In this document: positions 1-64,000 of the stretch, one piece after another | Layout: every line of letters starts with the position of its first letter | How positions within the stretch are numbered: the first letter of the stretch is position 1 | Assembly (NCBI GenBank): GCA_965213925.1 | Contig: OZ243927.1 | Span: forward strand, 1,280,001 to 1,344,000 | Direction of reading: 5' to 3' | From: Trueperaceae bacterium | GTDB lineage: Bacteria; Deinococcota; Deinococci; Deinococcales; Trueperaceae | DNA length: 64,000 nucleotides | Notes under the pieces: model-generated | What the model was told of the DNA's origin: nothing | Databases searched by the model: none | Seen by the model: the letters and a program-made list of their open reading frames with translations, nothing else | Program-made: the position numbers and the translations under genes

Positions 1-361
1 ACGTCTTCGTGCCGCTCCGCCTTCTCACCTCGATGGCTACCGTCGCCGTGTGCGAACCGTTCGAGAGTTCGGTCGTGTCGATTTCGGTGGCGAAAGGTGC
101 TTTGCTGATGACTGCGAACGGCTCACCGCTGCGGGCACGGTCGTCGAGGTAAAAAGCGACTTCGGTAATGCTCGGGTGCGCGCTCACGCTCAGCTTGATC
201 GTGCCGGATACGGCTTGCGTCCCTAGCGAACCGCCATCCACATAGAGGCTGGGGTCGACGTCTTCGACCAGCTCACCGCTACAAGCGGCTAGGAGCAGCG
301 TGGCGAGTAGGGCTAAACCTACCCATACTTTCTGGACCTGGTTCTTGGCTGTTGGCTTCAT
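1..361 (-). CDS. Lipoprotein with an Ig-like (Big) domain; partial, runs off the window start
   Basis: Manual translation from ATG at 361 with an AAGGAGAG RBS gives MKPTAKNQVQKVWVGLALLATLLLAAC (lipobox LAAC). It continues ...VSGTIKLSVSAHPSITEVAFYLDD...APFATEIDTTELSNGSHTATV, an Ig-like strand pattern. Not in the ORF track. Confidence 0.8.
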   Translation of the reverse strand, partial: MKPTAKNQVQKVWVGLALLATLLLAACSGELVEDVDPSLYVDGGSLGTQAVSGTIKLSVSAHPSITEVAFYLDDRARSGEPFAVISKAPFATEIDTTELSNGSHTATVAIEVRRRSGTKT

Positions 362-424
362 TTCTCTCTCCTTTTCGATGTGGCAGGCCAGAACTCCCAC
401 TCGAAAGAAGAGGGGAAAGTCCTA

Positions 425-498
425 CTTAGCCGGTTGCGCCACTGGCTAGCTTCATTCCAGGCGCCCAAATTCGCGGAATGAGCATCGTAGCCTCTAAG
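425..498 (-). ncRNA. c-di-GMP-II riboswitch
   Basis: Minus strand reads CTTAG-AGGCT-ACGATGC-TCATTCC-GCGAATTT-GGGCGCC-TGGAATGA-AGCT-AGCC-AGT-GGCGCAACC-GGCTAAG. P1 (CTTAG/CTAAG), the pseudoknot (TCATTCC/GGAATGA) and the GGGCRC...RGYGCAACC core match the class II consensus. It lies in the 5' UTR of the lipoprotein gene. Confidence 0.8.
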
Positions 499-577
499 GG
501 ATTTTCCCTCAGTGAGATCAATGTAGACCTACGAGAAGTGAGAACAATGAGCAAATTTTAGCTGTAATAGAACTCGC

Positions 578-629
578 AAAAGTCTCGACTATAGCGTGCT
601 AGAGCCGACTTCTTGAGTCGAGACTTTTT
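578..629. terminator. Inverted repeat, probable terminator of the lgt-glmU(N) unit
   Basis: AAAAGTCTCGACT...AGTCGAGACTTTTT with A/T runs on both sides. Confidence 0.45.
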
Positions 630-705
630 CTAACCCCTTTAACTTTCTCATGAATATAGGCTTCTAGTGAATCTTTTAACGTGTTCTATCCGCCTAGTTT
701 CGAAG

Positions 706-1437
706 CTAGCCCCGCTCGAGCAAAATCCGCTCCACCGCCGCAAGCTGCTCCCTGTCATTCACCGCCAAAATCTCCGTCTCATCCTCCGCCTTGACCGCCT
801 GCACACTGCGCCCCGCTTGCAGATAGAGGTCCACCAAATCGGTGATGTAGTATTCGCCTGCGGCGTTGTCGTTGGAGAGCCCTTCGGCAATCTCGAAGAC
901 GTTGCGGTCAAAAATATAGATACCGGGGTTGATTTCGTTGATCTGGCGCTCCTCGTCCGCCGCGTCTTTCTCCTCGACGATTTTAGCGACGCTGCCGTCC
1001 TCCTTGCGAATGATGCGCCCTAAACCGTGTGGGTCGCTCACGTCGCACGTAACGAGTGTCATGCCTGCGCCTGAGTCCTGCTGCGTTCGCGCCAACCGCT
1101 CGAGCGTCTCCGTTTTAAGAAGCGGTCCGTCACCATTTAGGACCATCACTGCGCCGTCAAAGTCTCGCAAGACCTCTTTCGTCTGTAAGAGCGCGTGCCC
1201 CGTGCCTAGCTGCTCGGTCTGGCGAGCGAATTGGACAGGCTCACCCTGCAACGCTTCCTCGACCTCTTCGGCTTTATAGCCCGTCACGACAACGATAGGT
1301 TCAGGCTCTAATGGCGCGACCGCCCTGATGACGTGTTCCACAAGCGAATGCCCCGCCGCTTTGTGGAGCACTTTGGGCAGGTCAGACTTCATCCGCGTGC
1401 CCTGCCCCGCCGCTAAAATCACGACTGCTAAGTGCAA
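706..1437 (-). CDS. Sugar-phosphate nucleotidyltransferase, equivalent to the GlmU N-terminal (uridyltransferase) domain only
   Basis: ILAAGQGTRMKS..PKVLH, Q.EQLGTGHA, IVEEKDA, N.AGEYYITD and VNDREQLA are present. The ORF stops before the hexapeptide-repeat acetyltransferase domain. Confidence 0.85.
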   Translation of the reverse strand: MHLAVVILAAGQGTRMKSDLPKVLHKAAGHSLVEHVIRAVAPLEPEPIVVVTGYKAEEVEEALQGEPVQFARQTEQLGTGHALLQTKEVLRDFDGAVMVLNGDGPLLKTETLERLARTQQDSGAGMTLVTCDVSDPHGLGRIIRKEDGSVAKIVEEKDAADEERQINEINPGIYIFDRNVFEIAEGLSNDNAAGEYYITDLVDLYLQAGRSVQAVKAEDETEILAVNDREQLAAVERILLERG

Positions 1438-1438
1438 C

Positions 1439-2395
1439 TCAGCGACCTCTCGCCTTCATCGAAAGCCGCTCTTTTTTCTCCACCTCGTCGGGGTTCATGA
1501 TGAGCAGGAAGTAGAGTGAGATGAGAACCAGCGGAACGCTGACAAGCTGCGTTAAGGTAAAGAGCCCTATGCCCGGCGCGTTCAGCCCTTCGGAGAGGTA
1601 GACCTGCCAGAAGAGCGGGTTGTCGCGAAAGGGCTCCTCTAAGACCGAGCGCAAGACCGAATACCACAAGATAAACTGCCACCAGGCGAAGCCCGGCGTG
1701 CGGCTTCTGCGAAACGACCACCAGACGATGCCGACCAAAATCACACCGATGACTGCGCCGTAAATCTGCGTGAGGTGAACGGGTCCGCGCAAGATTTCGC
1801 CGCCCTGCGCAACGCACTGTGAAAGGCTGACGCCCGAGATACTGCACGTCCCCGGATACGCCGCCCACAGGTTATCGCCGAACACGAAGCGTCCGAACGC
1901 GCCGAAGGTGTCCGTGCCCGGCTCGGGCCAGGTGTAGCCGATGGGCCAGCCCGTCAAGCGTCCGGTGGTATCCGAGCCGTTCATAAAGTTGCCGATGCGC
2001 CCGCCGATAACGCCCAATGCGCCCACCGGCGCGAGCGTATCCAAGTACGACCACATGTTGAGGTTGTGAATGCGTGAGTAGAGCCAGACCGCGACGAAAA
2101 TGCCTAAAACGCCCCCGTGAATGCTGCCGCCGCCCTGCCAAATCGCGAAGGCGTTTAAGGGGTTGCCGTTCGGTCCGAAGTACGCGCTCGGGCTCGTCAC
2201 GACGTAGATGAGGCGTGCGCCGATAAGCCCCGCGATAACGAGCCACAAGGTCATATCTAACAGCTTTTCCGTATCGAGATTGCGCCGCTCCGCTTCTCTC
2301 AGCGCCCAGCTCGAGCCAATCAGCACCCCTAACGCGATTAAAAAACCGTACCAGCGAACCGCGAGCGGTCCTAGTTGAATCATGATCGGGTCCAT
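1439..2395 (-). CDS. lgt: Prolipoprotein diacylglyceryl transferase
   Basis: MDPIMIQLGPLAVRWYG, IWQGGGSIHGG, GRIGNFMNG and HLTQIY motifs. Start moved to the ATG at 2395. Confidence 0.92.
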   Translation of the reverse strand: MDPIMIQLGPLAVRWYGFLIALGVLIGSSWALREAERRNLDTEKLLDMTLWLVIAGLIGARLIYVVTSPSAYFGPNGNPLNAFAIWQGGGSIHGGVLGIFVAVWLYSRIHNLNMWSYLDTLAPVGALGVIGGRIGNFMNGSDTTGRLTGWPIGYTWPEPGTDTFGAFGRFVFGDNLWAAYPGTCSISGVSLSQCVAQGGEILRGPVHLTQIYGAVIGVILVGIVWWSFRRSRTPGFAWWQFILWYSVLRSVLEEPFRDNPLFWQVYLSEGLNAPGIGLFTLTQLVSVPLVLISLYFLLIMNPDEVEKKERLSMKARGR

Positions 2396-2552
2396 ACCTA
2401 TACAATCCCTTCTTCGCGGTTCTCGTCCGGTTGACCCGGCGAAACCACAGCGGCGCATCCGCAGCGCCAAACCCACCTAGTATATTAGGATTTTAGTCGC
2501 GAGGTATAAGGGTTGTTTAAGAAGTTACCGCGGGTGCTGTAGGAAGGATCGC

Positions 2553-3602
2553 TTATGTGAGATTCGGCAAGGGTAGCCGCGTCACCTTAACAGCGCTGAT
2601 GAGGAGGCGGATACCAACCTCTTGTAAGTAGGCGTCGGCGCGGGGCAGTGCGCCCCAGGCGACGCCGCGCTGCCACACGAAAGAGGTTATCTCTCTACCT
2701 AGCTCGTCCTCGAGCCTCTGGAGCGCGCCCACGCTCTCGAGCCGCAAATCATTCCTCGCGTCGTACGGGTCAGCGTGCGTCATAGTGTGACAGGTGAAAG
2801 CGTGTCCTTGCGCCGCTAAACCGCGCACCTCGTCCCAAGTGAGAGCGAGGCGTCCGTCTTCGTACTCGAGCGGGTCCACGTCGATTTCGTGCGCGGCGGC
2901 GAAACTGGCTTGTCCGTGAACAGGCGTGTCGATAAAGCCCGGAATAAGGCAGAATATGCCCGTTAAGCCTAGTTCACTAAGGAGCGGCGCGGCAACGTCA
3001 ATGTGGTTGCGGGTTCCTTCGTAAAACACGAGCAAGATGGGCGGACGCTCATCTGTCCAGGATTCGCCTGCTACGAGCTTTTCCAAATCCGATATGCCGA
3101 TGCTCTTAAATCGCTCTGCAAGCGCCCCGAGTTGCGCTCTGAGTTTGTCCTTATCTTCAGCAAACGTGTTGTGAAAGTTGACCGAGCGGACAAAGCGTCC
3201 GCTGCGAAGGGAGCGGATGAGATACGTGGTGTCTGTGTGTTCGTCCGGAGTCAAGTCCGCCGCCGAAGAGGTGAAACTTCGGCGTTCGAGCGGTGCGGCG
3301 TCCCGCCCGAAGTCATAAAAGGCGACTAGCTCGAGCGCCAACTGCAAGGCCCTGGCGGGCTCAGAAGTGAAACGCTGAGAGGTCAGCAGACGCGCTGTGA
3401 CCTCTTGAACGGCGCGAGCAGGCCTATAGTTCGCCGGGTCGATCGTGCCGGAGAGGTCTGCTTGACCGGGAGCGTTGAGGTCCTCGAATGCCAAGACCAT
3501 CTCGACGCCCTCCCTGGAATAGACGCGCTTGGCGAGACGCTCAGCGTGCGCCTTGGCGTTTTGAATGAGGTCGTCTAAGTCCATTGCTTTACGGCTTTTC
3601 AC
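2553..3602 (-). CDS. Polysaccharide deacetylase (NodB/CE4-like) with an approximately 100-aa N-terminal extension
   Basis: VNFH, LLVFYEG (variant of TFDDG), LTWDEVRGLAAQGH.F.CHTMTH and LEDELGREITSF. Overlaps the end of the YcaO gene. Confidence 0.75.
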   Translation of the reverse strand: MKSRKAMDLDDLIQNAKAHAERLAKRVYSREGVEMVLAFEDLNAPGQADLSGTIDPANYRPARAVQEVTARLLTSQRFTSEPARALQLALELVAFYDFGRDAAPLERRSFTSSAADLTPDEHTDTTYLIRSLRSGRFVRSVNFHNTFAEDKDKLRAQLGALAERFKSIGISDLEKLVAGESWTDERPPILLVFYEGTRNHIDVAAPLLSELGLTGIFCLIPGFIDTPVHGQASFAAAHEIDVDPLEYEDGRLALTWDEVRGLAAQGHAFTCHTMTHADPYDARNDLRLESVGALQRLEDELGREITSFVWQRGVAWGALPRADAYLQEVGIRLLISAVKVTRLPLPNLT

Positions 3603-5082
3603 CTAATGCGTAGCGTACTGCGTGTCGTGCGGGTTCTCGGTAGAGAGGGTAGAGGTCGCCCACGATCTCTTTCAATTTTTCGGCATCAAACCAAGCTTTA
3701 TCACCGAAACGAGCCTCGGCAGCGTCTGTCAAATAGATGCGTTTTGCACCTGGCGGCGGTGTGCCTAATCCGACGAGCGGGCTCTCTCGTGCCAGAAGTC
3801 GGCGCACGTTGCGCTCGCCGATGCGTCCATAGGAGGCGGTTTCGACTTCCAAACCGGGAATCACGACCTTAACCGCCCTGACGCCCTGCTCCCTTGCTTG
3901 GGGGGTGGCTAGCTCGAGGTACAAAATGTCAAAACCCTCTAAACGCTTGGCGACCTCTTGCAGCCGCGTTTCAGGGGTTGCGTTTGCTAAGTCGGGATGC
4001 TCCGGTAGCGTTCCGAAGGGGATACGTTCTTGTTCTTGGTAGATGGGCGTAAGCTCCGCTTTGAGTTCGGCAGGGTAGAGGTTGAGCCAGTGTTTCATGG
4101 TCTCGAGGGTTCTTTGCTCCTCGGTAACGTTCTGCGCGTGAGCGAAGTGGGCGTCTAAATAGCCTTCGGGTGAACCTTCTGCGACGTTTGCAAGAGGTCC
4201 GTGACTAAAGGCTAGACGTGCTCTCGAGAAAGCAAATTCTAAAAGCGCTTTACGGAGTGCCGCCGCACGGTCTAAGTCGCACGCCTCACCGCCCGCTGCA
4301 AGTTTAATCTGCGGCGCGTCGTCATCCGGTCCATAACCGTTCACATAGAGGTTGATAAGACCAAAGTCCCTTGCGGCGAGTTTGACGTTGACGGTGAGTC
4401 CCTCCTCTTCCAACCGCTCCAAAATCGCCTTAGTTGTATCAGGCACACCTTCCGAGAGGTCAAGTACGCGCCCTTGGTCGAGCGCCCTATAGTTCACGCT
4501 GTTGCCGTCGCGCTGCAAAAGCTCCAACGCGCCGTGGCAGAGACCTCTTGTGACGCTAAGACCTGCACCGAGACCATTGGAGACTGGGAGGAAAAGAGGT
4601 TCGTAGCCTTCGGGAAGTTCGGCGGGGCTCGAGGCGGCAGCCTCTAAGAGCACCCATTTCGACCCTTCTGGATAACGTTTCATGGAGACCCAGAAACGCA
4701 TCATATCTGCACTATAGCCACAACCCGTGTCCAGAGCGAGCGTCACGGGATTAACCACTGCGCCCGCGCCGTAAGTTACCACCAAATCGTGGTAAGAGCC
4801 TCGTTCTGTCTTTAGCTTCGGCACGACCCACAAGCTCTGCACTCGCTCGTGCAGTTCGCCGAGGGAGCCGACCTCAGCTTGGGCGTCACTAAGCCCATAG
4901 CCCGCGCCGCCGCCAAGAGGTCCGGGCAGAAAGGTGGACGCCCACGAATGAACGCCCGCCTGCTCAGCCGCGCTATCAAACCCGGTGATCAGAAAGTGAA
5001 AGAACGTGCCCTTCGGTAGTGCCGCTTTGTAGCGCTCTACGACCTCTTGGAGCGACACCTCTTGTTCTTCCTGCTGAGTCAC
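3589..5082 (-). CDS. YcaO-family ATP-dependent amide-activating enzyme
   Basis: GAGYG, GELHER, SNGLGAG, ALELLQRDG, KALLEFAFSR and VKVVIPGLE match YcaO motifs. No C-terminal PxPxP. Confidence 0.85.
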   Translation of the reverse strand: MTQQEEQEVSLQEVVERYKAALPKGTFFHFLITGFDSAAEQAGVHSWASTFLPGPLGGGAGYGLSDAQAEVGSLGELHERVQSLWVVPKLKTERGSYHDLVVTYGAGAVVNPVTLALDTGCGYSADMMRFWVSMKRYPEGSKWVLLEAAASSPAELPEGYEPLFLPVSNGLGAGLSVTRGLCHGALELLQRDGNSVNYRALDQGRVLDLSEGVPDTTKAILERLEEEGLTVNVKLAARDFGLINLYVNGYGPDDDAPQIKLAAGGEACDLDRAAALRKALLEFAFSRARLAFSHGPLANVAEGSPEGYLDAHFAHAQNVTEEQRTLETMKHWLNLYPAELKAELTPIYQEQERIPFGTLPEHPDLANATPETRLQEVAKRLEGFDILYLELATPQAREQGVRAVKVVIPGLEVETASYGRIGERNVRRLLARESPLVGLGTPPPGAKRIYLTDAAEARFGDKAWFDAEKLKEIVGDLYPLYREPARHAVRYALGEKP

Positions 5083-5954
5083 CCCTTAATGCCCGACATA
5101 GTGAGCCCTTTGACGTAGTAGCGTTGCAGCATTAAGAAGAGGATGGCTAACGGCACGGTGCTCACCGCTAGCGCCGCTTGCTGCAACGACTCGTCCTCGA
5201 TGTTGCCGAATGCGCCGCGCAAGAGGTAGATGCCGACGGGCAAGGTCTCTAAGTCAGGCGCGGAGCGGGTGATGGTCAGCGTCCAGATAAACTCGTTCCA
5301 CTGGTAGACGAAAACGAAGATGCCGAGCGTCGCCAGCGCAGGTTTGACGAGCGGCAAGACGATCTGCGCGAAGATGCGGAACTCGCTGCAGCCGTCGATA
5401 CGGGCGGCCTCGAGCAGTTCCGTCGGGATATTCACCATGAACTGCCGCATCATAAAGATGCCGTACCAGGTGATGAGAAAGGGTAAAATGAGCGCCGCGT
5501 ACGTCCCCAAGAGCCCCGTTCCTCCCTGACCCAAAACGCCGTTGCCGCCCGCCAGCGGAAAGAAGCGCATGATGAAAAACATCGGGATGAGAAAGAGGAA
5601 AAAGGGGAACATCTGCGCGGACAAGACGCTCCGAAAAAACCAGTTGCGCCCCCAGAACTGATACTTGGCGAGCGCGAAGCCCGCCATCGTGCTCGTTAAG
5701 AGCTGCAAAACGGTGATCGTTACGGTGACGATGGTGCTGTTGATGTACCACTTCTGTATTGGGAGGCTCTGAAAGACTTCCCGGTAGATGCTCCACTGCG
5801 GGTCGGAGGGCCAGAAGACGGGCGGCTGCGCGAAGCGCTCGGCGGGGGTGCGCAGTGCGCCCACGAACATCTCGAAAAAGGGCAGGAGCATGATCGCGCC
5901 GCCCAACACAAGGAGTGCATATTTGATCATGCTGCCTACTCGGTTGCTTATCAT
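5079..5954 (-). CDS. Carbohydrate ABC transporter permease (MalG-like)
   Basis: IPTELLEAARIDG EAA loop, multiple TM helices, C-terminal QRYYVKGLTMSGIKG. Confidence 0.93.
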   Translation of the reverse strand: MISNRVGSMIKYALLVLGGAIMLLPFFEMFVGALRTPAERFAQPPVFWPSDPQWSIYREVFQSLPIQKWYINSTIVTVTITVLQLLTSTMAGFALAKYQFWGRNWFFRSVLSAQMFPFFLFLIPMFFIMRFFPLAGGNGVLGQGGTGLLGTYAALILPFLITWYGIFMMRQFMVNIPTELLEAARIDGCSEFRIFAQIVLPLVKPALATLGIFVFVYQWNEFIWTLTITRSAPDLETLPVGIYLLRGAFGNIEDESLQQAALAVSTVPLAILFLMLQRYYVKGLTMSGIKG

Positions 5955-5966
5955 CGCGATCCCTTT

Positions 5967-6914
5967 CTAGTAAGATTCAATGCCGCCTCGCCTAAAAATC
6001 CGCAGTTGCACCAGCGTGATCAGAAAAATGATGACAAAGAGTATAAACGCTGCCGCTGCCGCGCGGCCCATGCGCAAATCCGTAAAGGCCATCTGGTACA
6101 TGTAGAGCGCGGTGACGTTCGTGCTCTGCACCGGACCGCCTCCGGTCAACACCAGGATGAGCGCGAACGAGGCTCCCATCGCGGAGATGAAGCTCGTGAT
6201 GCTGACGAAGAGCAGCGTCGGGCGAATCAGCGGAACGGTGACATGCCAAAACATCTGCAAGGTGTTTGCGCCGTCTACCTTGGCTGCGTTATAAAACGCA
6301 TCGTCAATTCCCTCCAAACCCGCCGAGAAGAGAATCATGTTTTGTCCCATGTAGTACCAGACCGCCACGATGATGACCGCCCACATCGCCACAGACGGGT
6401 CGCTCAGCCAGTTCGGTCCGTTGATACCGACCCAAGCGAGCACGCGGTTGATGAGCCCACCGTTGCCGTCCAAGATGAACTGCCACAAAAAGCCGATGGC
6501 GGCGACGTTGGTAATCATCGGCAGGAAAAAGAGCGAGCGCCACAACGCTCGGTAGCGGCTCTGTGTAAAAACGAAGGCGATGACGAGAGCCAACGGTACG
6601 CCGACGAGCACCGTGCCGAACGCGAAGACGAGCGTGTGCCGGAGCGACAAGAGGAACGTCGCGTCGCTAAAGAGGTAGACGAAGTTGTCTAAACCGATCC
6701 AGTTCGGCGCGGAGAGTGGGTTCCAGCGCGTGAAGGTGAGGTAGAGCGAAAAACCGATAGGGAGTAAGAAAAAGACGACGAAGAAGATAAAGGTGGGCGC
6801 GAGAAAGACGTAGGGAGCCCAGTCTTTTTGTTGGATGCGGCGTTTATTAGGAGGTTTAGACGCTACAGTGACATTCGCGTCTTTTGCCGCGTCGGATGTG
6901 GGTTTGGTTGTCAT
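5967..6914 (-). CDS. Carbohydrate ABC transporter permease (MalF-like)
   Basis: WIGLDNF, PNWLSDP and FYNAAKVDGA. Start taken at the ATG at 6914. Confidence 0.92.
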   Translation of the reverse strand: MTTKPTSDAAKDANVTVASKPPNKRRIQQKDWAPYVFLAPTFIFFVVFFLLPIGFSLYLTFTRWNPLSAPNWIGLDNFVYLFSDATFLLSLRHTLVFAFGTVLVGVPLALVIAFVFTQSRYRALWRSLFFLPMITNVAAIGFLWQFILDGNGGLINRVLAWVGINGPNWLSDPSVAMWAVIIVAVWYYMGQNMILFSAGLEGIDDAFYNAAKVDGANTLQMFWHVTVPLIRPTLLFVSITSFISAMGASFALILVLTGGGPVQSTNVTALYMYQMAFTDLRMGRAAAAAFILFVIIFLITLVQLRIFRRGGIESY

Positions 6915-7052
6915 AGAAGTGGATACGTGTGCATAGAAGTGACCTCGCTCGAGCTTCCTATTCCAAAGAGGTGAGTTCACATAGCGAAAGAGGATGCAAG
7001 TGAGAGTCTCGAGCCCTAAGCTCGAGACCTCTTCGTAGTACATTTCAGTGCG

Positions 7053-8288
7053 TCAGTAATACTCCGCCAGAATATTGCTGATTTCGCTGTCCGCCCTCGA
7101 GAGTGCCTCTTCAGGCGCTAACTCGCCGCGCCACGCCCGCTCGATATAGGTCTGCAAAATCCGCTCGATCTCGCTCGCTTGCACCACGTTGGGCTCGGTG
7201 ATGGAACGGTCCAGCGCCTCGACAAAGGGCGCGGTGAAGAAGTCGCCGAGTTCGCCTTGGGCGTTCTGAATGTCCGTTTGGTTGGCGGTTAATGCGCCCA
7301 AGTCTACGAGCATCTGCCCCATGCAGGAGGGTTCGCCCTCAGCTTGCGAGGAGTTGAGCCACTCCAAAAACGCCCACGCCTCGTCCTGCACGTCGCTGTT
7401 GTTGTCCACCGCGTAGAAGAAGGCGTACTGGAGGCTCTGCCAGTTTTCGCCCTGCGGAATCGGTGCGACGCCGACGGTCTCCTCGAACTGGTCGCCGAAG
7501 GCGGCTTGGAGTTGCGACTCCAACCACACGGGTTGAATCTCCATTGCGACAAGTCCACTGTTAAAGTCGTCCACCGTCAGGTTCGGCGTGGCGGCGTTCG
7601 CTTCGAAGAGGCTGACCTGTTGCTGTAATGCCTCCAACGCTTCAGGCGTATTCAGATTCGTCGCGGAGAAGTCCTCGGTGAAGAGGTCTACGCCCTTCGA
7701 GTAGAGGAGCGTCAGATAGGGGTGGACGACCTCAGCTGTCGTGTTTCCCGCCGCAAAACCGGACTGGGTGATTTGCCCCTGGTCGTTCGTCTTCGTGGCA
7801 GCCTTCGCGACCTCTTGCACCTCCGCCCAAGTGGTCGGCGGCGCGTCGTAGCCCGCTTCTTGCAGGAGCTTCTTGTTGTAAATCAGCATGTAGTTGCTGA
7901 CCTCAGTCGGGACACCCCAAAGTTGGTCCTGGATGGTGGCAGCGTCCACCGTGTTATCCACATAGTTGTTCTGCACGAAGTTGATGATAGTTTCGGGCGG
8001 CTCCGCCAAGATGCTGTTCTCGACGAGCTGCGCGCCCCAGATGGAGTAGACGTGGTAGATGTCGGGCGATTGCCCACCCAAGCGAGAGGTCAAGATCGTC
8101 TGCAAATAGTCGCCGTAAGTAATCTGTTGGTGCTCAATCTCGACGCCGTTTTGCTCCTCGTAGGTGGTGAAACAAGGTTCTAAGACCGCGATACTTTCAG
8201 GCGGATAGTGGGTTGCGACGGTAATCGTCTGCGCGTGGACGCTCCCTAAAAGGAATAGGACGCCTAACCAAAGGACAAAGTGTCTCAT
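7053..8288 (-). CDS. Sugar ABC transporter substrate-binding protein
   Basis: Signal peptide MRHFVLWLGVLFLLGSVHA, SPDI, LIYNKKLLQEAGYDAPPTTWAE. AGGAG RBS before the ATG at 8288. Confidence 0.92.
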   Translation of the reverse strand: MRHFVLWLGVLFLLGSVHAQTITVATHYPPESIAVLEPCFTTYEEQNGVEIEHQQITYGDYLQTILTSRLGGQSPDIYHVYSIWGAQLVENSILAEPPETIINFVQNNYVDNTVDAATIQDQLWGVPTEVSNYMLIYNKKLLQEAGYDAPPTTWAEVQEVAKAATKTNDQGQITQSGFAAGNTTAEVVHPYLTLLYSKGVDLFTEDFSATNLNTPEALEALQQQVSLFEANAATPNLTVDDFNSGLVAMEIQPVWLESQLQAAFGDQFEETVGVAPIPQGENWQSLQYAFFYAVDNNSDVQDEAWAFLEWLNSSQAEGEPSCMGQMLVDLGALTANQTDIQNAQGELGDFFTAPFVEALDRSITEPNVVQASEIERILQTYIERAWRGELAPEEALSRADSEISNILAEYY

Positions 8289-8469
8289 AAGTCTCCTCGT
8301 AGTGTGGAATATTTCACTTAGAGCATAGCGCACGTACTGAACAGATTTTGGGTGCTGATTGACGTTTGCAGACTCGGGTTACTTCGGAGCTTGCAAGGAG
8401 ATTCTGACAGAACGTGTATCATCTGAACGTTAGGTCGGAGCAAGTCAATCGTTCGAATTTAGGAGGCAA

Positions 8470-9096
8470 ATGATGCTTGTACTCGTCGCAGGGGCTCACG
8501 GACAGGTAGGGCAACACATCATGGCGTTACTTAGTAAAAGTGAGCATGAGGTTCGCGCGATGGTGCGCAAGGAGACGCAGGTAGCTGAATTGGAACCTTT
8601 CAGCACCGAGGTCGTCGTCGCTGACTTGACGGAGGACGTGGCGCACGCCGCAAAAGGTTGTGACGTTATCATCTTTGCGGCGGGTTCCTCGGGCAATGAT
8701 GTTAAAGGCGTAGACCGTGACGGCGCGATTAAGCTCATAGAGGTTGCTGAACGTCAAGGTGTGAAGCGTTTCGTGATGCTCAGCTCAATGGGCGCGGGCG
8801 AGCCGGAGCGCGGACCCGAGGCGCTTCGCCCTTACCTCAAAGCCAAAGGGGAAGCGGACAAACGGCTGCAAAAGAGCGACTTAGATTACACTATCATCCG
8901 TCCGGGGCGGCTCACCGATGACGCAGCAACGGGGAAGATAAAAGCCGCAGAGCAGTTTGACGGGTGGGGCTCCATCACCAGGGAAGATGTGGCTAAGACG
9001 CTCGTGGCGGCGCTCGAGTATCCCAACACGCACGGTCAAACCTTTGAGATTTTAGAGGGCGACACGCCTATCGAAGAGGTGTTGAGGGCGCGGTGA
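8470..9096 (+). CDS. Atypical SDR / NAD(P)H-binding protein (YhfK-like)
   Basis: VLVAGAHGQVG, FAAGS, YTIIRPGRLTD and SITREDVA. Confidence 0.85.
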   Translation: MMLVLVAGAHGQVGQHIMALLSKSEHEVRAMVRKETQVAELEPFSTEVVVADLTEDVAHAAKGCDVIIFAAGSSGNDVKGVDRDGAIKLIEVAERQGVKRFVMLSSMGAGEPERGPEALRPYLKAKGEADKRLQKSDLDYTIIRPGRLTDDAATGKIKAAEQFDGWGSITREDVAKTLVAALEYPNTHGQTFEILEGDTPIEEVLRAR

Positions 9097-9116
9097 CTTG
9101 TAATAGGTGACTTGCG

Positions 9117-9641
9117 GTGAGGTGCTTTATCGCCCTGCCCCTACCCGAAGAGGTCAAGGCGGAGTTGCGGCGCGTTCAGAGTGTTTTAGCACCGCAACTC
9201 CCTGAGAGGGCAGTGCGCTGGACGAAGCCGGAGCAGTTCCATCTCACGTTGGACTTTTTGGGCGAGCTGTCAGAGAACGAGGTCGAGGGGGTTAAAGGGC
9301 GGCTCGAGTCCCTTCATTTCTCCGCGTTCACGCTCAAGCTGGGCGTAGTAGAGAGCTTCGGGCGTCCAGTGAGGGTGCTCTTCGTTGACATTGCCGGAGA
9401 GACCAAAACCTTACGCGAACTGCAACAAGAGGTCGCGCTCAGTGGGAGTACGCAGCGGTTTCACCCTCATTTAACGCTGGCGAGGCTGCGCACCTCTCTC
9501 CCTCATCTGCAAGAGGTCGCGCGAGAAACCCAAGTCGAGCCACTTGCTTGGCAGGTCGAAGAGGTTCGGTTGGTGCAGAGTACGCTCACCCCTCAAGGCG
9601 CACGCTATACGGTGCTGCTCGAGGTCGGGCTCAGTCCTTAA
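9117..9641 (+). CDS. thpR: RNA 2',3'-cyclic phosphodiesterase (2H phosphoesterase)
   Basis: N-terminal RCFIAL and two HxT motifs (FHLTL, PHLTLAR). Confidence 0.9.
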   Translation: MRCFIALPLPEEVKAELRRVQSVLAPQLPERAVRWTKPEQFHLTLDFLGELSENEVEGVKGRLESLHFSAFTLKLGVVESFGRPVRVLFVDIAGETKTLRELQQEVALSGSTQRFHPHLTLARLRTSLPHLQEVARETQVEPLAWQVEEVRLVQSTLTPQGARYTVLLEVGLSP

Positions 9642-9806
9642 CTCGTTTACGCGCTGTGTGATGGTCGTTCTCGAGGAGCGTGTAGCGCCCGAAAGGGGCG
9701 GAGTCGGCGTCCTCACTTAGGGTGATCTTTGCTTAGCGACCCCTCTAGCGAACGCGCCGAGTTGGAACGCCTTTTAGAGTGACTTTTGTGAGGCTCGAGC
9801 CATGAG

Positions 9807-9836
9807 AAAGAGCGACTTATAAGGTCGCTCTTTTTT
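9807..9836. terminator. Bidirectional intrinsic terminator between thpR and the small peptide gene
   Basis: AAAGAGCGAC-TTATAAG-GTCGCTCTTTTTT hairpin between convergent genes. Confidence 0.75.
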
Positions 9837-9860
9837 ACGCCGTAAAACATAGCGTATGAA

Positions 9861-9989
9861 TTAACCACCCCAAGCGCTGCTTCTTCCGTCGGTCGAGGGT
9901 GACGAGCTTTGGTATTTGCCTGCGACGCTGGTGCCGAATCCGAGGCTCAAGAGGCTGACGGTGAGGGCGACGAGCATTTTCTTTTTCAT
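9861..9989 (-). CDS. Small secreted peptide, 42 aa (MKKKMLVALTVSLLSLGFGTSVAGKYQSSSPSTDGRSSAWGG); candidate signalling-peptide precursor
   Basis: Strong RBS (AAAAGGAGAGAATC-ATG), Sec-type signal peptide ending in SVA, and a terminator just downstream. The C-terminus matches the repeats in the neighbouring subtilase. Below the ORF-track size cutoff. Confidence 0.85.
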   Translation of the reverse strand: MKKKMLVALTVSLLSLGFGTSVAGKYQSSSPSTDGRSSAWGG

Positions 9990-10045
9990 GATTCTCTCCT
10001 TTTCGCGCCGGGGTTTCTTCCCTGGTTTGCTCTTATCTTAAAGAG

Positions 10046-10146
10046 CAAAGGTTGCTAAAGGGTTGCCAAAAAGGAGGCAAAAGGTTGCTTTTTTCGCACC
10101 GTCAAAAATAAAAAAATTCACAAGTTCAGCGCATGGCAACCTTTTT
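10046..10146. promoter_or_regulatory. Phased GGTTGC direct repeats plus one inverted copy in the divergent promoter
   Basis: GGTTGC at 10050, 10061 and 10083 (11-bp phase), a degenerate copy near 10073, and inverted GCAACC at 10136. A -10-like TAAGAT on the minus strand at 10040-10035. Confidence 0.55.
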
Positions 10147-10262
10147 GAACCGCACGGCCGGCGTGTGAGTTTTTTGTAAGAGGGCGTGCTCTAGGCTGAT
10201 GGGGCAGAAGTATCGGGTAGGGGGATAGCTTGAAACCAAGCCTCTGCCTCTAGGAGCGCTCT

Positions 10263-11939
10263 ATGTTCAACCGTCTTATCCTGTCAACCCCTTATACAAG
10301 GCGCGTGCTCTTGACGACTACGCTTGCGCTCTCGCTCGGCGGGTGCGGTCTCTCTCCGAGTGAGGACGCCCGTCCGCTCGGCGCTGACGTCCCCGATCCT
10401 CAGTACGCGCTCACCGTCGACCTCAGCGCCAACGATACGCTCACCGGTGTCGAAGCGGCGTATGGCGGCAAGGTGCTCGTCTGGGAGCCGGAAGCATTTG
10501 CGGTCGTAGGGGTGAACGAAAAAGTAGAGGGGCTACTCGAGACCAACGACGATGTCTTCTTGTTCGGTGGTGGGCGTGCGCGAATGGAGGGGCGTTCTTC
10601 CGCTTGGGCTGGTGGACGCTCATCCGCTTGGGCGGGCGGACGTTCTTCCGCTTGGGCTGGTGGACGCTCATCTGCTTGGGCTGGCGGGACCTACGCCTGG
10701 ATGCCTAAAAACACCTCCCTCTGGCAACAGGTTCGTCTGCAAGAAGGGCACGCGCTTGCTAGCAATTTGGGATACGGCGTCAAGGTTGCTGTTATTGATA
10801 CGGGCGTCGACCTCGAGCACCCGGCTTTAAGAGAGGCGTTAGCCCCAGAGAAAGAGTGGTGGGACTTCTATGACGGCGACGCCACGCCTCAAGAGGAGGG
10901 CGTTCTGGGCGAGGGAGGCTACGGACATGGTACCAACGTCGCGGGCATTGTCCGCCAAGTCGCGCCGCGCGCCACAATTCTTCCCATTCGCGTGCTCGGA
11001 CCTGGCGGCAGCGGCAACCTGACCGACGTCGCCTCGGCGATTCACTGGGCGGTGAAGATGAAGGCGGACGTCATCAACTTGAGTTTAGGGAGCGACGAAG
11101 AGGTCAAGGCGATCGAAGAGGTCATCGACACGGCGGTGAAAAAAGGCGTGCTCGTCGTCGCCTCGACGGGCAACACGGGCGACACGGCTGTGTCCTATCC
11201 GGCGCGCTCGGCGACGCGGGCAGAAACGGCTCCGGGGCGGCTCAGCGTGACGAGCGTCGATAACGCAGACGTCAAGTCCGACTTCGCGACGTACCGCGCT
11301 GAGGTCGAACTCTCCGCGCCCGGTGAGAACGTCTACAGTCCGGCTCCAGGGGAACGCTTGGCGGCTTGGAGCGGCACCTCGATGGCTGCGCCGATGGCGT
11401 CTGGCGCGCTCGCGCTCGCGCTCGGCGAGAAACTCAGCGTTAAGCGCAAAGAACTCGCCGAGGCGCTCAAAGCGCAAAGCTTTGACCTCTACGCCGAGGA
11501 AGATAACGCAGACTACGTCGGTCAGTTGGGCGAGGGGCGTTTAGACCTAGCTATCTTTTTAGAAGAGGTTGTCAAGCAGAAGAAGGGTAAAGGCAAAAAA
11601 GACAAAGACGAAGCAGGTCTCTCCTGCGAAGGAGGCGTAACGCGCCTGACGCTGCGCTATACGGGCTCGGATGATGAAGACATCCGCGTGGTCCAAAAGG
11701 ACGGCAAGGCGGTTCTCTTCGAGGGAGAAGTAGACCCTAATGAGACCTTCTCTTTTACGGGTGTTAAGGACGACGGCACGATGGGCAAAGAGATCACCCT
11801 TTACGAAGACGGTAAAAAGCGCGGCAAGTTGCGTACCGATTGCAAAAAACCCATCGGTCCTGGGTTGGTTGAGAAGAACTTCGAAGTGGTCTCTGGCGAG
11901 AGCTTAGGTGAACCGCTCGCCCCAGTGAGCAAAGAGTAA
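10263..11939 (+). CDS. S8 subtilisin-like serine protease lipoprotein with (GRSSAWAG)x4 repeats and a C-terminal Cys-flanked beta domain
   Basis: Lipobox LGGC; catalytic Asp in VAVIDTG, His in GHGTNVAG, Ser in SGTSMAAP; oxyanion Asn in STGN. Confidence 0.92.
   Translation: MFNRLILSTPYTRRVLLTTTLALSLGGCGLSPSEDARPLGADVPDPQYALTVDLSANDTLTGVEAAYGGKVLVWEPEAFAVVGVNEKVEGLLETNDDVFLFGGGRARMEGRSSAWAGGRSSAWAGGRSSAWAGGRSSAWAGGTYAWMPKNTSLWQQVRLQEGHALASNLGYGVKVAVIDTGVDLEHPALREALAPEKEWWDFYDGDATPQEEGVLGEGGYGHGTNVAGIVRQVAPRATILPIRVLGPGGSGNLTDVASAIHWAVKMKADVINLSLGSDEEVKAIEEVIDTAVKKGVLVVASTGNTGDTAVSYPARSATRAETAPGRLSVTSVDNADVKSDFATYRAEVELSAPGENVYSPAPGERLAAWSGTSMAAPMASGALALALGEKLSVKRKELAEALKAQSFDLYAEEDNADYVGQLGEGRLDLAIFLEEVVKQKKGKGKKDKDEAGLSCEGGVTRLTLRYTGSDDEDIRVVQKDGKAVLFEGEVDPNETFSFTGVKDDGTMGKEITLYEDGKKRGKLRTDCKKPIGPGLVEKNFEVVSGESLGEPLAPVSKE
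10590..10688 (+). repeat. Four tandem 24-bp coding repeats encoding GRSSAWAG
   Basis: Units such as GGACGTTCTTCCGCTTGGGCTGGT differ only at synonymous positions. Confidence 0.95.
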
Positions 11940-11967
11940 AAAACACCTTTTAGAAGGAGGAGAGTCT

Positions 11968-14010
11968 ATGTCCGCGCTAAGTCACAACTTTGCTGCTAGC
12001 TCTGTAACTGCGCCTGGAGCCGAAGTCGAAGAGTCGCTCGCTGACGCGGCGGCGGTGCTTGAACAGGACCCGGCGCGGACATTGGAGCTTGCTCACGGCG
12101 TACTCGGTGTATCGGCGAACCTTGCAGTGGCGGCGGAAGCCTCCTTGCTCATCGGCAAAGCGTACTATCAAAAGGGGCATTCAGCCGAAGCGCTGCGCCC
12201 ACTCCTTGAAGCCCACGCGCTGCTGACGGCTGAGGACGCGCAAGCCGCACAAAGCTCCCCGAGTGCGCTCGAGTGCGCTCTCATGCTAGGGCGTGCCCAC
12301 CGTGACCTTGCTCAGTTTGGCGACGCTGCGCGCTGGCTGGACGAAGCCTTAATATTGTCCCGAAGCATGAATAGCCCTTTGGAAGCCGAAGCTCTCAACC
12401 TCCTAGCGGGTGTAGTGGCTGAGAAAGGGGAGTACGGACGCGCGCTCGAGTATCTTAAAGACGCGCTCCCCATCGCCCAACGCCACGGCTTACGGGAGCG
12501 CCAAGCCAATATTTTCGACTACATCGGTCATATAGAATCCTTTCTCGGCAACTATCCGGGCGCTTTAGTGTCCTTGAAGCGAGCGTATGACCTGCTCCAA
12601 AGCGTCGCGCCAGGCTCGCGAAGTGCGATTGCCAACCTCATCAACTTAGGCAACCTCTACCAAGTCATGGGGCAAGACGAGCAGGCGCTCGCCTTTCTGC
12701 AGCGTGCGCGAAAGATTAGCCGCGCGGCGGAGGATACCGTTATGGAGGCGGCGGCGCTCAACAACTTAGCCAACCTCCATTACGACAGAAAGCAGTGGCG
12801 CGTAGCGCAAACTCGCTTCGAGGAGGCGCTCGAGCTTTCTCGTTACGTCAACAACCGGGCTTACGAAATCGACAACTTAGACGGTCTAGGACAGGTGCAA
12901 GTTGCACTAGGACACTTTGAGGACGCGCTCAAAACGCATAGGGCGGCGCTCTCTATCGCCAAGGATGTTGGCGATAGAGGAGGCGAGACGGACGCCCTAC
13001 TCAACTTGGGGCGGGACTACCTCGAGCTGAATCGTCCCGAACATGCGGCGCGCGCTTTAGCTGAAGGGCTCTCGCTCGCTGAGAACTTAGAACGTCTTAA
13101 ATCCGTCTACGAAGCGCACGAACTCCTCGCTAGGGCGTGTGAGGCGAACGGCGACCTGGCGAACGCGCTCTCCCACCAGCGCGAGTTTCACCGTTTGGAA
13201 AGAGCGCTTTTTAGCCGCGAGAGCGAGGAGAAGACGCGCCAGCTCACCGTGCAGTTCGAAGTCGAACGCGCCCGCCACGAAGCCGAAACGTACCGCTTGC
13301 GCACTCAGGTCGCGCAGGAGGCGCGGCGCGAAGCCGAAGCGGCCGTCGCGGAGCGCACCCTGGAACTCGAAGAGGCGCAGCTAGAGGTCGTCACGCGCCT
13401 CGCTCTGGCAGCGGAATACCGCGACGACGTCACCGGCGAGCACACGCGGCGCGTCGGCAGAAACGCCGCCGCCATCGCCTACGCTTTAGGCTGGTCCGAA
13501 GACGAGGTCAAGCTGATGTACACCGCCGCGCGGCTCCACGACGTCGGCAAGATCGGCATCAGCGACGCGGTTTTGCTCAAGCCCGATAAGCTCACCGAGG
13601 ACGAATTCGACCTCATCTGTCACCACACGGTGATCGGCGCGCGCATTTTGTCGGACGGGCGTTCGCAGCTTTTGCAGATGGCTGAAGAGATCGCCCTCGC
13701 CCATCACGAGCGCTGGAACGGGCAGGGCTACCCGTACGGGCTCGTCGGCGAGGCGATCCCCGTAACGGCCAGGATCGTCGCCGTCGCCGACGTGCTCGAC
13801 GCCCTCACGCATGAAAGGCCCTATAAAAAGGCGTGGTCCGTCGCGGAAACGCTCGCAGAGATCGAGCGGGGGAGCGGACGTCACTTCGACCCGCAGGTTG
13901 TGGCGGCGTGCTTGCGCGTCTTTGGCGAGGGTAAGCTTTCGCCCCTCGAGCCCCAAAGCCTAGCGGATACCTTGCGAAATTTATGCGAGGTGTTGGACAG
14001 GCGTTCCTGA
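11968..14010 (+). CDS. TPR-repeat + HD-GYP c-di-GMP phosphodiesterase
   Basis: About 400 aa of TPR-like helices (ALNLLAG, LINLGNLY, ALNNLANL, LDGLGQV, ALLNLGRDY), then EYRDDVTGEHTRRV, LHDVGKIGI and HHERWNGQGYP. No signal peptide or TM segment. Confidence 0.92.
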   Translation: MSALSHNFAASSVTAPGAEVEESLADAAAVLEQDPARTLELAHGVLGVSANLAVAAEASLLIGKAYYQKGHSAEALRPLLEAHALLTAEDAQAAQSSPSALECALMLGRAHRDLAQFGDAARWLDEALILSRSMNSPLEAEALNLLAGVVAEKGEYGRALEYLKDALPIAQRHGLRERQANIFDYIGHIESFLGNYPGALVSLKRAYDLLQSVAPGSRSAIANLINLGNLYQVMGQDEQALAFLQRARKISRAAEDTVMEAAALNNLANLHYDRKQWRVAQTRFEEALELSRYVNNRAYEIDNLDGLGQVQVALGHFEDALKTHRAALSIAKDVGDRGGETDALLNLGRDYLELNRPEHAARALAEGLSLAENLERLKSVYEAHELLARACEANGDLANALSHQREFHRLERALFSRESEEKTRQLTVQFEVERARHEAETYRLRTQVAQEARREAEAAVAERTLELEEAQLEVVTRLALAAEYRDDVTGEHTRRVGRNAAAIAYALGWSEDEVKLMYTAARLHDVGKIGISDAVLLKPDKLTEDEFDLICHHTVIGARILSDGRSQLLQMAEEIALAHHERWNGQGYPYGLVGEAIPVTARIVAVADVLDALTHERPYKKAWSVAETLAEIERGSGRHFDPQVVAACLRVFGEGKLSPLEPQSLADTLRNLCEVLDRRS

Positions 14011-14291
14011 GTGCGCCATAGGATTAGCGCCTGCACGACAGTCAACCTCGCTCCTTTCGCATTCCTACCGCTCTCGTGAATCACAAGCAGGGCTTAGAAT
14101 TTATTACGCCCAGTGTTCACACGGCTCTACCGATTTAGACGCGGACTCGAGCCTCCACCTCACCGCATTGACCCTCGTCGAACCGTAGCCTTCCTAGCAG
14201 GGAAGAGGTGCGGCGCGCGTGCTAAGCTGCTAGACAAACGCAGCGGGCACGCCCGTATTTTTCTTACGCATCATCCGACGAGAGGACGCAT

Positions 14292-17200
14292 ATGGCACGC
14301 ACCTACTACTTTCAACTAAAAGAAGACGACAGCTTAGAAATTCCAGTTTCGAGAGAGGCGCGGGAGCGCTACGGCTTTTCCGAAGACCTCTTCTCTGAGC
14401 ACGGCAACCTCATGCTCGCGGACTTTTCGGCCGCTCAGCGCGTGGCGCAGAGGATCAATGAAGTGCGCGATACGAAGCGCTACCCGCATTCAGCGGTCTC
14501 GGCGGGCGAACTCTACGCCGCCGGGCTCGTCCAGGAACTCTTGCGGCTCCTCGTCTCGCTCTACTTGCAAGAGACGGACGGCACTGTGGTCGAGCGGGCG
14601 TATGCTCACCTCGAGACGTCCCTAGGCGACGAGTTGGAGGGCACCTTAGAGCGCTACGCCCAAGACTTCCCCGCTAAGGTCGTCTATACGAATAAAAGGA
14701 CCATTAAGGAGTACCTCGCGGGTAGTTCCAAGAGCATCCCGCACCGCCAAATCGTCTTCGAAGGACTTTTGCTCCTGCGCATGGCGAACGAGAACCCGGC
14801 GATGGAGCGCTTCGTCGAACTTTTCGACGATGAAGGTCTGGAGCAGCACACCGTCTATAACGAGATCATCACGCAGTTGGAAACCTTCTTCGAAGATGAG
14901 CCCGGTTTCGGCGGCAAAAAGCTTTTAGACGTGCTGCGCGGACCCCTTCGTTCGCACCCGACCTCTTTGGACGCTCAGTTGGAGTATCTGCGCTCACAGT
15001 GGCCTGCGCTGAGCGAGGGACGTTTTTCTGGCTTGATGCGCCGCTTGATGCAGACTTTGGGCACCATCCAAGAGGAGCGCCGCGAGCGCTTCGGCGGCGG
15101 ACCCGGTCCGGCGCACGTCATCGACCCGAGAGCGGAATACGGCGTGACGGGCGCGTTCGAGCAGGTCGAGTACGAGCGCTTCTCGCCCGATTCGTCCTGG
15201 ATGCCCCGCGTCGTGATGCTCGCCAAAAGCACCTTTGTGTGGCTGGGGCAACTCTCGAGGTTCTACGGGCGCGACATCTCCCGCTTAGACCAAGTGCCCG
15301 ACGAAGAGTTGGACGAACTCGCTCGGCGCGGCTTCACAAGCTTGTGGCTCATCGGCTTGTGGGAGCGCAGCGCAGCCTCTAAAAAGATTAAAAACATGCG
15401 CGGCAACCCGGACGCGGTGGCGTCAGCCTACTCCCTGTACGACTACCAGATCGCCAACGATTTAGGCGGGCAAGAGGCGTACGACAACCTCAAGTGGCGC
15501 GCCTGGGAGCGCGGCATCCGCATGGCGTCGGACATGGTCCCCAACCACGTCGGCATCGACGGTCGCTGGGTCGTGGAGCACCCGGACTGGTTCTTGCAAC
15601 TGGGACACTCGCCCTACCCGAGCTACACCTTTAACGGACCTGACTTGTCCAACGACGACCGCGTCGGCATCTTCTTAGAGGACCACTACTACGACAACTC
15701 AGACGCCGCCGTCGTCTTTAAGCGCGTGGACTACCACACGAATAACGAGCGCTACATCTATCACGGCAACGACGGCACCTCGATGCCCTGGAACGACACG
15801 GCGCAGCTCAACTACTTAAACGCCGAGGCGCGCGAAGCCATCATCCAGACCATCCTGCACGTCGCGAGGCTCTCGCCCATCATCCGCTTCGACGCGGCGA
15901 TGACGCTCGCCAAGCGCCACATCCAGAGGCTCTGGTTCCCGGAGCCGGGCTCGGGCGGCGCGATTGCCTCGAGAGCGCAGTACGGCACGATGACGACAGA
16001 TGATTTCAACGCCGCCATCCCCGAAGAGTTCTGGCGCGAAGTCGTGGACCGCGTCGCCGAAGAGGTCCCCGACACGCTCCTCTTAGCCGAAGCCTTCTGG
16101 ATGATGGAAGGCTACTTCGTCCGCACGCTCGGGATGCACAGGGTCTACAACAGCGCTTTCATGCATATGTTCAAAGACGAGGACAACGCCAAGTACCGCA
16201 AATCGATCAAAAACGTTCTGGAGTTCGAGCCCAACATCCTAAAGCGCTACGTCAACTTCATGAGCAACCCCGACGAAGAGACCGCCATCGCGCAGTTCGG
16301 CTCCGACGACAAGTACTTCGGCGTCTGCACGGTGATGGTGACGATGCCGGGTCTGCCGATGTTCGGGCACGGTCAGGTCGAAGGGTTCGAAGAGAAGTAC
16401 GGCATGGAGTTCAAGAGCGCCAAGCGCGAAGAGAACCCTAACGGCTGGCTGATTGAGCGCCACTACCGCGAAGTGTTCCCGCTGATGCACCGCCGCGAGC
16501 AGTTCGCGGAGGTGGAGAACTTCCTCCTTTATGACGTGCATACTGAGAACGGCGTCAACGAGGACGTGTACGCCTACTCGAACCGCGTGGGCGACAGAGC
16601 CTCGCTCGTGGTATTCAACAACAAGTTTTCGCAAGCCAAAGGCTGGATCAAAGACGCCGCGCCGCACGCCACCAAAGAGGGCGGGATGCAGCCCTCGCGT
16701 GACCTCAAAGCTGGGCTCGGTCTCCGGGCGCACAATGACGACTTCACGATTTTCCGCGACCAGGTATCGAACTTGGAGTTCATCCGCCGCTCGGCGGGCC
16801 TTGCGAACGGCTTTTACTTGGAGCTGGAGGCGTTCAAATATCAAGTCTTTTTAGACTTCCGCGAGGTGGAAGACTATGACGGCAACTACGCCCGTATTCA
16901 CGACCAACTCGGCGGACGCGGCGTCGCTAGCATCGAAGAAGAGATTGCGTCCTTACGCCTGCAACCGCTCCACGAAGCCTTCCGCGAGGTCTTGAGTAAA
17001 GAGGTCATCCTCGGCTTGCGCGGCGTAGACCCCAAAGCGCAGAGCGAACTGCAAGCGGCGCTGCCGGAGCGCTATGCGCGGTTCATGGAGAAGACGAGGG
17101 ACTTCACCCCTGAAGACGGTGTAAAAGGGGAGACCGAACCGCTCTTAAACCGCTTCACCGTCGAACTCAGCCACCTGCTCCCGCTACCCTCGTTAGAGAC

Positions 17201-18032
17201 GCTTGCGCCCAAGTTCAAAAAGGGCGGAGAGGTCGAGCAAACCCTCTCCGATAACCTCACCCCAGAGATGAGCGGCAGCCTCTACGCCTGGCTTAGCGTG
17301 CACGGGCTCGGCCACTTTGCAGGCGACGGTTCGAACGAGGCGAGCTTAACGGCGCTGCGGCGCTGGCGCTTGGATAGGGTGCTCGAGGGTGTCTTTAGCG
17401 ACTTGGGCTTACACGCCGAGCGCGTGTTACACATGGTCAAACTCCTGGTGCGCTACAAAAACTGGTACGAGTTAGAGGACGAGGATAAGAAACCCGCCGA
17501 GAAACTCCTGGAACTCCTCCTAGACGACGAGGAGGCTTACGCCTTCTTAGGTGTCAACGAGCACGAAGGGGTGCGCTACTACAATAGGGAGTCCTACCGC
17601 GAACTCACCGCGCGCCTCGCCTGCGTCTCGATTCTCAATTTAAGCGTTTTGAAAGCAAAAGAGGTTGACGCGGGGCTGAAAAAGATTCACCAGGGACTTA
17701 AAGACTTCGCGGTGGCGGAAGCGCGCTCGGAGTACCAGGTGGATAAGCTTTTAGAGGTTAAACCAACGTCTAAAACGACGAAGAAAACAGCGAAGACCTC
17801 TAAGAAGTCAACGACGAAGAAGGCGGCTGCGAAAAAGCCTGCCGCAAAAAAGTTCACTAAAAAAGCCGATGCTGAAAAAGCGGATACTAAAACCGCGACG
17901 AAGAAAATAGCGACTAAGAAGACGGCTGCGAAGAAAACCAGCGCGAAGGCTAAGAAAGAGGAGGGGGGCTCGAGTAAGACTAAATCTGCCTCAACAGACA
18001 AAGAGAAATCCGCCAGCTCTTCGTCGGATTAA
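14292..18032 (+). CDS. Large GH13 alpha-amylase-family glycoside hydrolase with a Lys/Ala-rich C-terminal tail
   Basis: DMVPNH, IRFDAAM (nucleophile), LLAEAFW (acid/base), NPDE and TMPGLPMFGHGQ. Confidence 0.85.
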   Translation: MARTYYFQLKEDDSLEIPVSREARERYGFSEDLFSEHGNLMLADFSAAQRVAQRINEVRDTKRYPHSAVSAGELYAAGLVQELLRLLVSLYLQETDGTVVERAYAHLETSLGDELEGTLERYAQDFPAKVVYTNKRTIKEYLAGSSKSIPHRQIVFEGLLLLRMANENPAMERFVELFDDEGLEQHTVYNEIITQLETFFEDEPGFGGKKLLDVLRGPLRSHPTSLDAQLEYLRSQWPALSEGRFSGLMRRLMQTLGTIQEERRERFGGGPGPAHVIDPRAEYGVTGAFEQVEYERFSPDSSWMPRVVMLAKSTFVWLGQLSRFYGRDISRLDQVPDEELDELARRGFTSLWLIGLWERSAASKKIKNMRGNPDAVASAYSLYDYQIANDLGGQEAYDNLKWRAWERGIRMASDMVPNHVGIDGRWVVEHPDWFLQLGHSPYPSYTFNGPDLSNDDRVGIFLEDHYYDNSDAAVVFKRVDYHTNNERYIYHGNDGTSMPWNDTAQLNYLNAEAREAIIQTILHVARLSPIIRFDAAMTLAKRHIQRLWFPEPGSGGAIASRAQYGTMTTDDFNAAIPEEFWREVVDRVAEEVPDTLLLAEAFWMMEGYFVRTLGMHRVYNSAFMHMFKDEDNAKYRKSIKNVLEFEPNILKRYVNFMSNPDEETAIAQFGSDDKYFGVCTVMVTMPGLPMFGHGQVEGFEEKYGMEFKSAKREENPNGWLIERHYREVFPLMHRREQFAEVENFLLYDVHTENGVNEDVYAYSNRVGDRASLVVFNNKFSQAKGWIKDAAPHATKEGGMQPSRDLKAGLGLRAHNDDFTIFRDQVSNLEFIRRSAGLANGFYLELEAFKYQVFLDFREVEDYDGNYARIHDQLGGRGVASIEEEIASLRLQPLHEAFREVLSKEVILGLRGVDPKAQSELQAALPERYARFMEKTRDFTPEDGVKGETEPLLNRFTVELSHLLPLPSLETLAPKFKKGGEVEQTLSDNLTPEMSGSLYAWLSVHGLGHFAGDGSNEASLTALRRWRLDRVLEGVFSDLGLHAERVLHMVKLLVRYKNWYELEDEDKKPAEKLLELLLDDEEAYAFLGVNEHEGVRYYNRESYRELTARLACVSILNLSVLKAKEVDAGLKKIHQGLKDFAVAEARSEYQVDKLLEVKPTSKTTKKTAKTSKKSTTKKAAAKKPAAKKFTKKADAEKADTKTATKKIATKKTAAKKTSAKAKKEEGGSSKTKSASTDKEKSASSSSD

Positions 18033-18556
18033 CCCAACGATTGCAGTTGCCGAGCGCTCAGATGCGTCAGCGCGAGCGCGAGCGCGTCGGCAACGTGGTG
18101 ACTCTCCGGGGTCTGGGTGAGCTTTAACATGGCGCGAACCATGTAGCTCACCTGGGCTTTGCTCGCTCGTCCTGTGCCGACTAACGCTTGCTTGACCTGC
18201 ATTGGTCCATACTCCACCGTCTCGACGCCCTGTTGCTGCGCGGCCAACAAACACACACCTAACGCCTGCCCCACCTTAAACGCCACATCGCGCTGACGGT
18301 GAAAATACTGCCCTTCGATGGCGAGCACGTCGGGGCGGTGCGCCTTTAAGAAGTCGGTCATTTCAGAATAAATCGTCGCTAACCTCTCCGCTTGATCCGT
18401 GCGGCTGTTCGTTCGCACCAGCGTACTACCCAAATGCGTGACCTCTTTGCCCGTTTCGCGAACCGCGCCCAAGCCTAAGTTGGCGAGTCCGGGGTCTAGT
18501 CCGACGACGATGAGTGCGTCTTGGCGTTTGGGGTTGGCTTTCACTCTGTTTAGCAT
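18029..18556 (-). CDS. ruvC: Holliday junction resolvase RuvC
   Basis: VGLDPGLANLG, LAIEGQYF, EYGPMQVKQALVGTGRASKAQV and HVADALALALTH. Start taken at the ATG at 18556. Confidence 0.93.
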   Translation of the reverse strand: MLNRVKANPKRQDALIVVGLDPGLANLGLGAVRETGKEVTHLGSTLVRTNSRTDQAERLATIYSEMTDFLKAHRPDVLAIEGQYFHRQRDVAFKVGQALGVCLLAAQQQGVETVEYGPMQVKQALVGTGRASKAQVSYMVRAMLKLTQTPESHHVADALALALTHLSARQLQSLG

Positions 18557-18592
18557 GACATATTTGCTGTGGGGAGCGGAAATTGGGGCGTG

Positions 18593-18919
18593 GATGAGGC
18601 TCGAGCTGCTCACCAAGCTGACCCCAGCGACCTTCGGCGTGCGGCTCGCCTTAGAAACCCAGCTACCTGAAGAGGCGCAGGTACAAGACGCGACGCCAGC
18701 GATGCTCGGGCACCTCTTACGCGGTGAGAACGACGATACGCGGGCATACGGAGGCAACTGGGTTGCCGAAGCCCGAACGCTCGCCCTCAAAGTTCCTTCT
18801 GCTGTTCTACCCGTACCGTTCAACTACCTGATTAACCCGCGTCATCCGCAGGCGAAGCGACTTGAATTTTGCGGCAAGTCGAGGTGAGTCTGGACCCGAG
18901 GCTGGTGAGGTCATCATAG
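18593..18919 (+). pseudogene. RES-domain protein fragment, N-terminally truncated and frameshifted near 18866
   Basis: TRAYGGNW...LALKVPSAVLP...NYLINPRHP is the RES C-terminal half. The typical LDPRL ending is in another frame. Confidence 0.65.
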
Positions 18920-18949
18920 GCAGAGTAGCGGTGCGGGTATGCTCAAGTC

Positions 18950-19363
18950 ATGAAAAAGATAAAACAGTGTGCCTCCGTTATCCTTACGGATGAGCGAGGA
19001 CAAGTTTTATTCGTTCATCAGGAGCAGGGGACCTACGGTTTTCCTGGCGGCGTGGTGGACGTAGGAGAAACGCCGCCTATCGCCGCCGTTCGCGAGGCGA
19101 AAGAGGAAGCGAACGTCGAGGTAGGGCTCGAGCACATCATCGGCACCTACTTTTTACGAGGCGGCGGTCTGCCCAATATTTTTGCAACGGTTTATAAGGG
19201 GTGTATTCGCTCAGGAACGCCCGAACCGGATGGGCGAGAGATTATCCGTTTAGAGTGGCGTGACCCGCATGAGCCGCCGACGCCCCTGCTGTCCGACGCT
19301 AAAGCCGCCCTACCTGACTTTCTAGCAGGGCGAAGCAGTGTGGTGAGGGACTACTGGCGATAA
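18950..19363 (+). CDS. NUDIX hydrolase
   Basis: Nudix box PGGVVDVGETPPIAAVREAKEEAN. Confidence 0.9.
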   Translation: MKKIKQCASVILTDERGQVLFVHQEQGTYGFPGGVVDVGETPPIAAVREAKEEANVEVGLEHIIGTYFLRGGGLPNIFATVYKGCIRSGTPEPDGREIIRLEWRDPHEPPTPLLSDAKAALPDFLAGRSSVVRDYWR

Positions 19364-19447
19364 GGCTTTGAGATTCTGTGTGTGCTCAGCCTACGAGAGA
19401 TATAGAAAGGTGAAAGAGGATGCCGAAAGCACCCTCTGCGTATTTGG

Positions 19448-22400
19448 CTAAGCGGTGACGGTGTCGGCTTTTTTCAAACTAATTGCAACGGGTGTTCCTT
19501 CAACCTCTTCTCGCTCACTGTGAAGGGCCTCCTCCACGGGTGAAAACTCCAAGCTCTCCGCCAAAACCTCATTCTGGACGGTCTCTCGGTGCGTCTCCAA
19601 AGCCGCTTGCACGTCGCCAGAGGTCCCCAACCCCAGCACAATCTTGTCCGAGACCTCGAGCCCTGCGTTCTTCCGCGCATTTTGTACGAGCCGAATTACG
19701 TCGCGCATGAGGCCCTCTTGTTCCAGCTCGGGTGTGAGCTGTGTGTTCAAGGCAGCTAAGTAACCTCTCTCTTCCAACGCCGCATATCCTTCTGGGCTCA
19801 CCGCGTCGATTAAGAAGGCTTCGGGCTCGAAGGTGTGTTCTTCGCCGCCTAGCTCGAGCGCGGTTTCTCTCCCCTCGCGGATGTTACGGGCAATCTCTTT
19901 ACCATTTACCTCCGCGAGCTTACGCTTCATCTCCGGCACGAGTTTGCCTAAGCGTTTGCCGACGAGGGGTAAGTTGGGCTTGACGGTGTAATCCACAAAG
20001 TCCGCCGTAACATCTAAGTAGGTCGCTCTTTTGACGTTGAGTTCTTCTAGGAGTTGGGGCTCGAGCCGCTTCAACCCCTGCAACTCCTCGCTGCTCCGCA
20101 CCCGCACCAAGACTTCTGGAAGCGGTTGGCGCGTCTTCATCCCCGACGCTGCTCGCGCCCCGCGCCCAAGCTCCACGACGCGGATGAGCGCGTTCATGTC
20201 GCGTAAGAGGTCGGTGTCGATGAGAGAGGTGTCGAAGGTGGGCCACTCGGAGAGGTGAATAGACTCGGGTTCATCCGGGAAGACCGAGAGGACTAAGTTT
20301 TGGTACAGATGTTCACTGGTAAAAGGAGCCATCGGAGCCATCAGCTTCGCTACCGTGACGAGGGCTTCGTGCAGCGTTTTATAAGCGGCGAGCTTATCCG
20401 TGTCGCTCTCACTCTTCCAGAAGCGGCGGCGGTTGCGGCGCACGTACCAGTTGGAGAGGTCGTCTACCAAAAAATCGCGGATGGCGCGGCTCGAGCTAGT
20501 CGGGTCGTAGTTTTCCAGGTTCTCCGTGACCTCTTGAACTAGCGCGCTGACCTTCGCGACGAGCCAGCGGTCGATCTCCGCCCTTTCGCTGACGGGGACC
20601 TCTTGCGTCAAGTCGGGTTTATCTAGGTTCGCGTACAAAACGAAGAAGCTGTACGTGTTCCACAAGGTCATGAAGAAGTCGCGCAGGGTTTCGTCCACCA
20701 AGTTCTGCGAGAACCGCTTCTGATTGCCTGGCGGGGAGGAGGCGTAGAGGTACCACCTCAGCGCGTCGGCTCCCTGGTCTTCCAAAACTTTCCAGGGGTC
20801 GACGGCGTTGCCCCGCGACTTGGACATCTTGTTGCCCTTTTCGTCGGTGATGTGACCTAAAACGATGCAGTTTTTGAACGCGGAGGTGTCTTGCTCGATA
20901 TGCGCAAGCGCACCGGGCCCCCTCTCCCCGCCACCCGAATCCGTCAAGAGGGTCGCGATAGCGTGGAGGCTGTAGAACCATCCTCTCGTCTGGTCGACCG
21001 CTTCGCAGATATAATCCGCTGGGAAGTTCGGCGCTAACTTCGCCTCATTTTCATAAGGGTAATGCCACTGCGCGTAGGGCATCGCGCCGGACTCGAACCA
21101 GACGTCCACGGTGTAGGGGAGACGCCGAAAGGTTTTGCCGTTCTTTTCGAAGGTGATGTCGTCGACGTAGGGGCGGTGAAGCTCTAAGTCCGAAAAATCT
21201 TGCCCAGTCAGCGTTGACAGCTCCTTCACGCTCCCCACGCAGTGCTGCTCCTGTCCGTCTTCCGAGACCCAGATCGGCAGCGGTGCGCCCCAATATCTCT
21301 CTCTGGACAACGCCCAATCGACGTTGTTCTCCAACCACCGCCCGAAGCGTCCTCCTTTAACGTGTTCAGGGTACCAGTTGATGTTCTGGTTGTTCGCCAA
21401 GAGCTTGTCCTTAACGGCGGTCGTGCGCACGTACCAGGAGCTTTTGGCGTAGAACAGCAGCGCGGTGTCGCAGCGCCAGCAGAAGGGGTAGGTGTGCTTG
21501 AGGCGTCCGGCGCGGTACATGAGCCCGTTTTCTAACAAATCCTTGGCGATGTGCTTATCCGCTTTCTTGAAGAACTGCCCGGTGTAGGGTCCGTCGCCGT
21601 CGGAACCTGCAAGTTTGACCTCTGGATACATCTCGCCCGAGAGGTCGACGGAGAAGAGCGTCGGCAAGCCGTAGGTCTTACCGAGTTCCAAATCCCCATA
21701 GGCAGGCGCTAAGTGAACGACGCCCGTACCGTCGTCTAAGCTGACCATCTCGTCGGCGATGACGCGGAAGCCTTTGGAGGTGTCCTCACCTGCAGGAACG
21801 CGCCCCTCTAAAACGGGATCGTACGTGAGACCAACCAGCGCGTCGCCCGAGAAGGTCTTGAGGAGCACCGCGTGTTCGCCGAAGACGTGTTCTTCTAACT
21901 CCGTCGCGATGATGTAGAGGTCGCGCTCGTAACTGACCTCTTTACTATCTTGCGTGCGCGGCGCGTCGTAAAGCCCGTACTGCGCATCGGCTTTCACCGC
22001 TAACCCTGTATTTGCCGCGAGCGTCCAAGGGCGTTGTGGTCCAAGCGAGGACGTAGACATCGCGCGTGTCATCCTCTAAGATGCCCAGCTCCAAGAGCCT
22101 ATCCTTGTGCGCCGGGAATTTAGGGTAGACCGAGGGGTCGTCCACGTCGTCCTTGTAGCCCTGCGACACTTCGTGGTCCGCCAGTGAGGTGTTACAGCGC
22201 GGGCAGTGCATGGTGACTTTGTAATCTTCAAAGAGCAACCCACGCTTCCACAGCGACTTCATCACCCACCAGCACGACTCGATGTAGGAATTTTCATAGG
22301 TCACATAGGGGTCCTGTAAATCCAACCAGAAGCCGATGCGTTCGGTCATGGCGTTCCACTCTTGAATATATTCGAACGCCGACTCCTTGGCGAGTTTATT

Positions 22401-22745
22401 AAACTCCGCGATGCCGAAGTTCTCGATGTCTTTTTTGCCGCTAAAGCCGAGTTTTTTCTCGATCTCTAACTCGACAGGTAAACCGTGCGTGTCCCAGCCG
22501 CCTTTACGCCCGACCCTGTAGCCTTGCATCGTCTTGAAGCGGGGGAAGAGGTCTTTGAAAGCTCTCGAGATCACGTGGTGCACGCCCGGCCTGCCGTTCG
22601 CGGTGGGTGGACCTTCGTAAAAGATATAGTCGCCTTTGTCAGAAGGCCTGTCCACCGACTTGCGGAAGACACCCTGCTCGCGCCAGAAGCCTGCGACCTC
22701 TTGCTCGAGCTTAGGAAAATTTGCACTGCCAACGTTTTTGAACAT
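19448..22745 (-). CDS. ileS: Isoleucyl-tRNA synthetase (type 2), split by a single frameshift near 22030
   Basis: FYEGPPTANG.PGVHH, GWDTHGLP, DWALSRERYWG, DQTRGWFY and KMSKS. The conserved WTTTPWTL is broken by one extra base. Confidence 0.93.
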
Positions 22746-22890
22746 CCGTGTACCTCTCAAGCAGGTATCATCTGGTCATCGACGCCCTAAATAGATAAAG
22801 CGTTGTTGAGCACGTACGAAAAAGGATGATACCTGCGGAAAATCTCTCCCGACGTGCTATTGGAAGGCTGAAACTCAGTGTTTTAGGGGA

Positions 22891-23232
22891 CAAAAAACAA
22901 CGTCCCACGCCGCTAAAAGCATTGGGACGCTCTGGTTCAAAGAAAACATAGGGAGCGTGGTACCACCCAACTTCGTCAAGACCTCGCAGCCCTGACCTCT
23001 TCGACTTCTCGCAGGTGCGGGCGAAAAGCCTTCCGCTGTGACGTGCGGAGCACGGCGTTACTTACTCGGTAGCTATTAGCGGTTAGCTTTTAGCTAAGAC
23101 CTAATCGCTAACGGCTGCCTTTAGGTACGCAGCTCGAGGAGGATATTCGCTGACGCTTCTCTACCGGGCTTCCACCCTCCCCGGCTCGCTGTAGAGTTTG
23201 ACGACTAGCTACTCGTTCCCGTCATCGCTTTT
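22891..23232 (-). promoter_or_regulatory. T-box riboswitch (Ile) in the ileS leader, with terminator
   Basis: Minus strand shows GCGATGA, AGTA, AGCGAG-CCGGG-GAGGGTGGAAG-CCCGG, specifier GAAT-ATC (Ile), T-box TTGGGTGGTACCACG, and terminator GCGTCCCA...TGGGACGTTGTTTTTT. Confidence 0.92.
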
Positions 23233-23861
23233 TTAGGCTCCACTCCATACATAAAGGTGTCTTTAGAAACAAATGTGTTGCCAGAACGCTTTACATAGGC
23301 GTGAAGACCTGCATATACTAGAGCGTAGCAGCCTCTTCATACGGCGTCAATACGCTGCGCTGCATACCCGCTGACAACTCCAGACAACTTGGTAAATTCG
23401 TCCACAACGTGTTAGGGTGAAACATCCGAGTTAGAGGCTTGCATGGGCGCGGCTTACGCACCCGTATGGCAGCAGTTTTTACTTTCAGTTCATTTAACTA
23501 GGGCCAATCAGGTCGCAACTTCTCTCTACCTAAGAGCGTTTGAGACATAGTATGTGTAGCCGTAAACGAAAAGATGGTCGGTCAAATCCTCTTATGATGC
23601 ATAATGTAACCTATTTAACGCCTTTATTCCTCTCTTTTTTAGATGCCGAACGTGACAAGTTGTTCGGACTACCAACCCCCTCTCAGCTAACTTCCAGGAG
23701 CCAAGTATGAATTTTTTAGGTGTGTTCTCTACGCCTTCGGTCGCAACCTTTTTCACAACCGTCGCCGTATCCGACCCTTCAGGAGTGACCGGCGCAGTTT
23801 TAGACCAACTAACCCGACATAACCTAAGTCGCGGCGTGGACGCTGCGCGAGCGGAGAGCGT

Positions 23862-25505
23862 ATGACTAAGGCGCAAGAAGCGGACACGGTGGACGAAGTT
23901 ATAGAGCAAGGGGGCGAGCAGGAGGGAGCCGAGAAACCTAAGCGGCGCGGACGTCCTAAGGGAAGTGGGCGCAAAAAGAAAACTGAAGACGTAGCAGGGA
24001 CGAACGGCGTCGCTGAGGCGCAAGCAGAAGACGCCCCAGACGTTGAAGAAAAAGCGCCGCCCAAAAAGCGCGGACGTCCTAAAAAGCAAGCGCCGAAAGC
24101 CGAACCTGAAGAGAGTGGCGACGAGGAGGCGGGTCAAGCGGCGTCGGGTGACGACGCAGACTCAGGCGACGACGCCGAGGATACGAAAAAAGAGCGCGGG
24201 TCCTCCCGGCGCGGGCGTGGGCGCAGTCAGCGCTCGAGACGCCAAAGCCTCAACTACCGCGACTTACAGTCTAAAATTTTGCCAGAACTGCACCTTCTGG
24301 CGAAAGAGGTCGGGCTTTCAGACTACCGCCAGATGGACAAAGACGACCTCTCGGTGGCGATTTTGGAGCGCTCTGCGGAAGGCGAAGGGCTCAAGCTCGT
24401 CCGAGGATACTTGGAAATCTCCTCGGACGGGTACGGCTTCTTACAGGAATCCTTGTTGCAAAACAACACCCGCTCGGTCATCGTCTCCGCCGGGCTCATC
24501 AAGCAGTTCAAGCTCCGCACGGGCGACATGATCTTAGGCAAGTCGCGCAAGCCGCGCGACAACGAGCGCTACGGCACCCTCATCCGGGTCGAAGCGGTCA
24601 ACGGGGTGGACCCCTTTCAGGCGGCGAAACGCCCCCGCTTCGACGACCTCGTGCCGACCTTCCCCGAGGAGCGCATTCAGCTCGAGACCACCCAAAACGA
24701 GGTCGCCGCGCGCGTCATCGACCTCTTAGCCCCCATCGGGCGCGGTCAGCGCGGTCTTATCGTCGCGCCGCCTAAAGCGGGTAAAACGACGCTCCTTAAA
24801 AAAGATTGCCAACTCCGTGGTCACCAACGAGCCCGACATCACCGTGATCGTCCTCTTAGTAGACGAGCGCCCCGAAGAGGTCACGGACTTCCGCGAGTCG
24901 GTCTCGGGCGTCGAAGTGATCGCCAGTACCTTCGACGAGCCGCCGACGAATCACATCCGCGTGGCGGAATTTGTGCACGAACGCTCTCGCCGCATCGTCG
25001 AAGAGGGCGGGCACGTGATGATCCTTTGCTCGATTCGATTACCAGCGCTTGGCGCGGGCGAACAACCTCGTCACGCCGCCCACAGGTCGCACGCTCTCGG
25101 GCGGTTTGGACTCCTCGGCGCTGCACTGGCCTAAGCGCTTTTTAGGCGCAGCGCGCAACATTCGCGGCGGCGGCTCCTTGTCCATCATGGCGACGGCGTT
25201 GGTCGAGACGGGCTCGCGCATGGACGACGTCATCTTCGAGGAGTTCAAGGGCACGGGCAATATGGAGCTTCACCTCTCGCGCCGCTTGGAAGAGCGCCGC
25301 ATCTTCCCCGCCATCGACATCTTGAAGTCGAGCACGCGCCGCGAGGACCTCTTGCTCCTGGGCGAAGAGGTGCTTAGCGAAGATGTGGCTCTTGCGCAAA
25401 GTTATCAGCGACATGGACCCCGCTGAAGCGATGGATATGCTGCTTTCGCGCTTAGGCCGCACGAAGAGCAATGCGGACTTTTTGTCAACCTTGGGTCAGG
25501 GGTAG
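23862..25505 (+). CDS. rho: Transcription termination factor Rho with a long N-terminal extension; several apparent frameshifts
   Basis: [50 protein letters not shown] and [12 protein letters not shown] are spread over several frames. Confidence 0.92.
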
Positions 25506-25617
25506 TGCTAGCGTTGAGGTGATTGTAGTTTAGTCTCGCCGTCAGGGACCGAACTGCAAAATCACCTCTGGGGCTAGCGTTCTGAACACCACCGTCAAGC
25601 AGAAGAAGAGGAGCGAC

Positions 25618-26688
25618 GTGTTGAGGTTTCTCAGCACGCTGCTTCTTTTTTCTTTGTGTTCTCTAACTTTGTGTTCTCTGGCGTCGGCGCAGACGCACAC
25701 CGTCGTTTCCGGTGACACGCTGGCTGCGCTGGCGCAGCGTTACGGTGTGGGCGTCGAGGACCTCATGCAGCGCAATAACCTGAGTAGCACCGTGATTCGC
25801 GTCGGTCAGACTTTGCAAGTGTCCGGGCAGCCTCCCGGCGCAAGCATTCCTGGGCTGCCGCCCTCGTTCAAACGCCATACCGTCACGGCGGGGGAAACGT
25901 GGGCGAGCGTGGCGACGCGCTACGGCTTAGATGTGGCGACGCTCGAGGCGGTCAACCCCGAACTCACCTCCGGTGCGCCGCTGCTGCCGGGTGGAACGCT
26001 CGCCATCTCGCCGGAGCGCGGCACCCTCGCTACGCTAAGCGAGGGGCAGAATCTACTCGGGCTCGCTTTAGAGAACGACCTCTCGCCCGGCGAACTCGTC
26101 AGACTCAACGGGTTTCGCGACGCCTCCAGCCTAGAGGAAGGTCAGCAGATTTTTATCCCTGCGAGAAGGGCAACGTTCGCCGCGCCGCTCGAGCCTCAAC
26201 CGACCTCCGCCTCTCAACGGGGTGAACTCAGAGCGCAAAGTCTCCAACTCATAGGTCGAGCCCCGCAACTTTTGCGCTCTTATGAGCCACCTGCGCAAAA
26301 TTACATCTGGCCCCTAACGAGAAAAGGGCGCATCAGCTCGCGCTTTGGGCGCAGAAATATCTCGGTGCGGGGCAACACGTACCACGCGGGCGTAGACATC
26401 GCCGCGCCTTCCGGCACGCCGATTCGCGCGGTACAAGGCGGCGTCGTGACGCGCTCGGGCTGGGGCGGCTCGTACGGCTACGTCGTCTACGTCGAACATC
26501 CGAACGGCGCGCAGACCCGCTACGCGCACATGCGCCGTATCACAGTGCCTAAAGGTCGGCGGGTGCAGCAGGGTGACGTGTTGGGAGAAGTCGGCAGCAC
26601 GGGCGCGTCTACCGGACCCCATCTACACTTCGAACTGCGCTTCAACGGCTACGCGGCGGACCCGCTGGGGTATCTCGAGCGTTATTAG
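25618..26688 (+). CDS. LysM-repeat M23 peptidoglycan endopeptidase
   Basis: Signal peptide, three LysM-like repeats, HAGVD, YAH and STGPHLHFE. Confidence 0.9.
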   Translation: MLRFLSTLLLFSLCSLTLCSLASAQTHTVVSGDTLAALAQRYGVGVEDLMQRNNLSSTVIRVGQTLQVSGQPPGASIPGLPPSFKRHTVTAGETWASVATRYGLDVATLEAVNPELTSGAPLLPGGTLAISPERGTLATLSEGQNLLGLALENDLSPGELVRLNGFRDASSLEEGQQIFIPARRATFAAPLEPQPTSASQRGELRAQSLQLIGRAPQLLRSYEPPAQNYIWPLTRKGRISSRFGRRNISVRGNTYHAGVDIAAPSGTPIRAVQGGVVTRSGWGGSYGYVVYVEHPNGAQTRYAHMRRITVPKGRRVQQGDVLGEVGSTGASTGPHLHFELRFNGYAADPLGYLERY

Positions 26689-26909
26689 CTATTCAGCATA
26701 GGTTAAGGCTGAAAGCCGTTATGGAATTTTGCTTCCAGCAAACGCTTCGCGCTTCGTTGGAGCAGCATTTTCAATGCTCACCTGTGTCAGCTTGTCAGGA
26801 AACCCTGAAATGCTAACAAGCTGACTGGCTGGGATGCTCTTAACATTTACAGTTCCCCTCTTAGGTAAATACGTACAGACGCTTGACCTTTGCTGCGTTA
26901 GATTAGGAC

Positions 26910-27293
26910 ATGCCACGGGTGCTCCTAATCGACGATGAGCGGTTTTTGTTAGCGCGGCTCGAGCGCTCCTTTCTCGCCGCAGGCTACGAGGTGCTCATCG
27001 CCGCCTCCGCGAACGAGGGCGTTTCGCTCGCGCGGGCGTTCGCGCCCGACCTCATCGTATTGGACCGGACGCTGCCCAAGGTCAACGGCACCTTTCCCGC
27101 CGAAGTGCTGCGGAGTGCGCCTGAAACCGCAGCCATACCCCTTATCTTTCTGAGCCGCCGCCCTAAACTGAAATCTACGCAGGTGCGGCAGAGCGCGTCG
27201 CTCCACAAACCGTTTCGACCCAGTCAGCTCGTCGAGCTTGCGAAAAGCCGTTTGAATGAGCTATGCGAAATCGGAACAGTTCCGATTTCTTGA
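26910..27293 (+). CDS. Single-domain response regulator
   Basis: VLLIDDE, PDLIVLD..LP and KPF. Confidence 0.8.
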   Translation: MPRVLLIDDERFLLARLERSFLAAGYEVLIAASANEGVSLARAFAPDLIVLDRTLPKVNGTFPAEVLRSAPETAAIPLIFLSRRPKLKSTQVRQSASLHKPFRPSQLVELAKSRLNELCEIGTVPIS

Positions 27294-27371
27294 CGCTCTG
27301 TATATAAAAGCGTATAATTCCTTACAGTTCACCCGAGATTGACGGGTTCAGGTAGAAATAAGGAGAAGGCT

Positions 27372-27818
27372 ATGTGGGTATCCACGAGAGCACAGTACGG
27401 GATGCGCGCGCTGGTTGAAATTGCGCTCAGCGACGCGCCGACAAGCCTCAAGGTCGTGGCGGAGCGGCAGAATATCAGTCAGCATTATTTAGAACAAATC
27501 GTCGCCGTACTGCGCCGCGCGGGTATTGTCGAGTCGGTGCGCGGGGCGTACGGCGGCTACCGCTTGGCGCGTCCGGTAAATGAAATTACGGCGCTCGAGG
27601 TGGTCGAACTGATGGAGGGCAGCCTCGCGCCCGTCGCGTGCATCGAAGACGAGAGCGCGTGCGAACGCACTGGGCACTGCTCGACGGAGTCTCTCTGGAA
27701 CCGCGTGGATGAGGCGGTGCGGGACGTGCTCGGCAAAACGACCTTGGTGCATCTCGTGGCGGAGCGGCAGCTTTTACAGCTCGAGGCCCTCCCTGAGCAG
27801 TTCATAAGCGCAAATTAA
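27372..27818 (+). CDS. Rrf2-family regulator (IscR/CymR-like)
   Basis: STRAQYGMRAL, YLEQI, SVRGAYGGYRLA and three Cys. Upstream of a cysteine desulfurase. Confidence 0.88.
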   Translation: MWVSTRAQYGMRALVEIALSDAPTSLKVVAERQNISQHYLEQIVAVLRRAGIVESVRGAYGGYRLARPVNEITALEVVELMEGSLAPVACIEDESACERTGHCSTESLWNRVDEAVRDVLGKTTLVHLVAERQLLQLEALPEQFISAN

Positions 27819-27862
27819 GTTCATTCGAGCTTAGCCCACTTTAATCACATCTGTACCGACCT

Positions 27863-27931
27863 AAACAAGAGGTTGCAGAATATGAATAAGGGGTTGCAGA
27901 ATATAAAACAAGGGGTTGCAACCCCTTGTTT
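27863..27931. repeat. About 21-bp tandem repeats ending in a perfect 26-bp palindrome (REP-like)
   Basis: AAACAAGAGGTTGCAGAATAT / GAATAAGGGGTTGCAGAATAT / AAACAAGGGGTTGCAACCCCTTGTTT. Confidence 0.75.
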
Positions 27932-27948
27932 GGTGGAGAGGTTTTTTC

Positions 27949-29082
27949 GTGAACGTTTATCTCGATTACGCGGCGACGACGCCCTTGGACCCGCAGGTTT
28001 TGGAGGCGATGCTGCCCTCCTTGCGGGGCGACTTCGCCAATCCATCCAGTTTGCACGGCTACGGTCAGCGGGCGCGGCGCGCCGTAGAAAGCGCGCGTGA
28101 AGCGGTCACCGCAGCGATCCGCGCGCAGCCTAAGGAGCTTATCTTTACCTCGGGCGCGACCGAGGCGGATAACCACGCTTTAAGGGCGGTGGCGCAGCTT
28201 CGGCCGGGTCAGCATATCGTCACGAGCGCCTTGGAGCATTCGGCGGTTTTGACGACGTGTAAGGTTCTCGAGCAAAATCATCCCGTCACCTATCTGAAGC
28301 CGAACGAGCGCGGCGAAATCACCCCCGACGCCGTCCAAAACGCCCTCCGCCCCGACACCGCGCTCGTCGCGCTCATGTTCGTCAACAACGAAACGGGCGT
28401 CATCACCGACATTCCTGCTATCAGCCAAGTCGTTAAGGGCGCGGGCGCACTGCTTTTTTGCGACGCGGTGCAAGCGTTCGGCATGCTGGATGTAGACGTA
28501 AAAGCGCTCGGTGTAGACATGCTCGCCCTCTCCGGGCATAAAGCTTACGGACCCAAAGGGGTCGGCGTGCTCTACGTGAGAGAGGGTTTGGAGCTTCCCC
28601 CCCTCCTCCTAGGTGGTGAGCAAGAGCGCGGGCTGAGAGCGGGTACGCTCAACGTTCCCGCAATTGTAGGGATGGGCAGGGCGGCGGAGCTTGTGCGGGA
28701 ACGCTTGATAGAGGATAAAGAGGTCACCGCGAAGCTTAGAGATAGGTTGGAGCGCCACCTCCTCCAAATCGAGGGTGTTTCGCTCAACGCGGCGCACGCG
28801 CCAAGAGGTCCGAAGCACGTGAACATCAGCGTAGCGGGCGCGGACGGTGAGGCGCTGCTGATGGGGCTCGATAGCCGAGGAATCGCGGCGAGTTCGGGCT
28901 CAGCCTGCGCCGCCGGGACGTTGGAGCCGAGCCACGTCCTGCTAGCGATGGGTTTAAGTTACGCCGAAGCTAAAGCGAGCGTGCGTTTCTCACTTGGGCG
29001 CGGCGTAACGGAGGAGATGCTCGACTACACCGCCGACGCTTTCGCTGAGGTGGCAGGGCGGGCGCGGCTCTTCGCGGCTTGA
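27949..29082 (+). CDS. iscS: Cysteine desulfurase (IscS/NifS type)
   Basis: YLDYAATTP, FTSGATEADN, SGHKAYGPKG and SSGSAC. GTG start at 27949. Confidence 0.92.
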   Translation: MNVYLDYAATTPLDPQVLEAMLPSLRGDFANPSSLHGYGQRARRAVESAREAVTAAIRAQPKELIFTSGATEADNHALRAVAQLRPGQHIVTSALEHSAVLTTCKVLEQNHPVTYLKPNERGEITPDAVQNALRPDTALVALMFVNNETGVITDIPAISQVVKGAGALLFCDAVQAFGMLDVDVKALGVDMLALSGHKAYGPKGVGVLYVREGLELPPLLLGGEQERGLRAGTLNVPAIVGMGRAAELVRERLIEDKEVTAKLRDRLERHLLQIEGVSLNAAHAPRGPKHVNISVAGADGEALLMGLDSRGIAASSGSACAAGTLEPSHVLLAMGLSYAEAKASVRFSLGRGVTEEMLDYTADAFAEVAGRARLFAA

Positions 29083-29086
29083 TAAT

Positions 29087-29581
29087 GTGCCGCAGAGTCC
29101 GCGCCTTACGTACCGCAAACCTACCCCTGATGACTTGGACTTCTTCCGCGCTTACCTCTCTGACCCTGTGTTGACGCGCTTTTTGCCGAACGAAGCGCCC
29201 TATCCCGAAGCGATGATTACGGCGTATTTGCAAAACAGAATCGCGCATTGGAAGGTGCACGGCTTTGGGTCGTACCTCTTGGATTTGGACTCGCAGACGG
29301 TTGGCTATGCGGGGCTCGAGTTCGTCCGCGAAACCTCCTACATAGACCTCCGTTATGGTCTCGTTCGAGAGGTGTGGGGACGGGGTTTAGCGTTAGAGGC
29401 GGCGCAAACGTGTCTCGAGGAGGGGTTTCGAAGAGGTCTTGCCGAAACTTTTTACGGGGCGGCTGCGCCGGAAAACAGAGCGTCTATCGCCGTATTGAAA
29501 AAGGTCGGCATGAAGCCGTGCGGGGTTGACCTCTACGGCGATGAGGTGTCGCACTTTTGTATCTCAGCGCGCGAGGTTTAG
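29087..29581 (+). CDS. GNAT N-acetyltransferase (RimJ/RimL-like)
   Basis: WGRGLALEAA and ENRASIAVLKKVGM. Confidence 0.85.
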   Translation: MPQSPRLTYRKPTPDDLDFFRAYLSDPVLTRFLPNEAPYPEAMITAYLQNRIAHWKVHGFGSYLLDLDSQTVGYAGLEFVRETSYIDLRYGLVREVWGRGLALEAAQTCLEEGFRRGLAETFYGAAAPENRASIAVLKKVGMKPCGVDLYGDEVSHFCISAREV

Positions 29582-30582
29582 ACGAACTGCACGCCGTTTC
29601 CCTCGACAACTTCACCGATAGGATGAAGAGGTTCCACCGCTACGCGCTGCACTTCTTCCACCTCTTCGGGCGAGGCGATGAGCACGAAACCGACACCCAT
29701 GTTGAAAACGTCGAACATCTCCGCCTCGCTTACCTCACCTTCTTGTTGAATCAGCCCAAAAATCTCGGGTACTTCCCAGTGACCTCTTTCGATCTGGACG
29801 CCGAGCTTGTCTGGTAGGACGCGCGGCAAGTTTCCCGGCAGACCGCCGCCCGTGATGTGCGCCATGCCGCGTATGAGGTTACGTTCCAAAAGAGGTGTGA
29901 CGGTTTCCAGATATGAGCGGTGCGGCGTGAGGAGCGTTTCGCCCACCGTGCTCTCGCCAAACGCGTCATGCAGCTTACCTTCTAACGCCCGCCGCGCCAG
30001 GCTAAAGCCGTTCGTTTGTAAGCCGCCCGACATGAGCGCGAGAAGTTGGTCGCCCGGCTTAATCTTTGACCCGTCGATAATTTTATCTCTGTCAACTGAA
30101 CCGACGATAGTGCCGACTACGTCGAACTCGCCCTCTGTGTAAACGCCGGGCATCTCCGCTGTTTCGCCGCCCAGTAGGGGAATGTAGAGCGATTCGCACG
30201 CTTTAGCGATGCCGGTGATGAGGTCGGCGATGAGCGCGGGCTCGAGCTTAGCCGCCGCCACGTAATCTAGAAAAAAGAGTGGTCTCGCGCCCTGCACCAA
30301 GATGTCATTCACGCAGTGATGAACGATATCGAAACCGAGCCCTCGTGTTTGACCGAGCGCCGCCGCCACTTTCGTCTTCGTACCGACGCCGTCCGTCGAG
30401 GCGACGAGTACGGGATTCGCTAACCTCTTGAGGTCGCCCGCGTCGTAAAGTCCACCGAACGCGCCGAGCCCGGCTAAGACGTTGGGCGTATAGGTGCGCT
30501 TTACGGCATCTTTGATTAGACCAAGCGTCCGGTCGCTCGCTTGCAGGTCAACGCCAGCGCGTTTGTAGGCATTTTCAGACAT
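29578..30582 (-). CDS. purM: Phosphoribosylformylglycinamidine cyclo-ligase
   Basis: AYKRAGVD, STDGVGTK, GGETAEMPG, AHITGGG and FNMGVG. Confidence 0.95.
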   Translation of the reverse strand: MSENAYKRAGVDLQASDRTLGLIKDAVKRTYTPNVLAGLGAFGGLYDAGDLKRLANPVLVASTDGVGTKTKVAAALGQTRGLGFDIVHHCVNDILVQGARPLFFLDYVAAAKLEPALIADLITGIAKACESLYIPLLGGETAEMPGVYTEGEFDVVGTIVGSVDRDKIIDGSKIKPGDQLLALMSGGLQTNGFSLARRALEGKLHDAFGESTVGETLLTPHRSYLETVTPLLERNLIRGMAHITGGGLPGNLPRVLPDKLGVQIERGHWEVPEIFGLIQQEGEVSEAEMFDVFNMGVGFVLIASPEEVEEVQRVAVEPLHPIGEVVEGNGVQFV

Positions 30583-30591
30583 GCGCTGATT

Positions 30592-31791
30592 CTACGCTTT
30601 CGCGCCCCTGAGAAGCGGCACGTAAAAGAGCAGCGCGGCGAGAGAGAGCGCGGCGGTGAAGAAGAAGGCGGCGCTGTACGCCTCTGGCGGATAGGGTCCG
30701 CTCTGGCTCCCTGCTACCGCCTCGATGAGCAGCCCTAGACCCCACTGCAACACGGCGCTGCCACCGATGCCGAAGAGGTTGACCGCCGTGATCGCCCGTC
30801 CGGTGAGGTGGAGCGGGAAGATCGCCCTGAGCTGCGCAAACATCAGCACGGCAAACGCAGATGAGACGCTAAAGGCGGCGAAGAGGAGCGTGAGGACGGG
30901 GCGAGACCAGCTCGAGTCGAAGAGCGCTAGCCCGATTTGCGTCAGCGTAAAGACGCCCGCAGCGACCGCGAGCACGCGCCCTAAACCGAAGCGTTCCCCT
31001 AAAAACCCGGCGACGAAATAACCCAGCGTGATGCCGCCGCTCAAGACGAGCAAGAGGTTGCCCACGGCCACACTGGAGAGACCTAATACGTCACTTAGAA
31101 AAGGTCCCGCCCAGAGGCTCTGATAGGCGAATAAGCTGCCGACGAGGGCGAAGTTCAAGAGGGCGACGCGCCAGAACTGGAGGCTGCGGAAGATGTCGGC
31201 GAAGCTGCCCTGCTCACCTGTTTCCTCTTCTGTATGAGGCGCGTCACGCCCTAGCCACGAGATGAGCAGGGCGCTCAGGAGAATCACAACCGCGCCGCCG
31301 ATAAAGACGCTGCGCCAGCCGAAGCGTTCGTTAAGTAGCGCGAGCGGCGTCGCGGCGGTGAGCGCGCCCAGAGAACCTAGCGAGAGGTAGAGGCTCGAGA
31401 CCCGCGCAAAGCTACCCGCCGAGAACCAGCCGCTAAACGACTTGAGCGCCCCCATTAAGATACCGGCGACGCCCAAACCAATGAGCGTTCTACCGACAGC
31501 TAAAGCCGCAAACGACTCGCCGAAGCCGAAAACGAGACTGCCCAGCACCGCGAAGAGCATTAGAAGCGGCGTCATCCACCTCGGACCGAAGCGGTCTAAA
31601 AGTGAGCCGATGGGCAGCTGCGCGGCGGCGAACGCCGCGAAGAAGAGGCTCGTCATGAGCCCCAACTGCGACGCGGTGAGCGAGAGGTCGCGCGTCAAAT
31701 CCTCCGCGATAACGGCGTTTGTGGAGCGCAAAAAGTAGGAGAGGAAGTAGGCGGGTAAAAAGGCGAAAAAGACAACGAGACGTGGGGGCAT
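30592..31791 (-). CDS. MFS transporter
   Basis: About 12 TM helices and MFS motif A (GSLLDRFGPR). Start taken at the ATG at 31791. Confidence 0.88.
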   Translation of the reverse strand: MPPRLVVFFAFLPAYFLSYFLRSTNAVIAEDLTRDLSLTASQLGLMTSLFFAAFAAAQLPIGSLLDRFGPRWMTPLLMLFAVLGSLVFGFGESFAALAVGRTLIGLGVAGILMGALKSFSGWFSAGSFARVSSLYLSLGSLGALTAATPLALLNERFGWRSVFIGGAVVILLSALLISWLGRDAPHTEEETGEQGSFADIFRSLQFWRVALLNFALVGSLFAYQSLWAGPFLSDVLGLSSVAVGNLLLVLSGGITLGYFVAGFLGERFGLGRVLAVAAGVFTLTQIGLALFDSSWSRPVLTLLFAAFSVSSAFAVLMFAQLRAIFPLHLTGRAITAVNLFGIGGSAVLQWGLGLLIEAVAGSQSGPYPPEAYSAAFFFTAALSLAALLFYVPLLRGAKA

Positions 31792-31862
31792 GGGGGAGTA
31801 GCTTAACAGATGGCGGGTTCGCTTCGTGGGTAGGGCGGTACGCCCGGTCTCCCTATGCCCTC

Positions 31863-33131
31863 CTAAATCGCCTCGATTAAGGTCGCCTCGCCCTGCCCCA
31901 CGCCGACGCACAGCGTCGCCAGACCGTACCTCATCGGCTCACCTGCCCCACGCCGCCGCCGCATTTCATAGATTAGCGTCGTTAGGATGCGCGCGCCCGA
32001 GCAGCCGAGCGGATGCCCCAGAGCGATAGCTCCGCCGTTCACGTTGGTGACAGCTTCGCTTAGACCAAGTTCGCGGAGCACGGCGACCGCTTGCGCCGCG
32101 AACGCCTCGTTGAGTTCGGCTAGGTCGATGTCGCCCACGCTGAGACCCGTGCGCTTCAAGAGCTTGCGCGCCGCGTGAACCGGCCCTAACCCCATCACTC
32201 GCGGGTCCACGCCCGCCGCCGCCGAGCCGACCCACCTAGCGAGAGGCTCGACGCCGAGTTCTTCCGCTTTAGACGCCGACATCAGGACCAGTGCGCACGC
32301 GCCGTCGTTTAGGCCGCTCGAGTTCCCCGCCGTCACGCTTCCCCCTTTCCGAAAAGCAGGTCTTAACTTGCCGAGTTTCTCCAGACTCGTCGTGACCTCG
32401 AAACCGTTCTCTGTCTCCGCGTAAAAAGGATGCTCGTCTACGCCAAAGACGATAGGCTCCCCCTTGCGTTGCGGAATCTCGACGGGGACGATCTGGGTGT
32501 CGAAGTGCCCCTCTTTCATCGCGTTCACCGCCCGCTCCTGGCTCTGCAGCGCAAACCTGTCTTGGTCTTCCCTGGTGATTTCGCCCCCCTCAAGCTCGCC
32601 CGCGCAGCTCAGCGCCACAATGTTCTCCGCTGTTTCGCCCATCGCCTCTAAAGGGTAGCGCGCCGCCAGCTCAGGGTTCGGGTAGCGCCAGCCGAGCGTC
32701 GTGTCCCAGCCGGTGATGTTGCCGGGAGGTCCGAAGCCGACCGGGTTTTTAGGAACGGAGTAGGGCGCGCGCGTCATGCTCTCGACGCCGCCCGCGACGT
32801 AGACCTCGCCCTCGCCGCACCGAATCGCCCGCGCCGCCTGGTTGACCGCATTCAGCCCGCTCGCGCAGAGCCGGTTCAGCGTGACGCCGCCGACCTGCTC
32901 GGGGAGCCCCGCCAATAGGAGCGCCATGCGCGCCACATTGCGGTTATCTTCACCCGCTTGGTTAGCGCAACCTAGATAGACCTCTTCGATGAGGGCGGGG
33001 TCGACGTTTGCTCTACTTACCGCCTCTTTGATGACTAAACTTGCCAAGTCGTCGGGACGCACGCTCGAGAGTGCCCCCCGTATCTTGCCGATAGGTGTCC
33101 TGACTGCGCTGACGATGACGACCTCTTGCAT
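31863..33131 (-). CDS. Thiolase (acetyl-CoA C-acyltransferase, PcaF/PaaJ-like)
   Basis: [32 protein letters not shown] and LCVGVGQG. Confidence 0.92.
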
Positions 33132-33366
33132 AGACCTCCTAGACGAATAGACAGAATGACAAGTAAGTTTACGTCGCAGCGCCTAGCTAACGCTGTACTT
33201 AAAACGGTGTACCACGTCTCGCGCACAGCGTACGAAGTTTATGGGCAAGGCGATTGCATGAGTCTCGAGTCCCTACTAAAAATGAAACCTTTAGTAGAGA
33301 GGGTTCAAAATCAAAATGGTCAAGCAGTGCTAGGTTGCTGTAGGCGTTCATCGGGTACACTGAAGG

Positions 33367-33546
33367 ATGTTCGAACAAGCTTGGCAAGGCTACGCTTACC
33401 TTGCGCTCCTCATCCTCTGGCTCATCACCATCGCTTTTCGCTTTGTCCCTGCGCTTTACGAGCGCTACCCCAAACTGCAACAGAACGCGCAGTGGGCGGG
33501 TTGGGCGGCGCTTTTGGGCATCATCGCCATCACGATGATGCGTTAG
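33367..33546 (+). CDS. Small two-TM membrane protein, 59 aa
   Basis: Manual translation: MFEQAWQGYAYLALLILWLITIAFRFVPALYERYPKLQQNAQWAGWAALLGIIAITMMR. It fills an otherwise empty gap. Confidence 0.6.
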   Translation: MFEQAWQGYAYLALLILWLITIAFRFVPALYERYPKLQQNAQWAGWAALLGIIAITMMR

Positions 33547-34519
33547 GGCTACTCTTGCGTGCGGCGCGGTAGAGCGCCCCTATGGTGCGCATGTTCGCGG
33601 CGGCTTCGCTCACCGGGTAGCGGAGCGGCTTGCTCTCTAAGACGCACGCGGCGAAGTGCTCCGCCATCTTTTTATAGGGGTCCTCAGCGGGAGTGCGGTG
33701 CGTTTTGTCCTCTTGACCTGCGCGCTTTTCGACGATGAGCGCCTCCTTATGCTTCGATGTAAAGGCGTCCGTAAGCTCGAGGCTCCCCGCGCTGCCGATG
33801 ACCTCGACGAATTCGCGCCTCTCTAGCGCCAAGCCGCAGTCGATCTGCGCCAAAACACCGTTCGGAAAACGTAGCGCGCCCACTAAAACTTCGTCCACCC
33901 CTGTCCCTGACCAATGGGCATACGCCTGTACGCTGGTCGGTTCTTCGCCTGCTAGCGTGCGGCTTATGTTGACGCAGTAGCAGCCGACGTCGTAGAGTGC
34001 GCCGCCGCCTAAACCCTCCTGCCAGCGGATGTCGTCCTCGCGGCTCAGCTTGAAGCTGAAGGTGCTGCGGATCAGCCTAAGCTCGCCGATAGTGCCTCTC
34101 TCCAACAACTCGGTGAGTTTGGCGAAGCGCGGATGGAAGCGGTACATAAACGCTTCCATGAGCATTGCGCCGTTCTCTTCGGCGACCGCCGCCATCTCGT
34201 CGCATTCTTGCGCGTCGACGCCTAGAGGTTTTTCGCACAGGACGTGCTTGCCCGCGCTCAGCGCTTTGGTCGTCCATTCCTTGTGCAAGCTGTTGGGCAG
34301 GGGATTATAAACCGCGTCTATGTCGGACGCTAGCATCTCCTCATAAGACCCATAGGCTTGCGGAATAGCCAGGTCCTTAGCGACCTCTTGCGCTTTGTCT
34401 TGGGTGCGGCTCGAGACCGCAACAACTTCTCCATTGGACGACGCTTGCAGCGCCGGAATCACCGACTTCACCCCAATTTTTGCCGTACTTAGAACGCCCC
34501 AGCGTAACTTTTTCGCCAC
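33530..34519 (-). CDS. Gfo/Idh/MocA oxidoreductase
   Basis: LRWGVLSTAKIG, HVLCEKP and GGGALYDVGCY. Confidence 0.92.
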   Translation of the reverse strand: MAKKLRWGVLSTAKIGVKSVIPALQASSNGEVVAVSSRTQDKAQEVAKDLAIPQAYGSYEEMLASDIDAVYNPLPNSLHKEWTTKALSAGKHVLCEKPLGVDAQECDEMAAVAEENGAMLMEAFMYRFHPRFAKLTELLERGTIGELRLIRSTFSFKLSREDDIRWQEGLGGGALYDVGCYCVNISRTLAGEEPTSVQAYAHWSGTGVDEVLVGALRFPNGVLAQIDCGLALERREFVEVIGSAGSLELTDAFTSKHKEALIVEKRAGQEDKTHRTPAEDPYKKMAEHFAACVLESKPLRYPVSEAAANMRTIGALYRAARKSSPNASS

Positions 34520-34577
34520 GTTTCACCTCACTTGGAATGTTATGACTCAAACGTGGCTGAGTGTACCGTATTCATAG

Positions 34578-35375
34578 CTAAGGCGTATGCGCCAAACCTC
34601 CGGCGACGGCGCGCAAAAAGGTCGCGCTGCGGCGCACCCCTTCCGCGCCCCCCGTTACTTCCAGACAGATGGTTCCCGAAAAGTTGCGCAAAAAGGTCGC
34701 GTAGCGGTGATAGGGCAGCGTTCCCTCATTTAGCGGCTTGTGCAAGTCCGCCGCGCCGTCGTTGCTATGCACGTGCAAGTGGATGATGCGCTCGCCTAAA
34801 ACGCCTAAGTAGCGCTCCGTGAGGTCACGCTCGCCCGTGCGTCCTGCTTCGACGTAAGCGTGACCAAAGTCTAAGCAGTTGTGAAAGCCGGCGCTCCCCG
34901 TAAGGTCTCTGAGCGCTTCGGGACCGTGGATGAGGTCTTGCGGGCTCAGGGCGATATTCTCGACGGCGATAGGAACGACTTCGCTAAACTCGGCAAACGA
35001 TTTACTTAGCGCTTTTTGCGCGTAGCTCACCGCTAAAGGGTGGTACACGGAGTTCTGACCTGTATGCAGCACGCCGCAGAGTGCGCCCAACTCGGCGGCA
35101 CCCCCTAGCGCACGCTCAACGCGCTCCACCGCGTTATTGCGCGCGCTCGGCACGAGCGAGGCGAGGTTTAAGTCCACGAAGGGAAGGTGGACACTGACGC
35201 CGACGCCTGTAGCATAGCTCAGCTCCTTGGTACGTTCTAACAGACCGGCGTCCGGCAAAATTTCGAAGATTTCCCACGCTAGTTCGACGAAGGTAAAATC
35301 CAGCTCGGCGGCGAGCTTGAAGGCGTCCTCGAGGTCTAAAACGGACGCGGTAGAGGGGCTGTAACCCAGGTTCAT
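34578..35375 (-). CDS. Sugar phosphate isomerase/epimerase (xylose-isomerase-like TIM barrel)
   Basis: HLPFVDLN, AVEN, CLDFGHA and HLHVHSNDG..DLH. Confidence 0.85.
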   Translation of the reverse strand: MNLGYSPSTASVLDLEDAFKLAAELDFTFVELAWEIFEILPDAGLLERTKELSYATGVGVSVHLPFVDLNLASLVPSARNNAVERVERALGGAAELGALCGVLHTGQNSVYHPLAVSYAQKALSKSFAEFSEVVPIAVENIALSPQDLIHGPEALRDLTGSAGFHNCLDFGHAYVEAGRTGERDLTERYLGVLGERIIHLHVHSNDGAADLHKPLNEGTLPYHRYATFLRNFSGTICLEVTGGAEGVRRSATFLRAVAGGLAHTP

Positions 35376-35543
35376 CACACTCTCCTTACAGGGCTAAGTA
35401 CCGTGTTTCTGCCTAACTTTATCGCGAGATGGGCTCTGAAGATGTGACGAGTGTGTTGGGTTTTAGGAGGCTAAGGATTGAGCGCTCAAGTTGAAATAGT
35501 TCCAAAAGGAAAGATAATACACTGTCAGCTAAAAACTGAATTA

Positions 35544-35660
35544 TGTCATTCTGAGTGTAACGGAGTGAAGCGAAAGAATCTCGTCTCGCAATCTCAGCTC
35601 GTCGAGATTGCGAGTTACAGAATTTTGGCAATAGCCAAACGAGACCCTTCGACAACCGGG
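35544..35660. repeat. Degenerate REP-like hairpin element
   Basis: TGTCATTCTGAG...GCGAAAGAATCTCGT, an internal CTCGCAATCTC/GAGATTGCGAG stem, and ACGAGACCCTTCG. Confidence 0.5.
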
Positions 35661-35811
35661 CTTCGCCGTACTTCGTGAACAGTGTGACAATAGTGTTGCA
35701 AAACTCACCTATACAGTGTAATAGGTGGTCTTAATAAAATAAAATCGCAGGTCCCACGTCCGCGTCTATCCGCTCGGTGAGACCTGCTAACTGTAAAGCT
35801 CTCGGGTCAAC

Positions 35812-36000
35812 CTATGACGCGAGTTTATGCGCTTCGACGCAGACGATGTCGAAGTAGAACTCGCGCTCTTTAAGCGCCGCCGTGTTGACGATGATGCCGT
35901 TCGGTCCGTGCCAGAAGTCCGCGTCTAGGGTGTCTTGCTGCCAAACTTCGGTGGGCTTGAGCGGGGTTGCTTGGTCGGTGATGGTTTGATGGTTCTGCAT
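35812..36000 (-). CDS. Small hypothetical protein, 62 aa
   Basis: AAGGGAGG RBS before the ATG and host-like codon usage. Confidence 0.65.
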   Translation of the reverse strand: MQNHQTITDQATPLKPTEVWQQDTLDADFWHGPNGIIVNTAALKEREFYFDIVCVEAHKLAS

Positions 36001-36163
36001 AGTGGTGCCTCCCTTAGAGTTTGAAGCAGGACGCTCTCCCTGTGCCGCTGCTATCTACTACAGAATGTAACAAACCCTATGACTGCACCCTGACAGGTTC
36101 TTAACACCGTCTGTGACGTGTAATCTAGCTCCCACCGTGTGAGGTTATCGTCAAAATGTAACG

Positions 36164-38488
36164 CTAGTCCCTTTTTGCGAGTTTGCTTTTCAAGAGGTCC
36201 TGGACAAGCTGCGGGTTGGCGGTGCCTTTCGTCTCGCGCATGACCTGACCAACAAAAAAGCCTAGAAGCCCGGTCTTGCCACCCCTATACGCCTCGACCT
36301 TGTCGGGATTGTTAGCGATGATGCCGTCGACGATGGGCTCTAGTTCGCCCGTGTTAGTGACTTGCTCGAGACCCTCTCGCTGGATGATATTCGTTGGATT
36401 TTCGCCCGTTTGGAGCATCGTTTCAAAGACATCTTTAGCACTTCTTTTAGAGATTGTCTCTTCGTCTGTAAGCGACACGAGCGAGGCGAGTTGCGGCGGT
36501 GTCACGCGCAAATCCTCCAGGGACACCTCTTTAAGTTCGCGCAGGAGTTCGTTTACAATCCAATTGGCGACACTTTGGGGGTTGTTATGGGTCTTTAGTG
36601 CCCGCTCGAAAAAGCTTGCCAACGCTAAGTTACCCGCTAAAATCTGCGCGTCGTCACGGCTTAGCTTGAGTTGAACTGTGTAATACTCGAGCTTTTCCTG
36701 CTGCTCGGGTGAGAACTCGAGCGTAGGGTCTTTCGGCTCGCCTAGCGCCGAAGCGACCTGAACGCGCTTGGGTTTAGTCTCACGCTGCTTTTGCGGTTCC
36801 CGCTCCTCTTGCTTCGCCCACGAGTCGCGCAGGGGCACGATGCGGTTGAAAACGAGCCCGTCCGCTTTCGAATCCACCGAATCTTGCACGAAGTACCCCT
36901 GCCGCTCGAACTGATAGCGCGCTTTGGGCGGGTCATCCGCCACGCTCGGCTCGACGAAACCTCTTTGCGTGACAAGCGAGTCGGGGTTGAGGTAATCCGT
37001 AAAGGTGCCCTCTTCAGCTTCAGGATTGGGCACGCTGAATAGTCTGTCATAGAGGCGCACTTCTGCCCTTAGTGCGTGCTTCGCCGAAACCCAATGTACG
37101 GTTCCCTTAACTTTGCGACCCTGCGGATTTCTCCCGAGCGTCTCGGGGTCATACGAGCAGCGCAACTCGCTCACGTTGCCCTTGGCGTCTTTGATGACCT
37201 CATCGCAACGAATAACGTAGGCGTAGCGTAGCCGCACCTCTCCCCCCGGCGAGAGGCGGTAGAAACCTTTAGGGGGGGTCTCGGAGAAGTCTTCGCGCTC
37301 GAGGTAGAGTTCTCTGGAGAAAGGAACTTTACGAGACCCCTCGTTCGGCACGTCGTGGGGCCAGTAGGGAGCCCCCAACCATTCCTCACCACCTTCTGAG
37401 TAGTTCGTCAGAACGACTTTGATGGGGTCTAAAACCGCCATGACGCGGGGCGCTCTCGTGTTGAGGTCGTCGCGAATGGCGTACTCCAAGAGCGCGATAT
37501 CCACCGTGCGGTTCGTGCGCGAGATGCCCACACGAGACGCAAACTCCCGAATCGCCGCCGGTCTCACGCCGCGCCGCCGCATCCCCGCGAGCGTCGGCAT
37601 ACGCGGGTCGTCCCAGCCGCTGACGTGACCTTCTTGAATCAGTTGAATCAACTTGCGCTTACTCACCACCGTGTATTCGATGCTGCGCCGCCCGAACTCG
37701 TGCTGATAGGGGCGCGGCGAGCCGATAAGGTGTGTCATTAGCCAATCGTAGACGGCGCGGTTCTCGACGAACTCTAAAGAGCAGAGGCTGTGCGTGACCC
37801 CTTCGATGGCGTCTGAGAGAGGATGCTGAAAGTCGTACATGGGGTAGATGGGCCATTCGTTCCCTGTACGATAATGCTTTTCAAAGCGGATGCGGTAGAG
37901 CAGCGGGTCGCGCATCTTCATGTTCGGGTTCGCCATATCGATTTTCGCCCGCAAGACGTGTGCACCTTCGGGGAAGTCGCCGCGCCGCATCCCCTTGAAC
38001 AGCTCCAAATTCTCCTCCACCGAGCGGTTTCGGTACGGGCTCTCGCGCCCCGCCTCCGTCACCGTGCCCCTATAGTCTTGAATCTCCTCTTCGGACAGAC
38101 TGTCCACATACGCTTTGCCCTCTTCGATGAGCCGCAGCGCGAACTCATAAAGCTGCTCGAAGTAGTCCGACGCAAAGAAGAGCCTGTCGTCCCAGTTCCA
38201 ACCCAGCCAGCGAAAGTCGCGCTCTAAAGATTCGGCGAATTCCATACGCTCCGTGGTTGGATTGGTATCGTCGAAGCGCAAGTTACAACGACCACCGTAG
38301 TCGCCCGCGACGCCGAAGTTGATAAAGCTCGCAATGGCGTGACCCAGGTGGGCGTAGCCGTTGGGCTCGGGCGGAAAGCGCGTCACGACCTCTTGCACCC
38401 TGCCCGTCTCCAAGTCCTCGTCGATGATGTCGGTGATGAAGTTCGGGGTGACGGTGCGCTCTCGTTCTGTCGCGGTGTCCATACTCAT
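36164..38488 (-). CDS. glnS: Glutaminyl-tRNA synthetase with a C-terminal GatB/YqeY domain
   Basis: RFPPEPNGYAHLGH, VVSKRKL and WDDPRMPT; C-terminal LLGFFVGQVMRETKGTANP. Confidence 0.95.
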   Translation of the reverse strand: MSMDTATERERTVTPNFITDIIDEDLETGRVQEVVTRFPPEPNGYAHLGHAIASFINFGVAGDYGGRCNLRFDDTNPTTERMEFAESLERDFRWLGWNWDDRLFFASDYFEQLYEFALRLIEEGKAYVDSLSEEEIQDYRGTVTEAGRESPYRNRSVEENLELFKGMRRGDFPEGAHVLRAKIDMANPNMKMRDPLLYRIRFEKHYRTGNEWPIYPMYDFQHPLSDAIEGVTHSLCSLEFVENRAVYDWLMTHLIGSPRPYQHEFGRRSIEYTVVSKRKLIQLIQEGHVSGWDDPRMPTLAGMRRRGVRPAAIREFASRVGISRTNRTVDIALLEYAIRDDLNTRAPRVMAVLDPIKVVLTNYSEGGEEWLGAPYWPHDVPNEGSRKVPFSRELYLEREDFSETPPKGFYRLSPGGEVRLRYAYVIRCDEVIKDAKGNVSELRCSYDPETLGRNPQGRKVKGTVHWVSAKHALRAEVRLYDRLFSVPNPEAEEGTFTDYLNPDSLVTQRGFVEPSVADDPPKARYQFERQGYFVQDSVDSKADGLVFNRIVPLRDSWAKQEEREPQKQRETKPKRVQVASALGEPKDPTLEFSPEQQEKLEYYTVQLKLSRDDAQILAGNLALASFFERALKTHNNPQSVANWIVNELLRELKEVSLEDLRVTPPQLASLVSLTDEETISKRSAKDVFETMLQTGENPTNIIQREGLEQVTNTGELEPIVDGIIANNPDKVEAYRGGKTGLLGFFVGQVMRETKGTANPQLVQDLLKSKLAKRD

Positions 38489-38581
38489 CCTTTCACGCTA
38501 CCACTGCGGGAGGTGAAGAGGTGTAAAAGCATGATAGGATTTGTTCCCTTTATCTTCGGGGTCAGTGCAAGAGGTGTATTT

Positions 38582-39142
38582 ATGAAAGCGTCAGTTTATA
38601 TCGCAACGAGTTTGGACGAATTTATCGCTAGGGAAAACGGCGAGCTTGACTGGTTAGAAGGCAGCGGGGAAGAGGTCAACGAAGAAGATAAAAGCGCAGA
38701 ATCTCGAGGCGAAGATTACGGCTACAAAGATTTTACGGGCAGTGTGGACGCGCTCGTGATGGGACGACACACCTTTGACAAGGTGCTTTCTTTCGGTGAA
38801 TGGGCGTACGGTGACAAACCCGTTGTCGTACTGAGTAGCCGCCCTTTGGAGATTCCAGAACACCTATCCCGAACCGTGGAAGCGGTGTCCGGCTCACCGG
38901 AAGAGGTCGCGGCGTGGCTTTCAGAGCGGGGCGTGAAGCACCTCTACACCGATGGGGGAGAGACCGTTCAGCGGTTTTTACGGATGGGGTTGATTCAGCG
39001 CTTTGTCATCACGAGAATTCCTGTCCTCATCGGCGCGGGCATTCCGCTTTTCGGACCTCTTGATGGAGACATCAAATTGCGTCACGTTCGAACGCAGAGT
39101 TACCCGAGCGGCTTCGTGCAGAGCGAGTACGAGATTGTTTGA
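38582..39142 (+). CDS. Dihydrofolate reductase / RibD C-terminal family protein
   Basis: VYIATSLDEFIA, VMGRHTF, DGG and PVLIGAGIPLF. Confidence 0.85.
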   Translation: MKASVYIATSLDEFIARENGELDWLEGSGEEVNEEDKSAESRGEDYGYKDFTGSVDALVMGRHTFDKVLSFGEWAYGDKPVVVLSSRPLEIPEHLSRTVEAVSGSPEEVAAWLSERGVKHLYTDGGETVQRFLRMGLIQRFVITRIPVLIGAGIPLFGPLDGDIKLRHVRTQSYPSGFVQSEYEIV

Positions 39143-39181
39143 CCCCTTACTCTCGAGGCTGTGAAGTTCTAAAGCTCGAGT

Positions 39182-39640
39182 CTAAACCACAGGTTCGGCG
39201 GTAGGAGCCCCAAACACCTTGCTGAACGTGAACGCTTCAGGTGTGGGACCTTCTCGGGCGATTCGCTCCAACTTCTCTTTCGCCTCGTCCAACGTCGGCA
39301 TGTGCCCCGCCGGAACCCACCACATCGCCAGATGAGGTTTGCCCAACTTCGTAAACCACTTCTTTCGCTCTTTGAACACTTCCACGTGCATAGTTTTGTA
39401 GGTGAAGTCTCTGAGCGTCTGAACGTCCTCCCACACCGACATATTGATAATCAGCATCGGGTCATCAAACACGCGCAGGTTCAAAGCGTCGCCGTCATCC
39501 GTTTGCAGCCGCCATACGAAGCCGGGCGCGTCGTCTGCAAGTGCGTTGATTTCATCTAATCTCGAGACGAAGCCGTGCATGATGGGGTCATCCATCTCGG
39601 CTAAGGCTTTGGCGATGTTGATCTGAGCGAGGTGGGGCAT
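39182..39640 (-). CDS. DUF3291-like protein
   Basis: HLAQINIA, NALADDAPGFVWRL, NMSVWE, WWVPAGH.P and GPTPEAFTF. Confidence 0.8.
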   Translation of the reverse strand: MPHLAQINIAKALAEMDDPIMHGFVSRLDEINALADDAPGFVWRLQTDDGDALNLRVFDDPMLIINMSVWEDVQTLRDFTYKTMHVEVFKERKKWFTKLGKPHLAMWWVPAGHMPTLDEAKEKLERIAREGPTPEAFTFSKVFGAPTAEPVV

Positions 39641-39798
39641 ACTGACCTCTCTTGCTTTACACTCTGCGATGACTTGGTGTTACTTATTGAGAGCAATGAG
39701 TACCGAGCAACGAGCAATCCAGTCGAGCTGGTGGCTTTAGCTTCCGCAGGAACGAACGGTGAGTGAAAACCTTTAGACTCATTGCTCATCGCTTTCAA

Positions 39799-40425
39799 CT
39801 AAGTTCGCTGCTTCCCTTCAAATGTCTTCCTGAGCCGCTCAGCTAGTGGCGCTTCTAAAGCGCGTTCCAACGCTGCCGGGTCGGGGTCCTTGGCGAAGTA
39901 GAGGGCGTTGGTCTCGAGCAATCCCACCCCATCATCCTTAGGTTTGTGCGTGACCTCTTCACCCGCTCGCACCGTACCTGTTTGGATCACCCGCGTATAA
40001 AATCCAGGGCGCTCCGCTTGCCGAAACCTCTTGACGAAGGAGAGGTCGTTCATCTTGGCGGCGAAGACGCGGCAGGGGAAGCGCGGCGCAGTAACCTCTA
40101 AGATGACTTCTTGGAACTCGAGCCTATCCCCAATCTTGACCTCTTGCGGAAACTCCGAGAGCGTCAGGTTTTCGCCGAATATGCCGGGAGGAAGGTCGCG
40201 CCCCAACTGCTCGGACCACCAAGCGTAGTCTTCCGCGCTGTACACATAAACGGCTTGGTCCACGCCGCCGTGATTCTTCTTATCGGCTTGGTCGTCGCCC
40301 TGAAAGCCTTCACGGGTGAGCGTGACGGGTTCTTGTGCGGGCATTTTGAATATCCCGGTCGAGACCATCTCATCATCGACGGGAATGGGTTTGGGCAACC
40401 CTATATTCACCGCTAAGACTTTCAT
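39799..40425 (-). CDS. MOSC domain protein (YiiM-like)
   Basis: TGIFK, GDDQAD..HGG.DQAVY, FGENLT and PRFPC. Confidence 0.88.
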   Translation of the reverse strand: MKVLAVNIGLPKPIPVDDEMVSTGIFKMPAQEPVTLTREGFQGDDQADKKNHGGVDQAVYVYSAEDYAWWSEQLGRDLPPGIFGENLTLSEFPQEVKIGDRLEFQEVILEVTAPRFPCRVFAAKMNDLSFVKRFRQAERPGFYTRVIQTGTVRAGEEVTHKPKDDGVGLLETNALYFAKDPDPAALERALEAPLAERLRKTFEGKQRT

Positions 40426-41829
40426 TCAAGCCGCCTCACGCAGCGCCTCTTTGAATTCCGTCACGAGCTGCGACACGGTCGCTTTGGCGTCGCCGAAGAG
40501 CATCCTCGCGTTCTCCTTGAAGAAGAGCGGGTTCTCCACCCCCGAAAAGCCCGCGCTCATCGAGCGTTTCAGGATAAAGACGTTGCGCGCTAAGTCCACG
40601 TTGATGATGGGCATCCCGTAGAGCGGGCTGCCCGCATCCTCGCGCGCCGCCGGGTTCACCACGTCGTTCGCGCCGATGACCACCGCCACGTCTACCGTAT
40701 CCATCGTCGGGTTCACGTCTTCGGGCTCGACGAGCTGCTCGTAGGGCACGTTCGCCTCGGCTAAGAGGACGTTCATGTGACCGGGCATCCGCCCCGCGAC
40801 GGGGTGAATGGCGTAGCGGACCTCTGCGCCGTTCGCCTCCAGGAGTTCGGCTAGCTCGCGGACCGCGTGCTGCGCCTGCGCCACCGCCATGCCGTAGCCG
40901 GGGACGAAGAGGATGCTACTGGCGGCCTCGAGCATAAAGTACGCATCGTCCGCCGAGATAGGCTTAGCCTCGCCCTCGACTTGGGCGCTGCTGCTCGAGG
41001 CTGTCGTCGCGTACCCCGCGAAGAGTACATTCGCCAGGGAGCGGTTCATCGCCTTACACATGATGCTCGTGAGGATGATGCCGCTCGCGCCGACGAGCGA
41101 GCCTGCCACGATGAGCACGTTATTCGCGATAATGAAGCCCGCCATACTCGCCGCGATACCGGAGTACGAGTTGAGCAAAGCCACCACGATGGGCATGTCC
41201 GCCCCGCCGATGGGAATGACGAGCAACACGCCCAGCGCGAGCGAGGCGAGGATGGAGAGAACGAGCAAGAAATAGGCGAGCCCCGTACCGGGATTGAGGC
41301 AGAAGAGTATGCCCAGTACGAGGATGAGCCCGAAAAGCCCGGCGTTGTAGAGGTTTTGATTGGCAAACTTGATCGGCTGACCAGGAATGCGCCCGGCGAG
41401 CTTGCCGAAAGCGACCAGCGAGCCCGTGAAGGCGACGCCGCCGATGAGCACGGCTAAAAAGATAGCGGCAGCGGTAAAGGCGTCGATGGTCACCAGGGGC
41501 TCCGCAAAGCGCTGGTGATACTCCGCCCAGCCGACGAGCAAACTGGCGACGCCGCCCGAGCCGTTAAAGAGCGCCACCATCTCGGGCATCTCGGTCATCT
41601 GCACGGTGCGCGCCGCGTACACGCCTATCGCCGTACCGATAACCAACCCGACAAGAATCCACGTAAAGGAGAGCCCGCCGACGAGCAGCGTGGCGACCAC
41701 CGCCACGAGCATCCCCACCGCCGAGACGAAGTTGCCTTGCCGCGCGGTCTCAGGGCGACCCAACATCTTGAGCCCGTAGATAAAGAGGATGGAGGCGACG
41801 ATGTAGGCGATGTTGATGAAAGAATCCAC
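40426..41829 (-). CDS. pntB: NAD(P) transhydrogenase subunit beta
   Basis: MTEMPEMVA, IGGADMP, PGYGMAVAQAQH, HPVAGRMPGHMNVLLAEA and GANDVVNP. Confidence 0.95.
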   Translation of the reverse strand: MDSFINIAYIVASILFIYGLKMLGRPETARQGNFVSAVGMLVAVVATLLVGGLSFTWILVGLVIGTAIGVYAARTVQMTEMPEMVALFNGSGGVASLLVGWAEYHQRFAEPLVTIDAFTAAAIFLAVLIGGVAFTGSLVAFGKLAGRIPGQPIKFANQNLYNAGLFGLILVLGILFCLNPGTGLAYFLLVLSILASLALGVLLVIPIGGADMPIVVALLNSYSGIAASMAGFIIANNVLIVAGSLVGASGIILTSIMCKAMNRSLANVLFAGYATTASSSSAQVEGEAKPISADDAYFMLEAASSILFVPGYGMAVAQAQHAVRELAELLEANGAEVRYAIHPVAGRMPGHMNVLLAEANVPYEQLVEPEDVNPTMDTVDVAVVIGANDVVNPAAREDAGSPLYGMPIINVDLARNVFILKRSMSAGFSGVENPLFFKENARMLFGDAKATVSQLVTEFKEALREAA

Positions 41830-41830
41830 C

Positions 41831-42118
41831 CTAGCGCCCACCCTTTTTGAACATGCCGAGCATCCGGTCAGTCACTAAATAGCCGCCAACTACGTTGACG
41901 GTCGCAAAAATCACCGCGAGCGTTCCCAAAATCGTGCCGAAGACGCCGCCCGTCCCCGCCGCGATGATCGCGCCGACTATCGTAATGCCCGAAATCGCGT
42001 TCGAGCCCGACATCAGCGGGGTGTGGAGTTGCGAGGGAACTTTGGTGATGAGTTCGCGTCCTAAAAAGATGGACAAGACGAAGATAAATAGGAGTAAAAG
42101 GGTGAGTTCGGCGCTCAT
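41831..42118 (-). CDS. pntA: NAD(P) transhydrogenase subunit alpha, membrane part (alpha-2)
   Basis: LHTPLMSGSNAISG and VTDRMLGMF. Confidence 0.92.
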   Translation of the reverse strand: MSAELTLLLLFIFVLSIFLGRELITKVPSQLHTPLMSGSNAISGITIVGAIIAAGTGGVFGTILGTLAVIFATVNVVGGYLVTDRMLGMFKKGGR

Positions 42119-43383
42119 GATTCCTCCATAAGTTGTTTCTCGTCGGACCTGTCAGGTGACGGGTTAGCTTGAAAAGACTTCTCAGGCGTTTGCGCGGCGG
42201 AGTTTTGTACGGGCTGTGCGCCTACCGCTTGCCCCTCTTTCGCGCCCGGTTCAGCTTTGCCTTCGATCATCTCGCGCACGCCGTCGTTCAAAATTCTGCC
42301 TTCATGCGTGAGGAGGCAGCCTTTAACGATGGGGTCATCCAGGGTCAGCTCGACCTCTTTGGTCTCCTTGTTCCACAGGTGGTCCACGAGGTTGGTGAGG
42401 TTGCTCGAGAACATCTGCGAGGCGTCGCGCGCTACCGAGCCGGGCAGGTTGGACAGCCCGATGATCTTCACACCGTTTACTAGGACCTCTTTATCCGGCT
42501 GCGACCCCTCGACGTTGCCGCCCGTGGACGCCGCTAAGTCCACGATCACGCTGCCGGGGCGCATTCCCTTGACCATATCCGCCGTGACGATGCGCGGCGC
42601 GGGACGTCCGAAAAGTTGCGCAGTGGTGATGACGATGTCCGAGTTGGCGCAGACTCTCGCCATGCCTTGACGCTGTTTCCCCAACTGTTCCTCGGTGAGC
42701 GCCTTGGCGTACCCTTGGTCCGTCTGCCCCGTTTCCCCTAGGTCAATCTTCACGAACTTCGCCCCGAGAGATAACACCTGCTCCTCGACCACCGGGCGCG
42801 TATCAAACGCCTCGACCCGCGCGCCCAGCCGCTTCGCCGTCGCAATCGCTTGCAGCCCTGCCACGCCCACGCCGATGATAAAAACCCGTGCAGGCGGAAT
42901 CGTCCCGGCGGGCGTGCTCATCATCGGGAGCGCCTTTTGGATGCGTTCAGCCGCGACGATCACAGCGGCGTAGCCCGCCAAGCTCGCCTGCGAGGACAGC
43001 GCGTCCATCTTCTGCGCGTAGGTGCTGCGCGGGATGAGTTCCATGCAGAGCGCGCTGATCTCCTTTTCTTTGAGCGTTTTGACCAACTCGGGGTTGCGGA
43101 AGGGGTCCATGAGCGAGGCGAGTTTTGCGCCGCGTTTGAACTTCCTGACCTCTTTGGGTGTGGGTACGTTAAGTTGGAGAATCATGTCGGCGCTCTCTAA
43201 GTTGTAGCGGCTGTCCACCTTCGCGCCCACCGCTTCGTAGGCGCTGTCCTCGACACCGATGCTCTCGCCCAAGCCTTTCTCGACGGCGATAGCCACGCCT
43301 AGCTTGACGAGCTTTTCGGCGCTTGCGGGCGTTAGGGGGATACGGGGCTCGCCTTCGGGCTCTTTAAGTACCGCGACGCGCAT
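42115..43383 (-). CDS. pntA: NAD(P) transhydrogenase subunit alpha, NAD(H)-binding part (alpha-1)
   Basis: AQKMDALSSQASLAGY, IGVGVAGLQAIATAKRLGA and VDLAASTGGN. Confidence 0.93.
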   Translation of the reverse strand: MRVAVLKEPEGEPRIPLTPASAEKLVKLGVAIAVEKGLGESIGVEDSAYEAVGAKVDSRYNLESADMILQLNVPTPKEVRKFKRGAKLASLMDPFRNPELVKTLKEKEISALCMELIPRSTYAQKMDALSSQASLAGYAAVIVAAERIQKALPMMSTPAGTIPPARVFIIGVGVAGLQAIATAKRLGARVEAFDTRPVVEEQVLSLGAKFVKIDLGETGQTDQGYAKALTEEQLGKQRQGMARVCANSDIVITTAQLFGRPAPRIVTADMVKGMRPGSVIVDLAASTGGNVEGSQPDKEVLVNGVKIIGLSNLPGSVARDASQMFSSNLTNLVDHLWNKETKEVELTLDDPIVKGCLLTHEGRILNDGVREMIEGKAEPGAKEGQAVGAQPVQNSAAQTPEKSFQANPSPDRSDEKQLMEES

Positions 43384-43689
43384 CAGCGGCTGCCTCGAGG
43401 CTGAACGTGACTTCGGGTCGGGGGGACTCGAGAGAAGTTTTTCATATGGGCTTAGTATACTCAGTTCGAAGGCTCGCACCTGCTGATTTCTCGGTTTATT
43501 GGGTAGCACTGGAACATCAGAAAGCTTCTCAGCTCGTTAGGCTATCAGCATTTCAGGTTTCCCTGTCACGCAGTTTTCGGAACGAAACAAGCTGACAAGC
43601 TGAAAGGCTGACGTGCTGCTTCGTAGAAGCCCTAACCGTAAGCGACCTCATGACACCGCCCCCACACGCTAGCGTTATACTCCTTACTC

Positions 43690-44658
43690 ATGGAGCACTT
43701 AGCAGTTTTGACCAGCGGCGGCGACGCACCCGGCATGAACGCGGCGATTCGCGCCGTGGTGCGCACCGCCATCTACGAGAAAAAGCACATCTCGGGTATC
43801 TATAGGGGCTATCAGGGCCTGATTGATAATAAGATCGAAGAACTCGGTCCGCGCAGCGTCGCGAACATTATTCAGCGCGGCGGCACCTTGCTGCGGAGTG
43901 CCCGGTGTATGCCCTTTATGACGCACGAGGGACGCGAGCAGGCTGCCGAGAACCTGCGCTCACATGGGATCGAGGGGCTCATCGTCATCGGCGGCGACGG
44001 CTCGTTTCGCGGGGCGCACGCGCTCTTTGAAGAACATGGGGTTCCGGTCATCGGCATCCCCGGCACAATTGATAACGACATCTACGGGACGGATGTGACG
44101 GTTGGTTTCAATACTGCCATGAACATCGCGCTGGACGCGATTGACAGGTTGCGCGATACGGCGGCGAGTCACGACCGGCTCTTTCTGGTCGAGGTGATGG
44201 GGCGGCACGCGGGGCACATCGCCTTGAACGTCGGGCTTGCTGGTGGAGCCGAAGCGATTTTAGTCCCCGAAGTCGAAGGGGACGTGGACAGAATCGTCGC
44301 GGACATCGCCGCTGCCCAAGCAAGAGGTAAATCCTCCTCGATTATCGTCGTGGCAGAGGGCGCGTATCCGGGCGGCGCGATGGACCTCAAAGGGCGCATC
44401 GAGGCGGCGTGCGGTTACGAGGTCAGAACGAGCATCCTGGGTCACGTGCAGCGCGGCGGCTCACCCGCGACCCGCGACCGCGTGCTGGCGTCTCGTCTAG
44501 GCTACGCAGCGGTGAAAGGACTCTTGGAGGGACAGACGGATGTGATGGTCGGAACGGACAAGCGCGGCACGGTCTACATTCCCTTAAAAGACACCTGGGA
44601 GAAGCAAAAAGAGATCGACTGGCAGCTTTACGAGATCGCGCGTGTTCTAGCCGTCTGA
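43690..44658 (+). CDS. pfkA: ATP-dependent 6-phosphofructokinase
   Basis: LTSGGDAPGMNAA, GGDGS, TIDNDI, EVMGR and LGHVQRGG. Confidence 0.96.
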   Translation: MEHLAVLTSGGDAPGMNAAIRAVVRTAIYEKKHISGIYRGYQGLIDNKIEELGPRSVANIIQRGGTLLRSARCMPFMTHEGREQAAENLRSHGIEGLIVIGGDGSFRGAHALFEEHGVPVIGIPGTIDNDIYGTDVTVGFNTAMNIALDAIDRLRDTAASHDRLFLVEVMGRHAGHIALNVGLAGGAEAILVPEVEGDVDRIVADIAAAQARGKSSSIIVVAEGAYPGGAMDLKGRIEAACGYEVRTSILGHVQRGGSPATRDRVLASRLGYAAVKGLLEGQTDVMVGTDKRGTVYIPLKDTWEKQKEIDWQLYEIARVLAV

Positions 44659-44663
44659 TGCGG

Positions 44664-44703
44664 ATTCCGACTGATTCGCGCACGAAAGCGAATCAGTCGG
44701 AAT
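44664..44703. terminator. 16-bp-stem hairpin between convergent pfkA and fbaB
   Basis: ATTCCGACTGATTCGC-GCACGAAA-GCGAATCAGTCGGAAT. Confidence 0.7.
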
Positions 44704-44714
44704 GGGTATTAGAA

Positions 44715-45656
44715 CTAGCTCGAGAAGACCTCTTCCCCTTTGCCCTGATAGATATCCATCACATTCCCTAAAAAGCGCACCGCGTCGTCTTTGGGGCGCT
44801 GGAACGAGTTGCGCCCGATGATCGAGCCGTTACCGCCGCCCTGGTAGATGCCGCGGATGTCCTCTAAGAAACTCTCCTCGCTCGCCTTGGAGCCGCCTGA
44901 GAAGACGACGATGCGCCTGCCGTTAAAGGTGCTCTTCATCACGTAGCGCACGCGCTCGGCGACAGAACTTTTGGCGATGCTATGCTCCTCGAACTTGTCC
45001 TTATCTTTGTCTAGCTCCAGGTGCTCGGTCGGCAGTTTTACCTTGACGATGTTCGCGCCTAACTGTGCCGCGATCTGCGCGGCGTACGCCACCACGTCAA
45101 CCGCCGTTTCGCCCTCTTTGGAAAGCGACGAGCCTCGAGGATAGGACCAAATCACAACGGCTAACCCGTGCCGCTTGGCGTCTTGCCCGATGGCGCGAAT
45201 CTCTTCGTACATCGACTTGAAGTGCGCCGAGCCTGGATAGATGGTGTAGCCGACGGCTGTGCAGCCGAGCCGCAGGGCATCCTCTACCGACGCTGTCACG
45301 GACGGAATAGGGTCGTCGCCGTCTGCAGCCATCGAATCGTGGTTGTTGAGCTTGAGGATGAGGGGCACGTCGCCTACGAATTCCGCCGCCGCCGCCTCGA
45401 GCGAGCCTAGCGGCGCGGCGTAAGCGTTGCAGCCCGCGTCAACCGCGAGTTGATAGTGGTAGCTGGGGTCGTAACCTTCGGGGTTGTCTGCGAAGGAGCG
45501 CGTCGGACCGTGTTCGAAGCCCTGATCCACGGGTAAAATCACCATCTTGCCCGTGCCCCCGAGCGTTCCGTGGTTGAGCATCCGCGCTAAATTGGTGAGC
45601 ACACCGGGGTTCTCACCCGCGTAGTTGTCCAAAATTTTTTTAACTTCTCGCTTCAT
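44715..45656 (-). CDS. fbaB: Class I fructose-bisphosphate aldolase (DhnA/FbaB type)
   Basis: ILPVDQGFEHGP, WSYPRG, LGANIVKVK and GSIIGRNSFQR. Confidence 0.92.
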   Translation of the reverse strand: MKREVKKILDNYAGENPGVLTNLARMLNHGTLGGTGKMVILPVDQGFEHGPTRSFADNPEGYDPSYHYQLAVDAGCNAYAAPLGSLEAAAAEFVGDVPLILKLNNHDSMAADGDDPIPSVTASVEDALRLGCTAVGYTIYPGSAHFKSMYEEIRAIGQDAKRHGLAVVIWSYPRGSSLSKEGETAVDVVAYAAQIAAQLGANIVKVKLPTEHLELDKDKDKFEEHSIAKSSVAERVRYVMKSTFNGRRIVVFSGGSKASEESFLEDIRGIYQGGGNGSIIGRNSFQRPKDDAVRFLGNVMDIYQGKGEEVFSS

Positions 45657-45697
45657 ACTTTATTAGCCTCCCAAAATTGATAATAAAACTGCACTGT

Positions 45698-46693
45698 CTA
45701 AGCGGTCTGTTTCTGGCTGAGTTCTCGGTACAACTCGACCTCACGTTTGCTGCCGATGATTAGAGGAACGCGCTGGTGAATCTCTTCAGGGTCGATGTCC
45801 AGGATACGCTCTTTACCGCTTGTCGCCGCGCCGCCCGCTTCTTCCGCGATCAAGGCTAAAGGAGCGCACTCATAAAGAAGGCGCAGCTTGCCGTCGGGCT
45901 TCTCCTCGTCTTCGGGGTAGTAGTAGACGCCGCCTTCGAACAAAATGCGGTGCAAGTCCGCTAAGAGCGCGCCCGAATAGCGCAGAGAATAAGGACCGTT
46001 GTCTAGCGCCATAAAGTGATCAGAAAACTTTTTGGCGGGCTCGTTCCAGTAGTTGTAGCGGCCTACGTTCGCACTAAAGGTGTCGCCCTGCTCGGGCATC
46101 TTGATGTCAGGCTCGATGAGCACGAACTCGCCGATCTGGTGGTCTAAAACGAAGGAGTGAACCCCGTCTTTCGCGGTGTAGACGAGCGTCGTGGAGGGAC
46201 CGTACATGATGTAGCCCGCCGCGACCTGCTCGCTGCCGCGCTGCTTTAGAGATTCTTCCAAGGACCCTTCGATGTCGTGAACCGAAAAGATTGAGCCGAT
46301 GATACCGTTCGTGTCCACGTTCGAGGAGCCGTCCACGGGGTCTACCATGATGGCGTAGCCGCCCCTAAGGTCATGCTCCCGAAATGCCCGCGCTTCGCTC
46401 ATCTCTTCAGAGACGAGCATCCCGACGATGTCCACGTACTCGAACGCCTCGACGAAGACGCGGTTGCCGAGTTCGTCCAACTGCTTGACCTTCTCGCCCT
46501 GCACGTTCTCCTCGCCCGTCGTGCCCAAAAGCCCGTCGAGTGCAGCGCGACTCATATAGTTCGAGATGATCTTGGCGACCGTGCCGATTTGCCCCATGAA
46601 GCGTGTGAAACTGCCCGACGCTTCGGGGTATTTACGCTGCTGCTCGACGAGAAAACGGTCGAGCGTGATGTACTTACTCTGCGGCGCGTCCAT
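45698..46693 (-). CDS. fbp: Class 1 fructose-1,6-bisphosphatase
   Basis: NVQGE.VKQLD, VSEE, DPVDGSSN, RYSG and GKLRLLYECAP. Confidence 0.94.
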   Translation of the reverse strand: MDAPQSKYITLDRFLVEQQRKYPEASGSFTRFMGQIGTVAKIISNYMSRAALDGLLGTTGEENVQGEKVKQLDELGNRVFVEAFEYVDIVGMLVSEEMSEARAFREHDLRGGYAIMVDPVDGSSNVDTNGIIGSIFSVHDIEGSLEESLKQRGSEQVAAGYIMYGPSTTLVYTAKDGVHSFVLDHQIGEFVLIEPDIKMPEQGDTFSANVGRYNYWNEPAKKFSDHFMALDNGPYSLRYSGALLADLHRILFEGGVYYYPEDEEKPDGKLRLLYECAPLALIAEEAGGAATSGKERILDIDPEEIHQRVPLIIGSKREVELYRELSQKQTA

Positions 46694-46917
46694 AATCCTC
46701 CCTTTTCTAGTAGGTATCATCTGACGGAGAATGCCCTCGCCAACAGAACGCTAACGAGTACGCTCTAGGATGATCCCTTTAACACTAAGATTTCATAAGC
46801 GTGCTTTAAGCTCAGTGATAACGCTATATTCAGAGCCTTGGTTCTTGACTTTAGCGAGTGCGCGTCCTGAATAATGTATTGACTAATGCTTTTAGCGCCG
46901 CCGAGATGAAGCTCCGC

Positions 46918-47937
46918 CTATAAGCTATAGCGGTAGAGGGTGTAACTTTGCCTCCGCTCCGCCCCCAACCCTTCTAAAATCTCGCCCGTCTTACGCGGAA
47001 GTTCGAGACTCAACGTTTCCCAGCCCTGCTCACGCGCCGTTAAGAGAGCGCGCGACAGGAGGTGACGGGCGACCCCGCGACCTCTAAACTCGCCCAAAAC
47101 GCCGAGGAAGAGGAGGCGTCCGCTCAGAACCTCTTGTTTTCGAAAGCGCAGCAGACCTCTTCTCTCAGGCGTGTCAGGTTGCGTGAGAACGAAGCCCGCA
47201 GGTTGACCCTCGACTTCAGCGAGCCAAGCGTGGAGCGGAGAGGCGCTCAGCCATTTCAACATCCTTTCAGCTTCCTCCTCGTCAGGAGGTGAAAACGTTG
47301 GATTCGCGGCGCAAGCGCTCTGCAAGAGAGGCAGCAAGTCTCCAGCTAACCTCTTGGGTTCGAAAGAGGACAGCGTCGCGGGCGAGTCACCTTCTATTTG
47401 AACGTCCGCGGCGAGGTGATAAAGCTGCAACGCCTCAACAGGTTTCATCAGGCTTTGGCAAAGTTCGTCTAGGTAGGGCGGGTTATAGGGCGTGTATAAG
47501 GGCGACGTGAGGTGCCAGTGGCTCGTCAGCACGCCGCTTCCTAGGTGCGGAAAGAGGTGCGCCGGTCCGATAAGGGTGCGAATTCCGTGCGGGCGCAGGT
47601 GTTCGGTCAAGGACTCGAGCAACACCCCGAGCGTGTCCCTATCGTTGACGGTATGCAGAAAACTCAAATACCCTACGTCTCGCCTGAGCGGGTCGGGGCG
47701 GACCATGGCGGCGGCGACGGCGGATTCGAAGCTCGAGCCTCTGAGCGTCGGGTTTTGGGGCAGCGCGTCCACGTAGATGAGGTGCGTTTCTCGGTCGCGC
47801 AGTTCGCGGCGCAAGCTCGCTCTATGCGGCGGAACCCAGCGCGGGTCGCGGTTGGCGATACGCCGCCACTTGCCGATGAATTCGCGGCGCTGCCAGCGAG
47901 ATTCAGCCTTGTAGACGCGGTGGTTGAAGAGGTTCAG
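46918..47937 (-). CDS. GNAT-fold acetyltransferase (YghO-like); start uncertain
   Basis: DPRWVPP, TPYNPPY and LGVLGEFRGRGVA. Confidence 0.65.
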   Translation of the reverse strand: MNLFNHRVYKAESRWQRREFIGKWRRIANRDPRWVPPHRASLRRELRDRETHLIYVDALPQNPTLRGSSFESAVAAAMVRPDPLRRDVGYLSFLHTVNDRDTLGVLLESLTEHLRPHGIRTLIGPAHLFPHLGSGVLTSHWHLTSPLYTPYNPPYLDELCQSLMKPVEALQLYHLAADVQIEGDSPATLSSFEPKRLAGDLLPLLQSACAANPTFSPPDEEEAERMLKWLSASPLHAWLAEVEGQPAGFVLTQPDTPERRGLLRFRKQEVLSGRLLFLGVLGEFRGRGVARHLLSRALLTAREQGWETLSLELPRKTGEILEGLGAERRQSYTLYRYSL

Positions 47938-47938
47938 C

Positions 47939-48541
47939 TTAGGCTCGATCCCACTCGTATTCCATGCGCCGCGCTGTCCACTGCGCAACCGCTTGCCCAT
48001 GCAACTGCTCGACGACGTGCAGCGACATATCGATCCCCGCCGAAATCCCCGCCGAGGTGACGATGCGCCCTTCATCCACATAACGAACTTCTTCTAACAT
48101 TTCCACCTGTGGATACGTCTCGCGCATAAAGTCGATGCTGCCCCAATGTGTCGTCGCTTTCTTGCCGTCTAAAAGACCTCTTTCAGCCAACAAAAACGCA
48201 CCTGTGCAGACGCTTAGGGTGAGTTCGGTCTGTTTATCTTGCGCCTCGACCCAATCTAAAAGCTTTTGATTATGCCGCTCGCGCCGCGTCCCCTGTCCGC
48301 CCGGAACGACGATGAGGTCAAAAGCTGGCGCGTTGTCTACCTTGTAGTGAGGCTTTACGAGCAACCCGCCGCGACACCTGACGGTTTTATCCTCTTCCGC
48401 CACGGTAAAGACCTGAAAGAGACGCGCTTCGTCGTCCTTAACGCCCTCGGGTCTCGCTACAGAAAAGACCTCGAAAGGTCCGCAGAAGTCCAACACTTCC
48501 ACCTCGCTAAAGATGAGGATGCCTACCGTACGTGGGATCAT
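47939..48541 (-). CDS. DJ-1/PfpI family protein
   Basis: EVLDFCGPFEVF, SVCTGAFLLA, ATTHW and TSAGISAGID. Confidence 0.9.
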   Translation of the reverse strand: MIPRTVGILIFSEVEVLDFCGPFEVFSVARPEGVKDDEARLFQVFTVAEEDKTVRCRGGLLVKPHYKVDNAPAFDLIVVPGGQGTRRERHNQKLLDWVEAQDKQTELTLSVCTGAFLLAERGLLDGKKATTHWGSIDFMRETYPQVEMLEEVRYVDEGRIVTSAGISAGIDMSLHVVEQLHGQAVAQWTARRMEYEWDRA

Positions 48542-48677
48542 AAGAGCATTATAGCGTCGTAACCAAACACGCGGCTATCTCACGGACTCAATGCGAAAGG
48601 CGGATATGAAAGATTTTATGAGGGGCTCTACGCTTACTCGATAAGGTGGTGTATAGCGTACAAGGAGACGCTCAACG

Positions 48678-49190
48678 ATGTTTTACGTTCTGAACAAAAT
48701 CGGCCACCTCTTACTCGCATGTCTGCTACTCAACGCAGCCTTTATCGCCACTGCTCAGTCAGATAGAACACAACGCCCCGCGCAACAACCCGAAAACTGG
48801 GGCGCAGTAGCGCTCGGTCTAACCTCTTTGGACGCGCAAGTGGGCTGGTACGACCTGGGCGGCTCTCCAGCGGATGTGCGCGTGATGGCGAGCTATCTCT
48901 TGCAGCGCGATTACATGCTGAGCGCCGATGTTCTTTGGATGACTAATAAACGTTCAGGCTTCTATGCTGGCGGCGGCTTCGGTGCGATTACTTCCTCGAG
49001 GTCTATTCTCCTCGGAACGCATTTCAATATAGGCGGCGACATCCCCATCAATCAGGACAGCGGTATTGTGATCGACTCGAGCCTCGGCTTCTATCCCGTC
49101 CTGTTGCTAGACAATATGGACCCAGAAGAGCCGGGCATGTTCGTTCCGGTATTCTTCCGCTTAGGCGTAGGCTACAGGTGGACGTTCTAA
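48678..49190 (+). CDS. Exported protein, probable small outer-membrane beta-barrel
   Basis: Signal peptide, alternating beta-strands (FYAGGGFG) and C-terminal RLGVGYRWTF. Confidence 0.65.
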   Translation: MFYVLNKIGHLLLACLLLNAAFIATAQSDRTQRPAQQPENWGAVALGLTSLDAQVGWYDLGGSPADVRVMASYLLQRDYMLSADVLWMTNKRSGFYAGGGFGAITSSRSILLGTHFNIGGDIPINQDSGIVIDSSLGFYPVLLLDNMDPEEPGMFVPVFFRLGVGYRWTF

Positions 49191-49244
49191 GAAAGTGTCA
49201 GCCAGGGCGCTGCCCTATCCGTACATAGCCGCGATGCTAGAGGG

Positions 49245-49790
49245 ATGACTCCTCCTTGGCTTTCCCCCTGGCGCACCGCCTTTCATAGAAATAAAGACCG
49301 CTTCGTCCAACTCGCCACCGTCTCGCCGGGCGGTCTGCCCGAGGTGCGCACCGTCGTGCTAAGAGGTTTAGCGGACGACACAGGTCTCCCTTATTTTTTC
49401 AGCGACGCTAGGAGCGCCAAGTACCGCGCTCTGAACGCGGGCTCGCAGATGTCGCTGCATATTTGGTGGGGTGAAACGAGCGAACAGTTCCGGCTGCGCG
49501 GCGAGGTCGAAATCATCCAGAGCGAAAACCATTCTTGGGGACAGCGCCGCCAAGAGCTATGGTGGTCGCAAGGCGAACAGAACCGCCGCCTCTTCTTACG
49601 CCAGCCGCCCGGCACGCCCGCCCAAGAAACACCGACTGATGTAGAAGACCAGACCAAACCCCCTGAGCACTTCGCGCTGATGATTTTGCATCCTAAGTAC
49701 GTGGATTACCTCAAACTTGGCGACCCGCAGGAGCGGTTTATCTGGGGGCTCGAGGGGGGCGAGTGGCAGGGGGGGCAGGTTGTTCCCTAA
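49245..49790 (+). CDS. Pyridoxamine 5'-phosphate oxidase family FMN-binding protein
   Basis: QLATV, RTVVLRG, SDARSAK and EQFRLRG. Confidence 0.82.
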   Translation: MTPPWLSPWRTAFHRNKDRFVQLATVSPGGLPEVRTVVLRGLADDTGLPYFFSDARSAKYRALNAGSQMSLHIWWGETSEQFRLRGEVEIIQSENHSWGQRRQELWWSQGEQNRRLFLRQPPGTPAQETPTDVEDQTKPPEHFALMILHPKYVDYLKLGDPQERFIWGLEGGEWQGGQVVP

Positions 49791-49915
49791 AAAAGTTGAA
49801 AGGACTGAGTGCTGTTACGTAGTTTCTGCGTAGCAGAGGGACTGAGAGAAAAGAACTTTAACCTCAGTCCCTTCGCTTCGCGAAAACTTTCGTAACAGTC
49901 CTTTTCTCTCGCCTT

Positions 49916-50617
49916 TCACCACTCCACCCGCTCCCCATCCCGGAAAAAGCCCCCTGTCGGTCCGCCATTCGGTAAGGTCGCCACCCACACCACGCTCGCC
50001 GCGCCGTCCTCGACCGGTCGTCCGCCCGAGCCGCCCATATCGGTCGCCACCCAGCCCGGACCTGCCGCGTTGACCAAGACGCCGCTGCTTTTAAGCTCGG
50101 AGGAGAGCATCAGCGTAAGGGCGTTTAAGGCGGCTTTGGACATGCTGTACGCGGGCGTGCCGCCCGACATGCCGCGCAGAGAACCCGCGCCGGAGGAGAC
50201 GTTGACGAGTCGCCCGTGTTCGCTTCTTTTGAGAAGTGGGACAAAGGTCTGCGCGGCGCGCCAAGGTCCGAGGGTGTTGACCTCGAAGACGTGCTTGACT
50301 CTCTCTAAGTCGGCGCTGAGGACGTTTTGGTCGGTGTCGTAGTCGATGCCGGCGTTGTTGACGAGCACGTCCAAGCGTCCGTATTCGCCCTCGAGCCACT
50401 CGTACACCTCTCGCAACGTCTCTTCGTCCGTCACGTCGAGCTGTTTAGCGGTGACATTCAACTCTTCATCTTGTAACCTCTTAGCAGCCTCTTCGCCCTT
50501 CGCAGCGTCGCGTGAGCCTAAGATGACGGCGTAACCCTTTCGCGCAAGTTGACGGCAAACTTCGAAGCCGATGCCCCGGTTGCCGCCTGTAACGAGTACG
50601 ACAGATTCGTCCTTCAC
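49916..50617 (-). CDS. Classical SDR (carbonyl reductase-like)
   Basis: TGGNRGIG, VLVNNAG, YSMSK and PGWVATDMGG. Confidence 0.92.
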   Translation of the reverse strand: MKDESVVLVTGGNRGIGFEVCRQLARKGYAVILGSRDAAKGEEAAKRLQDEELNVTAKQLDVTDEETLREVYEWLEGEYGRLDVLVNNAGIDYDTDQNVLSADLERVKHVFEVNTLGPWRAAQTFVPLLKRSEHGRLVNVSSGAGSLRGMSGGTPAYSMSKAALNALTLMLSSELKSSGVLVNAAGPGWVATDMGGSGGRPVEDGAASVVWVATLPNGGPTGGFFRDGERVEW

Positions 50618-50864
50618 AAAGATATCCTCCTGAATACAGCGTTTAGCAGCGCAGGCTCAGCATACGACGAAACTCCTTTGGGGCGTAGTCTGCAACGGTA
50701 GCGCCTTCACGCTTTACAGCAACCGAAATTGAGAACGCAGACTCAGCTTACTGTTCGAGGAAGGGAGCGGTGCTCACAGGTCATCACGGGAGGGTAGGGG
50801 GATTTTGGGGTCTTACGAAGTTGGAGAGGTCAAGCAAGGTACTGTACGCTTGAGGAGATTGACG

Positions 50865-51251
50865 ATGTCGGGATGCATCCAGGGACACGGCTATATTGAC
50901 GAGGAAGACGACAAACTTCTCTTTTGGAAAGTGGAGACGCTCTGGCGTTTGGCTGAGGCACTACCCATTCAGCATCTACCCTTGGAAGAAATTTACTGGG
51001 CAGACGATAACTGTGCCTATTTGGAGGAGGATGATTCATACTTAAACTTCGCTAAGCATGTCAAGCGTGTGTTAGACGCCGACCTATCTTTCCCGATTAT
51101 TATAAGTTCAAAGGGTATTGTCATGGACGGGATGCACCGACTTGTCAAGGCGCATATATTTGGCGTACCTACGGTCAAAGCTGTTCGTTTTAGTGAGATG
51201 CCGCCACCCGACTGCGTAGAACGTAAGAATGAGCGTAATTCAACCGGCTAA
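50865..51251 (+). CDS. Small ParB/Srx-like domain protein; start uncertain
   Basis: ADLSFPIII...GIVMDGMHRLVKA; lower GC than its neighbours. Confidence 0.65.
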   Translation: MSGCIQGHGYIDEEDDKLLFWKVETLWRLAEALPIQHLPLEEIYWADDNCAYLEEDDSYLNFAKHVKRVLDADLSFPIIISSKGIVMDGMHRLVKAHIFGVPTVKAVRFSEMPPPDCVERKNERNSTG

Positions 51252-52522
51252 ACCTCTCGAGGTAAAACGAGCGTAAACACCGCCCCACCCTCTGGATGAT
51301 TACGCGCGTCCAACGTCCCCCCGTGCGCCTCCACGAGCGCTTTCGCGATAGAGAGTCCCAAGCCCGAGCCGCCACCCAAACCACTACCGTCTTTCTGGCG
51401 CGTCCTCGAGGCGTCCCCCCGGTAAAAGCGCTCGAAAGCTCGACCGAGCTTATCGGGCGAGAGACCCGGTCCGTGGTCGCGCACCCAAACTTTGACGTGC
51501 TCCTCTTCTGCTTTAGCGCCGAGTTCGACGCTGCCCGGCGCGGCGTAGCGAACCGCGTTATCCAAGAGGTTGTTCAAGACTTGGGTAATGCGGTCGGGGT
51601 CAATAAAGGCAGTAAGGGCGTCGTCAACTAAGTAGAGACTCAAACTGACATTAGCTTGAGCCGCTCGCGCCCCAAACGCCTGAGCGCCCCGCTCTAAAAG
51701 AGGACGAATCTGCGTCTCTTCGCGTCGCAAGGACAGCCCGCCCCCTTCGGCTAGGGTGAGCGTGCGCAGGTCGCCCACCAGGCGCGAGAGCATCATCACC
51801 TCACCGTGGAGGCGTCCTAGACCGGCGTCGTCCAGTTCGACCACGCCGTCTTGCATCCCCTCCAATTCGCTGCGCATCACCGCTAAAGGTGTGCGCAAGT
51901 CGTGGGCGATGTCGGCGACGAGGTTGCGCTGTGAGACCTCTTGGCGTTCTAAACCCGTGACGAGGTGGTTGAAGGCTTCGGTCAGGCTACGCAGTTCGTC
52001 GCGGTTACGGGGCAGCTCGAGCCTCAGCCCCCGCTCCCCCGCCTCGAAACGCCGCGCCCCGTCAGTCAGCGCTCTTAGAGGACGGGTGAGAAAGCGCGTC
52101 GCGAAAGCGGCGACGCCCGAGGCGAGTAGGAACGACAAGAACGCTGCGAGAAAGGCGGTGCGCGTCACCTGCTGGAAGGCTTCGCGGATCGGCGCGTACG
52201 CGACGTTGTCCATGTCGGGTCTACTGCTCCCAAATGCGCCTCTCCCAAACATACCTTCCTCGGTATCTTCGTTGTGACCCGACCAGTTCCACCAGGAATG
52301 CTCCGACGTGTCTGGATAGGTCGGACCTGCCGCCTCGAACAGCGCGCGCTGCACCTCGAAGACCGCGCCCAGTGTGAGCCACGTGGTGAGGCTGACCGCC
52401 GTGAGCGCGACGAAAGCGAACATGAAGGTGAGGCGGCGGCGCAGCCCCCAGCGTGAGCGGCGTTTGGGACGCCAGCCCTTCTTGTGATACCGCCAGGAAT
52501 GTGGACGCCAACCTCTCGCCAT
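51248..52522 (-). CDS. HAMP-domain sensor histidine kinase (BaeS-like)
   Basis: Two TM segments, HAMP, DIAHDLRTPL, NLLDNAVRY, DHGPG and GSGLGLSIA. Confidence 0.92.
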   Translation of the reverse strand: MARGWRPHSWRYHKKGWRPKRRSRWGLRRRLTFMFAFVALTAVSLTTWLTLGAVFEVQRALFEAAGPTYPDTSEHSWWNWSGHNEDTEEGMFGRGAFGSSRPDMDNVAYAPIREAFQQVTRTAFLAAFLSFLLASGVAAFATRFLTRPLRALTDGARRFEAGERGLRLELPRNRDELRSLTEAFNHLVTGLERQEVSQRNLVADIAHDLRTPLAVMRSELEGMQDGVVELDDAGLGRLHGEVMMLSRLVGDLRTLTLAEGGGLSLRREETQIRPLLERGAQAFGARAAQANVSLSLYLVDDALTAFIDPDRITQVLNNLLDNAVRYAAPGSVELGAKAEEEHVKVWVRDHGPGLSPDKLGRAFERFYRGDASRTRQKDGSGLGGGSGLGLSIAKALVEAHGGTLDARNHPEGGAVFTLVLPREV

Positions 52523-52531
52523 GCATCTATC

Positions 52532-53218
52532 CTAACCGCGCAACCTGTAGCCGACGCCGCGCACCGTCTCCAACTGCTCGCCGCAGCCGCGCAATTTGCG
52601 CCGCACGTTCTTCACGTGCGCGTCCACGGTACGTTCGTCCGCGAAGCGCTCGGCGTCGCCCGAGGCGGCGAGGAGTTCGGCTCTCGAGCGCACCCGCCCT
52701 GGTTCCTTCGCTAACGCCGCCAGCAATCTCAGTTCGCTCGCCGTAAGGTCTACCTCTCGAGTTTTCCCCTTGTCGCGACACACGACTTCAAAGCGCCCCG
52801 CGTCCACCTCCAAACCTCCGACCTTGAAGACCTCTTGCGTGACGAGCTGACCACTCGAGCGCCGCAAGACCGCCTTGATGCGCGCCACGACCTCTCTCGG
52901 GCTGTAGGGCTTCACCACGTAGTCGTCCGCGCCCAGACCGAGCCCCAAGAGCTTGTCCACCTCTTCATCCCTCGCGGTCAGCATGATGATCGGCACGCCC
53001 GACTCACTGCGTATACGCCGCGCCACTTCGAAACCGTCCACAACGGGCAGCATGAGGTCTAACAGGACGAAGTCGGGCTGCGCGGCTCGCCACAGCTCCA
53101 AAGCCCGCGCCCCGTCTTTGGCGCGTTCGGTGCGGAAGCCCTCGCGTTTTAAGTAGTCCTCGAGGATATCCGCCAAGCGCGTCTCGTCCTCGACGATCAG
53201 GATAGTTTCCATTGGCAA
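52532..53218 (-). CDS. OmpR-family response regulator (BaeR-like)
   Basis: ILIVEDE, LLDLMLP, GADDYVVKPYS and TVRGVGYR. Confidence 0.93.
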   Translation of the reverse strand: MPMETILIVEDETRLADILEDYLKREGFRTERAKDGARALELWRAAQPDFVLLDLMLPVVDGFEVARRIRSESGVPIIMLTARDEEVDKLLGLGLGADDYVVKPYSPREVVARIKAVLRRSSGQLVTQEVFKVGGLEVDAGRFEVVCRDKGKTREVDLTASELRLLAALAKEPGRVRSRAELLAASGDAERFADERTVDAHVKNVRRKLRGCGEQLETVRGVGYRLRG

Positions 53219-53366
53219 TGCTCCTTAGATGATAAAGGGGAGCTTAGAAATGAAGGTGAAAGGATTGAGGACTGAGGTGAAAGAGCACTTCTCTTTCACC
53301 TCAGTCCTTTTCTCTCAGTCCTTTATATACCGAATCTTAGACACTTTCACACTGAGTCTCGCTCGA

Positions 53367-53828
53367 CTAGCTCTCGCTGAGCGTCCTCCTGACCGTCTCG
53401 AACTCCTCTTTCGTGATTTCGCCTTTGGCGAAGCGGGTGCGGGCGATATCCAGGGCGCGTTCGCGTCCCCAACTGCTCCCTAAATTGCTCCCTAAATTGC
53501 TGAGGTCAGGGAAGCTCGGATCGTTCCTCTTGTCGCCCTCGTCGCCACCTAAACCGCTGCGGATCGTCTCAAACTCTTCAGCGCTGATTTTGCCCTGGGC
53601 AAAACGCTCTTTCGCCATCTTGAGGGCGCTGTCTTCGCCGCTACTATCACCGTCCCAGCGGCTCCAGCCGCGACCTCTTCCGAACGGGGGGCGGTAGCGT
53701 CCGCGCCGCCCTAAGATGAAGGTGCGGAAAAACCAGACCACCGTGATAAAAAAGAGGATCGTCCCTAAGAAATTGAGAAAGCCTAAGCCGAACCCGTAAC
53801 CGTGTCCCATCGCGTGTGCGTACTCCAT
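53367..53828 (-). CDS. Membrane protein with two SHOCT domains
   Basis: One TM segment; AKERFAQGKISAEEFE and ARTRFAKGEITKEEFE. Confidence 0.85.
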   Translation of the reverse strand: MEYAHAMGHGYGFGLGFLNFLGTILFFITVVWFFRTFILGRRGRYRPPFGRGRGWSRWDGDSSGEDSALKMAKERFAQGKISAEEFETIRSGLGGDEGDKRNDPSFPDLSNLGSNLGSSWGRERALDIARTRFAKGEITKEEFETVRRTLSES

Positions 53829-53895
53829 TGTCGGTTCCTTTCCTCGAGCCACTGCGAGTTTTCCCTTCTGCGGGGTGTGGGCTCGAGCTGATAGA

Positions 53896-53950
53896 AGTGT
53901 AGGGCGCAGCCTGTGAAGCGCAGGTGGTGGTTATGTGAACGCAGTGTGAA
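53896..53950 (-). promoter_or_regulatory. TTCACA direct repeats (OmpR-type site) and a TACACT -10 box upstream of the SHOCT-RR-HK unit
   Basis: TGTGAA at 53912, 53934 and 53945 (11-bp phase); AGTGTA at 53896. Confidence 0.5.
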
Positions 53951-53954
53951 TGGG

Positions 53955-54102
53955 ATAGCAGGTCTCAGCCGTTCTCAGGCAAAGCCTAGCGGAACGGCTA
54001 GCGGAACCTCATCTGGTCAGCTACACTCGCACTGAGAAGAACATTGCCTAGCACGCACTTTCAGGGATGAAGTTTCGTTAGCTCTGCGAGCTGAAATCTG
54101 CG
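53955..54102. repeat. Dispersed repeat element, copy 1 (REPIN/MITE-like)
   Basis: Shares ordered blocks with 58787-58955; imperfect terminal inverted repeats GCAGGTCTCAGC / GCTGAAATCTGC. Confidence 0.7.
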
Positions 54103-54239
54103 GAGAAGTGGTGCAACGATAAGTGGAACTGCTAGGATTACAAAGGCGGGAGCAGCGTTCAGCACGCCCTTCAACCTCTCGCTTCGCGCCTGTCTCGTGG
54201 CGTCAGTTCCCGCACCACCTCTACGGTATGCTCACCGTG

Positions 54240-55181
54240 ATGATTCAGCGTTTAGAAGCCGTCACGCTAGGCGGCTTAGAGCAGTGGATTTACGTGAGCG
54301 GCGACCCTGAGAAGCCGCTCTTGCTCTTTCTGCACGGCGGTCCCGGCGTCGCGCAAATCGGCTTTGCGGAACGCTTTCAAGGTGAGCTTAAAAAATACTT
54401 TCTGGTCGTCCACTGGGACCAGCGCGGCAGCGGCAAGTCGCTTCGCGTCCGCACACCGAACATGACTTTGGGGCAATATGTCTTAGATGCAGAAGAATTG
54501 TCTCGCTACCTCTTAAAAACTTTCAACAAAGATAAGCTCTACCTCTTGGGTCACTCCTGGGGCGGCGCGTTCGGCGCGAAGGTGGCGCAGCGTGCGCCGG
54601 AGCTGTTTCACGCCTACATCGCTCAGGGGATGCTCGTACACGGTGAGGAGAACAAACGGCTCTCTTACGAGCGTGTTCAGGAGCAGTTAGAGAGTTTGGA
54701 AAACCGCGCCACCTTGAAGCGGCTTAAAAACTTGAGCGAACCGCCGCGCACAAAGCAGATACGCGCATTTTTAGTCCAACGCTGGGCAACGTTACGTTCA
54801 GGTGGGCTTTTTCACGACGAGAAATGCTGGCGTATCTACGCCCGCGCGATGCTCAGGTCAAAGACCTACACCTATAGAGATGCGCTCAGCTATCCGCTCG
54901 GCGTGTTCTCGTCCATTAGTTCACTATGGGATGAGGTGCTGGAGGTTGACCTCTTTCGAGATGTGCCGCGCTTAGAGGTGCCTTTTTACCTCCTGATGGG
55001 ACGCTACGACACGGTGACGCCGCCTGAAATTGCAGAGCGGTTTTTGGAGAAGCTGGGGGCTCCCCACAAAGAGAAAATCTGGTTTGAGCATTCCGCGCAC
55101 TGTCCGCACTTAGAAGAGTCTGAGCGGCTCGCGCAGGTACTCGCGGAGCGCGTTCTAGGCAAAGCTGAACCTACGGTCTGA
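54240..55181 (+). CDS. Alpha/beta hydrolase (prolyl aminopeptidase-like)
   Basis: HGGPG, WDQRGSGKS, GHSWG and SAHCPHLEE. Confidence 0.88.
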   Translation: MIQRLEAVTLGGLEQWIYVSGDPEKPLLLFLHGGPGVAQIGFAERFQGELKKYFLVVHWDQRGSGKSLRVRTPNMTLGQYVLDAEELSRYLLKTFNKDKLYLLGHSWGGAFGAKVAQRAPELFHAYIAQGMLVHGEENKRLSYERVQEQLESLENRATLKRLKNLSEPPRTKQIRAFLVQRWATLRSGGLFHDEKCWRIYARAMLRSKTYTYRDALSYPLGVFSSISSLWDEVLEVDLFRDVPRLEVPFYLLMGRYDTVTPPEIAERFLEKLGAPHKEKIWFEHSAHCPHLEESERLAQVLAERVLGKAEPTV

Positions 55182-55351
55182 GACTCGTACCGCCTACTAC
55201 GGTCACAGGGGGTCGTTTCCTCTAAAGTTTAAGAATTGAAGCGTTCGCTCGCTGAGGGTTTTTGATGAAAGTTTCGAGGTTCGGATGACAAAACAGAACA
55301 GTAAAGGAGACCGAGTGAGACTGACCTGGCTGAACCGTAGAAGAATGATGT

Positions 55352-56320
55352 ATGCCTGACGCCGCCATCGTCGTTGAAAACGTTCACAAGAGGTTCGGCG
55401 ACGTCGAAGCCTTGGCGGGCGTCGAACTTCGCGCCGAAGCGGGCAAGGTCTTTGGACTTTTAGGACCGAACGGCGCGGGCAAAACGACGCTCGTGCGCAT
55501 CCTCACCACGCTCCTCCAACCGGACAAGGGCGAGGTGCGCGTGCTCGGGCTCGACGTGACGCGCGAGGCGGAGACGCTGCGCGGGATCATCGGGCTCGCC
55601 GGGCAGTACGCCGCCGTGGACGAGAACCTGACCGGGCGCGAGAACTTGGAGATGGTCGGGCAGCTTTATCACCTGGGGCGGCGCGAGGCGAAGAAGCGGG
55701 CGCAGGAGGTCTTGGCACGGTTCTCGCTCGAAGACGCCGCCAACCGTCCTGTCAAAGGCTATTCGGGAGGAATGCGCCGCCGCTTGGACTTAGGCGCGAG
55801 CTTAGTCGGGCGTCCGCAGGTGCTCTTTTTGGACGAGCCCACCACCGGGCTCGACCCGCGCAGCCGCCTGGAGATGTGGGACCTCATCAAAGAACTTGTC
55901 GCAGGCGGGACGACACTCCTCTTGACCACGCAGTACTTAGAGGAAGCCGACGAACTCGCCGAGCGCATCGCGGTGATCGACGAGGGGCGCGTGATTGCTG
56001 AGGGGACGGCGGACACGCTTAAAGCGGAGTTGGCTTCGGACTTTTTGGAGTTGCGGCTCGAGCGCACTTCAGACGTCAACCGCGCCGCCGACGTGCTCCG
56101 CTCGCTAGGTGCGGACGCGCCTCAGGTGGACGAGAGCGCCGGACGCCTCACCCTGCCTGTCTCGGACGGTCCCCAGAGCCTCATCCAAGCAGTGCGGCGG
56201 CTCGACGAGGCGGACATCAGGCTCGCCGACCTGAGCTTGCGCCGTCCCTCGCTCGACGACGTGTTTCTCTCGCTCACCGGACAAAAGCAAGACCAATCTA
56301 ATAGTAGGAGCCGTTCATGA
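55352..56320 (+). CDS. DrrA-like ABC exporter ATP-binding protein
   Basis: GPNGAGKTT, YSGGMRRRLD and LFLDEPTTGLDP. Confidence 0.93.
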   Translation: MPDAAIVVENVHKRFGDVEALAGVELRAEAGKVFGLLGPNGAGKTTLVRILTTLLQPDKGEVRVLGLDVTREAETLRGIIGLAGQYAAVDENLTGRENLEMVGQLYHLGRREAKKRAQEVLARFSLEDAANRPVKGYSGGMRRRLDLGASLVGRPQVLFLDEPTTGLDPRSRLEMWDLIKELVAGGTTLLLTTQYLEEADELAERIAVIDEGRVIAEGTADTLKAELASDFLELRLERTSDVNRAADVLRSLGADAPQVDESAGRLTLPVSDGPQSLIQAVRRLDEADIRLADLSLRRPSLDDVFLSLTGQKQDQSNSRSRS

Positions 56321-57171
56321 GTCTAAACGCTCAAAATACAGGTGCCCAAAACGCCGAAGCCCGACCCGCCCAACCTTCCTCCCCGACCTTGTGGCAGCGC
56401 GTCTCCTACAACGTCAACGACACGCTCGTCATGGCGTGGCGCAACTTGATCCGTTACACACGGCTGCCGCAACTCTTGGTCTTTTCCACGATCCAGCCCG
56501 TGATGTTCGTCCTGCTCTTCGCCTTCGTTTTCGGCGGCGCGATTGAGACGCCCGGCACGAGCTATATCAACTACCTCATCCCCGGCATCCTCATCCAGAG
56601 CGTGCTCTTCGGCGCGTCGCAGACAACCGTCGGCTTAGCCGAAGACCTCTCGAAAGGGATGGTAGACCGCTTCCGCTCGCTGCCGATGGCGCGGGGCGCG
56701 GTTTTAGCCGGGCGCACCTTGGCGGACAGCGCCCGCAACGTCTTCGTGGTGCTGCTCATGCTCGTAGTCAGCTCGATTATCGGCTTTCGCTTCGAGGGGA
56801 GCATCCTGCAGGCGGTAGGGGCAATCGTTTTAGTGGTCTTTTTCGGCTTTGCCTTCTCTTGGATTTCGGCGCTGATCGGCTTGCTCGTGCGGGACCCTGA
56901 AAGCGCAGATGCGGCGGGCTTTGTCTGGATTTTTCCGCTCGTCTTCGCGAGTTCGGCGTTCGTGCCCGTCCAGACGATGCCGGGGTGGTTGCGCACCTTC
57001 GCGGAGGTGCAGCCCATCTCGGTGACGGTAGACGCGGTGCGCTACCTCACCTCGGGGGGCGCGGCACCGGGCGCGGCGCAAGGGGACGTCTTATGGGCGT
57101 TTATCTGGGCGCTCGGAATCCTCGCGGTGTTCGTGCCTTTAGCCGTGGCGCAGTATCGGCGGAGCACCTGA
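56317..57171 (+). CDS. DrrB-like ABC-2 permease
   Basis: Six TM segments, DRFRSLPM and SSAFVPVQTMPGWL. Confidence 0.92.
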   Translation: MSLNAQNTGAQNAEARPAQPSSPTLWQRVSYNVNDTLVMAWRNLIRYTRLPQLLVFSTIQPVMFVLLFAFVFGGAIETPGTSYINYLIPGILIQSVLFGASQTTVGLAEDLSKGMVDRFRSLPMARGAVLAGRTLADSARNVFVVLLMLVVSSIIGFRFEGSILQAVGAIVLVVFFGFAFSWISALIGLLVRDPESADAAGFVWIFPLVFASSAFVPVQTMPGWLRTFAEVQPISVTVDAVRYLTSGGAAPGAAQGDVLWAFIWALGILAVFVPLAVAQYRRST

Positions 57172-57214
57172 GCAACGTGCGAGAAGAGCGCTCAGATAGC
57201 AGAGTCAGAGTAGG

Positions 57215-58066
57215 ATGAATCCTATCTTAGTGACGGGTGCGACGGGCAATGTCGGCGCGGAAGTTGTTCGTCTTCTTCTGGAGCAAGGCTACCCCGTGAG
57301 AGCGGCGGTGCGGGATGTGGGGAAGGCTCGAGCCAAATTTGGCAACGCCGCCGACTCCACCCCCTTCGACTTCAGCAAGCCGGAAACTTACGACGCTGCT
57401 TTCGAAAACGTTGAAGCGATGTTCCTCATGCGCCCACCTGCCGTAGCGGACGCGAGCAAACTCAACGCGGCTATAGACGCGGCGAAAGCGGCAGGGGTTC
57501 GGCGCGTCGTCTTTCTCTCGCTCCAGGGCGTCGAACGCAATCCTTTTGTGCCGCACGCGAAGACGGAAAAATATCTGAAATCCTCCGGTCTTACCTACAC
57601 GTTTTTACGCGCCTCGTTCTTTATGCAAAACCTAGACACCACGCACCGAAAAGACATCGCGGAATACGGCGAAATCTTCGTGCCTGCAGGCAGAGGTAAA
57701 ACGAGCTTCATCGACGTGCGCGACATCGCGGCGGTGGCGGTCAAAGCGCTGACCGAAGAAGGGCACGAAAACCGCGCGTACGAACTCACAGGCTTAGACG
57801 CGCTCGACTACTTTCAGGTGGCAGCTATTTTCACAGAGGTCTTGGATAAAGAGGTCATCTACCCTAACCCCTCGCCTTGGCGCTTCTGGCGGCGGATGAG
57901 GAAGAGGGGACTGGAAGTCCCCTTTATCCTCGTGATGATCGGGCTCTATACGGTGTGCCGCTTTGGGTTAGCGTCCAACGTGACGCGGAATACGGCGCGG
58001 CTTTTGGGGCGAGAGCCTTTCTCGGTGCGGCAGTACGTGGAGGATTATAGAGAGAGTTGGCTGTGA
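57215..58066 (+). CDS. NmrA-family atypical SDR
   Basis: ILVTGATGNVG, FFMQN and FIDVRDIA. Confidence 0.88.
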   Translation: MNPILVTGATGNVGAEVVRLLLEQGYPVRAAVRDVGKARAKFGNAADSTPFDFSKPETYDAAFENVEAMFLMRPPAVADASKLNAAIDAAKAAGVRRVVFLSLQGVERNPFVPHAKTEKYLKSSGLTYTFLRASFFMQNLDTTHRKDIAEYGEIFVPAGRGKTSFIDVRDIAAVAVKALTEEGHENRAYELTGLDALDYFQVAAIFTEVLDKEVIYPNPSPWRFWRRMRKRGLEVPFILVMIGLYTVCRFGLASNVTRNTARLLGREPFSVRQYVEDYRESWL

Positions 58067-58067
58067 C

Positions 58068-58772
58068 TCAACGGGCTACCTTAAAGTCCAACGTGCCTGA
58101 GAAGGAGCCTGTCGAGACTACATCTTGCGTGCTTCCCTGATAACGTCCGGTCAAGCCTTCCGCACTTACTATAGCGTCCAAACTGAAATCGTCGTCTGAG
58201 CAGCTTACACTGTTGTTACTCAGATCGGTACTGCATTCCAACCACATCGCGTACTGGTCGCCTCGTAAGACTAGACCAAAGCCCCGTTGCGAAAATTGGA
58301 AACCGAGTTGGCGCTCGAGCGTCAGCGCCGCAGGTGTCTCTTGTTGCAGCGTACCCGTGAACTTATTGAAAATGTTGATGGGGAATCCTGTGCAGAGGTC
58401 GAAAGGGATAAGCTCGAGTTCCGCCTCCTCTATACCGTCATCATAGCTTCTATCACTTTCGTAAGTGAGCGTAACCGTCGCTGAATCTTGCACCTCAAAG
58501 GTGAGGGTACCGTCGCCAGAAATCTGCGTTGCAGGTAACGCAGGGGAAAGAGCGTCCTCTGGGCTCGCGCTAAGTATTGCGGTCTCAACGCCTTCTAACT
58601 CGTACTGGATTTGTATCTCGTCACCCGCGCAGGCGTAGCGAGGACCGTAAAATTCAGCCTCGTAGTCAGGCTTTAGAATCGTGACTTCGCCGTTAGCAGG
58701 CACGGACGAGGTCGAGTAACAACCTGCTAACGCTAAGCATAAAAGAGCGCAGAAGACAAAAGACCTAAACAT
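58068..58772 (-). CDS. Hypothetical lipoprotein, paralog of 59446-60234
   Basis: Lipobox LAGC and AGGAAAGG RBS; shares motifs with the upstream paralog. Confidence 0.75.
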   Translation of the reverse strand: MFRSFVFCALLCLALAGCYSTSSVPANGEVTILKPDYEAEFYGPRYACAGDEIQIQYELEGVETAILSASPEDALSPALPATQISGDGTLTFEVQDSATVTLTYESDRSYDDGIEEAELELIPFDLCTGFPINIFNKFTGTLQQETPAALTLERQLGFQFSQRGFGLVLRGDQYAMWLECSTDLSNNSVSCSDDDFSLDAIVSAEGLTGRYQGSTQDVVSTGSFSGTLDFKVAR

Positions 58773-58786
58773 CGCTTTCCTTTCCT

Positions 58787-58955
58787 ATAGCAGGTCTCAG
58801 CCGTTAGGCTAGCGGAACCTCATCTGGTTTGAGTGTACGTAGTTTTGCGAAGCAACACTCTCACTATATGAAGCGGCGTTGCAGGCAGCAAACTGCGCAA
58901 CTAGCACGCACGCTGTGAGATAAAGTTCCGTTACAGCAAAGCTGTGAAATCTGCG
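58787..58955. repeat. Dispersed repeat element, copy 2
   Basis: ATAGCAGGTCTCAGCCGTT, GGCTAGCGGAACCTCATCTGGT, CTAGCACGCAC and GAAATCTGCG, as in copy 1. Confidence 0.7.
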
Positions 58956-59442
58956 TTCATTTGTTTCAGTATGTTTTGGAAGTGCTGCTAAACAAACGAA
59001 ATGTAATACGAGCAGCGCAAACCCAACGCCGACGGCGCACGCTGCAAGGTCGATTGGATCAAACGTTCCACTCTGGAAATAGCGTGAGTAGCGCGGTCCT
59101 AGCGTTTCTAATTGCGCCCCGATAGAGGCGTGCTGACCCACTTCAAAGATAGTCTCAACGCTTAGCCAGAGCGCAGCACTTAGGAACGCCTTGCGGCGTG
59201 ACACCCCGAGCGCAAGCGTGCTGAGCAAGGTAAAGCTGAAGGCGTGCGTGAGCGAGGGGAGCGAACCGTTAAGTGGACCGAAGATGGCGGGTAAACTGTG
59301 CCTAAGACCAACGGTAAGCTCTAAAGAGAGAAACAGTGCGCCCGCAGGACGGGAGAGGTAGACGAGCGTGCCAAGCGCGAGACTCGTCAAAGCTAAACCA
59401 GCAAGCGTACTTGCAGGCGCACGCACCGCGGCTCTCACGGAG
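58809..59442 (-). CDS. Hypothetical multi-pass membrane protein; start uncertain, C-terminus reads into the repeat element
   Basis: About four hydrophobic segments; LPSLTHAF, FEVGQH and YFQSGTFDPIDL. Confidence 0.6.
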
Positions 59443-59445
59443 CTA

Positions 59446-60234
59446 CTACCACGGCTGCTCGGGTAGCAGCGCTTTGTCAAAACTCAGCGTTCCTGAAAAG
59501 GGAATTGCCGAACCTATACCTACGCTGACGCCGCTGTAGCTGCCGCTTAAACCGCGCTCTACAATCTGCGCGTTGACTTGAAACCTCGAGCCGTCATCAC
59601 CTTCGCTCAGATAGTCGAGCTGCGCGGTATCGGCGGCTAATGTGCAGCGTGCGACGAGTTGCGGGGAATGCGCGACGTTTTCACCGGTGGTGAGGTAGAG
59701 CACCGGTTCTGCCGCGCTAGGGTCTGCACCATTTTTGGTGTTCTCGTCTGCACTTGAAGGAGCGGCGACATAGAGTGCGAGCTGGCGCGTGAGGGCGTCG
59801 GCTGTCGGCGAAGCCTGCACCAAGGTTCCTTTATAGAAACCTACGAGCGGAAAGTCGAAGTCTGCGCAGAGGCGCTCGGGTACAAGCTCGAGCGGCAGCG
59901 TAAAGCTTTCGTTTCGTCCTCTACTCAGCGTAACTTCAGCGCGTCCTTGCACTGTCGCTTGCAGCGTGCCGTAAGACTCGACCCTGCGCTCCAAAGGCGG
60001 TTGGAAGCTTCCCGCGGGCTCAGCGCGCAATGTGAGCGCTTCGCCCGGTCCACTCCAAGAGAGGGTAATCGTCTCTCCGCGGCAGGCGTAAATAGGGTGC
60101 TCGTACCCCCTATCGCCAAAGTTGTTAAGCGTTCTAGCGTTTAAGTCGAGAGGAGGCGGCATCGAGGCGAACAGGCTAGCAAGCCCGGCGATAAAAATAG
60201 CGGCGAATAAAGAGGTTTTAAGGGCGCGGTTCAT
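59446..60234 (-). CDS. Hypothetical exported protein, paralog of 58068-58772
   Basis: N-terminal hydrophobic helix; YACRGE, LVPERLC, GTLVQ, LTRQL and FSGTLSF. Confidence 0.7.
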   Translation of the reverse strand: MNRALKTSLFAAIFIAGLASLFASMPPPLDLNARTLNNFGDRGYEHPIYACRGETITLSWSGPGEALTLRAEPAGSFQPPLERRVESYGTLQATVQGRAEVTLSRGRNESFTLPLELVPERLCADFDFPLVGFYKGTLVQASPTADALTRQLALYVAAPSSADENTKNGADPSAAEPVLYLTTGENVAHSPQLVARCTLAADTAQLDYLSEGDDGSRFQVNAQIVERGLSGSYSGVSVGIGSAIPFSGTLSFDKALLPEQPW

Positions 60235-60401
60235 AGGGTTCTCCAAGCGACGTCAGCGTCTAGCGTAGCTCATACCCCTTGCGTTCAAGCATAAAATTAT
60301 CACACCGAATATTCACGCGGGTTTTAAGAACAAGAAGTGGATAGCCCTCTTTTTGCGACGTCTTCTAAACTGGTCCTCTAAGTCGCATCCAGGAGGTTAA
60401 A

Positions 60402-61472
60402 GTGATGGTGATGAAAGATACCGCAAACGTGAAATGGCAAGCCGTTCTAGCGCGCGATAGAACCGCAGACGGAGCCTTCGTCTACGCCGTACAAGCCACG
60501 CAAATTTACTGTCGCCCGACATGCCCTTCTAAACGCCCTAAGCGCGAAAACGCCCGCTTCTTTGAAAGTTTGGAAGACGCAGAAAACGCAGGCTTTCGTC
60601 CTTGTCTGCGCTGTAAACCCGATGAGGTCAGCCTCGAGCAAAAGGTCGTCGCGCAGCTTCAAGCCCTGCTGGAAACGCGCTACCCCGCGCCCACACTGAA
60701 CGTACTCGCCGCCGAAGTGGACCTCAGCCCGAGCTACGTGCAAAAGTTGTTCAAGAGGGTGATGGGGTTAAGCCCTAAGAAGTATGCGGGCGCGCTGCGG
60801 GCAGAAAAGTTGGCAGGCGAACTCAAAACGCAGGGGACGGTGACGGGCGCGATGTACGGCGCGGGGTACGGCTCGAGCCACGCCCTCTACCGCACCTCTT
60901 CACAAGAATTGGGGATGAACCCTAAAACGTATCAAACAGGTGGTACAGGAGAACGGGTGACGTACGCTTTAGCGGATACCTCTTTAGGAAGAATGCTCAT
61001 CGCCGCCACCGACAAAGGCGTGTGCGCCTTGCGCTTCGGTGAAGATGAGGTGCTTGTGGAAGAACTCAAAGCGGAGTTTCCGAACGCAGAATTGCGTCAG
61101 GACGCCGCTTCTTTAGCGTCTTTAATCGAAGAGGTCGAGTCTCACTTAGCGGGAACATTGCCGACGCTCAATCTACCTCTCGACGTGCACGCCACCGACT
61201 TTCAAAAGCGGGTGTGGAACGCCCTGCGAAGCGTTCCTTACGGCGAGACGCGCTCGTACGCGCAGCTCGCAGCGATGATCGGACAGCCTAAAGCGGTGCG
61301 GGCTGTCGCGAGAGCGTGTGCTACGAACCCTGTCGCGCTCAGCATTCCTTGTCACCGCATTGTGCGCTCTGGTGGCGGGCTCAGCGGCTACCGTTGGGGT
61401 GTAGAACGCAAGGAGAGCCTGCTAAGCCGCGAAGCGTCGCAAGTCGGCGGTCTCTTTGCGGACGCTGAGTAG
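60402..61472 (+). CDS. ada: Bifunctional transcriptional activator / O6-methylguanine-DNA methyltransferase Ada
   Basis: Zn site CRPTC...FRPCLRC, AraC-type HTH and active-site PCHR. Confidence 0.93.
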   Translation: MMVMKDTANVKWQAVLARDRTADGAFVYAVQATQIYCRPTCPSKRPKRENARFFESLEDAENAGFRPCLRCKPDEVSLEQKVVAQLQALLETRYPAPTLNVLAAEVDLSPSYVQKLFKRVMGLSPKKYAGALRAEKLAGELKTQGTVTGAMYGAGYGSSHALYRTSSQELGMNPKTYQTGGTGERVTYALADTSLGRMLIAATDKGVCALRFGEDEVLVEELKAEFPNAELRQDAASLASLIEEVESHLAGTLPTLNLPLDVHATDFQKRVWNALRSVPYGETRSYAQLAAMIGQPKAVRAVARACATNPVALSIPCHRIVRSGGGLSGYRWGVERKESLLSREASQVGGLFADAE

Positions 61473-61555
61473 GTAGGATTTAGGAAAGCAGTGAAGAGGT
61501 ATCAAAACGTTCGGATGAGCGTTGGCGGAAACGTCCAAATGAGTTAAGGTCAGCT

Positions 61556-62392
61556 ATGCTCTCGCTCTACCTCATCGCGGTGACGTCGCTCCTCACGGTG
61601 CTCCTCGTAGTGCTCGTTCGGCAGCGCCAACCCTCCTCGGCAACGGGCGCTGAGGAGGGTTGGCAGCCCGACCTCGCCGAGCAAGCTTACGGCGTCATTG
61701 AGGAGGACGCCCTGACGCTCCACAACGTCCGAAACACGCGCTACCCAGAAACGGGTGAACCTTATGACGCGGTGTGGGAGACGCGCCAGTATGATCTCCG
61801 CAAGGTCAAACGCCTCTGGTTTCTCATCGCCTCGTTCAGCCGCTTTGAGGTGGTCGCCCACACCTTTTTGAGCTTCGAGTTTTCGGATGGTCAGTTTGTA
61901 GCGCTCTCGGTGGAGGCTCGTCCTGAGCGGGGCAGGGATTACAACCTCGTGGAGGGGACGCTCCGCCACTTCGAGCTGAGCTACGTGTTTGGCGACGAGC
62001 GCGACCTCATCTTGCGGCGCACGCTGTATCAGGATACGGAAGTCTACCTCTATCCGCTCGTGACGCCACCTGAAGAGGTTCGCAGTTTGCTCGTTCGCAT
62101 GGTGGAGCGGGCCAACGATATCCGCGATCACGCCCGCTTCTATAACAGCGTCACGGAGAACTGCACGAGCGTCTTGCGCGAACACGCCAACGAGGTGCGC
62201 CCCGGCTCCTTCCCTTCGTTCGCGCTCGCCCAGGTGATGCCGGGGATTTCGGACCGGGTGCTCTATCGCAAAGGTTGGCTTGACACTGATCTACCTTTCG
62301 AGAAAATTCGGGGGCATTTCGCGGTGCAGGAGAAGTCGCGGCGCTGTGAGGCGGACGGGGCGTTCTCAGGGTGTATCCGGGAGTTAGAGTAA
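61556..62392 (+). CDS. DUF4105 (Lnb N-terminal-like) domain protein
   Basis: TLHNVRN, AHTFLSFEF, SVEAR, DERDLILRR and FYNSVTENCT. Confidence 0.8.
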   Translation: MLSLYLIAVTSLLTVLLVVLVRQRQPSSATGAEEGWQPDLAEQAYGVIEEDALTLHNVRNTRYPETGEPYDAVWETRQYDLRKVKRLWFLIASFSRFEVVAHTFLSFEFSDGQFVALSVEARPERGRDYNLVEGTLRHFELSYVFGDERDLILRRTLYQDTEVYLYPLVTPPEEVRSLLVRMVERANDIRDHARFYNSVTENCTSVLREHANEVRPGSFPSFALAQVMPGISDRVLYRKGWLDTDLPFEKIRGHFAVQEKSRRCEADGAFSGCIRELE

Positions 62393-63069
62393 TGAGCGCC
62401 GTCGCGGACCTGTGGGGCGTCATCTGGAGCAGCCTCACGCTGGACCAGGGTTTGTGGCGTGACCTCTCTGACGATCCTGACGCGGTGCGCTTTCGGTTCG
62501 CGCTCCTTATCGTGGTTTTAGCAGGTTTATCTGAGGCCGTCGCGCAGAGCGTGGTTTTATTCCTCAACCAGGTTAGGGCGCACCGTTTCGTGGCGAGCTT
62601 GCTCATCAACGCGCTGCTCTTTACCTTCGGCTACGTGTTTTACGTGCTGAGCATCAACCTCGTCGCTAGGGTCCTATACGGCGCGCCGCGCACGAATGAG
62701 CTTATTCTAGCGAGCGTCGCACTCACCTACGCGCCGCTCATCTTGAGTTTCGCGACGCTGATTCCTTACTTCGGGCGCGGCATCAGAATAGTTTTGTCGG
62801 CGTATCACGTGTTAGCGCTGCTTATCGCGGTGCGAGTAGTGTTTGCGTTAGAGCCCCTCCAGAGCGTCGTCTGCGCCTTCGTAGGCTGGACGCTCTATAC
62901 GCTGCTGAGCGGCACGCTCGGACGCCCGATCATTTCGCTGGCACGCTCTATACGCTACCGCTTTGCGGGCAAACAACTTTTAGAGGTCCAAGAGGTGCGC
63001 CGCCGCTACCGCGAACGGCTCGCGGCGCGTCAAGGCGATCTGGACGAACGTCCGAGCGAGGACGGGTGA
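62392..63069 (+). CDS. Yip1-like multi-pass membrane protein
   Basis: About five TM segments; AGLSEAVAQSVVLFLNQV and YAPLIL. Translationally coupled to both neighbours. Confidence 0.7.
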   Translation: MSAVADLWGVIWSSLTLDQGLWRDLSDDPDAVRFRFALLIVVLAGLSEAVAQSVVLFLNQVRAHRFVASLLINALLFTFGYVFYVLSINLVARVLYGAPRTNELILASVALTYAPLILSFATLIPYFGRGIRIVLSAYHVLALLIAVRVVFALEPLQSVVCAFVGWTLYTLLSGTLGRPIISLARSIRYRFAGKQLLEVQEVRRRYRERLAARQGDLDERPSEDG

Positions 63070-64000
63070 TCACGACCTTGCTCCTGAGCGGTCTAGCTGC
63101 GCTCCTCCTGATGGGGCTCTTCGCGCCCTTCGAGACGTTCGGCTGGTGGGCGGGCTGGTACGGCGAGAAACCGGGCGAGCGTAAACTGCCCGACCCCGAT
63201 GAGGTGCCGCAAACAAACGCCACGCAGTTCGTCGTGTACCTAACGGGCATCAACGGTCTCAATCCGGAGGAGTACACCGAAGCAGAAATGACCTTTCTGA
63301 GTGAACTTCGGAGGCGGTTCCCGGATATCGAACTCGTGGAGAACGCATATCCTTACGCCTCGAGCAACGAGGCGCTCACGGGCGAGCGGTTCTTCGCCTG
63401 GTTTTGGCGGCGTTTGGGCGACATGAGAGGCAAGGGTGCGCTCAGCCTCATCACCTACCTGGTACATCTGCGCAACATCTGGCAGGTGCTCGTTTCTTCG
63501 GACAACCGCTTCGGTCCGCTATACAACTACGCCACCGCGCAGCACGTTCTCGTGAAGCTCCTAGAGCACGGGTATCCGCTAGGTTCTAACACGCCCGTCA
63601 CCTTGATCGGTTACAGCGGCGGCGGGCAGATTTCGGTGGGCGCGGCTCCGCTTTTAGAAGAGGCGATTGACGCGCCCGTCCACGTGATCTCTCTAGGCGG
63701 CGTGATTAGCTCCAACCGCAACATCATGGCGTTAGACGGGCTCGCGCACCTCTACGGCTCCAAAGATATGGTGCAGCGTCTGGGTTACATCTTCTTTCCG
63801 CAACGCTGGCCCTTTTTACGCTGGACCGCCTGGAACAAAGCGCGGCGTGCTGGAATTATTCAGAGAATCTACATGGGACCGATGGTGCACGTCGGACCAC
63901 AGAGCTACATGGACGCACAGACGACCTTAGAGGACGGACAGAGCTACCTGGATAAGACATTAGAGGTAGTGAGCGAGCTGCTTAAACAGTTCGAAACGAG
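63066..64000 (+). CDS. Membrane-anchored alpha/beta-hydrolase-fold protein; partial, runs off the window end
   Basis: GTG start overlaps the previous stop; APFETFGWWAGW, VVYLTGI and nucleophile elbow IGYSGGGQ. Frame open to 64000. Confidence 0.75.
   Translation, partial: MITTLLLSGLAALLLMGLFAPFETFGWWAGWYGEKPGERKLPDPDEVPQTNATQFVVYLTGINGLNPEEYTEAEMTFLSELRRRFPDIELVENAYPYASSNEALTGERFFAWFWRRLGDMRGKGALSLITYLVHLRNIWQVLVSSDNRFGPLYNYATAQHVLVKLLEHGYPLGSNTPVTLIGYSGGGQISVGAAPLLEEAIDAPVHVISLGGVISSNRNIMALDGLAHLYGSKDMVQRLGYIFFPQRWPFLRWTAWNKARRAGIIQRIYMGPMVHVGPQSYMDAQTTLEDGQSYLDKTLEVVSELLKQFET

Follow-up and report, generated by a model that had tools for sequence, protein, structure and literature searches.

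A small secreted-type peptide gene and a subtilase carrying the same Trp motif in tandem suggest a possible new system of peptide signalling in the Deinococcus-Thermus group

A small open reading frame and its flanking signals

The window analysed here, a 64,000-nucleotide stretch of a Trueperaceae genome, carries at 9861..9989 on the minus strand a small open reading frame (ORF) of 42 codons and a stop, with its ATG at 9987-9989 and its TAA at 9861-9863; the product is MKKKMLVALTVSLLSLGFGTSVAGKYQSSSPSTDGRSSAWGG. The first-pass annotation had placed a 42-residue ORF at the same position, and the features it described in the product, an MKKK start, a hydrophobic core, an SVA site, a Ser/Pro/Thr spacer and a GRSSAWGG end, are all present in the sequence. 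Residues 1-23 (9921-9989, minus strand) have the features of a signal peptide, with an MKKK n-region, a 15-residue hydrophobic core (mean Kyte-Doolittle 2.05) and S-V-A followed by G at the -3/-1 site. The predicted exported pro-peptide is thus GKYQSSSPSTDGRSSAWGG, residues 24-42 (9864-9920, minus strand), in which a Ser/Pro/Thr-rich spacer leads to the last eight residues, GRSSAWGG (residues 35-42, 9864-9887, minus strand), a C-terminal copy of a repeat unit found in the adjacent protease. With its Sec-type export signal, the product is apparently exported. Searches of the product against Pfam and NCBIfam gave no match. The protein is already on record in the protein collection, where a congener copy has NCBI/ENA sources.

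A ribosome binding site, AGGAGAG (9994..10000, minus strand), lies 5 nt upstream of the ATG and is identical in both congeners; judged by its sequence, we grade it as strong. On the other side, between the small ORF and a convergent LigT-like gene and common to both, sits a hairpin (9807..9836, assigned to neither strand) in which 9810-9816 pairs with 9824-9830 around a 7-nt loop, with A and T runs on its sides. One congener retains the hairpin at this position despite changes on both arms. A consensus scan did not list it; we regard it as a probable bidirectional terminator, in which case the small ORF would be monocistronic. The divergent promoter region between the small ORF and the protease gene contains four copies of GCAACC(C/T)TTT (10047..10145), three in one orientation (10047-10055, 10057-10066 and 10079-10088) and one inverted (10136-10145). 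This array is kept in all three congeners, as found with the tandem repeat finder TRF and by alignment, and it is the sole spot in the genome with at least two distinct sites within 150 nt (93 regex matches genome-wide, some of them double-counted). We consider it a candidate operator array. The whole intergenic region is conserved across the congeners. A sigma-70 promoter scan of positions 9500-10400 returned none, and no convincing -35/-10 elements could be placed there.

Several comparisons bear on whether an ORF of this length is more than a chance open frame. The hexapeptide GRSSAW occurs seven times in the 9,491,848 residues of the six-frame translated genome: four times in the adjacent protease, once in the small ORF and twice elsewhere, the last two being chance occurrences. 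The longer pattern GRSSAW[AG]G is found four times in the protease, once in the small ORF and nowhere else in the six frames. Open frames of at least 25 aa ending in W[AGS][GSD] number 91 in the genome, and only the small ORF among them has a signal-like start. Orthologues were found in all three genomes of the genus, one per genome. Between the source genome and one of these, G001, the ORF differs at 3, 3 and 11 sites at codon positions 1, 2 and 3, and the changed codons comprise 10 synonymous and 6 nonsynonymous ones. In 108 other genomes of the family no credible copy was detected, the lone marginal match (E 0.008) falling inside a 905-aa frame. On this comparative evidence the small ORF is confirmed as a real gene.

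The neighbouring protease and its embedded Trp units

Divergent from the small ORF, an S8 subtilase lipoprotein of 558 aa is encoded at 10263..11939 on the plus strand (Pfam PF00082 at aa 171-404). It comprises a lipobox with Cys28, a pro-domain (approximately aa 45-101), a catalytic domain (approximately aa 146-444) with D179, H222 and S373, and a C-terminal region of low model confidence. C28, D179, H222 and S373 are invariant among 27 homologues. The linker that joins the pro-domain to the catalytic part holds four tandem GRSSAWAG units (aa 110-141, 10590..10685, plus strand) that are the same in protein sequence and differ from one another at synonymous sites only. An AlphaFold2 (AF2) model of the protease has a mean pLDDT of 74.6, with block means of 82-96 across the pro-domain (aa 48-94), values mostly above 90 in the catalytic domain (aa 146-444), low values in the C-terminal region (aa 445-558), and values below 30 across the repeats (aa 103-143), which are simply disordered in the model, none of them being docked in the active site.

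In a Foldseek search, the model superposed on unprocessed pro-subtilisin E (PDB 3whi, chain A) over 423 columns with a target-normalised TM score of 0.78. The N-terminal domain can thus be taken as a subtilisin-type propeptide and the repeats as an insert at the junction of the pro and mature parts; by the likeness of the model to pro-subtilisin E, in which both the pro-domain and the S8 domain superpose, autoprocessing at this junction would be expected. Alignment to subtilisin BPN' equates protease residue 169 with mature residue 22, which would put the mature N-terminus at about residue 148, directly after GTYAW146-M147 and the last Trp unit. Across the 27-homologue alignment the pro-domain terminates in a conserved N-x-D-x-F motif, which we take to be the usual propeptide C-terminus. 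If these two ends are correctly placed, the repeats must be excised during activation. The pseudo-unit at the junction has Trp in only about one third of the homologues in the alignment, so a cut after Trp is not established. Unlike I9 pro-subtilisins, this protease has a disordered Trp-unit insert of about 40 residues, a lipoprotein anchor and a separate gene that supplies an extra copy of the unit.

The first-pass annotation had offered, as an alternative, that the small ORF encodes a propeptide mimic acting on the protease. The mimicry is borne out with respect to the linker repeats. The product does not resemble a folded pro-domain: its mature part is 19 residues long and so cannot be an I9-type chaperone, it shows no folded alpha/beta domain of about 70-80 residues and no Pfam match, and the protease already carries a pro-domain of its own (aa 48-94, pLDDT block means 82-96).

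The relationship between the peptide end and the protease repeat can be followed across genomes. In the source genome the peptide ends in GRSSAWGG and the protease has GRSSAWAG four times. In congener G001 the peptide ends in GRSNVWAG and the protease repeats GRSNVWAG four times, and in congener G002 the peptide ends in GRSSAWAG and the protease repeats GRSSAWAG three times. The protease gene of G001 contains two frameshifts in the assembly and is otherwise 91% identical; the frameshifts represent either an assembly error or very recent decay. In all three congeners the R-S-S/N residues are written as AGA-AGC-AGC/AAC in the peptide gene versus CGY-TCN-TCN/AAY in the protease repeats. Since the codons differ, the motif match is kept by selection on the protein rather than by recent DNA copying or gene conversion. 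A further instance was found in G108, a genome of another family, which encodes a 38-aa secreted-type peptide, MKKTILALLALALVGAAFASPTVDTTKQTNGSRSIWAS, with AGGAGG upstream and GSRSIWAS at its end. The sole repeat protease of G108 carries GSRSVWAS twice and lies on a different contig from the peptide gene, and no protease is found near the peptide. The peptide end and the protease unit agree at seven of eight positions, the unusual -AS ending included. We read G108 as a second, independent case of co-variation between peptide and repeat. Judged from these sequences, the link of the peptide to the neighbouring protease is far stronger than the first-pass annotation could see.

Distribution of the module and of the free peptide

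Beyond the protease, a gene at 11968..14010 on the plus strand encodes a protein in which a tetratricopeptide repeat (TPR) region (aa 17-393, some ten repeats) is followed by a helix of 90 residues and then by an HD-GYP domain of the c-di-GMP phosphodiesterase type (Pfam TPR_12 and HD_5). The AF2 model of this protein has a mean pLDDT of 86.6. Its nearest Foldseek neighbours are the TPRs of LGN/Pins and, for the HD-GYP domain, 4mcw at 40% identity; at rank 42 comes the RRNPPA receptor NprR (target-normalised TM 0.68), followed by Rap at rank 49 (0.63). By sequence, the TPR part is likewise nearest to LGN and kinesin light chain, with a weak phmmer match to RapH (E 5.7e-4). LGN/Pins and kinesin light chain are thus the nearest solved TPR domains both by sequence and by fold. 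Both are eukaryotic scaffolds without enzymatic output whose inner groove accommodates extended peptides; kinesin light chain binds Trp-acidic motifs. This likeness may merely reflect the TPR_12 repeat type. In the model, the TPR domain is a superhelix of the peptide-groove type that is no closer to RRNPPA receptors than to other TPR superhelices. The TPR-HD-GYP protein is the candidate for both receptor and output of a module. No signal peptide or convincing transmembrane segment was found in the c-di-GMP proteins of the module, which are predicted to be cytoplasmic.

The Trp-repeat S8 subfamily is defined by a fixed order of parts: lipoprotein signal and pro-domain come first, followed by the Trp repeat, a conserved PENT..W.QI motif and the catalytic domain. 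Of 301 genomes sampled across the phylum, 143 gave matches to Trp-repeat subtilases, and a single genome can hold as many as 11. By family, they were present in 29 of 102 genomes (f1), 88 of 112 (f2), 0 of 14 (f3), 15 of 62 (f4) and 10 of 10 (f5), and the taxa of the relatives include Truepera/Trueperaceae, Deinococcus, Meiothermus/Thermaceae and Deinococcales. The units vary among orthologues and paralogues, as in GRSSIWAG, GSVSAWAG, GKISMWAG, GESTVWAE, GWATWGS, GYNAWAG and GSLGLWAD, and occur in 3-7 copies in the homologues.

Among the fetched loci, a GGDEF or HD-GYP gene lies within 700 nt of 26 of 33 Trp-repeat S8 genes. A TPR region is detectable by BLAST in 21 of the 28 adjacent c-di-GMP genes, and 21 of the 28 are on the same strand as the protease. 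Four of the seven proteases without such a neighbour sit at or near contig ends (two in L025, and those in L045 and L047); for the other three, the c-di-GMP gene lies 711 nt away (L036), the neighbour is a TPR protein in which no output domain was detected (L044), or there is none (L054). Ten S8 genes failed the criterion of three Trp units and were kept outside the 33. A c-di-GMP neighbour is present for four of these ten, of which three have two units; none of the four distant, repeat-less S8 genes in L057-L059 has one, nor do L056, with two units, and a partial S8 gene in L060. The source genome itself has four modules, of which the one in the window pairs with TPR-HD-GYP and the other three with TPR-GGDEF. 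No transporter is conserved in the module across the fetched loci; the source genome has 13 SBP_bac_5 (Opp/Dpp-type) binding-protein genes, which indicate uptake capacity only. Literature searches on the pairing of Trp-repeat subtilases with TPR-c-di-GMP enzymes, and on peptide or c-di-GMP signalling in Deinococcota, turned up no account of this pairing, and further searching brought up RRNPPA work only. The sequences reveal a widespread and apparently undescribed module of protease and c-di-GMP enzyme.

The free peptide has a far narrower record. A word-based protein search returned three further peptides related to the small-ORF product, and when 1.84 billion representatives were searched exhaustively with a profile, seven matches reached E <=0.001, six of them peptides of 42-46 aa; the seventh, a 624-aa protein, was set aside from the peptide family. 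All ten aligned peptides share an MKKK or MKK start, a hydrophobic core, an A-x-A-like site and a variable spacer, with small residues conserved at -3/-1 (SVA, SFA, AFA). A conserved unit of 7-8 residues, G-x3-4-W-[AGS]-[GD], occupies the exact C-terminus, the Trp being exactly three residues from the end in all ten; the ends include GARAWAG, GYSAWSD, GRSNIWAG and GRSSIWSG.

With the peptide profile, strong matches in 364 genomes of the phylum were confined to the source genus, and credible copies were present in 4 of the 364. Of the 12 weak matches in the phylum, the five in short open frames were read, nine places in frames of 274-906 aa being left out; one of the five, the G108 look-alike, is real. 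In the fetched flanks, a small ORF matching the unit accompanies 3 of the 33 repeat modules, all from one orthologous trio. Unit matches with two mismatches in L028, L037, L041 and L042 were attributed to chance, as they lack a signal peptide and three are not C-terminal. No free peptide was found beside the three paralogous modules of the source genome. Metagenome contigs gave no match to the peptide alignment and none to a degenerate DNA pattern of the family, and a query with the single protease against genome contigs gave no related loci. In five genomes, counts of the pattern G-x4-W-[AS]-x-stop did not exceed those of a reversed-pattern control, and only the G108 control was recovered. 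In the other four (G022, G017, G029 and G008) the pattern search produced no credible peptide: four candidate places in G022 and G017 were read and none is a secreted peptide, and the matches in G029 and G008 were judged from 27-mers alone. The rarity of the free peptide among both modules and genomes indicates that the module works without it; from these surveys, the free peptide would be an accessory to the module.

A candidate signalling module and its alternatives

To our knowledge, quorum sensing in which a peptide acts through a cytoplasmic TPR receptor is almost confined to Bacillota and their phages, with transcription factors or Rap phosphatases as the output. Phr-type peptides of this kind are matured outside the cell by subtilisin, Epr and Vpr, which are S8 enzymes. 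RRNPPA cassettes rely on export by Sec, proteolysis outside the cell, import by Opp and a TPR receptor, the pheromone of 5-10 aa lying at the C-terminus of its precursor; the pro-peptides are 50-120 aa long and may hold 1-4 tandem pheromone copies, and a genome may have several paralogous cassettes with different peptides (PMC11343458). Measured against that description, the present locus is similar in having a small, predicted Sec-exported pro-peptide with a C-terminal unit, a protease of the S8 family and a TPR protein in the cytoplasm, and in the occurrence of several paralogous modules with different units in one genome. Unlike in those cassettes, the tandem copies here reside in the processing protease itself, and the candidate receptor has HD-GYP or GGDEF (Pfam HD_5 in the window protein) as its output domain in place of an HTH or Rap effector. 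The peptide gene adjoins an opposite-strand protease, with the TPR gene about 2 kb away beyond it; the free peptide is missing from most modules and, at 42 aa, is below the 50-120 aa range (PMC11343458); and the host phylum is Deinococcota instead of Bacillota. The first-pass annotation had likened the ORF to Phr/PapR-type precursors. The layout of Sec signal, spacer and C-terminal unit on which this rested holds, and is kept in ten peptides, whereas a family assignment does not: on the gene arrangement and receptor family described for RRNPPA (PMC11343458), the peptide falls outside that family, no RRNPPA receptor lies alongside, and neither the peptide nor the candidate receptor could be tied to RRNPPA members by homology. 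The term "Phr-like" suits the mechanism, not family membership.

Another likeness is to precursors that carry many copies of one peptide. In yeast alpha-factor, processed by Kex2, and in fungal Kex2-processed repeat proteins (KEPs), tandem identical short units are freed by a subtilisin-family protease. The protease linker shares with these the presence of identical tandem units held by protein-level selection, a feature of the linker, as the small ORF has one unit. Unlike alpha-factor with Kex2, there are no dibasic sites here and the units abut directly (AWAG running into GRSSAW), the precursor and the protease are one polypeptide, and the system is bacterial.

We consider it most likely that the small-ORF product is an exported substrate of the neighbouring protease and a second source of the repeat peptide, which is possibly sensed by the TPR-HD-GYP enzyme. 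In this scheme, signal peptidase I would cut after SVA and the 19-residue pro-peptide would enter the envelope. The self-activating subtilase would excise its linker, cutting each unit, most simply after Trp, so that several peptides of one sequence, each about 8 residues long, would be set free. The product of the small ORF, separately transcribed, would be a second substrate of the subtilase, and removal of its last two residues would leave a core ending in GRSSAW. The released Trp peptide would act as the signal of the module, be taken up, and be sensed by the cytoplasmic TPR-HD-GYP protein, or by TPR-GGDEF proteins in the paralogous modules, which would convert its sensing into a change in c-di-GMP. 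Of these steps, linker cleavage, the position of the cut, peptide uptake and TPR binding are ones we infer; uptake has to be assumed because the TPR enzymes are cytoplasmic and the protease and peptide are outside. That the exported pre-peptide, the self-excised protease repeats and TPR-HD-GYP sensing form one signalling module is a proposal we hold to be evenly balanced between right and wrong.

The main rival to the signal reading has the peptide regulating the protease in trans, either as a decoy substrate or as a competitive inhibitor resembling a product. It would fill the active site with the motif of the enzyme's linker and thereby delay or tune zymogen activation, or substrate access, in the envelope. 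This would fit the motif that peptide and protease linker share and vary together, and the divergent transcription from one conserved control region, common to both genes, whose repeat array is unique; an accessory regulator would also be expected to be absent from most lineages that run the module, as is observed. However, with 19 residues and no folded I9 domain the peptide should be a weak binder, the G108 peptide gene is unlinked to its protease, and the two residues kept after Trp in all ten variants resemble the P1'-P2' positions of a scissile site and not a product end. Regulation of the protease also leaves the identical repeat units and the conserved c-di-GMP enzyme neighbour unexplained, and we judge this reading to be unlikely, though a serious competitor. 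Alternatively, the signal could remain uncleaved, in which case the product would be a very small membrane protein of type II, and its tail of 19 residues would bring the lipoprotein protease to the membrane, or position it there, through the common motif. The 15-residue hydrophobic core after a positively charged N-terminus would allow this; the same core is short for a stable membrane span, and the small residues conserved at -3/-1 throughout the family are at odds with an uncleaved signal, making such an anchor improbable.

A precursor of the RiPP or bacteriocin type, with an N-terminal leader, a modified Trp-unit core and the subtilase as leader or follower peptidase, would account for a peptide family with a conserved N-terminus and a variable core, and QhpE and PatA/PatG are among the best NCBIfam matches of the protease. 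These matches are far below their cut-offs (99 versus 165 bits for QhpE, 50.9 versus 421 bits for PatA/PatG), the N-terminus of the small ORF is an ordinary Sec signal, and in the fetched loci no modifying enzyme is conserved beside the protease, the sole recurrent neighbour being the TPR-c-di-GMP enzyme. Neither the modifying enzyme nor the dedicated protease of RiPP systems such as cyanobactin PatA/G and QhpE is thus seen here, and we regard this origin as very improbable. Finally, the shortness of the ORF and its lack of Pfam and NCBIfam matches would fit a functionless chance frame or a leftover from partial copying of the protease gene. Its coding-type substitutions, its conserved ribosome binding site and terminator, codons unlike those of the repeats, co-variation with the repeats in two lineages, ten family members and its standing as one of 91 in the genome-wide control all speak against this, and a functionless frame, already contradicted by the comparative data, is scarcely credible.

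Taken together, the findings point to a module for peptide signalling in the Deinococcus-Thermus group of which we found no earlier description. Its logic is like that of Bacillota and combines an apparently exported peptide, with its unit at the C-terminus, with an S8 protease and a TPR protein of the cytoplasm. What is unusual here is that peptide units lie inside a protease zymogen and that the output would be c-di-GMP synthesis or breakdown. A broader and more tentative extension, which we would sooner doubt than accept, is that Deinococcota have their own peptide-to-c-di-GMP system, in which several identical pheromone units are housed in the activation linker of a lipoprotein subtilase, so that every protease molecule on maturing sets free a fixed number of Trp peptides, TPR-GGDEF and TPR-HD-GYP proteins serve as receptors, paralogous modules with different units act as private channels, and the small ORF of 42 aa adds, in particular lineages, a further transmitter controlled by an operator of its own. 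With an end that shifts together with the protease repeat in two unrelated lineages, the small gene offers an uncommon way into specificity. Confirmation of the module would assign a class of ligand to many orphan enzymes of the TPR-GGDEF and TPR-HD-GYP types, and simple synthetic octapeptides would be available for testing them.

Elements of the divergent intergenic region

Two sequence elements lie between the small ORF (9861-9989, minus strand), which encodes the predicted exported peptide ending in GRSSAWGG, and the divergent S8 subtilase lipoprotein gene (10263-11939, plus strand). The first is a short GC-rich hairpin (10007-10026) in the ORF's 5' leader, close upstream of the ribosome-binding site, and this hairpin is kept in all three congeners (the source genome, G001 and G002). 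The second, on the protease side of the hairpin, is an array of four copies of GCAACC(C/T)TTT (10047-10145), three direct and one inverted, which is likewise kept in all three congeners and is the only such cluster genome-wide.

Both the array and a free peptide were absent from all three paralogous modules of the source genome, which lie outside the window at C1:1271544-1275079 (L042), C1:3669772-3673273 (L041) and C1:1806912-1810301 (L043). The repeat subtilases of these modules carry the units GGRNAWS, GGRSAWS and GGENVWS, and each is adjoined by a TPR-GGDEF gene. Module L042 precedes the window start by only ~5 kb.

The protease and its neighbor in congeners

In G001, the orthologous protease gene (L021:6869-8538) is 91% identical to that of the window and is spread over three reading frames. 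The two frameshifts, at about aa 83 and aa 508, reflect either a fault in the assembly or a gene that has only very recently become a pseudogene. The TPR-HD-GYP gene of the window (11968-14010, plus strand) is followed by a gene for a 1246-aa protein (14292-18032) with a weak match to an alpha-amylase catalytic domain and a long C-terminal tail rich in Lys, Ala, Thr and Ser, and a 1261-aa counterpart occupies the same position in G002 (L022).

Variation of the repeat unit among S8 proteases

A paralogous protease of G002 (L034:6794-8248) combines five GARTWAG units with 12 consecutive EVP repeats in its N-terminal part. In a Deinococcaceae MAG, the protease at L077:3731-4903 has four AGAFVT units where Trp units otherwise stand, Phe replacing Trp; the next gene encodes an HD-GYP protein of 1040 aa.

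S8 proteases with two to three short Trp units (e.g., GRSWSI, GHSWSV and GNGWSV), placed before the catalytic domain as in the window protease, were also observed in Acidobacteriota MAGs (Pyrinomonadaceae, Blastocatellia and Chloracidobacterium; loci L076, L079, L081, L082, L084, L086, L092, L096 and L126). A regex search within 4 kb found no GGDEF or HD-GYP neighbor of these genes.

In some genomes, two to four repeat-subtilase genes stand in tandem on one contig (L025 on G003:C433, G197:C94 and G212:C3), each with a different unit, as with GSKAWAD and GNSAWAS at L025.

Follow-up and report, generated by a model that had tools for sequence, protein, structure and literature searches.

Peptide signalling read by TPR receptors is described for the RRNPP(A) systems of Bacillota (Rap-Phr, NprR-NprX, PlcR-PapR, AimR-AimP), and the passages of PMC9765709 consulted place RRNPPA genes in Firmicutes genera. 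Five criteria have been published for RRNPP systems (PMC10075063): a propeptide of 10-100 aa, Sec secretion, a receptor of about 250-500 aa, TPRs in that receptor, and receptor and propeptide genes that are direct neighbours. Some RRNPPA propeptides contain repeated signal copies, and the same passages of PMC9765709 call the processing of such multi-copy propeptides a mystery. HD-GYP phosphodiesterases such as the RpfG and PmGH families are recognized by their HD, HHExhNGxGYP and RxYK motifs, as defined in a survey in whose main text a word search did not find "TPR" (10.1101/2021.11.05.467447). A subtilase-CHAT gene context has been noted for ECF54 (PMC8999054), where the passage concerned proposes sigma-factor proteolysis and does not mention a peptide signal.

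The window analysed here is a 64,000-nt stretch of contig OZ243927.1 from a Trueperaceae bacterium, and it contains a candidate module (Table 1) that would work like Rap-Phr but is no RRNPP member by the published criteria. As in RRNPP(A), a small pre-peptide of predicted Sec type, whose 42 aa lie within the published range, carries a putative signal at its C-terminus, and a cytoplasmic protein contains TPRs similar in fold to RapI (Z 27.3, rmsd 5.8, 357 aligned residues, 13% identity) and NprR (Z 22.6). The host, however, belongs to Deinococcota rather than Bacilli; the receptor, at 680 aa, exceeds the size range and ends in a c-di-GMP enzyme; signal copies lie inside a linked protease, whose gene separates those of peptide and receptor in the window (the two are direct neighbours in genome G243); and a free peptide gene is not always present and is often unlinked. 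As fold matches, LGN/Pins TPRs (Z 32) rank above every RRNPP protein, and none of the best 60 of 185 sequence matches is an RRNPP chain. The RRNPP-like reading of the original prediction stands as a resemblance, and membership is contradicted by receptor size and gene adjacency, two of the five criteria.

Table 1. Features of the locus, with positions in the window.
Feature	Coordinates	Strand	Basis or remark
Hairpin, probable bidirectional terminator	9807..9837	.	between peptide gene and convergent LigT-like gene
42-aa secreted pre-peptide gene	9861..9989	-	tail DGRSSAWGG; ORF scan, family matches, pN/pS
C-terminal octamer GRSSAWGG, predicted mature signal	9864..9887	-	mature form inferred
RBS AAGGAG of peptide gene	9996..10001	-	7 nt ahead of ATG; kept in three genomes
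Candidate regulator site AAG(G)GTTGC, three direct copies and one inverted	10048..10143	.	shared divergent promoter region
S8 subtilase lipoprotein, 558 aa	10263..11939	+	PF00082, E 4e-44
Lipobox LGGC, residues 25-28, Cys28	10335..10346	+	Cys invariant in 26 aligned homologues
Four tandem GRSSAWAG units, residues 110-141	10590..10685	+	in the disordered stretch that joins prodomain and catalytic domain
Catalytic domain, D179, H222, N304, S373	10773..11474	+	profile match and homologue alignment
Cytoplasmic TPR-HD-GYP protein, 680 aa, candidate receptor	11968..14010	+	28 nt past protease gene
TPR superhelix, in which groove positions (above all 188 and 191) track repeat	12025..13287	+	co-variation test
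HD-GYP domain with HD, HHExhNGxGYP and RxYK motifs	13417..13899	+	full motif set

The 42-aa ORF had been predicted from its own RBS, a signal peptide and its DGRSSAWGG end; the RBS and the end are borne out, and a signal-peptide pattern is present. Because its pN/pS is 0.29 (five pairs; 0.17 against genome G023), the ORF is, as judged from sequence, a real gene under purifying selection. A KKK n-region and a hydrophobic core, whose hydropathy over 9 residues reaches 2.66, form a predicted Sec export signal. Among 452 short, RBS-led, signal-peptide-like ORFs of the genome, only this one has a GRSSAWGG-type tail. Profile searches of Pfam and NCBIfam placed the peptide in no family (weak matches only), its Atlas matches were all under 0.9, and a single-protein metagenome scan found nothing. 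No RNA sequencing runs holding the locus were listed; two contig sequencing runs of one sample, perhaps the source sample, span it and list no variant in the peptide gene. The predicted terminator is upheld in part: a hairpin with a 10-bp stem is present (~9807-9833; conserved in G023, different in G022), but the long T-run belongs to the + strand, the strand of the peptide having a short one, and a consensus terminator scan does not list it.

The divergently transcribed lipoprotease likewise matches its prediction, with lipobox, four repeat units ahead of the catalytic domain, and an intact D179/H222/S373 triad; the oxyanion Asn and the prodomain, also S8A subtilase features, are present. Its best fold match is unautoprocessed pro-subtilisin E (3whi), with which it shares prodomain plus catalytic domain. 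It differs from pro-subtilisin in the tryptophan repeat inserted at their junction, where the predicted structure of residues 103-147 has a pLDDT below 50. The repeat varies between genomes in sequence and in copy number (2-8). The G023 assembly shows an extra base around codon 83 of the protease gene. A cyanobactin-type RiPP cluster (PatA/PatG) was considered and rejected, since the TIGR03895 score (50.9 bits) is far below the cut-off of 421; the genes flanking the cassette encode a LigT-like protein, an NAD-binding protein and an alpha-amylase.

As predicted, the next gene joins TPRs to an intact HD-GYP domain in a protein without signal or membrane segment by hydropathy (maximum 1.68 over 19 residues). 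With HD, HHExh(D/N)GxGYP and RxY[K/R] at positions 524, 579 and 617, it has all catalytic motifs and the specificity motif of HD-GYP phosphodiesterases, and c-di-GMP phosphodiesterase activity is predicted from them; it differs from the RpfG and PmGH families in that its input is a TPR array. When the TPR domain was co-folded with residues 13-42 of the pre-peptide, the complex scored 0.02; controls were not folded, and the score counts neither for nor against binding.

Across 364 Deinococcota genomes, 19 encode a secreted peptide ending G-x4-W-[AS]-[GS], the G and W being invariant in the 19 aligned members. The protease is present in 81 of 125 Deinococcaceae and, within the family to which the window belongs, in 34 of 128 genomes; about one protease-bearing genome in six has a peptide gene. 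A TPR gene follows the protease directly at 84 of 111 loci and lies within 1.2 kb at 92, leaving 19 without a TPR neighbour inside that distance. The TPR protein usually carries HD-GYP and/or GGDEF (33 of the 36 loci with room). The pheromone/protease/TPR cassette as originally drawn is therefore a minority form, even though its parts co-vary as described below. In G181, two peptide genes occur and no protease was found; in the window's genome, an adjacent peptide gene was looked for at three paralogous cassettes, and none was found. A degenerate DNA pattern for peptide genes, run over all 364 genomes, was abandoned as its matches were mostly chance: the 30 loci returned and 20 further ones fetched gave no new signal-peptide ORF, and 126 matches lie beyond those listed.

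Homologous loci had been proposed as the check on the prediction, and matched peptides that co-vary with the repeat do exist. Peptide tails agree with the same-genome repeat at 2.74 of four variable positions, against 1.08 ± 0.22 when shuffled (n = 19); 0 of 20000 shuffles scored as high, a significance that kinship among the genomes overstates. Within one genus the values are 2.71 and 1.25 (n = 14). For 11 of the 19 peptides, the cognate unit is unsurpassed among all 102 distinct units. The tracking holds for adjacent and unlinked peptide genes, the uncorrected score taking the better match in the five of eight unlinked cases whose genome has two proteases. The unlinked peptides of G134, G165 and G178 match their repeat exactly, and the peptide of G180, a genome from outside the training alignment, matches at R, S, W, A and S; the match is poor in L034 and G243.

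The adjacent TPR protein also follows the repeat, as the prediction required. With groove positions assigned from the general TPR register rather than a complex, groove divergence correlates with repeat divergence after control for overall divergence (partial r 0.49, 29 pairs, p 0.002; of the 81 receptor loci, 7 were excluded because they were judged to be heptamer-type or atypical). Control registers gave r of -0.05 to -0.31, leave-one-out r ranged from 0.45 to 0.56, the stratified p was 0.009, and one of four alternative pairings was weaker (r 0.37, p 0.034). Between G000 and G023, SA changes to NV in both repeat and peptide, and only two of 42 groove columns change, H188Q and S191C. A per-column analysis was dropped because outlier rows dominated it.

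We consider it fairly probable that these genes, with their linkage, selection and two co-variations, constitute a peptide-signalling module in which the protease linker, with or without a separate pre-peptide, supplies a ligand to the TPR groove and so changes c-di-GMP. The S8 lipoprotein would be exported and mature by cutting at the prodomain junction, as its pro-subtilisin fold suggests, and the freed linker would be cut into G-x4-W-A-G octamers. A cut after WAG would be needed, because the free peptide ends directly after W-[AS]-[GS]. The octamer would return through an oligopeptide ABC importer (the genome encodes 13 family-5 solute-binding proteins), bind the TPR groove and switch the HD-GYP and/or GGDEF domain. 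Because most cassettes show no peptide gene, the signal probably comes mainly from the disordered pro-linker; the small gene would be a second source, a possible booster or tuner whose octamer is identical or differs slightly. The protease, predicted as a processing enzyme, would thus be more than that and probably the signal precursor. The fullest version, a self-releasing pheromone whose poly-copy precursor excises the signal from its own pro-linker, whose re-imported octamer directly switches the enzyme, and which has some hundred allelic dialects in Deinococcota, we regard as an even call.

An unlikely alternative, which would fit every co-variation result, is that no signal passes between cells: the TPR protein would bind the repeat on cytoplasmic precursors, or after local release and same-cell re-uptake, and so monitor export or envelope proteolysis. 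The protease is membrane-anchored, and the large ORFs on either side of the cassette include no importer gene. Against such monitoring, the peptide stops exactly at the motif and a signal-peptide pattern is present in 19 of 19 aligned members; moreover, the 102 units are spread over 117 proteases, an allele-like diversity expected of kin-specific signals.

Slightly less probable still is that the free peptide antagonizes or modulates the protease-derived signal, ligand and receptor being unchanged; the inhibitor peptides of enterococcal plasmids are a precedent. The peptide gene is accessory and often unlinked, and 13 of 19 peptides have at least one mismatch to the repeat among the eight positions (the window's peptide ends WGG, its repeat WAG). 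The other six are identical to it, however, and so could not be antagonists.

We think it improbable that the motif targets the protease, with the repeat as an auto-inhibitory or folding element, the free peptide as inhibitor or activator, and the TPR enzyme merely co-regulated. Peptide and protease do share a compartment and the repeat adjoins the active site at the pro/mature junction, but the protease cleft segments, unlike the groove, fail to follow the repeat (r 0.16, p 0.17), and a family peptide directly adjoins a family receptor in G243, where a stretch of 12 kb contains no protease. Shared ancestry or DNA-level conversion without functional coupling is very improbable: GC-rich genomes share 20-22 of 24 nt between peptide and repeat, and the distance between repeats rises with that between whole proteases (r 0.40), but the window's genus shares only 12-18 of 24 nt with different serine codon families, and the groove signal outlasts control for overall divergence. 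In the window itself, peptide and repeats have 3-4 of 8 codons in common and agree at 14-16 of 24 nt, with AGC against TCN serines, in keeping with the predicted conservation at protein level.

If the signalling module is real, TPR-read peptide signalling would extend to a diderm phylum, wired straight to c-di-GMP, and many orphan TPR-GGDEF/HD-GYP proteins would gain a ligand. Precursor and protease would be one polypeptide, which bears on the processing mystery noted in passages of PMC9765709. The putative ligand, the candidate receptor residues (188 and 191) and the predicted cognate and non-cognate pairs are all specified. Literature searches, with subscription journals and supplements outside their scope, found no description of such a system. 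Related S8 proteins outside Deinococcota carry W repeats of 6 residues at this junction and have adjoining TPR-CHAT genes, like the ECF54-type context, although the output there is a caspase-like protease; in other phyla, the repeat-in-linker design may thus supply TPR-CHAT outputs. Finally, AAG(G)GTTGC occurs four times in 273 nt of the window, against 0.014 expected, and the same four copies are present in G023 and G022.

The locus has the predicted three-gene layout of a small open reading frame (ORF), an S8 lipoprotein protease and, 28 nt further on, a TPR-HD-GYP candidate receptor gene. Its named relatives belong to Trueperaceae, Deinococcus, Meiothermus and Calidithermus, which puts it in the phylum Deinococcota. 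The ribosome-binding site (RBS), signal-peptide features and DGRSSAWGG end ascribed to the small ORF can all be traced in the sequence, and its GRSSAWGG-type tail is unique among 452 short, RBS-bearing, signal-peptide-like ORFs of the genome. The ORF had also been credited with a terminator; a hairpin is present below it but seems stronger for the convergent gene, and is absent from the output of a consensus terminator scan. Four AAG(G)GTTGC copies upstream are kept in genomes G023 and G022; this motif was not found within 200 nt upstream of 16 other peptide genes examined.

Coordinates of the cassette and other features, and peptide tails set against protease repeats (window positions unless a contig, locus or residue is named)
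Feature or genome	Position	Strand or linkage	Peptide tail or description	Protease repeat
Small ORF	9861-9989	-	RBS, basic n-region, hydrophobic core, C-terminus DGRSSAWGG	
S8 protease gene	10263-11939	+		
S8 lipoprotein repeat	residues 110-141	divergent from small ORF		four GRSSAWAG units
Receptor gene	11968-14010	+	TPR-HD-GYP	
Receptor residue 185	about 12520		groove	
AAG(G)GTTGC copies	10048-10143			
ABC transporter operon, then YcaO-like gene	2553-8333			
YcaO-like gene	3589-5082		label by eye	
ORFs of L340, L341	G000:C1:1041783, 1042077, 3916776	+, +, -	end [FY]RVNR	
ORF of L342	G000:C1:1136885	+	38 aa	
Other-tailed secreted-peptide ORFs	L229:3198-3392, L313:4476-4622, L235:5963-6100, L316:3911-4246			
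G000 (window's genome)		adjacent	RSSAWGG	RSSAWAG
G023		adjacent	RSNVWAG	RSNVWAG
G022		adjacent	RSSAWAG	RSSAWAG
G132		adjacent	KISMWSG	KISMWSG
G185		adjacent	KMSMWAG	RISMWAG
L140		adjacent	RMSMWAG	RINMWAG
L145		adjacent	SMSIWAG	SMGVWAG
G134		unlinked	ARSMWAG	identical
G165		unlinked	ARSMWAG	identical
G178		unlinked	SRSMWAG	identical
G152		unlinked	SRSIWAS	SRSVWAS
G183		unlinked	ARAYWAG	ARAIWAG
G180		outside training set	ARSLWAS	SRSIWAS

The protease and the receptor are the core unit. Among 125 Deinococcaceae, 81 have the protease, and the window's family has it in 34 of 128 genomes; 114 of 118 distinct proteases carry at least two repeat units. For the 111 proteases with room downstream, a TPR gene follows directly on the same strand in 84, lies nearby in another arrangement in 8 and is absent within 1.2 kb in 19. 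Receptor outputs in 36 long loci are HD-GYP plus GGDEF (16), HD-GYP (15), GGDEF (2) or none detected (3); HD-GYP motifs are as defined in 10.1101/2021.11.05.467447. Three further repeat proteases of the window's genome each adjoin a TPR-GGDEF gene, and no adjacent peptide gene was found at these. With a peptide gene seen at few cassettes, the protease is the sole visible motif source in most of them. At locus L165, five S8 genes with W repeats stand in tandem, and no TPR neighbor lies within 13 kb.

The small ORF is a gene, with translation predicted. Iterated profile searches recovered full-length homologs in at least 19 of 364 Deinococcota genomes (at least 20 genes); only about 20 candidates were scored per genome, so some may have been missed. 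The homologs have in common a signal-peptide pattern, a linker that varies and the C-terminal motif [DNEQ]G-x4-W-[AS]-[GS]-stop; the G243 peptide ends early, directly after W. Across five close pairs, all independent, pS is 0.385 and pN 0.111 (ratio 0.29); the ratio for G000 versus G023 is 0.17. Genome G181 has two tandem peptide genes (L222), one with two motif copies; the family protease was not found in that genome.

The survey proposed with the original prediction was run: matched peptides occur in homologous loci, and their tails co-vary with the protease repeat. Across 19 peptide/repeat pairs, drawn from 18 genomes and a single metagenome locus with G181 excluded, identity at the four variable positions is 2.74 versus 1.08 ± 0.22 shuffled, a value that includes choosing the better-matching of two proteases in five of eight unlinked cases and shuffles that ignore kinship among related genomes. 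Within one genus it is 2.71 versus 1.25. The peptides of G134, G165, G178, G152 and G183 were found independently of proteases, with the matching protease elsewhere in the genome. Matches are poor at L034 and G243, and the assembly of G023 shows a single-base insertion in the protease gene, ahead of the repeat. The match had been read as kept at protein level; codon use disfavors DNA-level copying in the window's genus, and is uninformative in GC-rich genomes. Many Deinococcus proteases (L122, L156, L247, L248, L258, L262) have an A-B-A repeat with a differing middle unit, and the free peptide, judged by eye, resembles unit A.

The likeliest reading, and a probable one, is that an octamer from the protease returns to the cell and binds the TPR domain, switching c-di-GMP turnover. 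The exported protease would process itself and free octamers, and an optional pre-peptide would contribute an identical or variant one. An oligopeptide importer would bring the octamer back (the genome encodes 13 family-5 binding proteins, none among the ORFs flanking the cassette), and binding in the groove would switch turnover. In the structure model, residues 103-147 of the protease form a disordered linker from prodomain to catalytic domain, and a fold comparison of the protease ranks unautoprocessed pro-subtilisin E first. Subtilisins self-cleave at this junction. As the free gene ends right after W-[AS]-[GS], a linker cut after WAG, before G, would give an identical molecule, and we infer octamer release by such cleavage. 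The boldest form, in which the protease is its own pheromone precursor, could as easily be wrong as right. That the same parts instead let a cell monitor its own export or envelope proteolysis is unlikely, and a free peptide acting as antagonist is no likelier.

The receptor TPR domain, modeled with confidence (pLDDT 96), is closest in fold to the peptide-binding superhelix of LGN/Pins (Z 32), followed by those of RapI (Z 27.3) and NprR (Z 22.6). We took the groove to be helix-A positions 2, 5, 6, 9, 12 and 13 of the seven TPR repeats, a register set before the test. The test used 74 of 81 loci, from which 29 independent pairs were formed. After correction for the remaining TPR and for protease distance, the groove diverges more where the repeats differ more (r 0.49; p 0.002 versus 1000 conservation-matched column sets; leave-one-out range 0.45-0.56; stratified permutation p 0.009). 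Alternative pairings give r 0.37-0.53, and five control registers r -0.05 to -0.31. The protease cleft does not track the repeat in the same test (r 0.16, p 0.17); that the peptide regulates the protease only is improbable, and that the parts are uncoupled is highly improbable. G000 and G023 differ at 31 TPR positions in residues 100-365, with just H188Q and S191C in the groove; H/S is kept in G022, where the repeat reads SSAW, and N/S goes with SNAW in G025. In G243 a family peptide directly adjoins a TPR-GGDEF-EAL receptor of the family (215 bits), and no protease was found in 12 kb. We conclude that the module, with its three-way co-variation in sequence, is real, and propose peptide-TPR signaling as its function. 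Groove residue 185 is Tyr in the window's genus versus Asn in 69 of 74 receptors.

The proposed working resembles that of Rap-Phr. Of the five RRNPP features of PMC10075063, the module shows two and departs from two (receptor length and adjacency), and is therefore not filed as RRNPP; for the fifth, Sec export of the propeptide, the sequence offers a basic n-region and a hydrophobic core. The string "Deinococc-" is absent from the main text of PMC10075063 and PMC9765709. No published description was found among titles and abstract openings of openly accessible papers, and the module is apparently undescribed. S8 relatives outside Deinococcota differ in having 6-residue W repeats and lying next to TPR-CHAT genes. 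Their tandem repeats, for example GNTWSV, stand at the pro/catalytic junction (L041, L050, L063, L065, L080-L083, L188 and others), and the upstream TPR protein was TPR-CHAT in all five scanned. The available text of PMC8999054 notes a subtilase/TPR-CHAT-type context for ECF54, without a peptide signal.

Elsewhere in the window's genome, three 41-43-aa signal-peptide ORFs ending in [FY]RVNR lie directly downstream of HD-domain genes whose N-terminal part has no Pfam match, possibly a second peptide-phosphodiesterase system. The signal-peptide ORF of L342 is convergent with a gene whose 816-aa product has a weak TPR match, with another HD-domain gene alongside. Short secreted-peptide ORFs with other tails adjoin TPR genes in G183, G196, G255 and G125.

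Follow-up and report, generated by a model that had tools for sequence, protein, structure and literature searches.

The peptide gene and its flanking elements

The locus lies in a 64-kb window, the whole stretch of DNA that was analysed, and comprises a small ORF, a divergent S8 lipoprotease gene and a gene for a TPR/HD-GYP protein. The small ORF (9861..9989, minus strand) encodes 42 residues, MKKKMLVALTVSLLSLGFGTSVAGKYQSSSPSTDGRSSAWGG, with GRSSAWGG at the C-terminal end. The sequence-only reading had described it as an ORF with its own ribosome-binding site and signal peptide and a DGRSSAWGG end, and this description is borne out. An AAGGAG site is located 6 nt upstream of the ATG, and in the N-terminal portion a KKK n-region, the hydrophobic core of a signal peptide and an S-V-A|G site can be recognised by eye. 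A Sec-type cut predicted after SVA, at residue 23, would leave a 19-aa mature part ending in a single GRSSAWGG unit. Thirteen homologues of 42–50 aa share the same layout, in which a conserved signal peptide and a spacer that varies precede a tryptophan with two last residues after it; this ending is present in 14/14 members including that of the window. Nine of the 14 tails, counted by eye, recur exactly as a unit in one or more of the 120 listed proteases.

Composition predicts 0.2 seven-mers with at most one mismatch from RSSAWAG in a six-frame translation of the window. Outside the protease there is exactly one, in the 42-aa ORF, so that the match by itself is only mildly unlikely. This figure is what could be said for regarding the ORF as no gene and its resemblance to the protease repeats as coincidental. 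The ORF is nevertheless marked as non-random by the C-terminal place of the match in an ORF that has a signal peptide and lies 273 nt from the protease gene, and by the thirteen homologues ending alike. Together with the strong ribosome-binding site and a GC3 of 0.70, similar to that of the genes nearby, these features bring the coincidence explanation close to refutation, and on sequence grounds we regard the ORF as a real gene. The similarity is indeed kept at the protein level despite unlike codons, as had been proposed: the peptide uses GGA AGA AGC AGC GCT TGG, compared to GGG/GGA CGT/CGC TCT/TCA TCC/TCT GCT TGG in the protease.

An inverted-repeat search revealed a perfect 10-bp hairpin at 9807..9833, between the convergent LigT-like gene (9117–9641) and the peptide gene and 28 nt beyond the stop codon of the latter. 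Only the plus strand carries its T-run, and a terminator scan listed no minus-strand site at this position. For the peptide gene the hairpin is thus an element in common with the convergent gene and not a canonical terminator; it is likely a transcription stop common to both genes. In the 273-nt divergent region between the peptide and protease genes (9990..10262), a repeat search found AAAGGTTGC-type boxes at 10047, 10058 (with one additional G) and 10080, and an inverted copy, GCAACCTTT, at 10136–10145. These boxes could possibly form an operator common to the two promoters. A simple scan of the region gave no sigma-70-like promoter.

It should be mentioned that no small peptide gene was found at any of the 18 other Deinococcota loci when about 4.5–6 kb was searched. 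The gene is therefore a lineage-specific addition outside the conserved core, and the pheromone gene of the earlier reading is dispensable for the module. Only two peptide/protease pairs can be linked, that of the window and P0124/P0012 (contigs both 934,698 long), and both pairs have the same RSSAW variant. Two to three peptide genes with unlike tails are seemingly on one short contig, as judged solely from contigs of equal size (1333 and 921). Such an arrangement would speak against a simple code of one peptide for one protease.

Repeat cassette at the propeptide/mature junction of the protease

The protease gene (10263..11939, plus strand) encodes 558 aa. The lipoprotein signal peptide (10263..10346) has a lipobox ending in Cys28, which is invariant in 52 sequences, and is followed by a subtilisin-type propeptide domain at about residues 41–109 (10383..10589; AF2 pLDDT 92–97 for residues 41–100). 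Four tandem GRSSAWAG octapeptides then occupy residues 110–141 (10590..10685), ahead of the catalytic domain as first reported, and a terminal pseudo-unit, GTYAWMPK (10686..10709), continues in register with them; the junction with the mature enzyme probably falls at its W146|M147 bond. The S8 catalytic domain (residues 171–404, 10773..11474; Pfam PF00082, Peptidase_S8, 4.3e-44) contains the triad D179/H222/S373, all three in invariant alignment columns. The C-terminal domain (residues 459–547, 11637..11903) is beta-rich, based on the AF2 strands, and matches DUF7467 weakly at 24.1 bits, under the curated cut-off of 27.

The AF2 model of the whole protease aligns to unautoprocessed pro-subtilisin E (3whi) over 418–420 columns. 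Alignment to BPN' and thermitase positions the mature N-terminus at about residues 142–148, directly after the last tryptophan; residue 22 of BPN' corresponds to residue 169, which would place it near residue 148. A WMPENT block is kept across the protease family. The window protease is modelled as ordered up to W115, with pLDDT < 50 for residues 116–143, and the homologue P0020 up to W134, with low values for 135–162. In both independent models, confidence is held to the tryptophan of the first canonical unit and is < 50 right after it. By these models, the cassette lies where the propeptide meets the mature enzyme.

Period-8 tryptophan units are present in 118 of the 120 homologues listed, the exceptions being one N-terminally truncated sequence and one with period-7 units. 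One member, L091, has Trp-free AGAFVT units. With the tryptophan taken as P1, P6 Gly, P4 Ser, P1 Trp, P1' Ala/Ser and P2' Gly are kept, P5 and P3 are free, and P2 varies among aliphatic residues. S1 and S4 are the main determinants of subtilase specificity, and the conservation pattern is consistent with a subtilase site.

The diversity between species is considerable, with 71 distinct majority units in 118 proteins; units are all identical within the run in only 30 of the 118. Pairwise codon differences between the units of one gene are 21 synonymous and 0 nonsynonymous in the window, 15 versus 0 in L002, 18 versus 0 in L081, 21 versus 4 in L004 and 47 versus 5 in L087. One unit occurs as SRIIW in L001, SRSIW in L082 and SRGTW in L083, which are orthologues, and in each of them its two copies agree; the copies have been altered jointly, with synonymous differences persisting. 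By these codon patterns, unit identity within a gene is maintained by selection.

TPR partner of the protease

The third gene starts at 11968, 28 nt past the protease stop codon, and no terminator-like site was found in this gap. It encodes a TPR array (residues 1–410, 11968..13197, plus strand; Pfam TPR_12 2.4e-43 in six stretches, plus TPR_MalT), followed by a coiled linker and an HD-GYP phosphodiesterase domain (13198..14010; HD_5 at residues 484–644, Pfam 2.4e-32). The HD_5 alignment spans positions 9–170 of the 170 in the profile, and the HD and HHERWNGQGYP motifs are readable, in agreement with the intact domain first noted. Inspection by eye found no signal peptide or membrane segment in the protein. 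The nearest solved structures for the TPR part are the peptide-binding LGN/Pins proteins.

In 16 of the 18 other Deinococcota loci, the protease adjoins a TPR protein that also contains a c-di-GMP enzyme domain. Over these loci the TPR array is constant and the output domain is HD-GYP, HD-GYP+GGDEF, GGDEF+EAL or GGDEF. At L003 and L004, the two loci without the partner, the protease has peptidases as neighbours. Across 15 pairs, the distances among proteases and among TPR proteins were correlated (Mantel r 0.75, reached by 0 of 2000 permutations), a correlation that common ancestry alone could give. Two paralogous modules of strain QL22 (L083 and L093) have a separate partner type each. Many Deinococcus copies are on megaplasmids, beside transposases. 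In other phyla, a CHAT-domain protein without a signal peptide, of the TPR-CHAT type in four cases, adjoins the S8 protease in 5 of 9 related loci, and those five proteases carry a Trp unit at the equivalent junction. The original claim that the three genes form a real, conserved association is supported. The conserved core is the protease repeat cassette together with the cytoplasmic TPR protein and its c-di-GMP enzyme domain, and it is this tandem cassette, internal to the protease, that constitutes the conserved peptide element.

Proposed mechanism and alternative explanations

The best explanation of the cassette is that the stretch which usually contains one autoprocessing site, where propeptide and mature enzyme meet, has grown into 2–6 tandem copies of that site, four GRSSAWAG units with Trp as P1 in the window. 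We propose, with less than even confidence, that the pro-protease cuts after each tryptophan and frees identical octapeptides, that the small peptide adds one more, and that these peptides are read by the TPR sensor, which sets the c-di-GMP level. The exported, lipidated enzyme would fold on its own propeptide, the first unit lying in the cleft of the active site. Cleavage after every tryptophan would then separate the enzyme from the lipid-anchored propeptide and yield identical octapeptides, AGGRSSAW. In the window lineage, the separately encoded 19-mer would be trimmed at the same tryptophan and join this pool. The Trp-terminated peptides would be imported and bind the TPR array, which would switch the HD-GYP domain and alter c-di-GMP. 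We infer the Trp cleavage, the peptide release, the uptake, the TPR binding and the effect on enzyme activity. Against this proposal stand the lack of the small peptide gene at the 18 other loci, the missing TPR partner at L003 and L004, the many members with non-identical units, the Trp-free units of L091, and a 64-kb window in which no peptide importer was found.

A possible but rather doubtful alternative is that both the repeats and the small peptide act on behalf of the protease only: as decoy substrates or as several autoprocessing sites, they would time its activation, free it from the lipid anchor, or be competitive or product inhibitors. The TPR/c-di-GMP enzyme would then sense something else and be co-expressed for a common programme, such as matrix turnover as c-di-GMP falls. 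The junction site of the cassette and the resemblance of its conservation to a cleavage site agree with this explanation, as do the single-unit relatives of other phyla, which resemble plain processing sites, and the peptidase neighbours that replace the TPR partner at L003 and L004. Identity among the units could also persist, without any receptor, because each has to fit the subsites of the enzyme itself. Left unexplained are a cytoplasmic TPR protein that follows the protease in 16/18 loci despite swaps of the output domain, the separate partners of the paralogous modules, and variable positions that are identical among units and under purifying selection.

It is improbable, although compatible with the cytoplasmic character of the TPR proteins, that the TPR domain meets the cassette or the pre-peptide before export, as a chaperone or secretion-load sensor that tunes c-di-GMP without re-import. 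The uninterrupted 28-nt protease/TPR gap would suit such coupling, and no peptide importer was found in the 64-kb window; yet the Trp cleavage pattern would be left without a role, and a separate secreted 19-mer with its single unit at the extreme C-terminus would be unaccounted for. We likewise give little credence to a conflict/defence system or proteolytic cascade, in which a TPR sensor with a variable effector, a CHAT protease elsewhere and c-di-GMP enzymes here, would act with a subtilase, and the hypervariable units would stem from an arms race and not from self-signalling. The CHAT and TPR-CHAT neighbours in other phyla, the hypervariability itself and the megaplasmid copies beside transposases are in line with it, but the PADLOC matches are generic subtilase and TPR domain ones with no system-specific model, the protease is an exported lipoprotein rather than a cytoplasmic effector, and housekeeping genes surround the locus in the window.

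Comparison with known systems

The HD-GYP domain resembles the phosphodiesterase PmGH (PDB 4mcw, 3.8e-49), with a full-length HD_5 match and both the HD and GYP motifs. The sensor differs, being a TPR array of ~400 residues where a receiver, GAF or similar domain is usual. A match to the NosR-family NCBIfam model, at 124 bits, is far under its cut-off of 400 bits.

Compared to the pro-subtilisins (3whi, BPN' and thermitase, with an I9-type chaperone propeptide), the modelled protease shares the propeptide and catalytic fold, the character of an autoprocessing zymogen and a propeptide C-terminus predicted at the active site. In contrast, a lipoprotein anchor precedes the propeptide, 2–6 near-identical, species-variable Trp units of 6–8 residues replace the single junction, and a TPR signalling gene adjoins the protease.

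Multi-copy precursors cut by subtilisin/kexin-type proteases include yeast alpha-factor (Kex2), fungal Kex2-processed repeat proteins and the multi-core precursors of cyanobactins (PatA/PatG). In these, a protease recognition pattern splits identical tandem units whose identity is under selection and whose sequence is lineage-specific. The cassette described here is alike in its tandem identical units, their selected identity and their differences between lineages. The units are, however, in the protease's own zymogen and not in a separate precursor, modification enzymes are absent nearby, and the receptor role of the TPR protein is a proposed one.

The sequence-only reading had likened the locus to RRNPP(A) peptide quorum sensing of Bacillota, represented by Rap/Phr, NprR/NprX and PlcR/PapR (PMC11343458, PMC10075063). 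The logic of that comparison holds while membership does not: several defining features of RRNPP systems could not be recognised, so that the locus is an RRNPP analogue at most. The likenesses include a Sec-exported pro-peptide with its informative part at the C-terminus, extracellular subtilisin-type processing (proposed here), a cytoplasmic TPR receptor (a candidate here) encoded nearby, and multiple peptide copies in one precursor, as in some Phr propeptides with tandemly duplicated pheromones. RRNPP receptors act through a DNA-binding domain or as a Rap-type phosphatase/anti-activator, whereas the candidate receptor output here is an HD-GYP/GGDEF/EAL enzyme. The homology shown to RRNPP receptors is that of generic TPR, the phylum is Deinococcota, and the small peptide gene is lineage-specific, with the protease gene between it and the candidate receptor gene. 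The conserved peptide source lies, unlike in RRNPP systems, within the processing protease itself. We found no publication describing such a protease/peptide/TPR system, and this conserved, undescribed gene set may represent a novel type of peptide signalling in bacteria.

Protease and repeat cassette

The S8 protease gene (10263–11939) is divergent from the small peptide ORF, with 273 nt between the two, and encodes a protein of 558 aa that matches PF00082 at 4.3e-44. The catalytic triad D179, H222 and S373 is invariant and in subtilisin order on an S8 fold, and thermitase and BPN' match the protein at about 1e-34. The protein is a genuine pro-subtilase of family S8. Based on its lipobox, LALSLGGC, with Cys28 invariant in 52 aligned family members, it is also predicted to be a bacterial lipoprotein; an Lgt gene is present in the window at 1439–2476. 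Four exact units of GRSSAWAG occupy residues 110–141. The Meiothermus keratinase MtaKer was set aside, being a different subtilase without the cassette (PMC5498600).

The AF2 model of the window protease has a mean pLDDT of 85.9, and the structure that it matches best is that of pro-subtilisin E in its unautoprocessed form (PDB ID: 3whi), aligned over 418–420 columns with a TM score of 0.77–0.79 relative to the target. Because the model aligns to this structure, residues from about 41 to 109 are assigned as a modelled propeptide of the subtilisin type, docked onto the catalytic domain. In sequence alignments with BPN' and thermitase, the mature N-terminus falls at approximately residues 142–148, immediately behind the conserved final pseudo-unit, GTYAW↓MPK. 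Model confidence is high as far as W115, the tryptophan of the first unit, falls below a pLDDT of 50 at residues 116–143, and recovers at 144. A second AF2 model, of a Calidithermus member with 58% identity, is ordered to W134 in its first canonical unit, low over 135–162, and ordered again from 163. It is noted that subtilase specificity is dominated by S1 and S4. The position of the cassette at this junction, together with the conservation of P6, P4, P1, P1' and P2' and the variability of P5 and P3, fits a putative autoprocessing site that is repeated, with Trp as P1.

The protease search yielded 4325 matches among 8000 scored candidates, and the family counts refer to the best 120 of the 4325. 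In 118 of these 120 proteins, two or more period-8 units of the pattern G-x-S-x-x-W-[AS]-G precede the catalytic domain; one of the two exceptions is N-terminally truncated and the other has period-7 units. Trueperaceae and Calidithermus are named among the best 120 of 4325, and the named protease relatives overall also include Deinococcus. There are 71 different majority units over the 118 proteins, with positions 2, 4 and 5 variable (entropy about 2.6 bits) and G1, S3, W6, A7 and G8 conserved. All units of the run are identical in 30 of the 118; by eye, the remaining members have 2–5 unit types, often as an identical block flanked by divergent first and last units. A scan of the genome collection with the protease alignment returned mostly generic S8 genes, the Deinococcota family members among the matches listed being the loci L001–L004.

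Distant Deinococcus members have periods of 6–8, with units such as GKISMWAG, GVRAWAG, GLGVWGD, DGSRWWA, GYNAWSS, GARPIWIW and the Trp-free AGAFVT. Four AGAFVT units are found at the same junction in the Deinococcus locus L091 (4354–4431), so that Trp is not absolutely required. Three of the Deinococcota loci have tandem S8 paralogue pairs in which each protein carries its own repeat unit (L004, 5773–8510; L089, 2827–5388; L094, 4054–6528); in L089 GYNAWSS x4 is followed by GSFGAWA[TS] x5. S8 relatives from other phyla carry just one unit in the corresponding position (RRHSAWAIGG and RRRTSWAGG are examples), and some Acidobacteriota relatives have 2–4. The presence of one unit at this place in other phyla suggests that the cassette may have arisen via amplification of a single ancestral site.

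Uniformity of the units

The peptide and the protease encode their common motif in different codons, including AGC in one and TCN in the other for serine. This had been noted in the sequence-only reading, whose factual observations (the three-gene anatomy, GRSSAWGG and GRSSAWAG, and the differing codons) are all borne out. In pairwise comparisons between units of the same protease, there are 21 synonymous and no nonsynonymous codon differences in the window, 15 and none in L002, and 18 and none in L081. L004 has 21 synonymous and 4 nonsynonymous differences, the latter from alternating F/Y, and L087 has 47 and 5. The orthologues L001, L082 and L083 each have two copies of one unit, SRIIW, SRSIW and SRGTW, respectively, which is a concerted change with synonymous differences still present. 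Judged by these codon comparisons, the peptide sequence of the unit is kept uniform in any one protein, even at positions that differ from species to species. Uniform units with synonymous differences between them are thus not explained by recent DNA slippage alone.

Small peptide gene

The small ORF (9861–9989, minus strand) encodes 42 aa, with a predicted signal peptide of KKK, a hydrophobic stretch and SVA↓G, followed by a 19-aa mature part with GRSSAWGG at its end. AAGGAG is located 6 nt 5' of its ATG, and a perfect 10-bp hairpin lies 3' of its stop codon at 9807–9833, with a T-run on the opposite strand. The composition of the window predicts 0.2 seven-mers with no more than one mismatch to RSSAWAG across its six frames; one such match is observed outside the protease, in the small ORF. 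This match alone is weak evidence that the ORF is a gene. A word-based search found 3 additional peptides beside the window's own, and an exhaustive profile search gave 9 matches, 7 of which are peptides of 42–46 aa. P0128 and P0130 (710 and 624 aa), matches of the profile search, were dropped as long, repetitive and unrelated low-complexity proteins. The profile-seeded search brought the total to 14 peptides of 42–50 aa.

All 14 peptides share an MKKK signal peptide and a variable spacer of approximately 10–18 residues, and in every one a single unit forms the C-terminus, right before the stop codon. Their tails read RSSAWGG, SSSAWAG, RSNAWAG, RSSAWAG, ARAWAG, RSNVWAG (twice), YSAWSD, RSNIWAG, RSSIWSG, VCAWAG, RSRLWAG, RSSVWAG and RSGLWAG. 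The GC3 of the small ORF is 0.70, the same as that of the neighbouring genes. Because of the homologous peptide family, which is decisive, and the gene-like GC3, the ORF is taken as a real gene for a predicted secreted pro-peptide, as had been proposed earlier from the sequence. The alternative that it is not a gene at all is nearly excluded.

The distribution of this gene is narrow. The sequence-only reading had proposed a search for matched short peptide ORFs in the flanks of Deinococcota proteases; neither a peptide homologue nor an ORF carrying the local protease unit is present within approximately 4.5–6 kb at any of 18 other Deinococcota loci (L001–L004 from the genome scan and 14 loci, L081–L094, on Deinococcus megaplasmids or secondary replicons). 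The peptide gene is therefore restricted to the sub-clade of the window. By eye, 9 of the 14 tails match exactly a unit somewhere among the best 120 of 4325 proteases, and matches of this kind show an apparent common vocabulary, not pairing. Two peptide/protease pairs can be linked, one in the window and the other between the peptide homologue P0124 and the protease P0012, the latter via a common contig size of 934,698 nt, which is a weak proxy. Both pairs carry the RSSAW variant. The longest contig is 1333 nt for the entries P0134, P0135 and P0136 and 921 nt for P0126 and P0129. These common lengths hint that single genomes of some relatives probably have tandem peptide genes with different tails. 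Between the peptide and protease genes, in their divergent promoter region, there are AAAGGTTGC-type boxes at 10047, at 10058 (where one G is added) and at 10080, and an inverted copy, GCAACCTTT, at 10136–10145; the boxes from 10047 to 10145 may form an operator.

TPR partner and its output domains

The TPR sensor gene (11968–14010) starts 28 nt past the protease stop codon, and no terminator-like site was found between the two genes. Its product of 680 aa, in which no signal peptide is seen by eye, joins a TPR array some 400 residues long, by a coiled linker, to a complete HD-GYP domain. The TPR array is matched by generic TPR models only, the closest solved TPRs being those of LGN/Pins and not those of RRNPP receptors. 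The intact HD-GYP domain described in the sequence-only reading was recovered by HD_5 at 2.4e-32 over profile positions 9–170 of 170 and by PDB 4mcw at 3.8e-49, and the motifs LHDVGK and HHERWNGQGYP are readable. A cGAMP-specific relative, 5z7c, also matches the domain, at 6.6e-35. By these matches the enzyme domain is a true HD-GYP, with c-di-GMP as the putative substrate.

In 16 of these 18 further Deinococcota loci, the protease has beside it a TPR protein that carries, by Pfam, a c-di-GMP enzyme domain. The partner is TPR + HD-GYP in L002, L084 (annotated short), L086, L091 and L094 (cut by the locus end), and TPR + HD-GYP + GGDEF in L001, L081, L082, L083, L085 and L089. It is TPR + GGDEF + EAL in L087, L090, L092 and L093, and TPR + GGDEF in L088, where it lies behind an IS630 element on the upstream side of the protease. 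At L003 and L004, genes for a peptidase or an amidohydrolase adjoin the protease instead of a TPR partner. Across the loci the TPR array is constant while the output domain is swapped. The earlier interpretation of a cassette of pheromone, processing protease and TPR receptor with c-di-GMP as output therefore holds in its protease/TPR pairing, but not in placing the small peptide at the core; the centre moves to the repeat cassette and the TPR partner.

Distances between protease catalytic domains and between TPR proteins, compared for 15 pairs, are correlated (Mantel r 0.75, reached by 0 of 2000 permutations), a correlation that common ancestry can explain. L003 and L004 (no partner), L084 (truncated) and L088 (degenerate protease) were left out of this set. 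Strain QL22 has two modules, L083 and L093, and each of them falls with its own type. Divergence is far greater among the TPR arrays than among the proteases, with mean identities of 26% vs 47%. A complex prediction with TPR residues 1–410 (3-row alignment) and protease residues 100–150 gave a score of 0.01 (mark 0.32) and is neutral on binding.

In L085 (D. radiodurans, NZ_OV024759.1, 1411–9796), a transposase splits the partner, DR_A0342, into TPR and HD-GYP + GGDEF parts, in agreement with the IS2621 insertion in DR_A0342 reported for strain ATCC 13939K (PMC11219805). The kynurenine-pathway genes kynU and kynA are upstream of the protease in the same locus. In L082 (Deinococcus psychrotolerans, 1–4571), an IclR gene and the S8 gene are immediately preceded by genes for an oligopeptide-type ABC transporter (two permeases and a substrate-binding protein) and for an Xaa-Pro peptidase, an arrangement seen at this one locus only.

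Other features of the window include a c-di-GMP-II-GAG riboswitch aptamer (RF03169) at 419–504 on the minus strand, scoring 44.4 bits vs a gathering score of 40, with the regulated gene at or beyond the left window edge. The organism thus also reads c-di-GMP via RNA. A YcaO cyclodehydratase-family gene (3589–5082, minus strand) overlaps a 349-aa ORF without a Pfam match (2553–3602, minus strand), both downstream of an ABC sugar-type transporter operon; they could be a candidate peptide-modification pair. Past the TPR gene, 14292–18032 (plus strand) encodes a 1246-aa alpha-amylase-family protein with a long C-terminal tail rich in Lys, Ala, Thr and Ser.

Related loci outside Deinococcota

In 5 of 9 related loci of other phyla, a CHAT-domain protein without a signal peptide is encoded directly upstream of the S8 gene, as TPR-CHAT in four and with only CHAT by Pfam in L037. 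These five loci (L006, L007, L012, L037 and L066, at about 2100–7000 in each) are from Acidobacteriota, Chloroflexota and Pseudomonadota, and their S8 proteins have 1–3 Trp units at the propeptide junction. The TPR-CHAT protein has 930–1040 aa, with the S8 gene after it, and is preceded in four loci (not L037) by a 140–210-aa protein without a Pfam match; in L006 an ECF sigma gene follows downstream. When the window TPR array was compared by BLASTP with the TPR-CHAT protein of L012, the similarity was only that of generic repeats, with a best E value of 0.032, and for this reason a common ancestry of the two sensors is not claimed.

Proposed mechanism and alternatives

We propose that the lipoprotein zymogen would fold with its first unit in the cleft and cut after each Trp, releasing identical octapeptides, and that the 19-mer from the small gene would be trimmed at the same site. 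The Trp-terminated peptides would then be imported and bound by the TPR array, which would switch the c-di-GMP enzyme. Of this picture, the anatomy, the pattern of selection on the units and the conserved protease/TPR pairing are observed, and the steps from cleavage to regulation are inferred. No peptide importer gene was found in the 64-kb window. The full chain, from cleavage and release through import and TPR binding to regulation of the c-di-GMP enzyme, is the best-supported reading, and we give it a little less than an even chance. Its main competitor keeps the cleavage and makes the cassette and the peptide purely protease-regulatory, the TPR enzyme being merely co-expressed; this is rather unlikely. 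It is improbable that the TPR array recognises the unexported precursor in the cytoplasm. A conflict-type system is no more probable, since the PADLOC matches are generic only ('subtilase', 'TPR' and a weak Cas3-HD), with no system-specific model among them.

The chain from cleavage to the c-di-GMP switch can be carried further. The pro-subtilase could be a self-processing multi-copy pheromone precursor with its signals in tandem at the activation site, which would release a fixed number of species-specific Trp-terminated octapeptides per activation. Cytoplasmic TPR sensors would couple these to c-di-GMP turnover in Deinococcota and to CHAT caspase-like proteases in Acidobacteriota, Chloroflexota and Pseudomonadota, and the 42-aa peptides would be extra or cross-talk signals. 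We regard this wider proposal as speculative and unlikely to hold in full.

If the proposed mechanism is true, TPR-read peptide signalling would extend to a diderm phylum and be tied to the principal second messenger of biofilm formation and motility, with tandem cassettes in the zymogen of the processing protease as a new form of signal encoding. The pheromone-precursor proposal, if true, would add a class of peptide-sensing receptors outside Bacillota and, for the first time, link a peptide signal directly to c-di-GMP. Even if the cassette serves the protease only, this is a large subtilase family with an amplified, fast-evolving autoprocessing site that is uniform inside each gene. Cultured carriers exist, including Deinococcus aquaticus, with the unit GKISMWAG, and Deinococcus radiodurans, in which the S8 gene immediately precedes DR_A0342. 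In strain ATCC 13939K an IS splits the partner gene (PMC11219805), which makes this strain a natural experiment.

Comparison with RRNPP signalling

Peptide signalling through cytoplasmic TPR receptors has been described as a trait of Bacillota and of their phages and plasmids. In RRNPP(A) systems, a small gene for an exported pro-peptide lies directly beside the receptor gene, and the mature peptide is re-imported via Opp and binds a cytoplasmic receptor with a TPR-type peptide-binding array homologous to Rap/NprR/PlcR/PrgX/AimR. The output of the receptor is a DNA-binding domain or a Rap-type protein-binding or phosphatase function, and we know of no peptide gating of c-di-GMP enzymes. A search of the literature outside supplementary files found no report of RRNPP in Deinococcus or with HD-GYP, and no description of the protease family, the cassette or the TPR/c-di-GMP pairing.

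The module is alike to RRNPP in its logic, including the duplicated pheromones that exist in Phr propeptides (PMC11343458). In contrast to RRNPP, its output is HD-GYP in the window and HD-GYP + GGDEF, GGDEF + EAL or GGDEF in relatives. The protease gene separates the window's peptide gene from the receptor gene, the protease itself contains the conserved peptide source, and the phylum is Deinococcota. Since output, phylum and peptide source differ, the receptor likeness is that of generic TPR only, and import and binding are putative, the module is not an RRNPP member.
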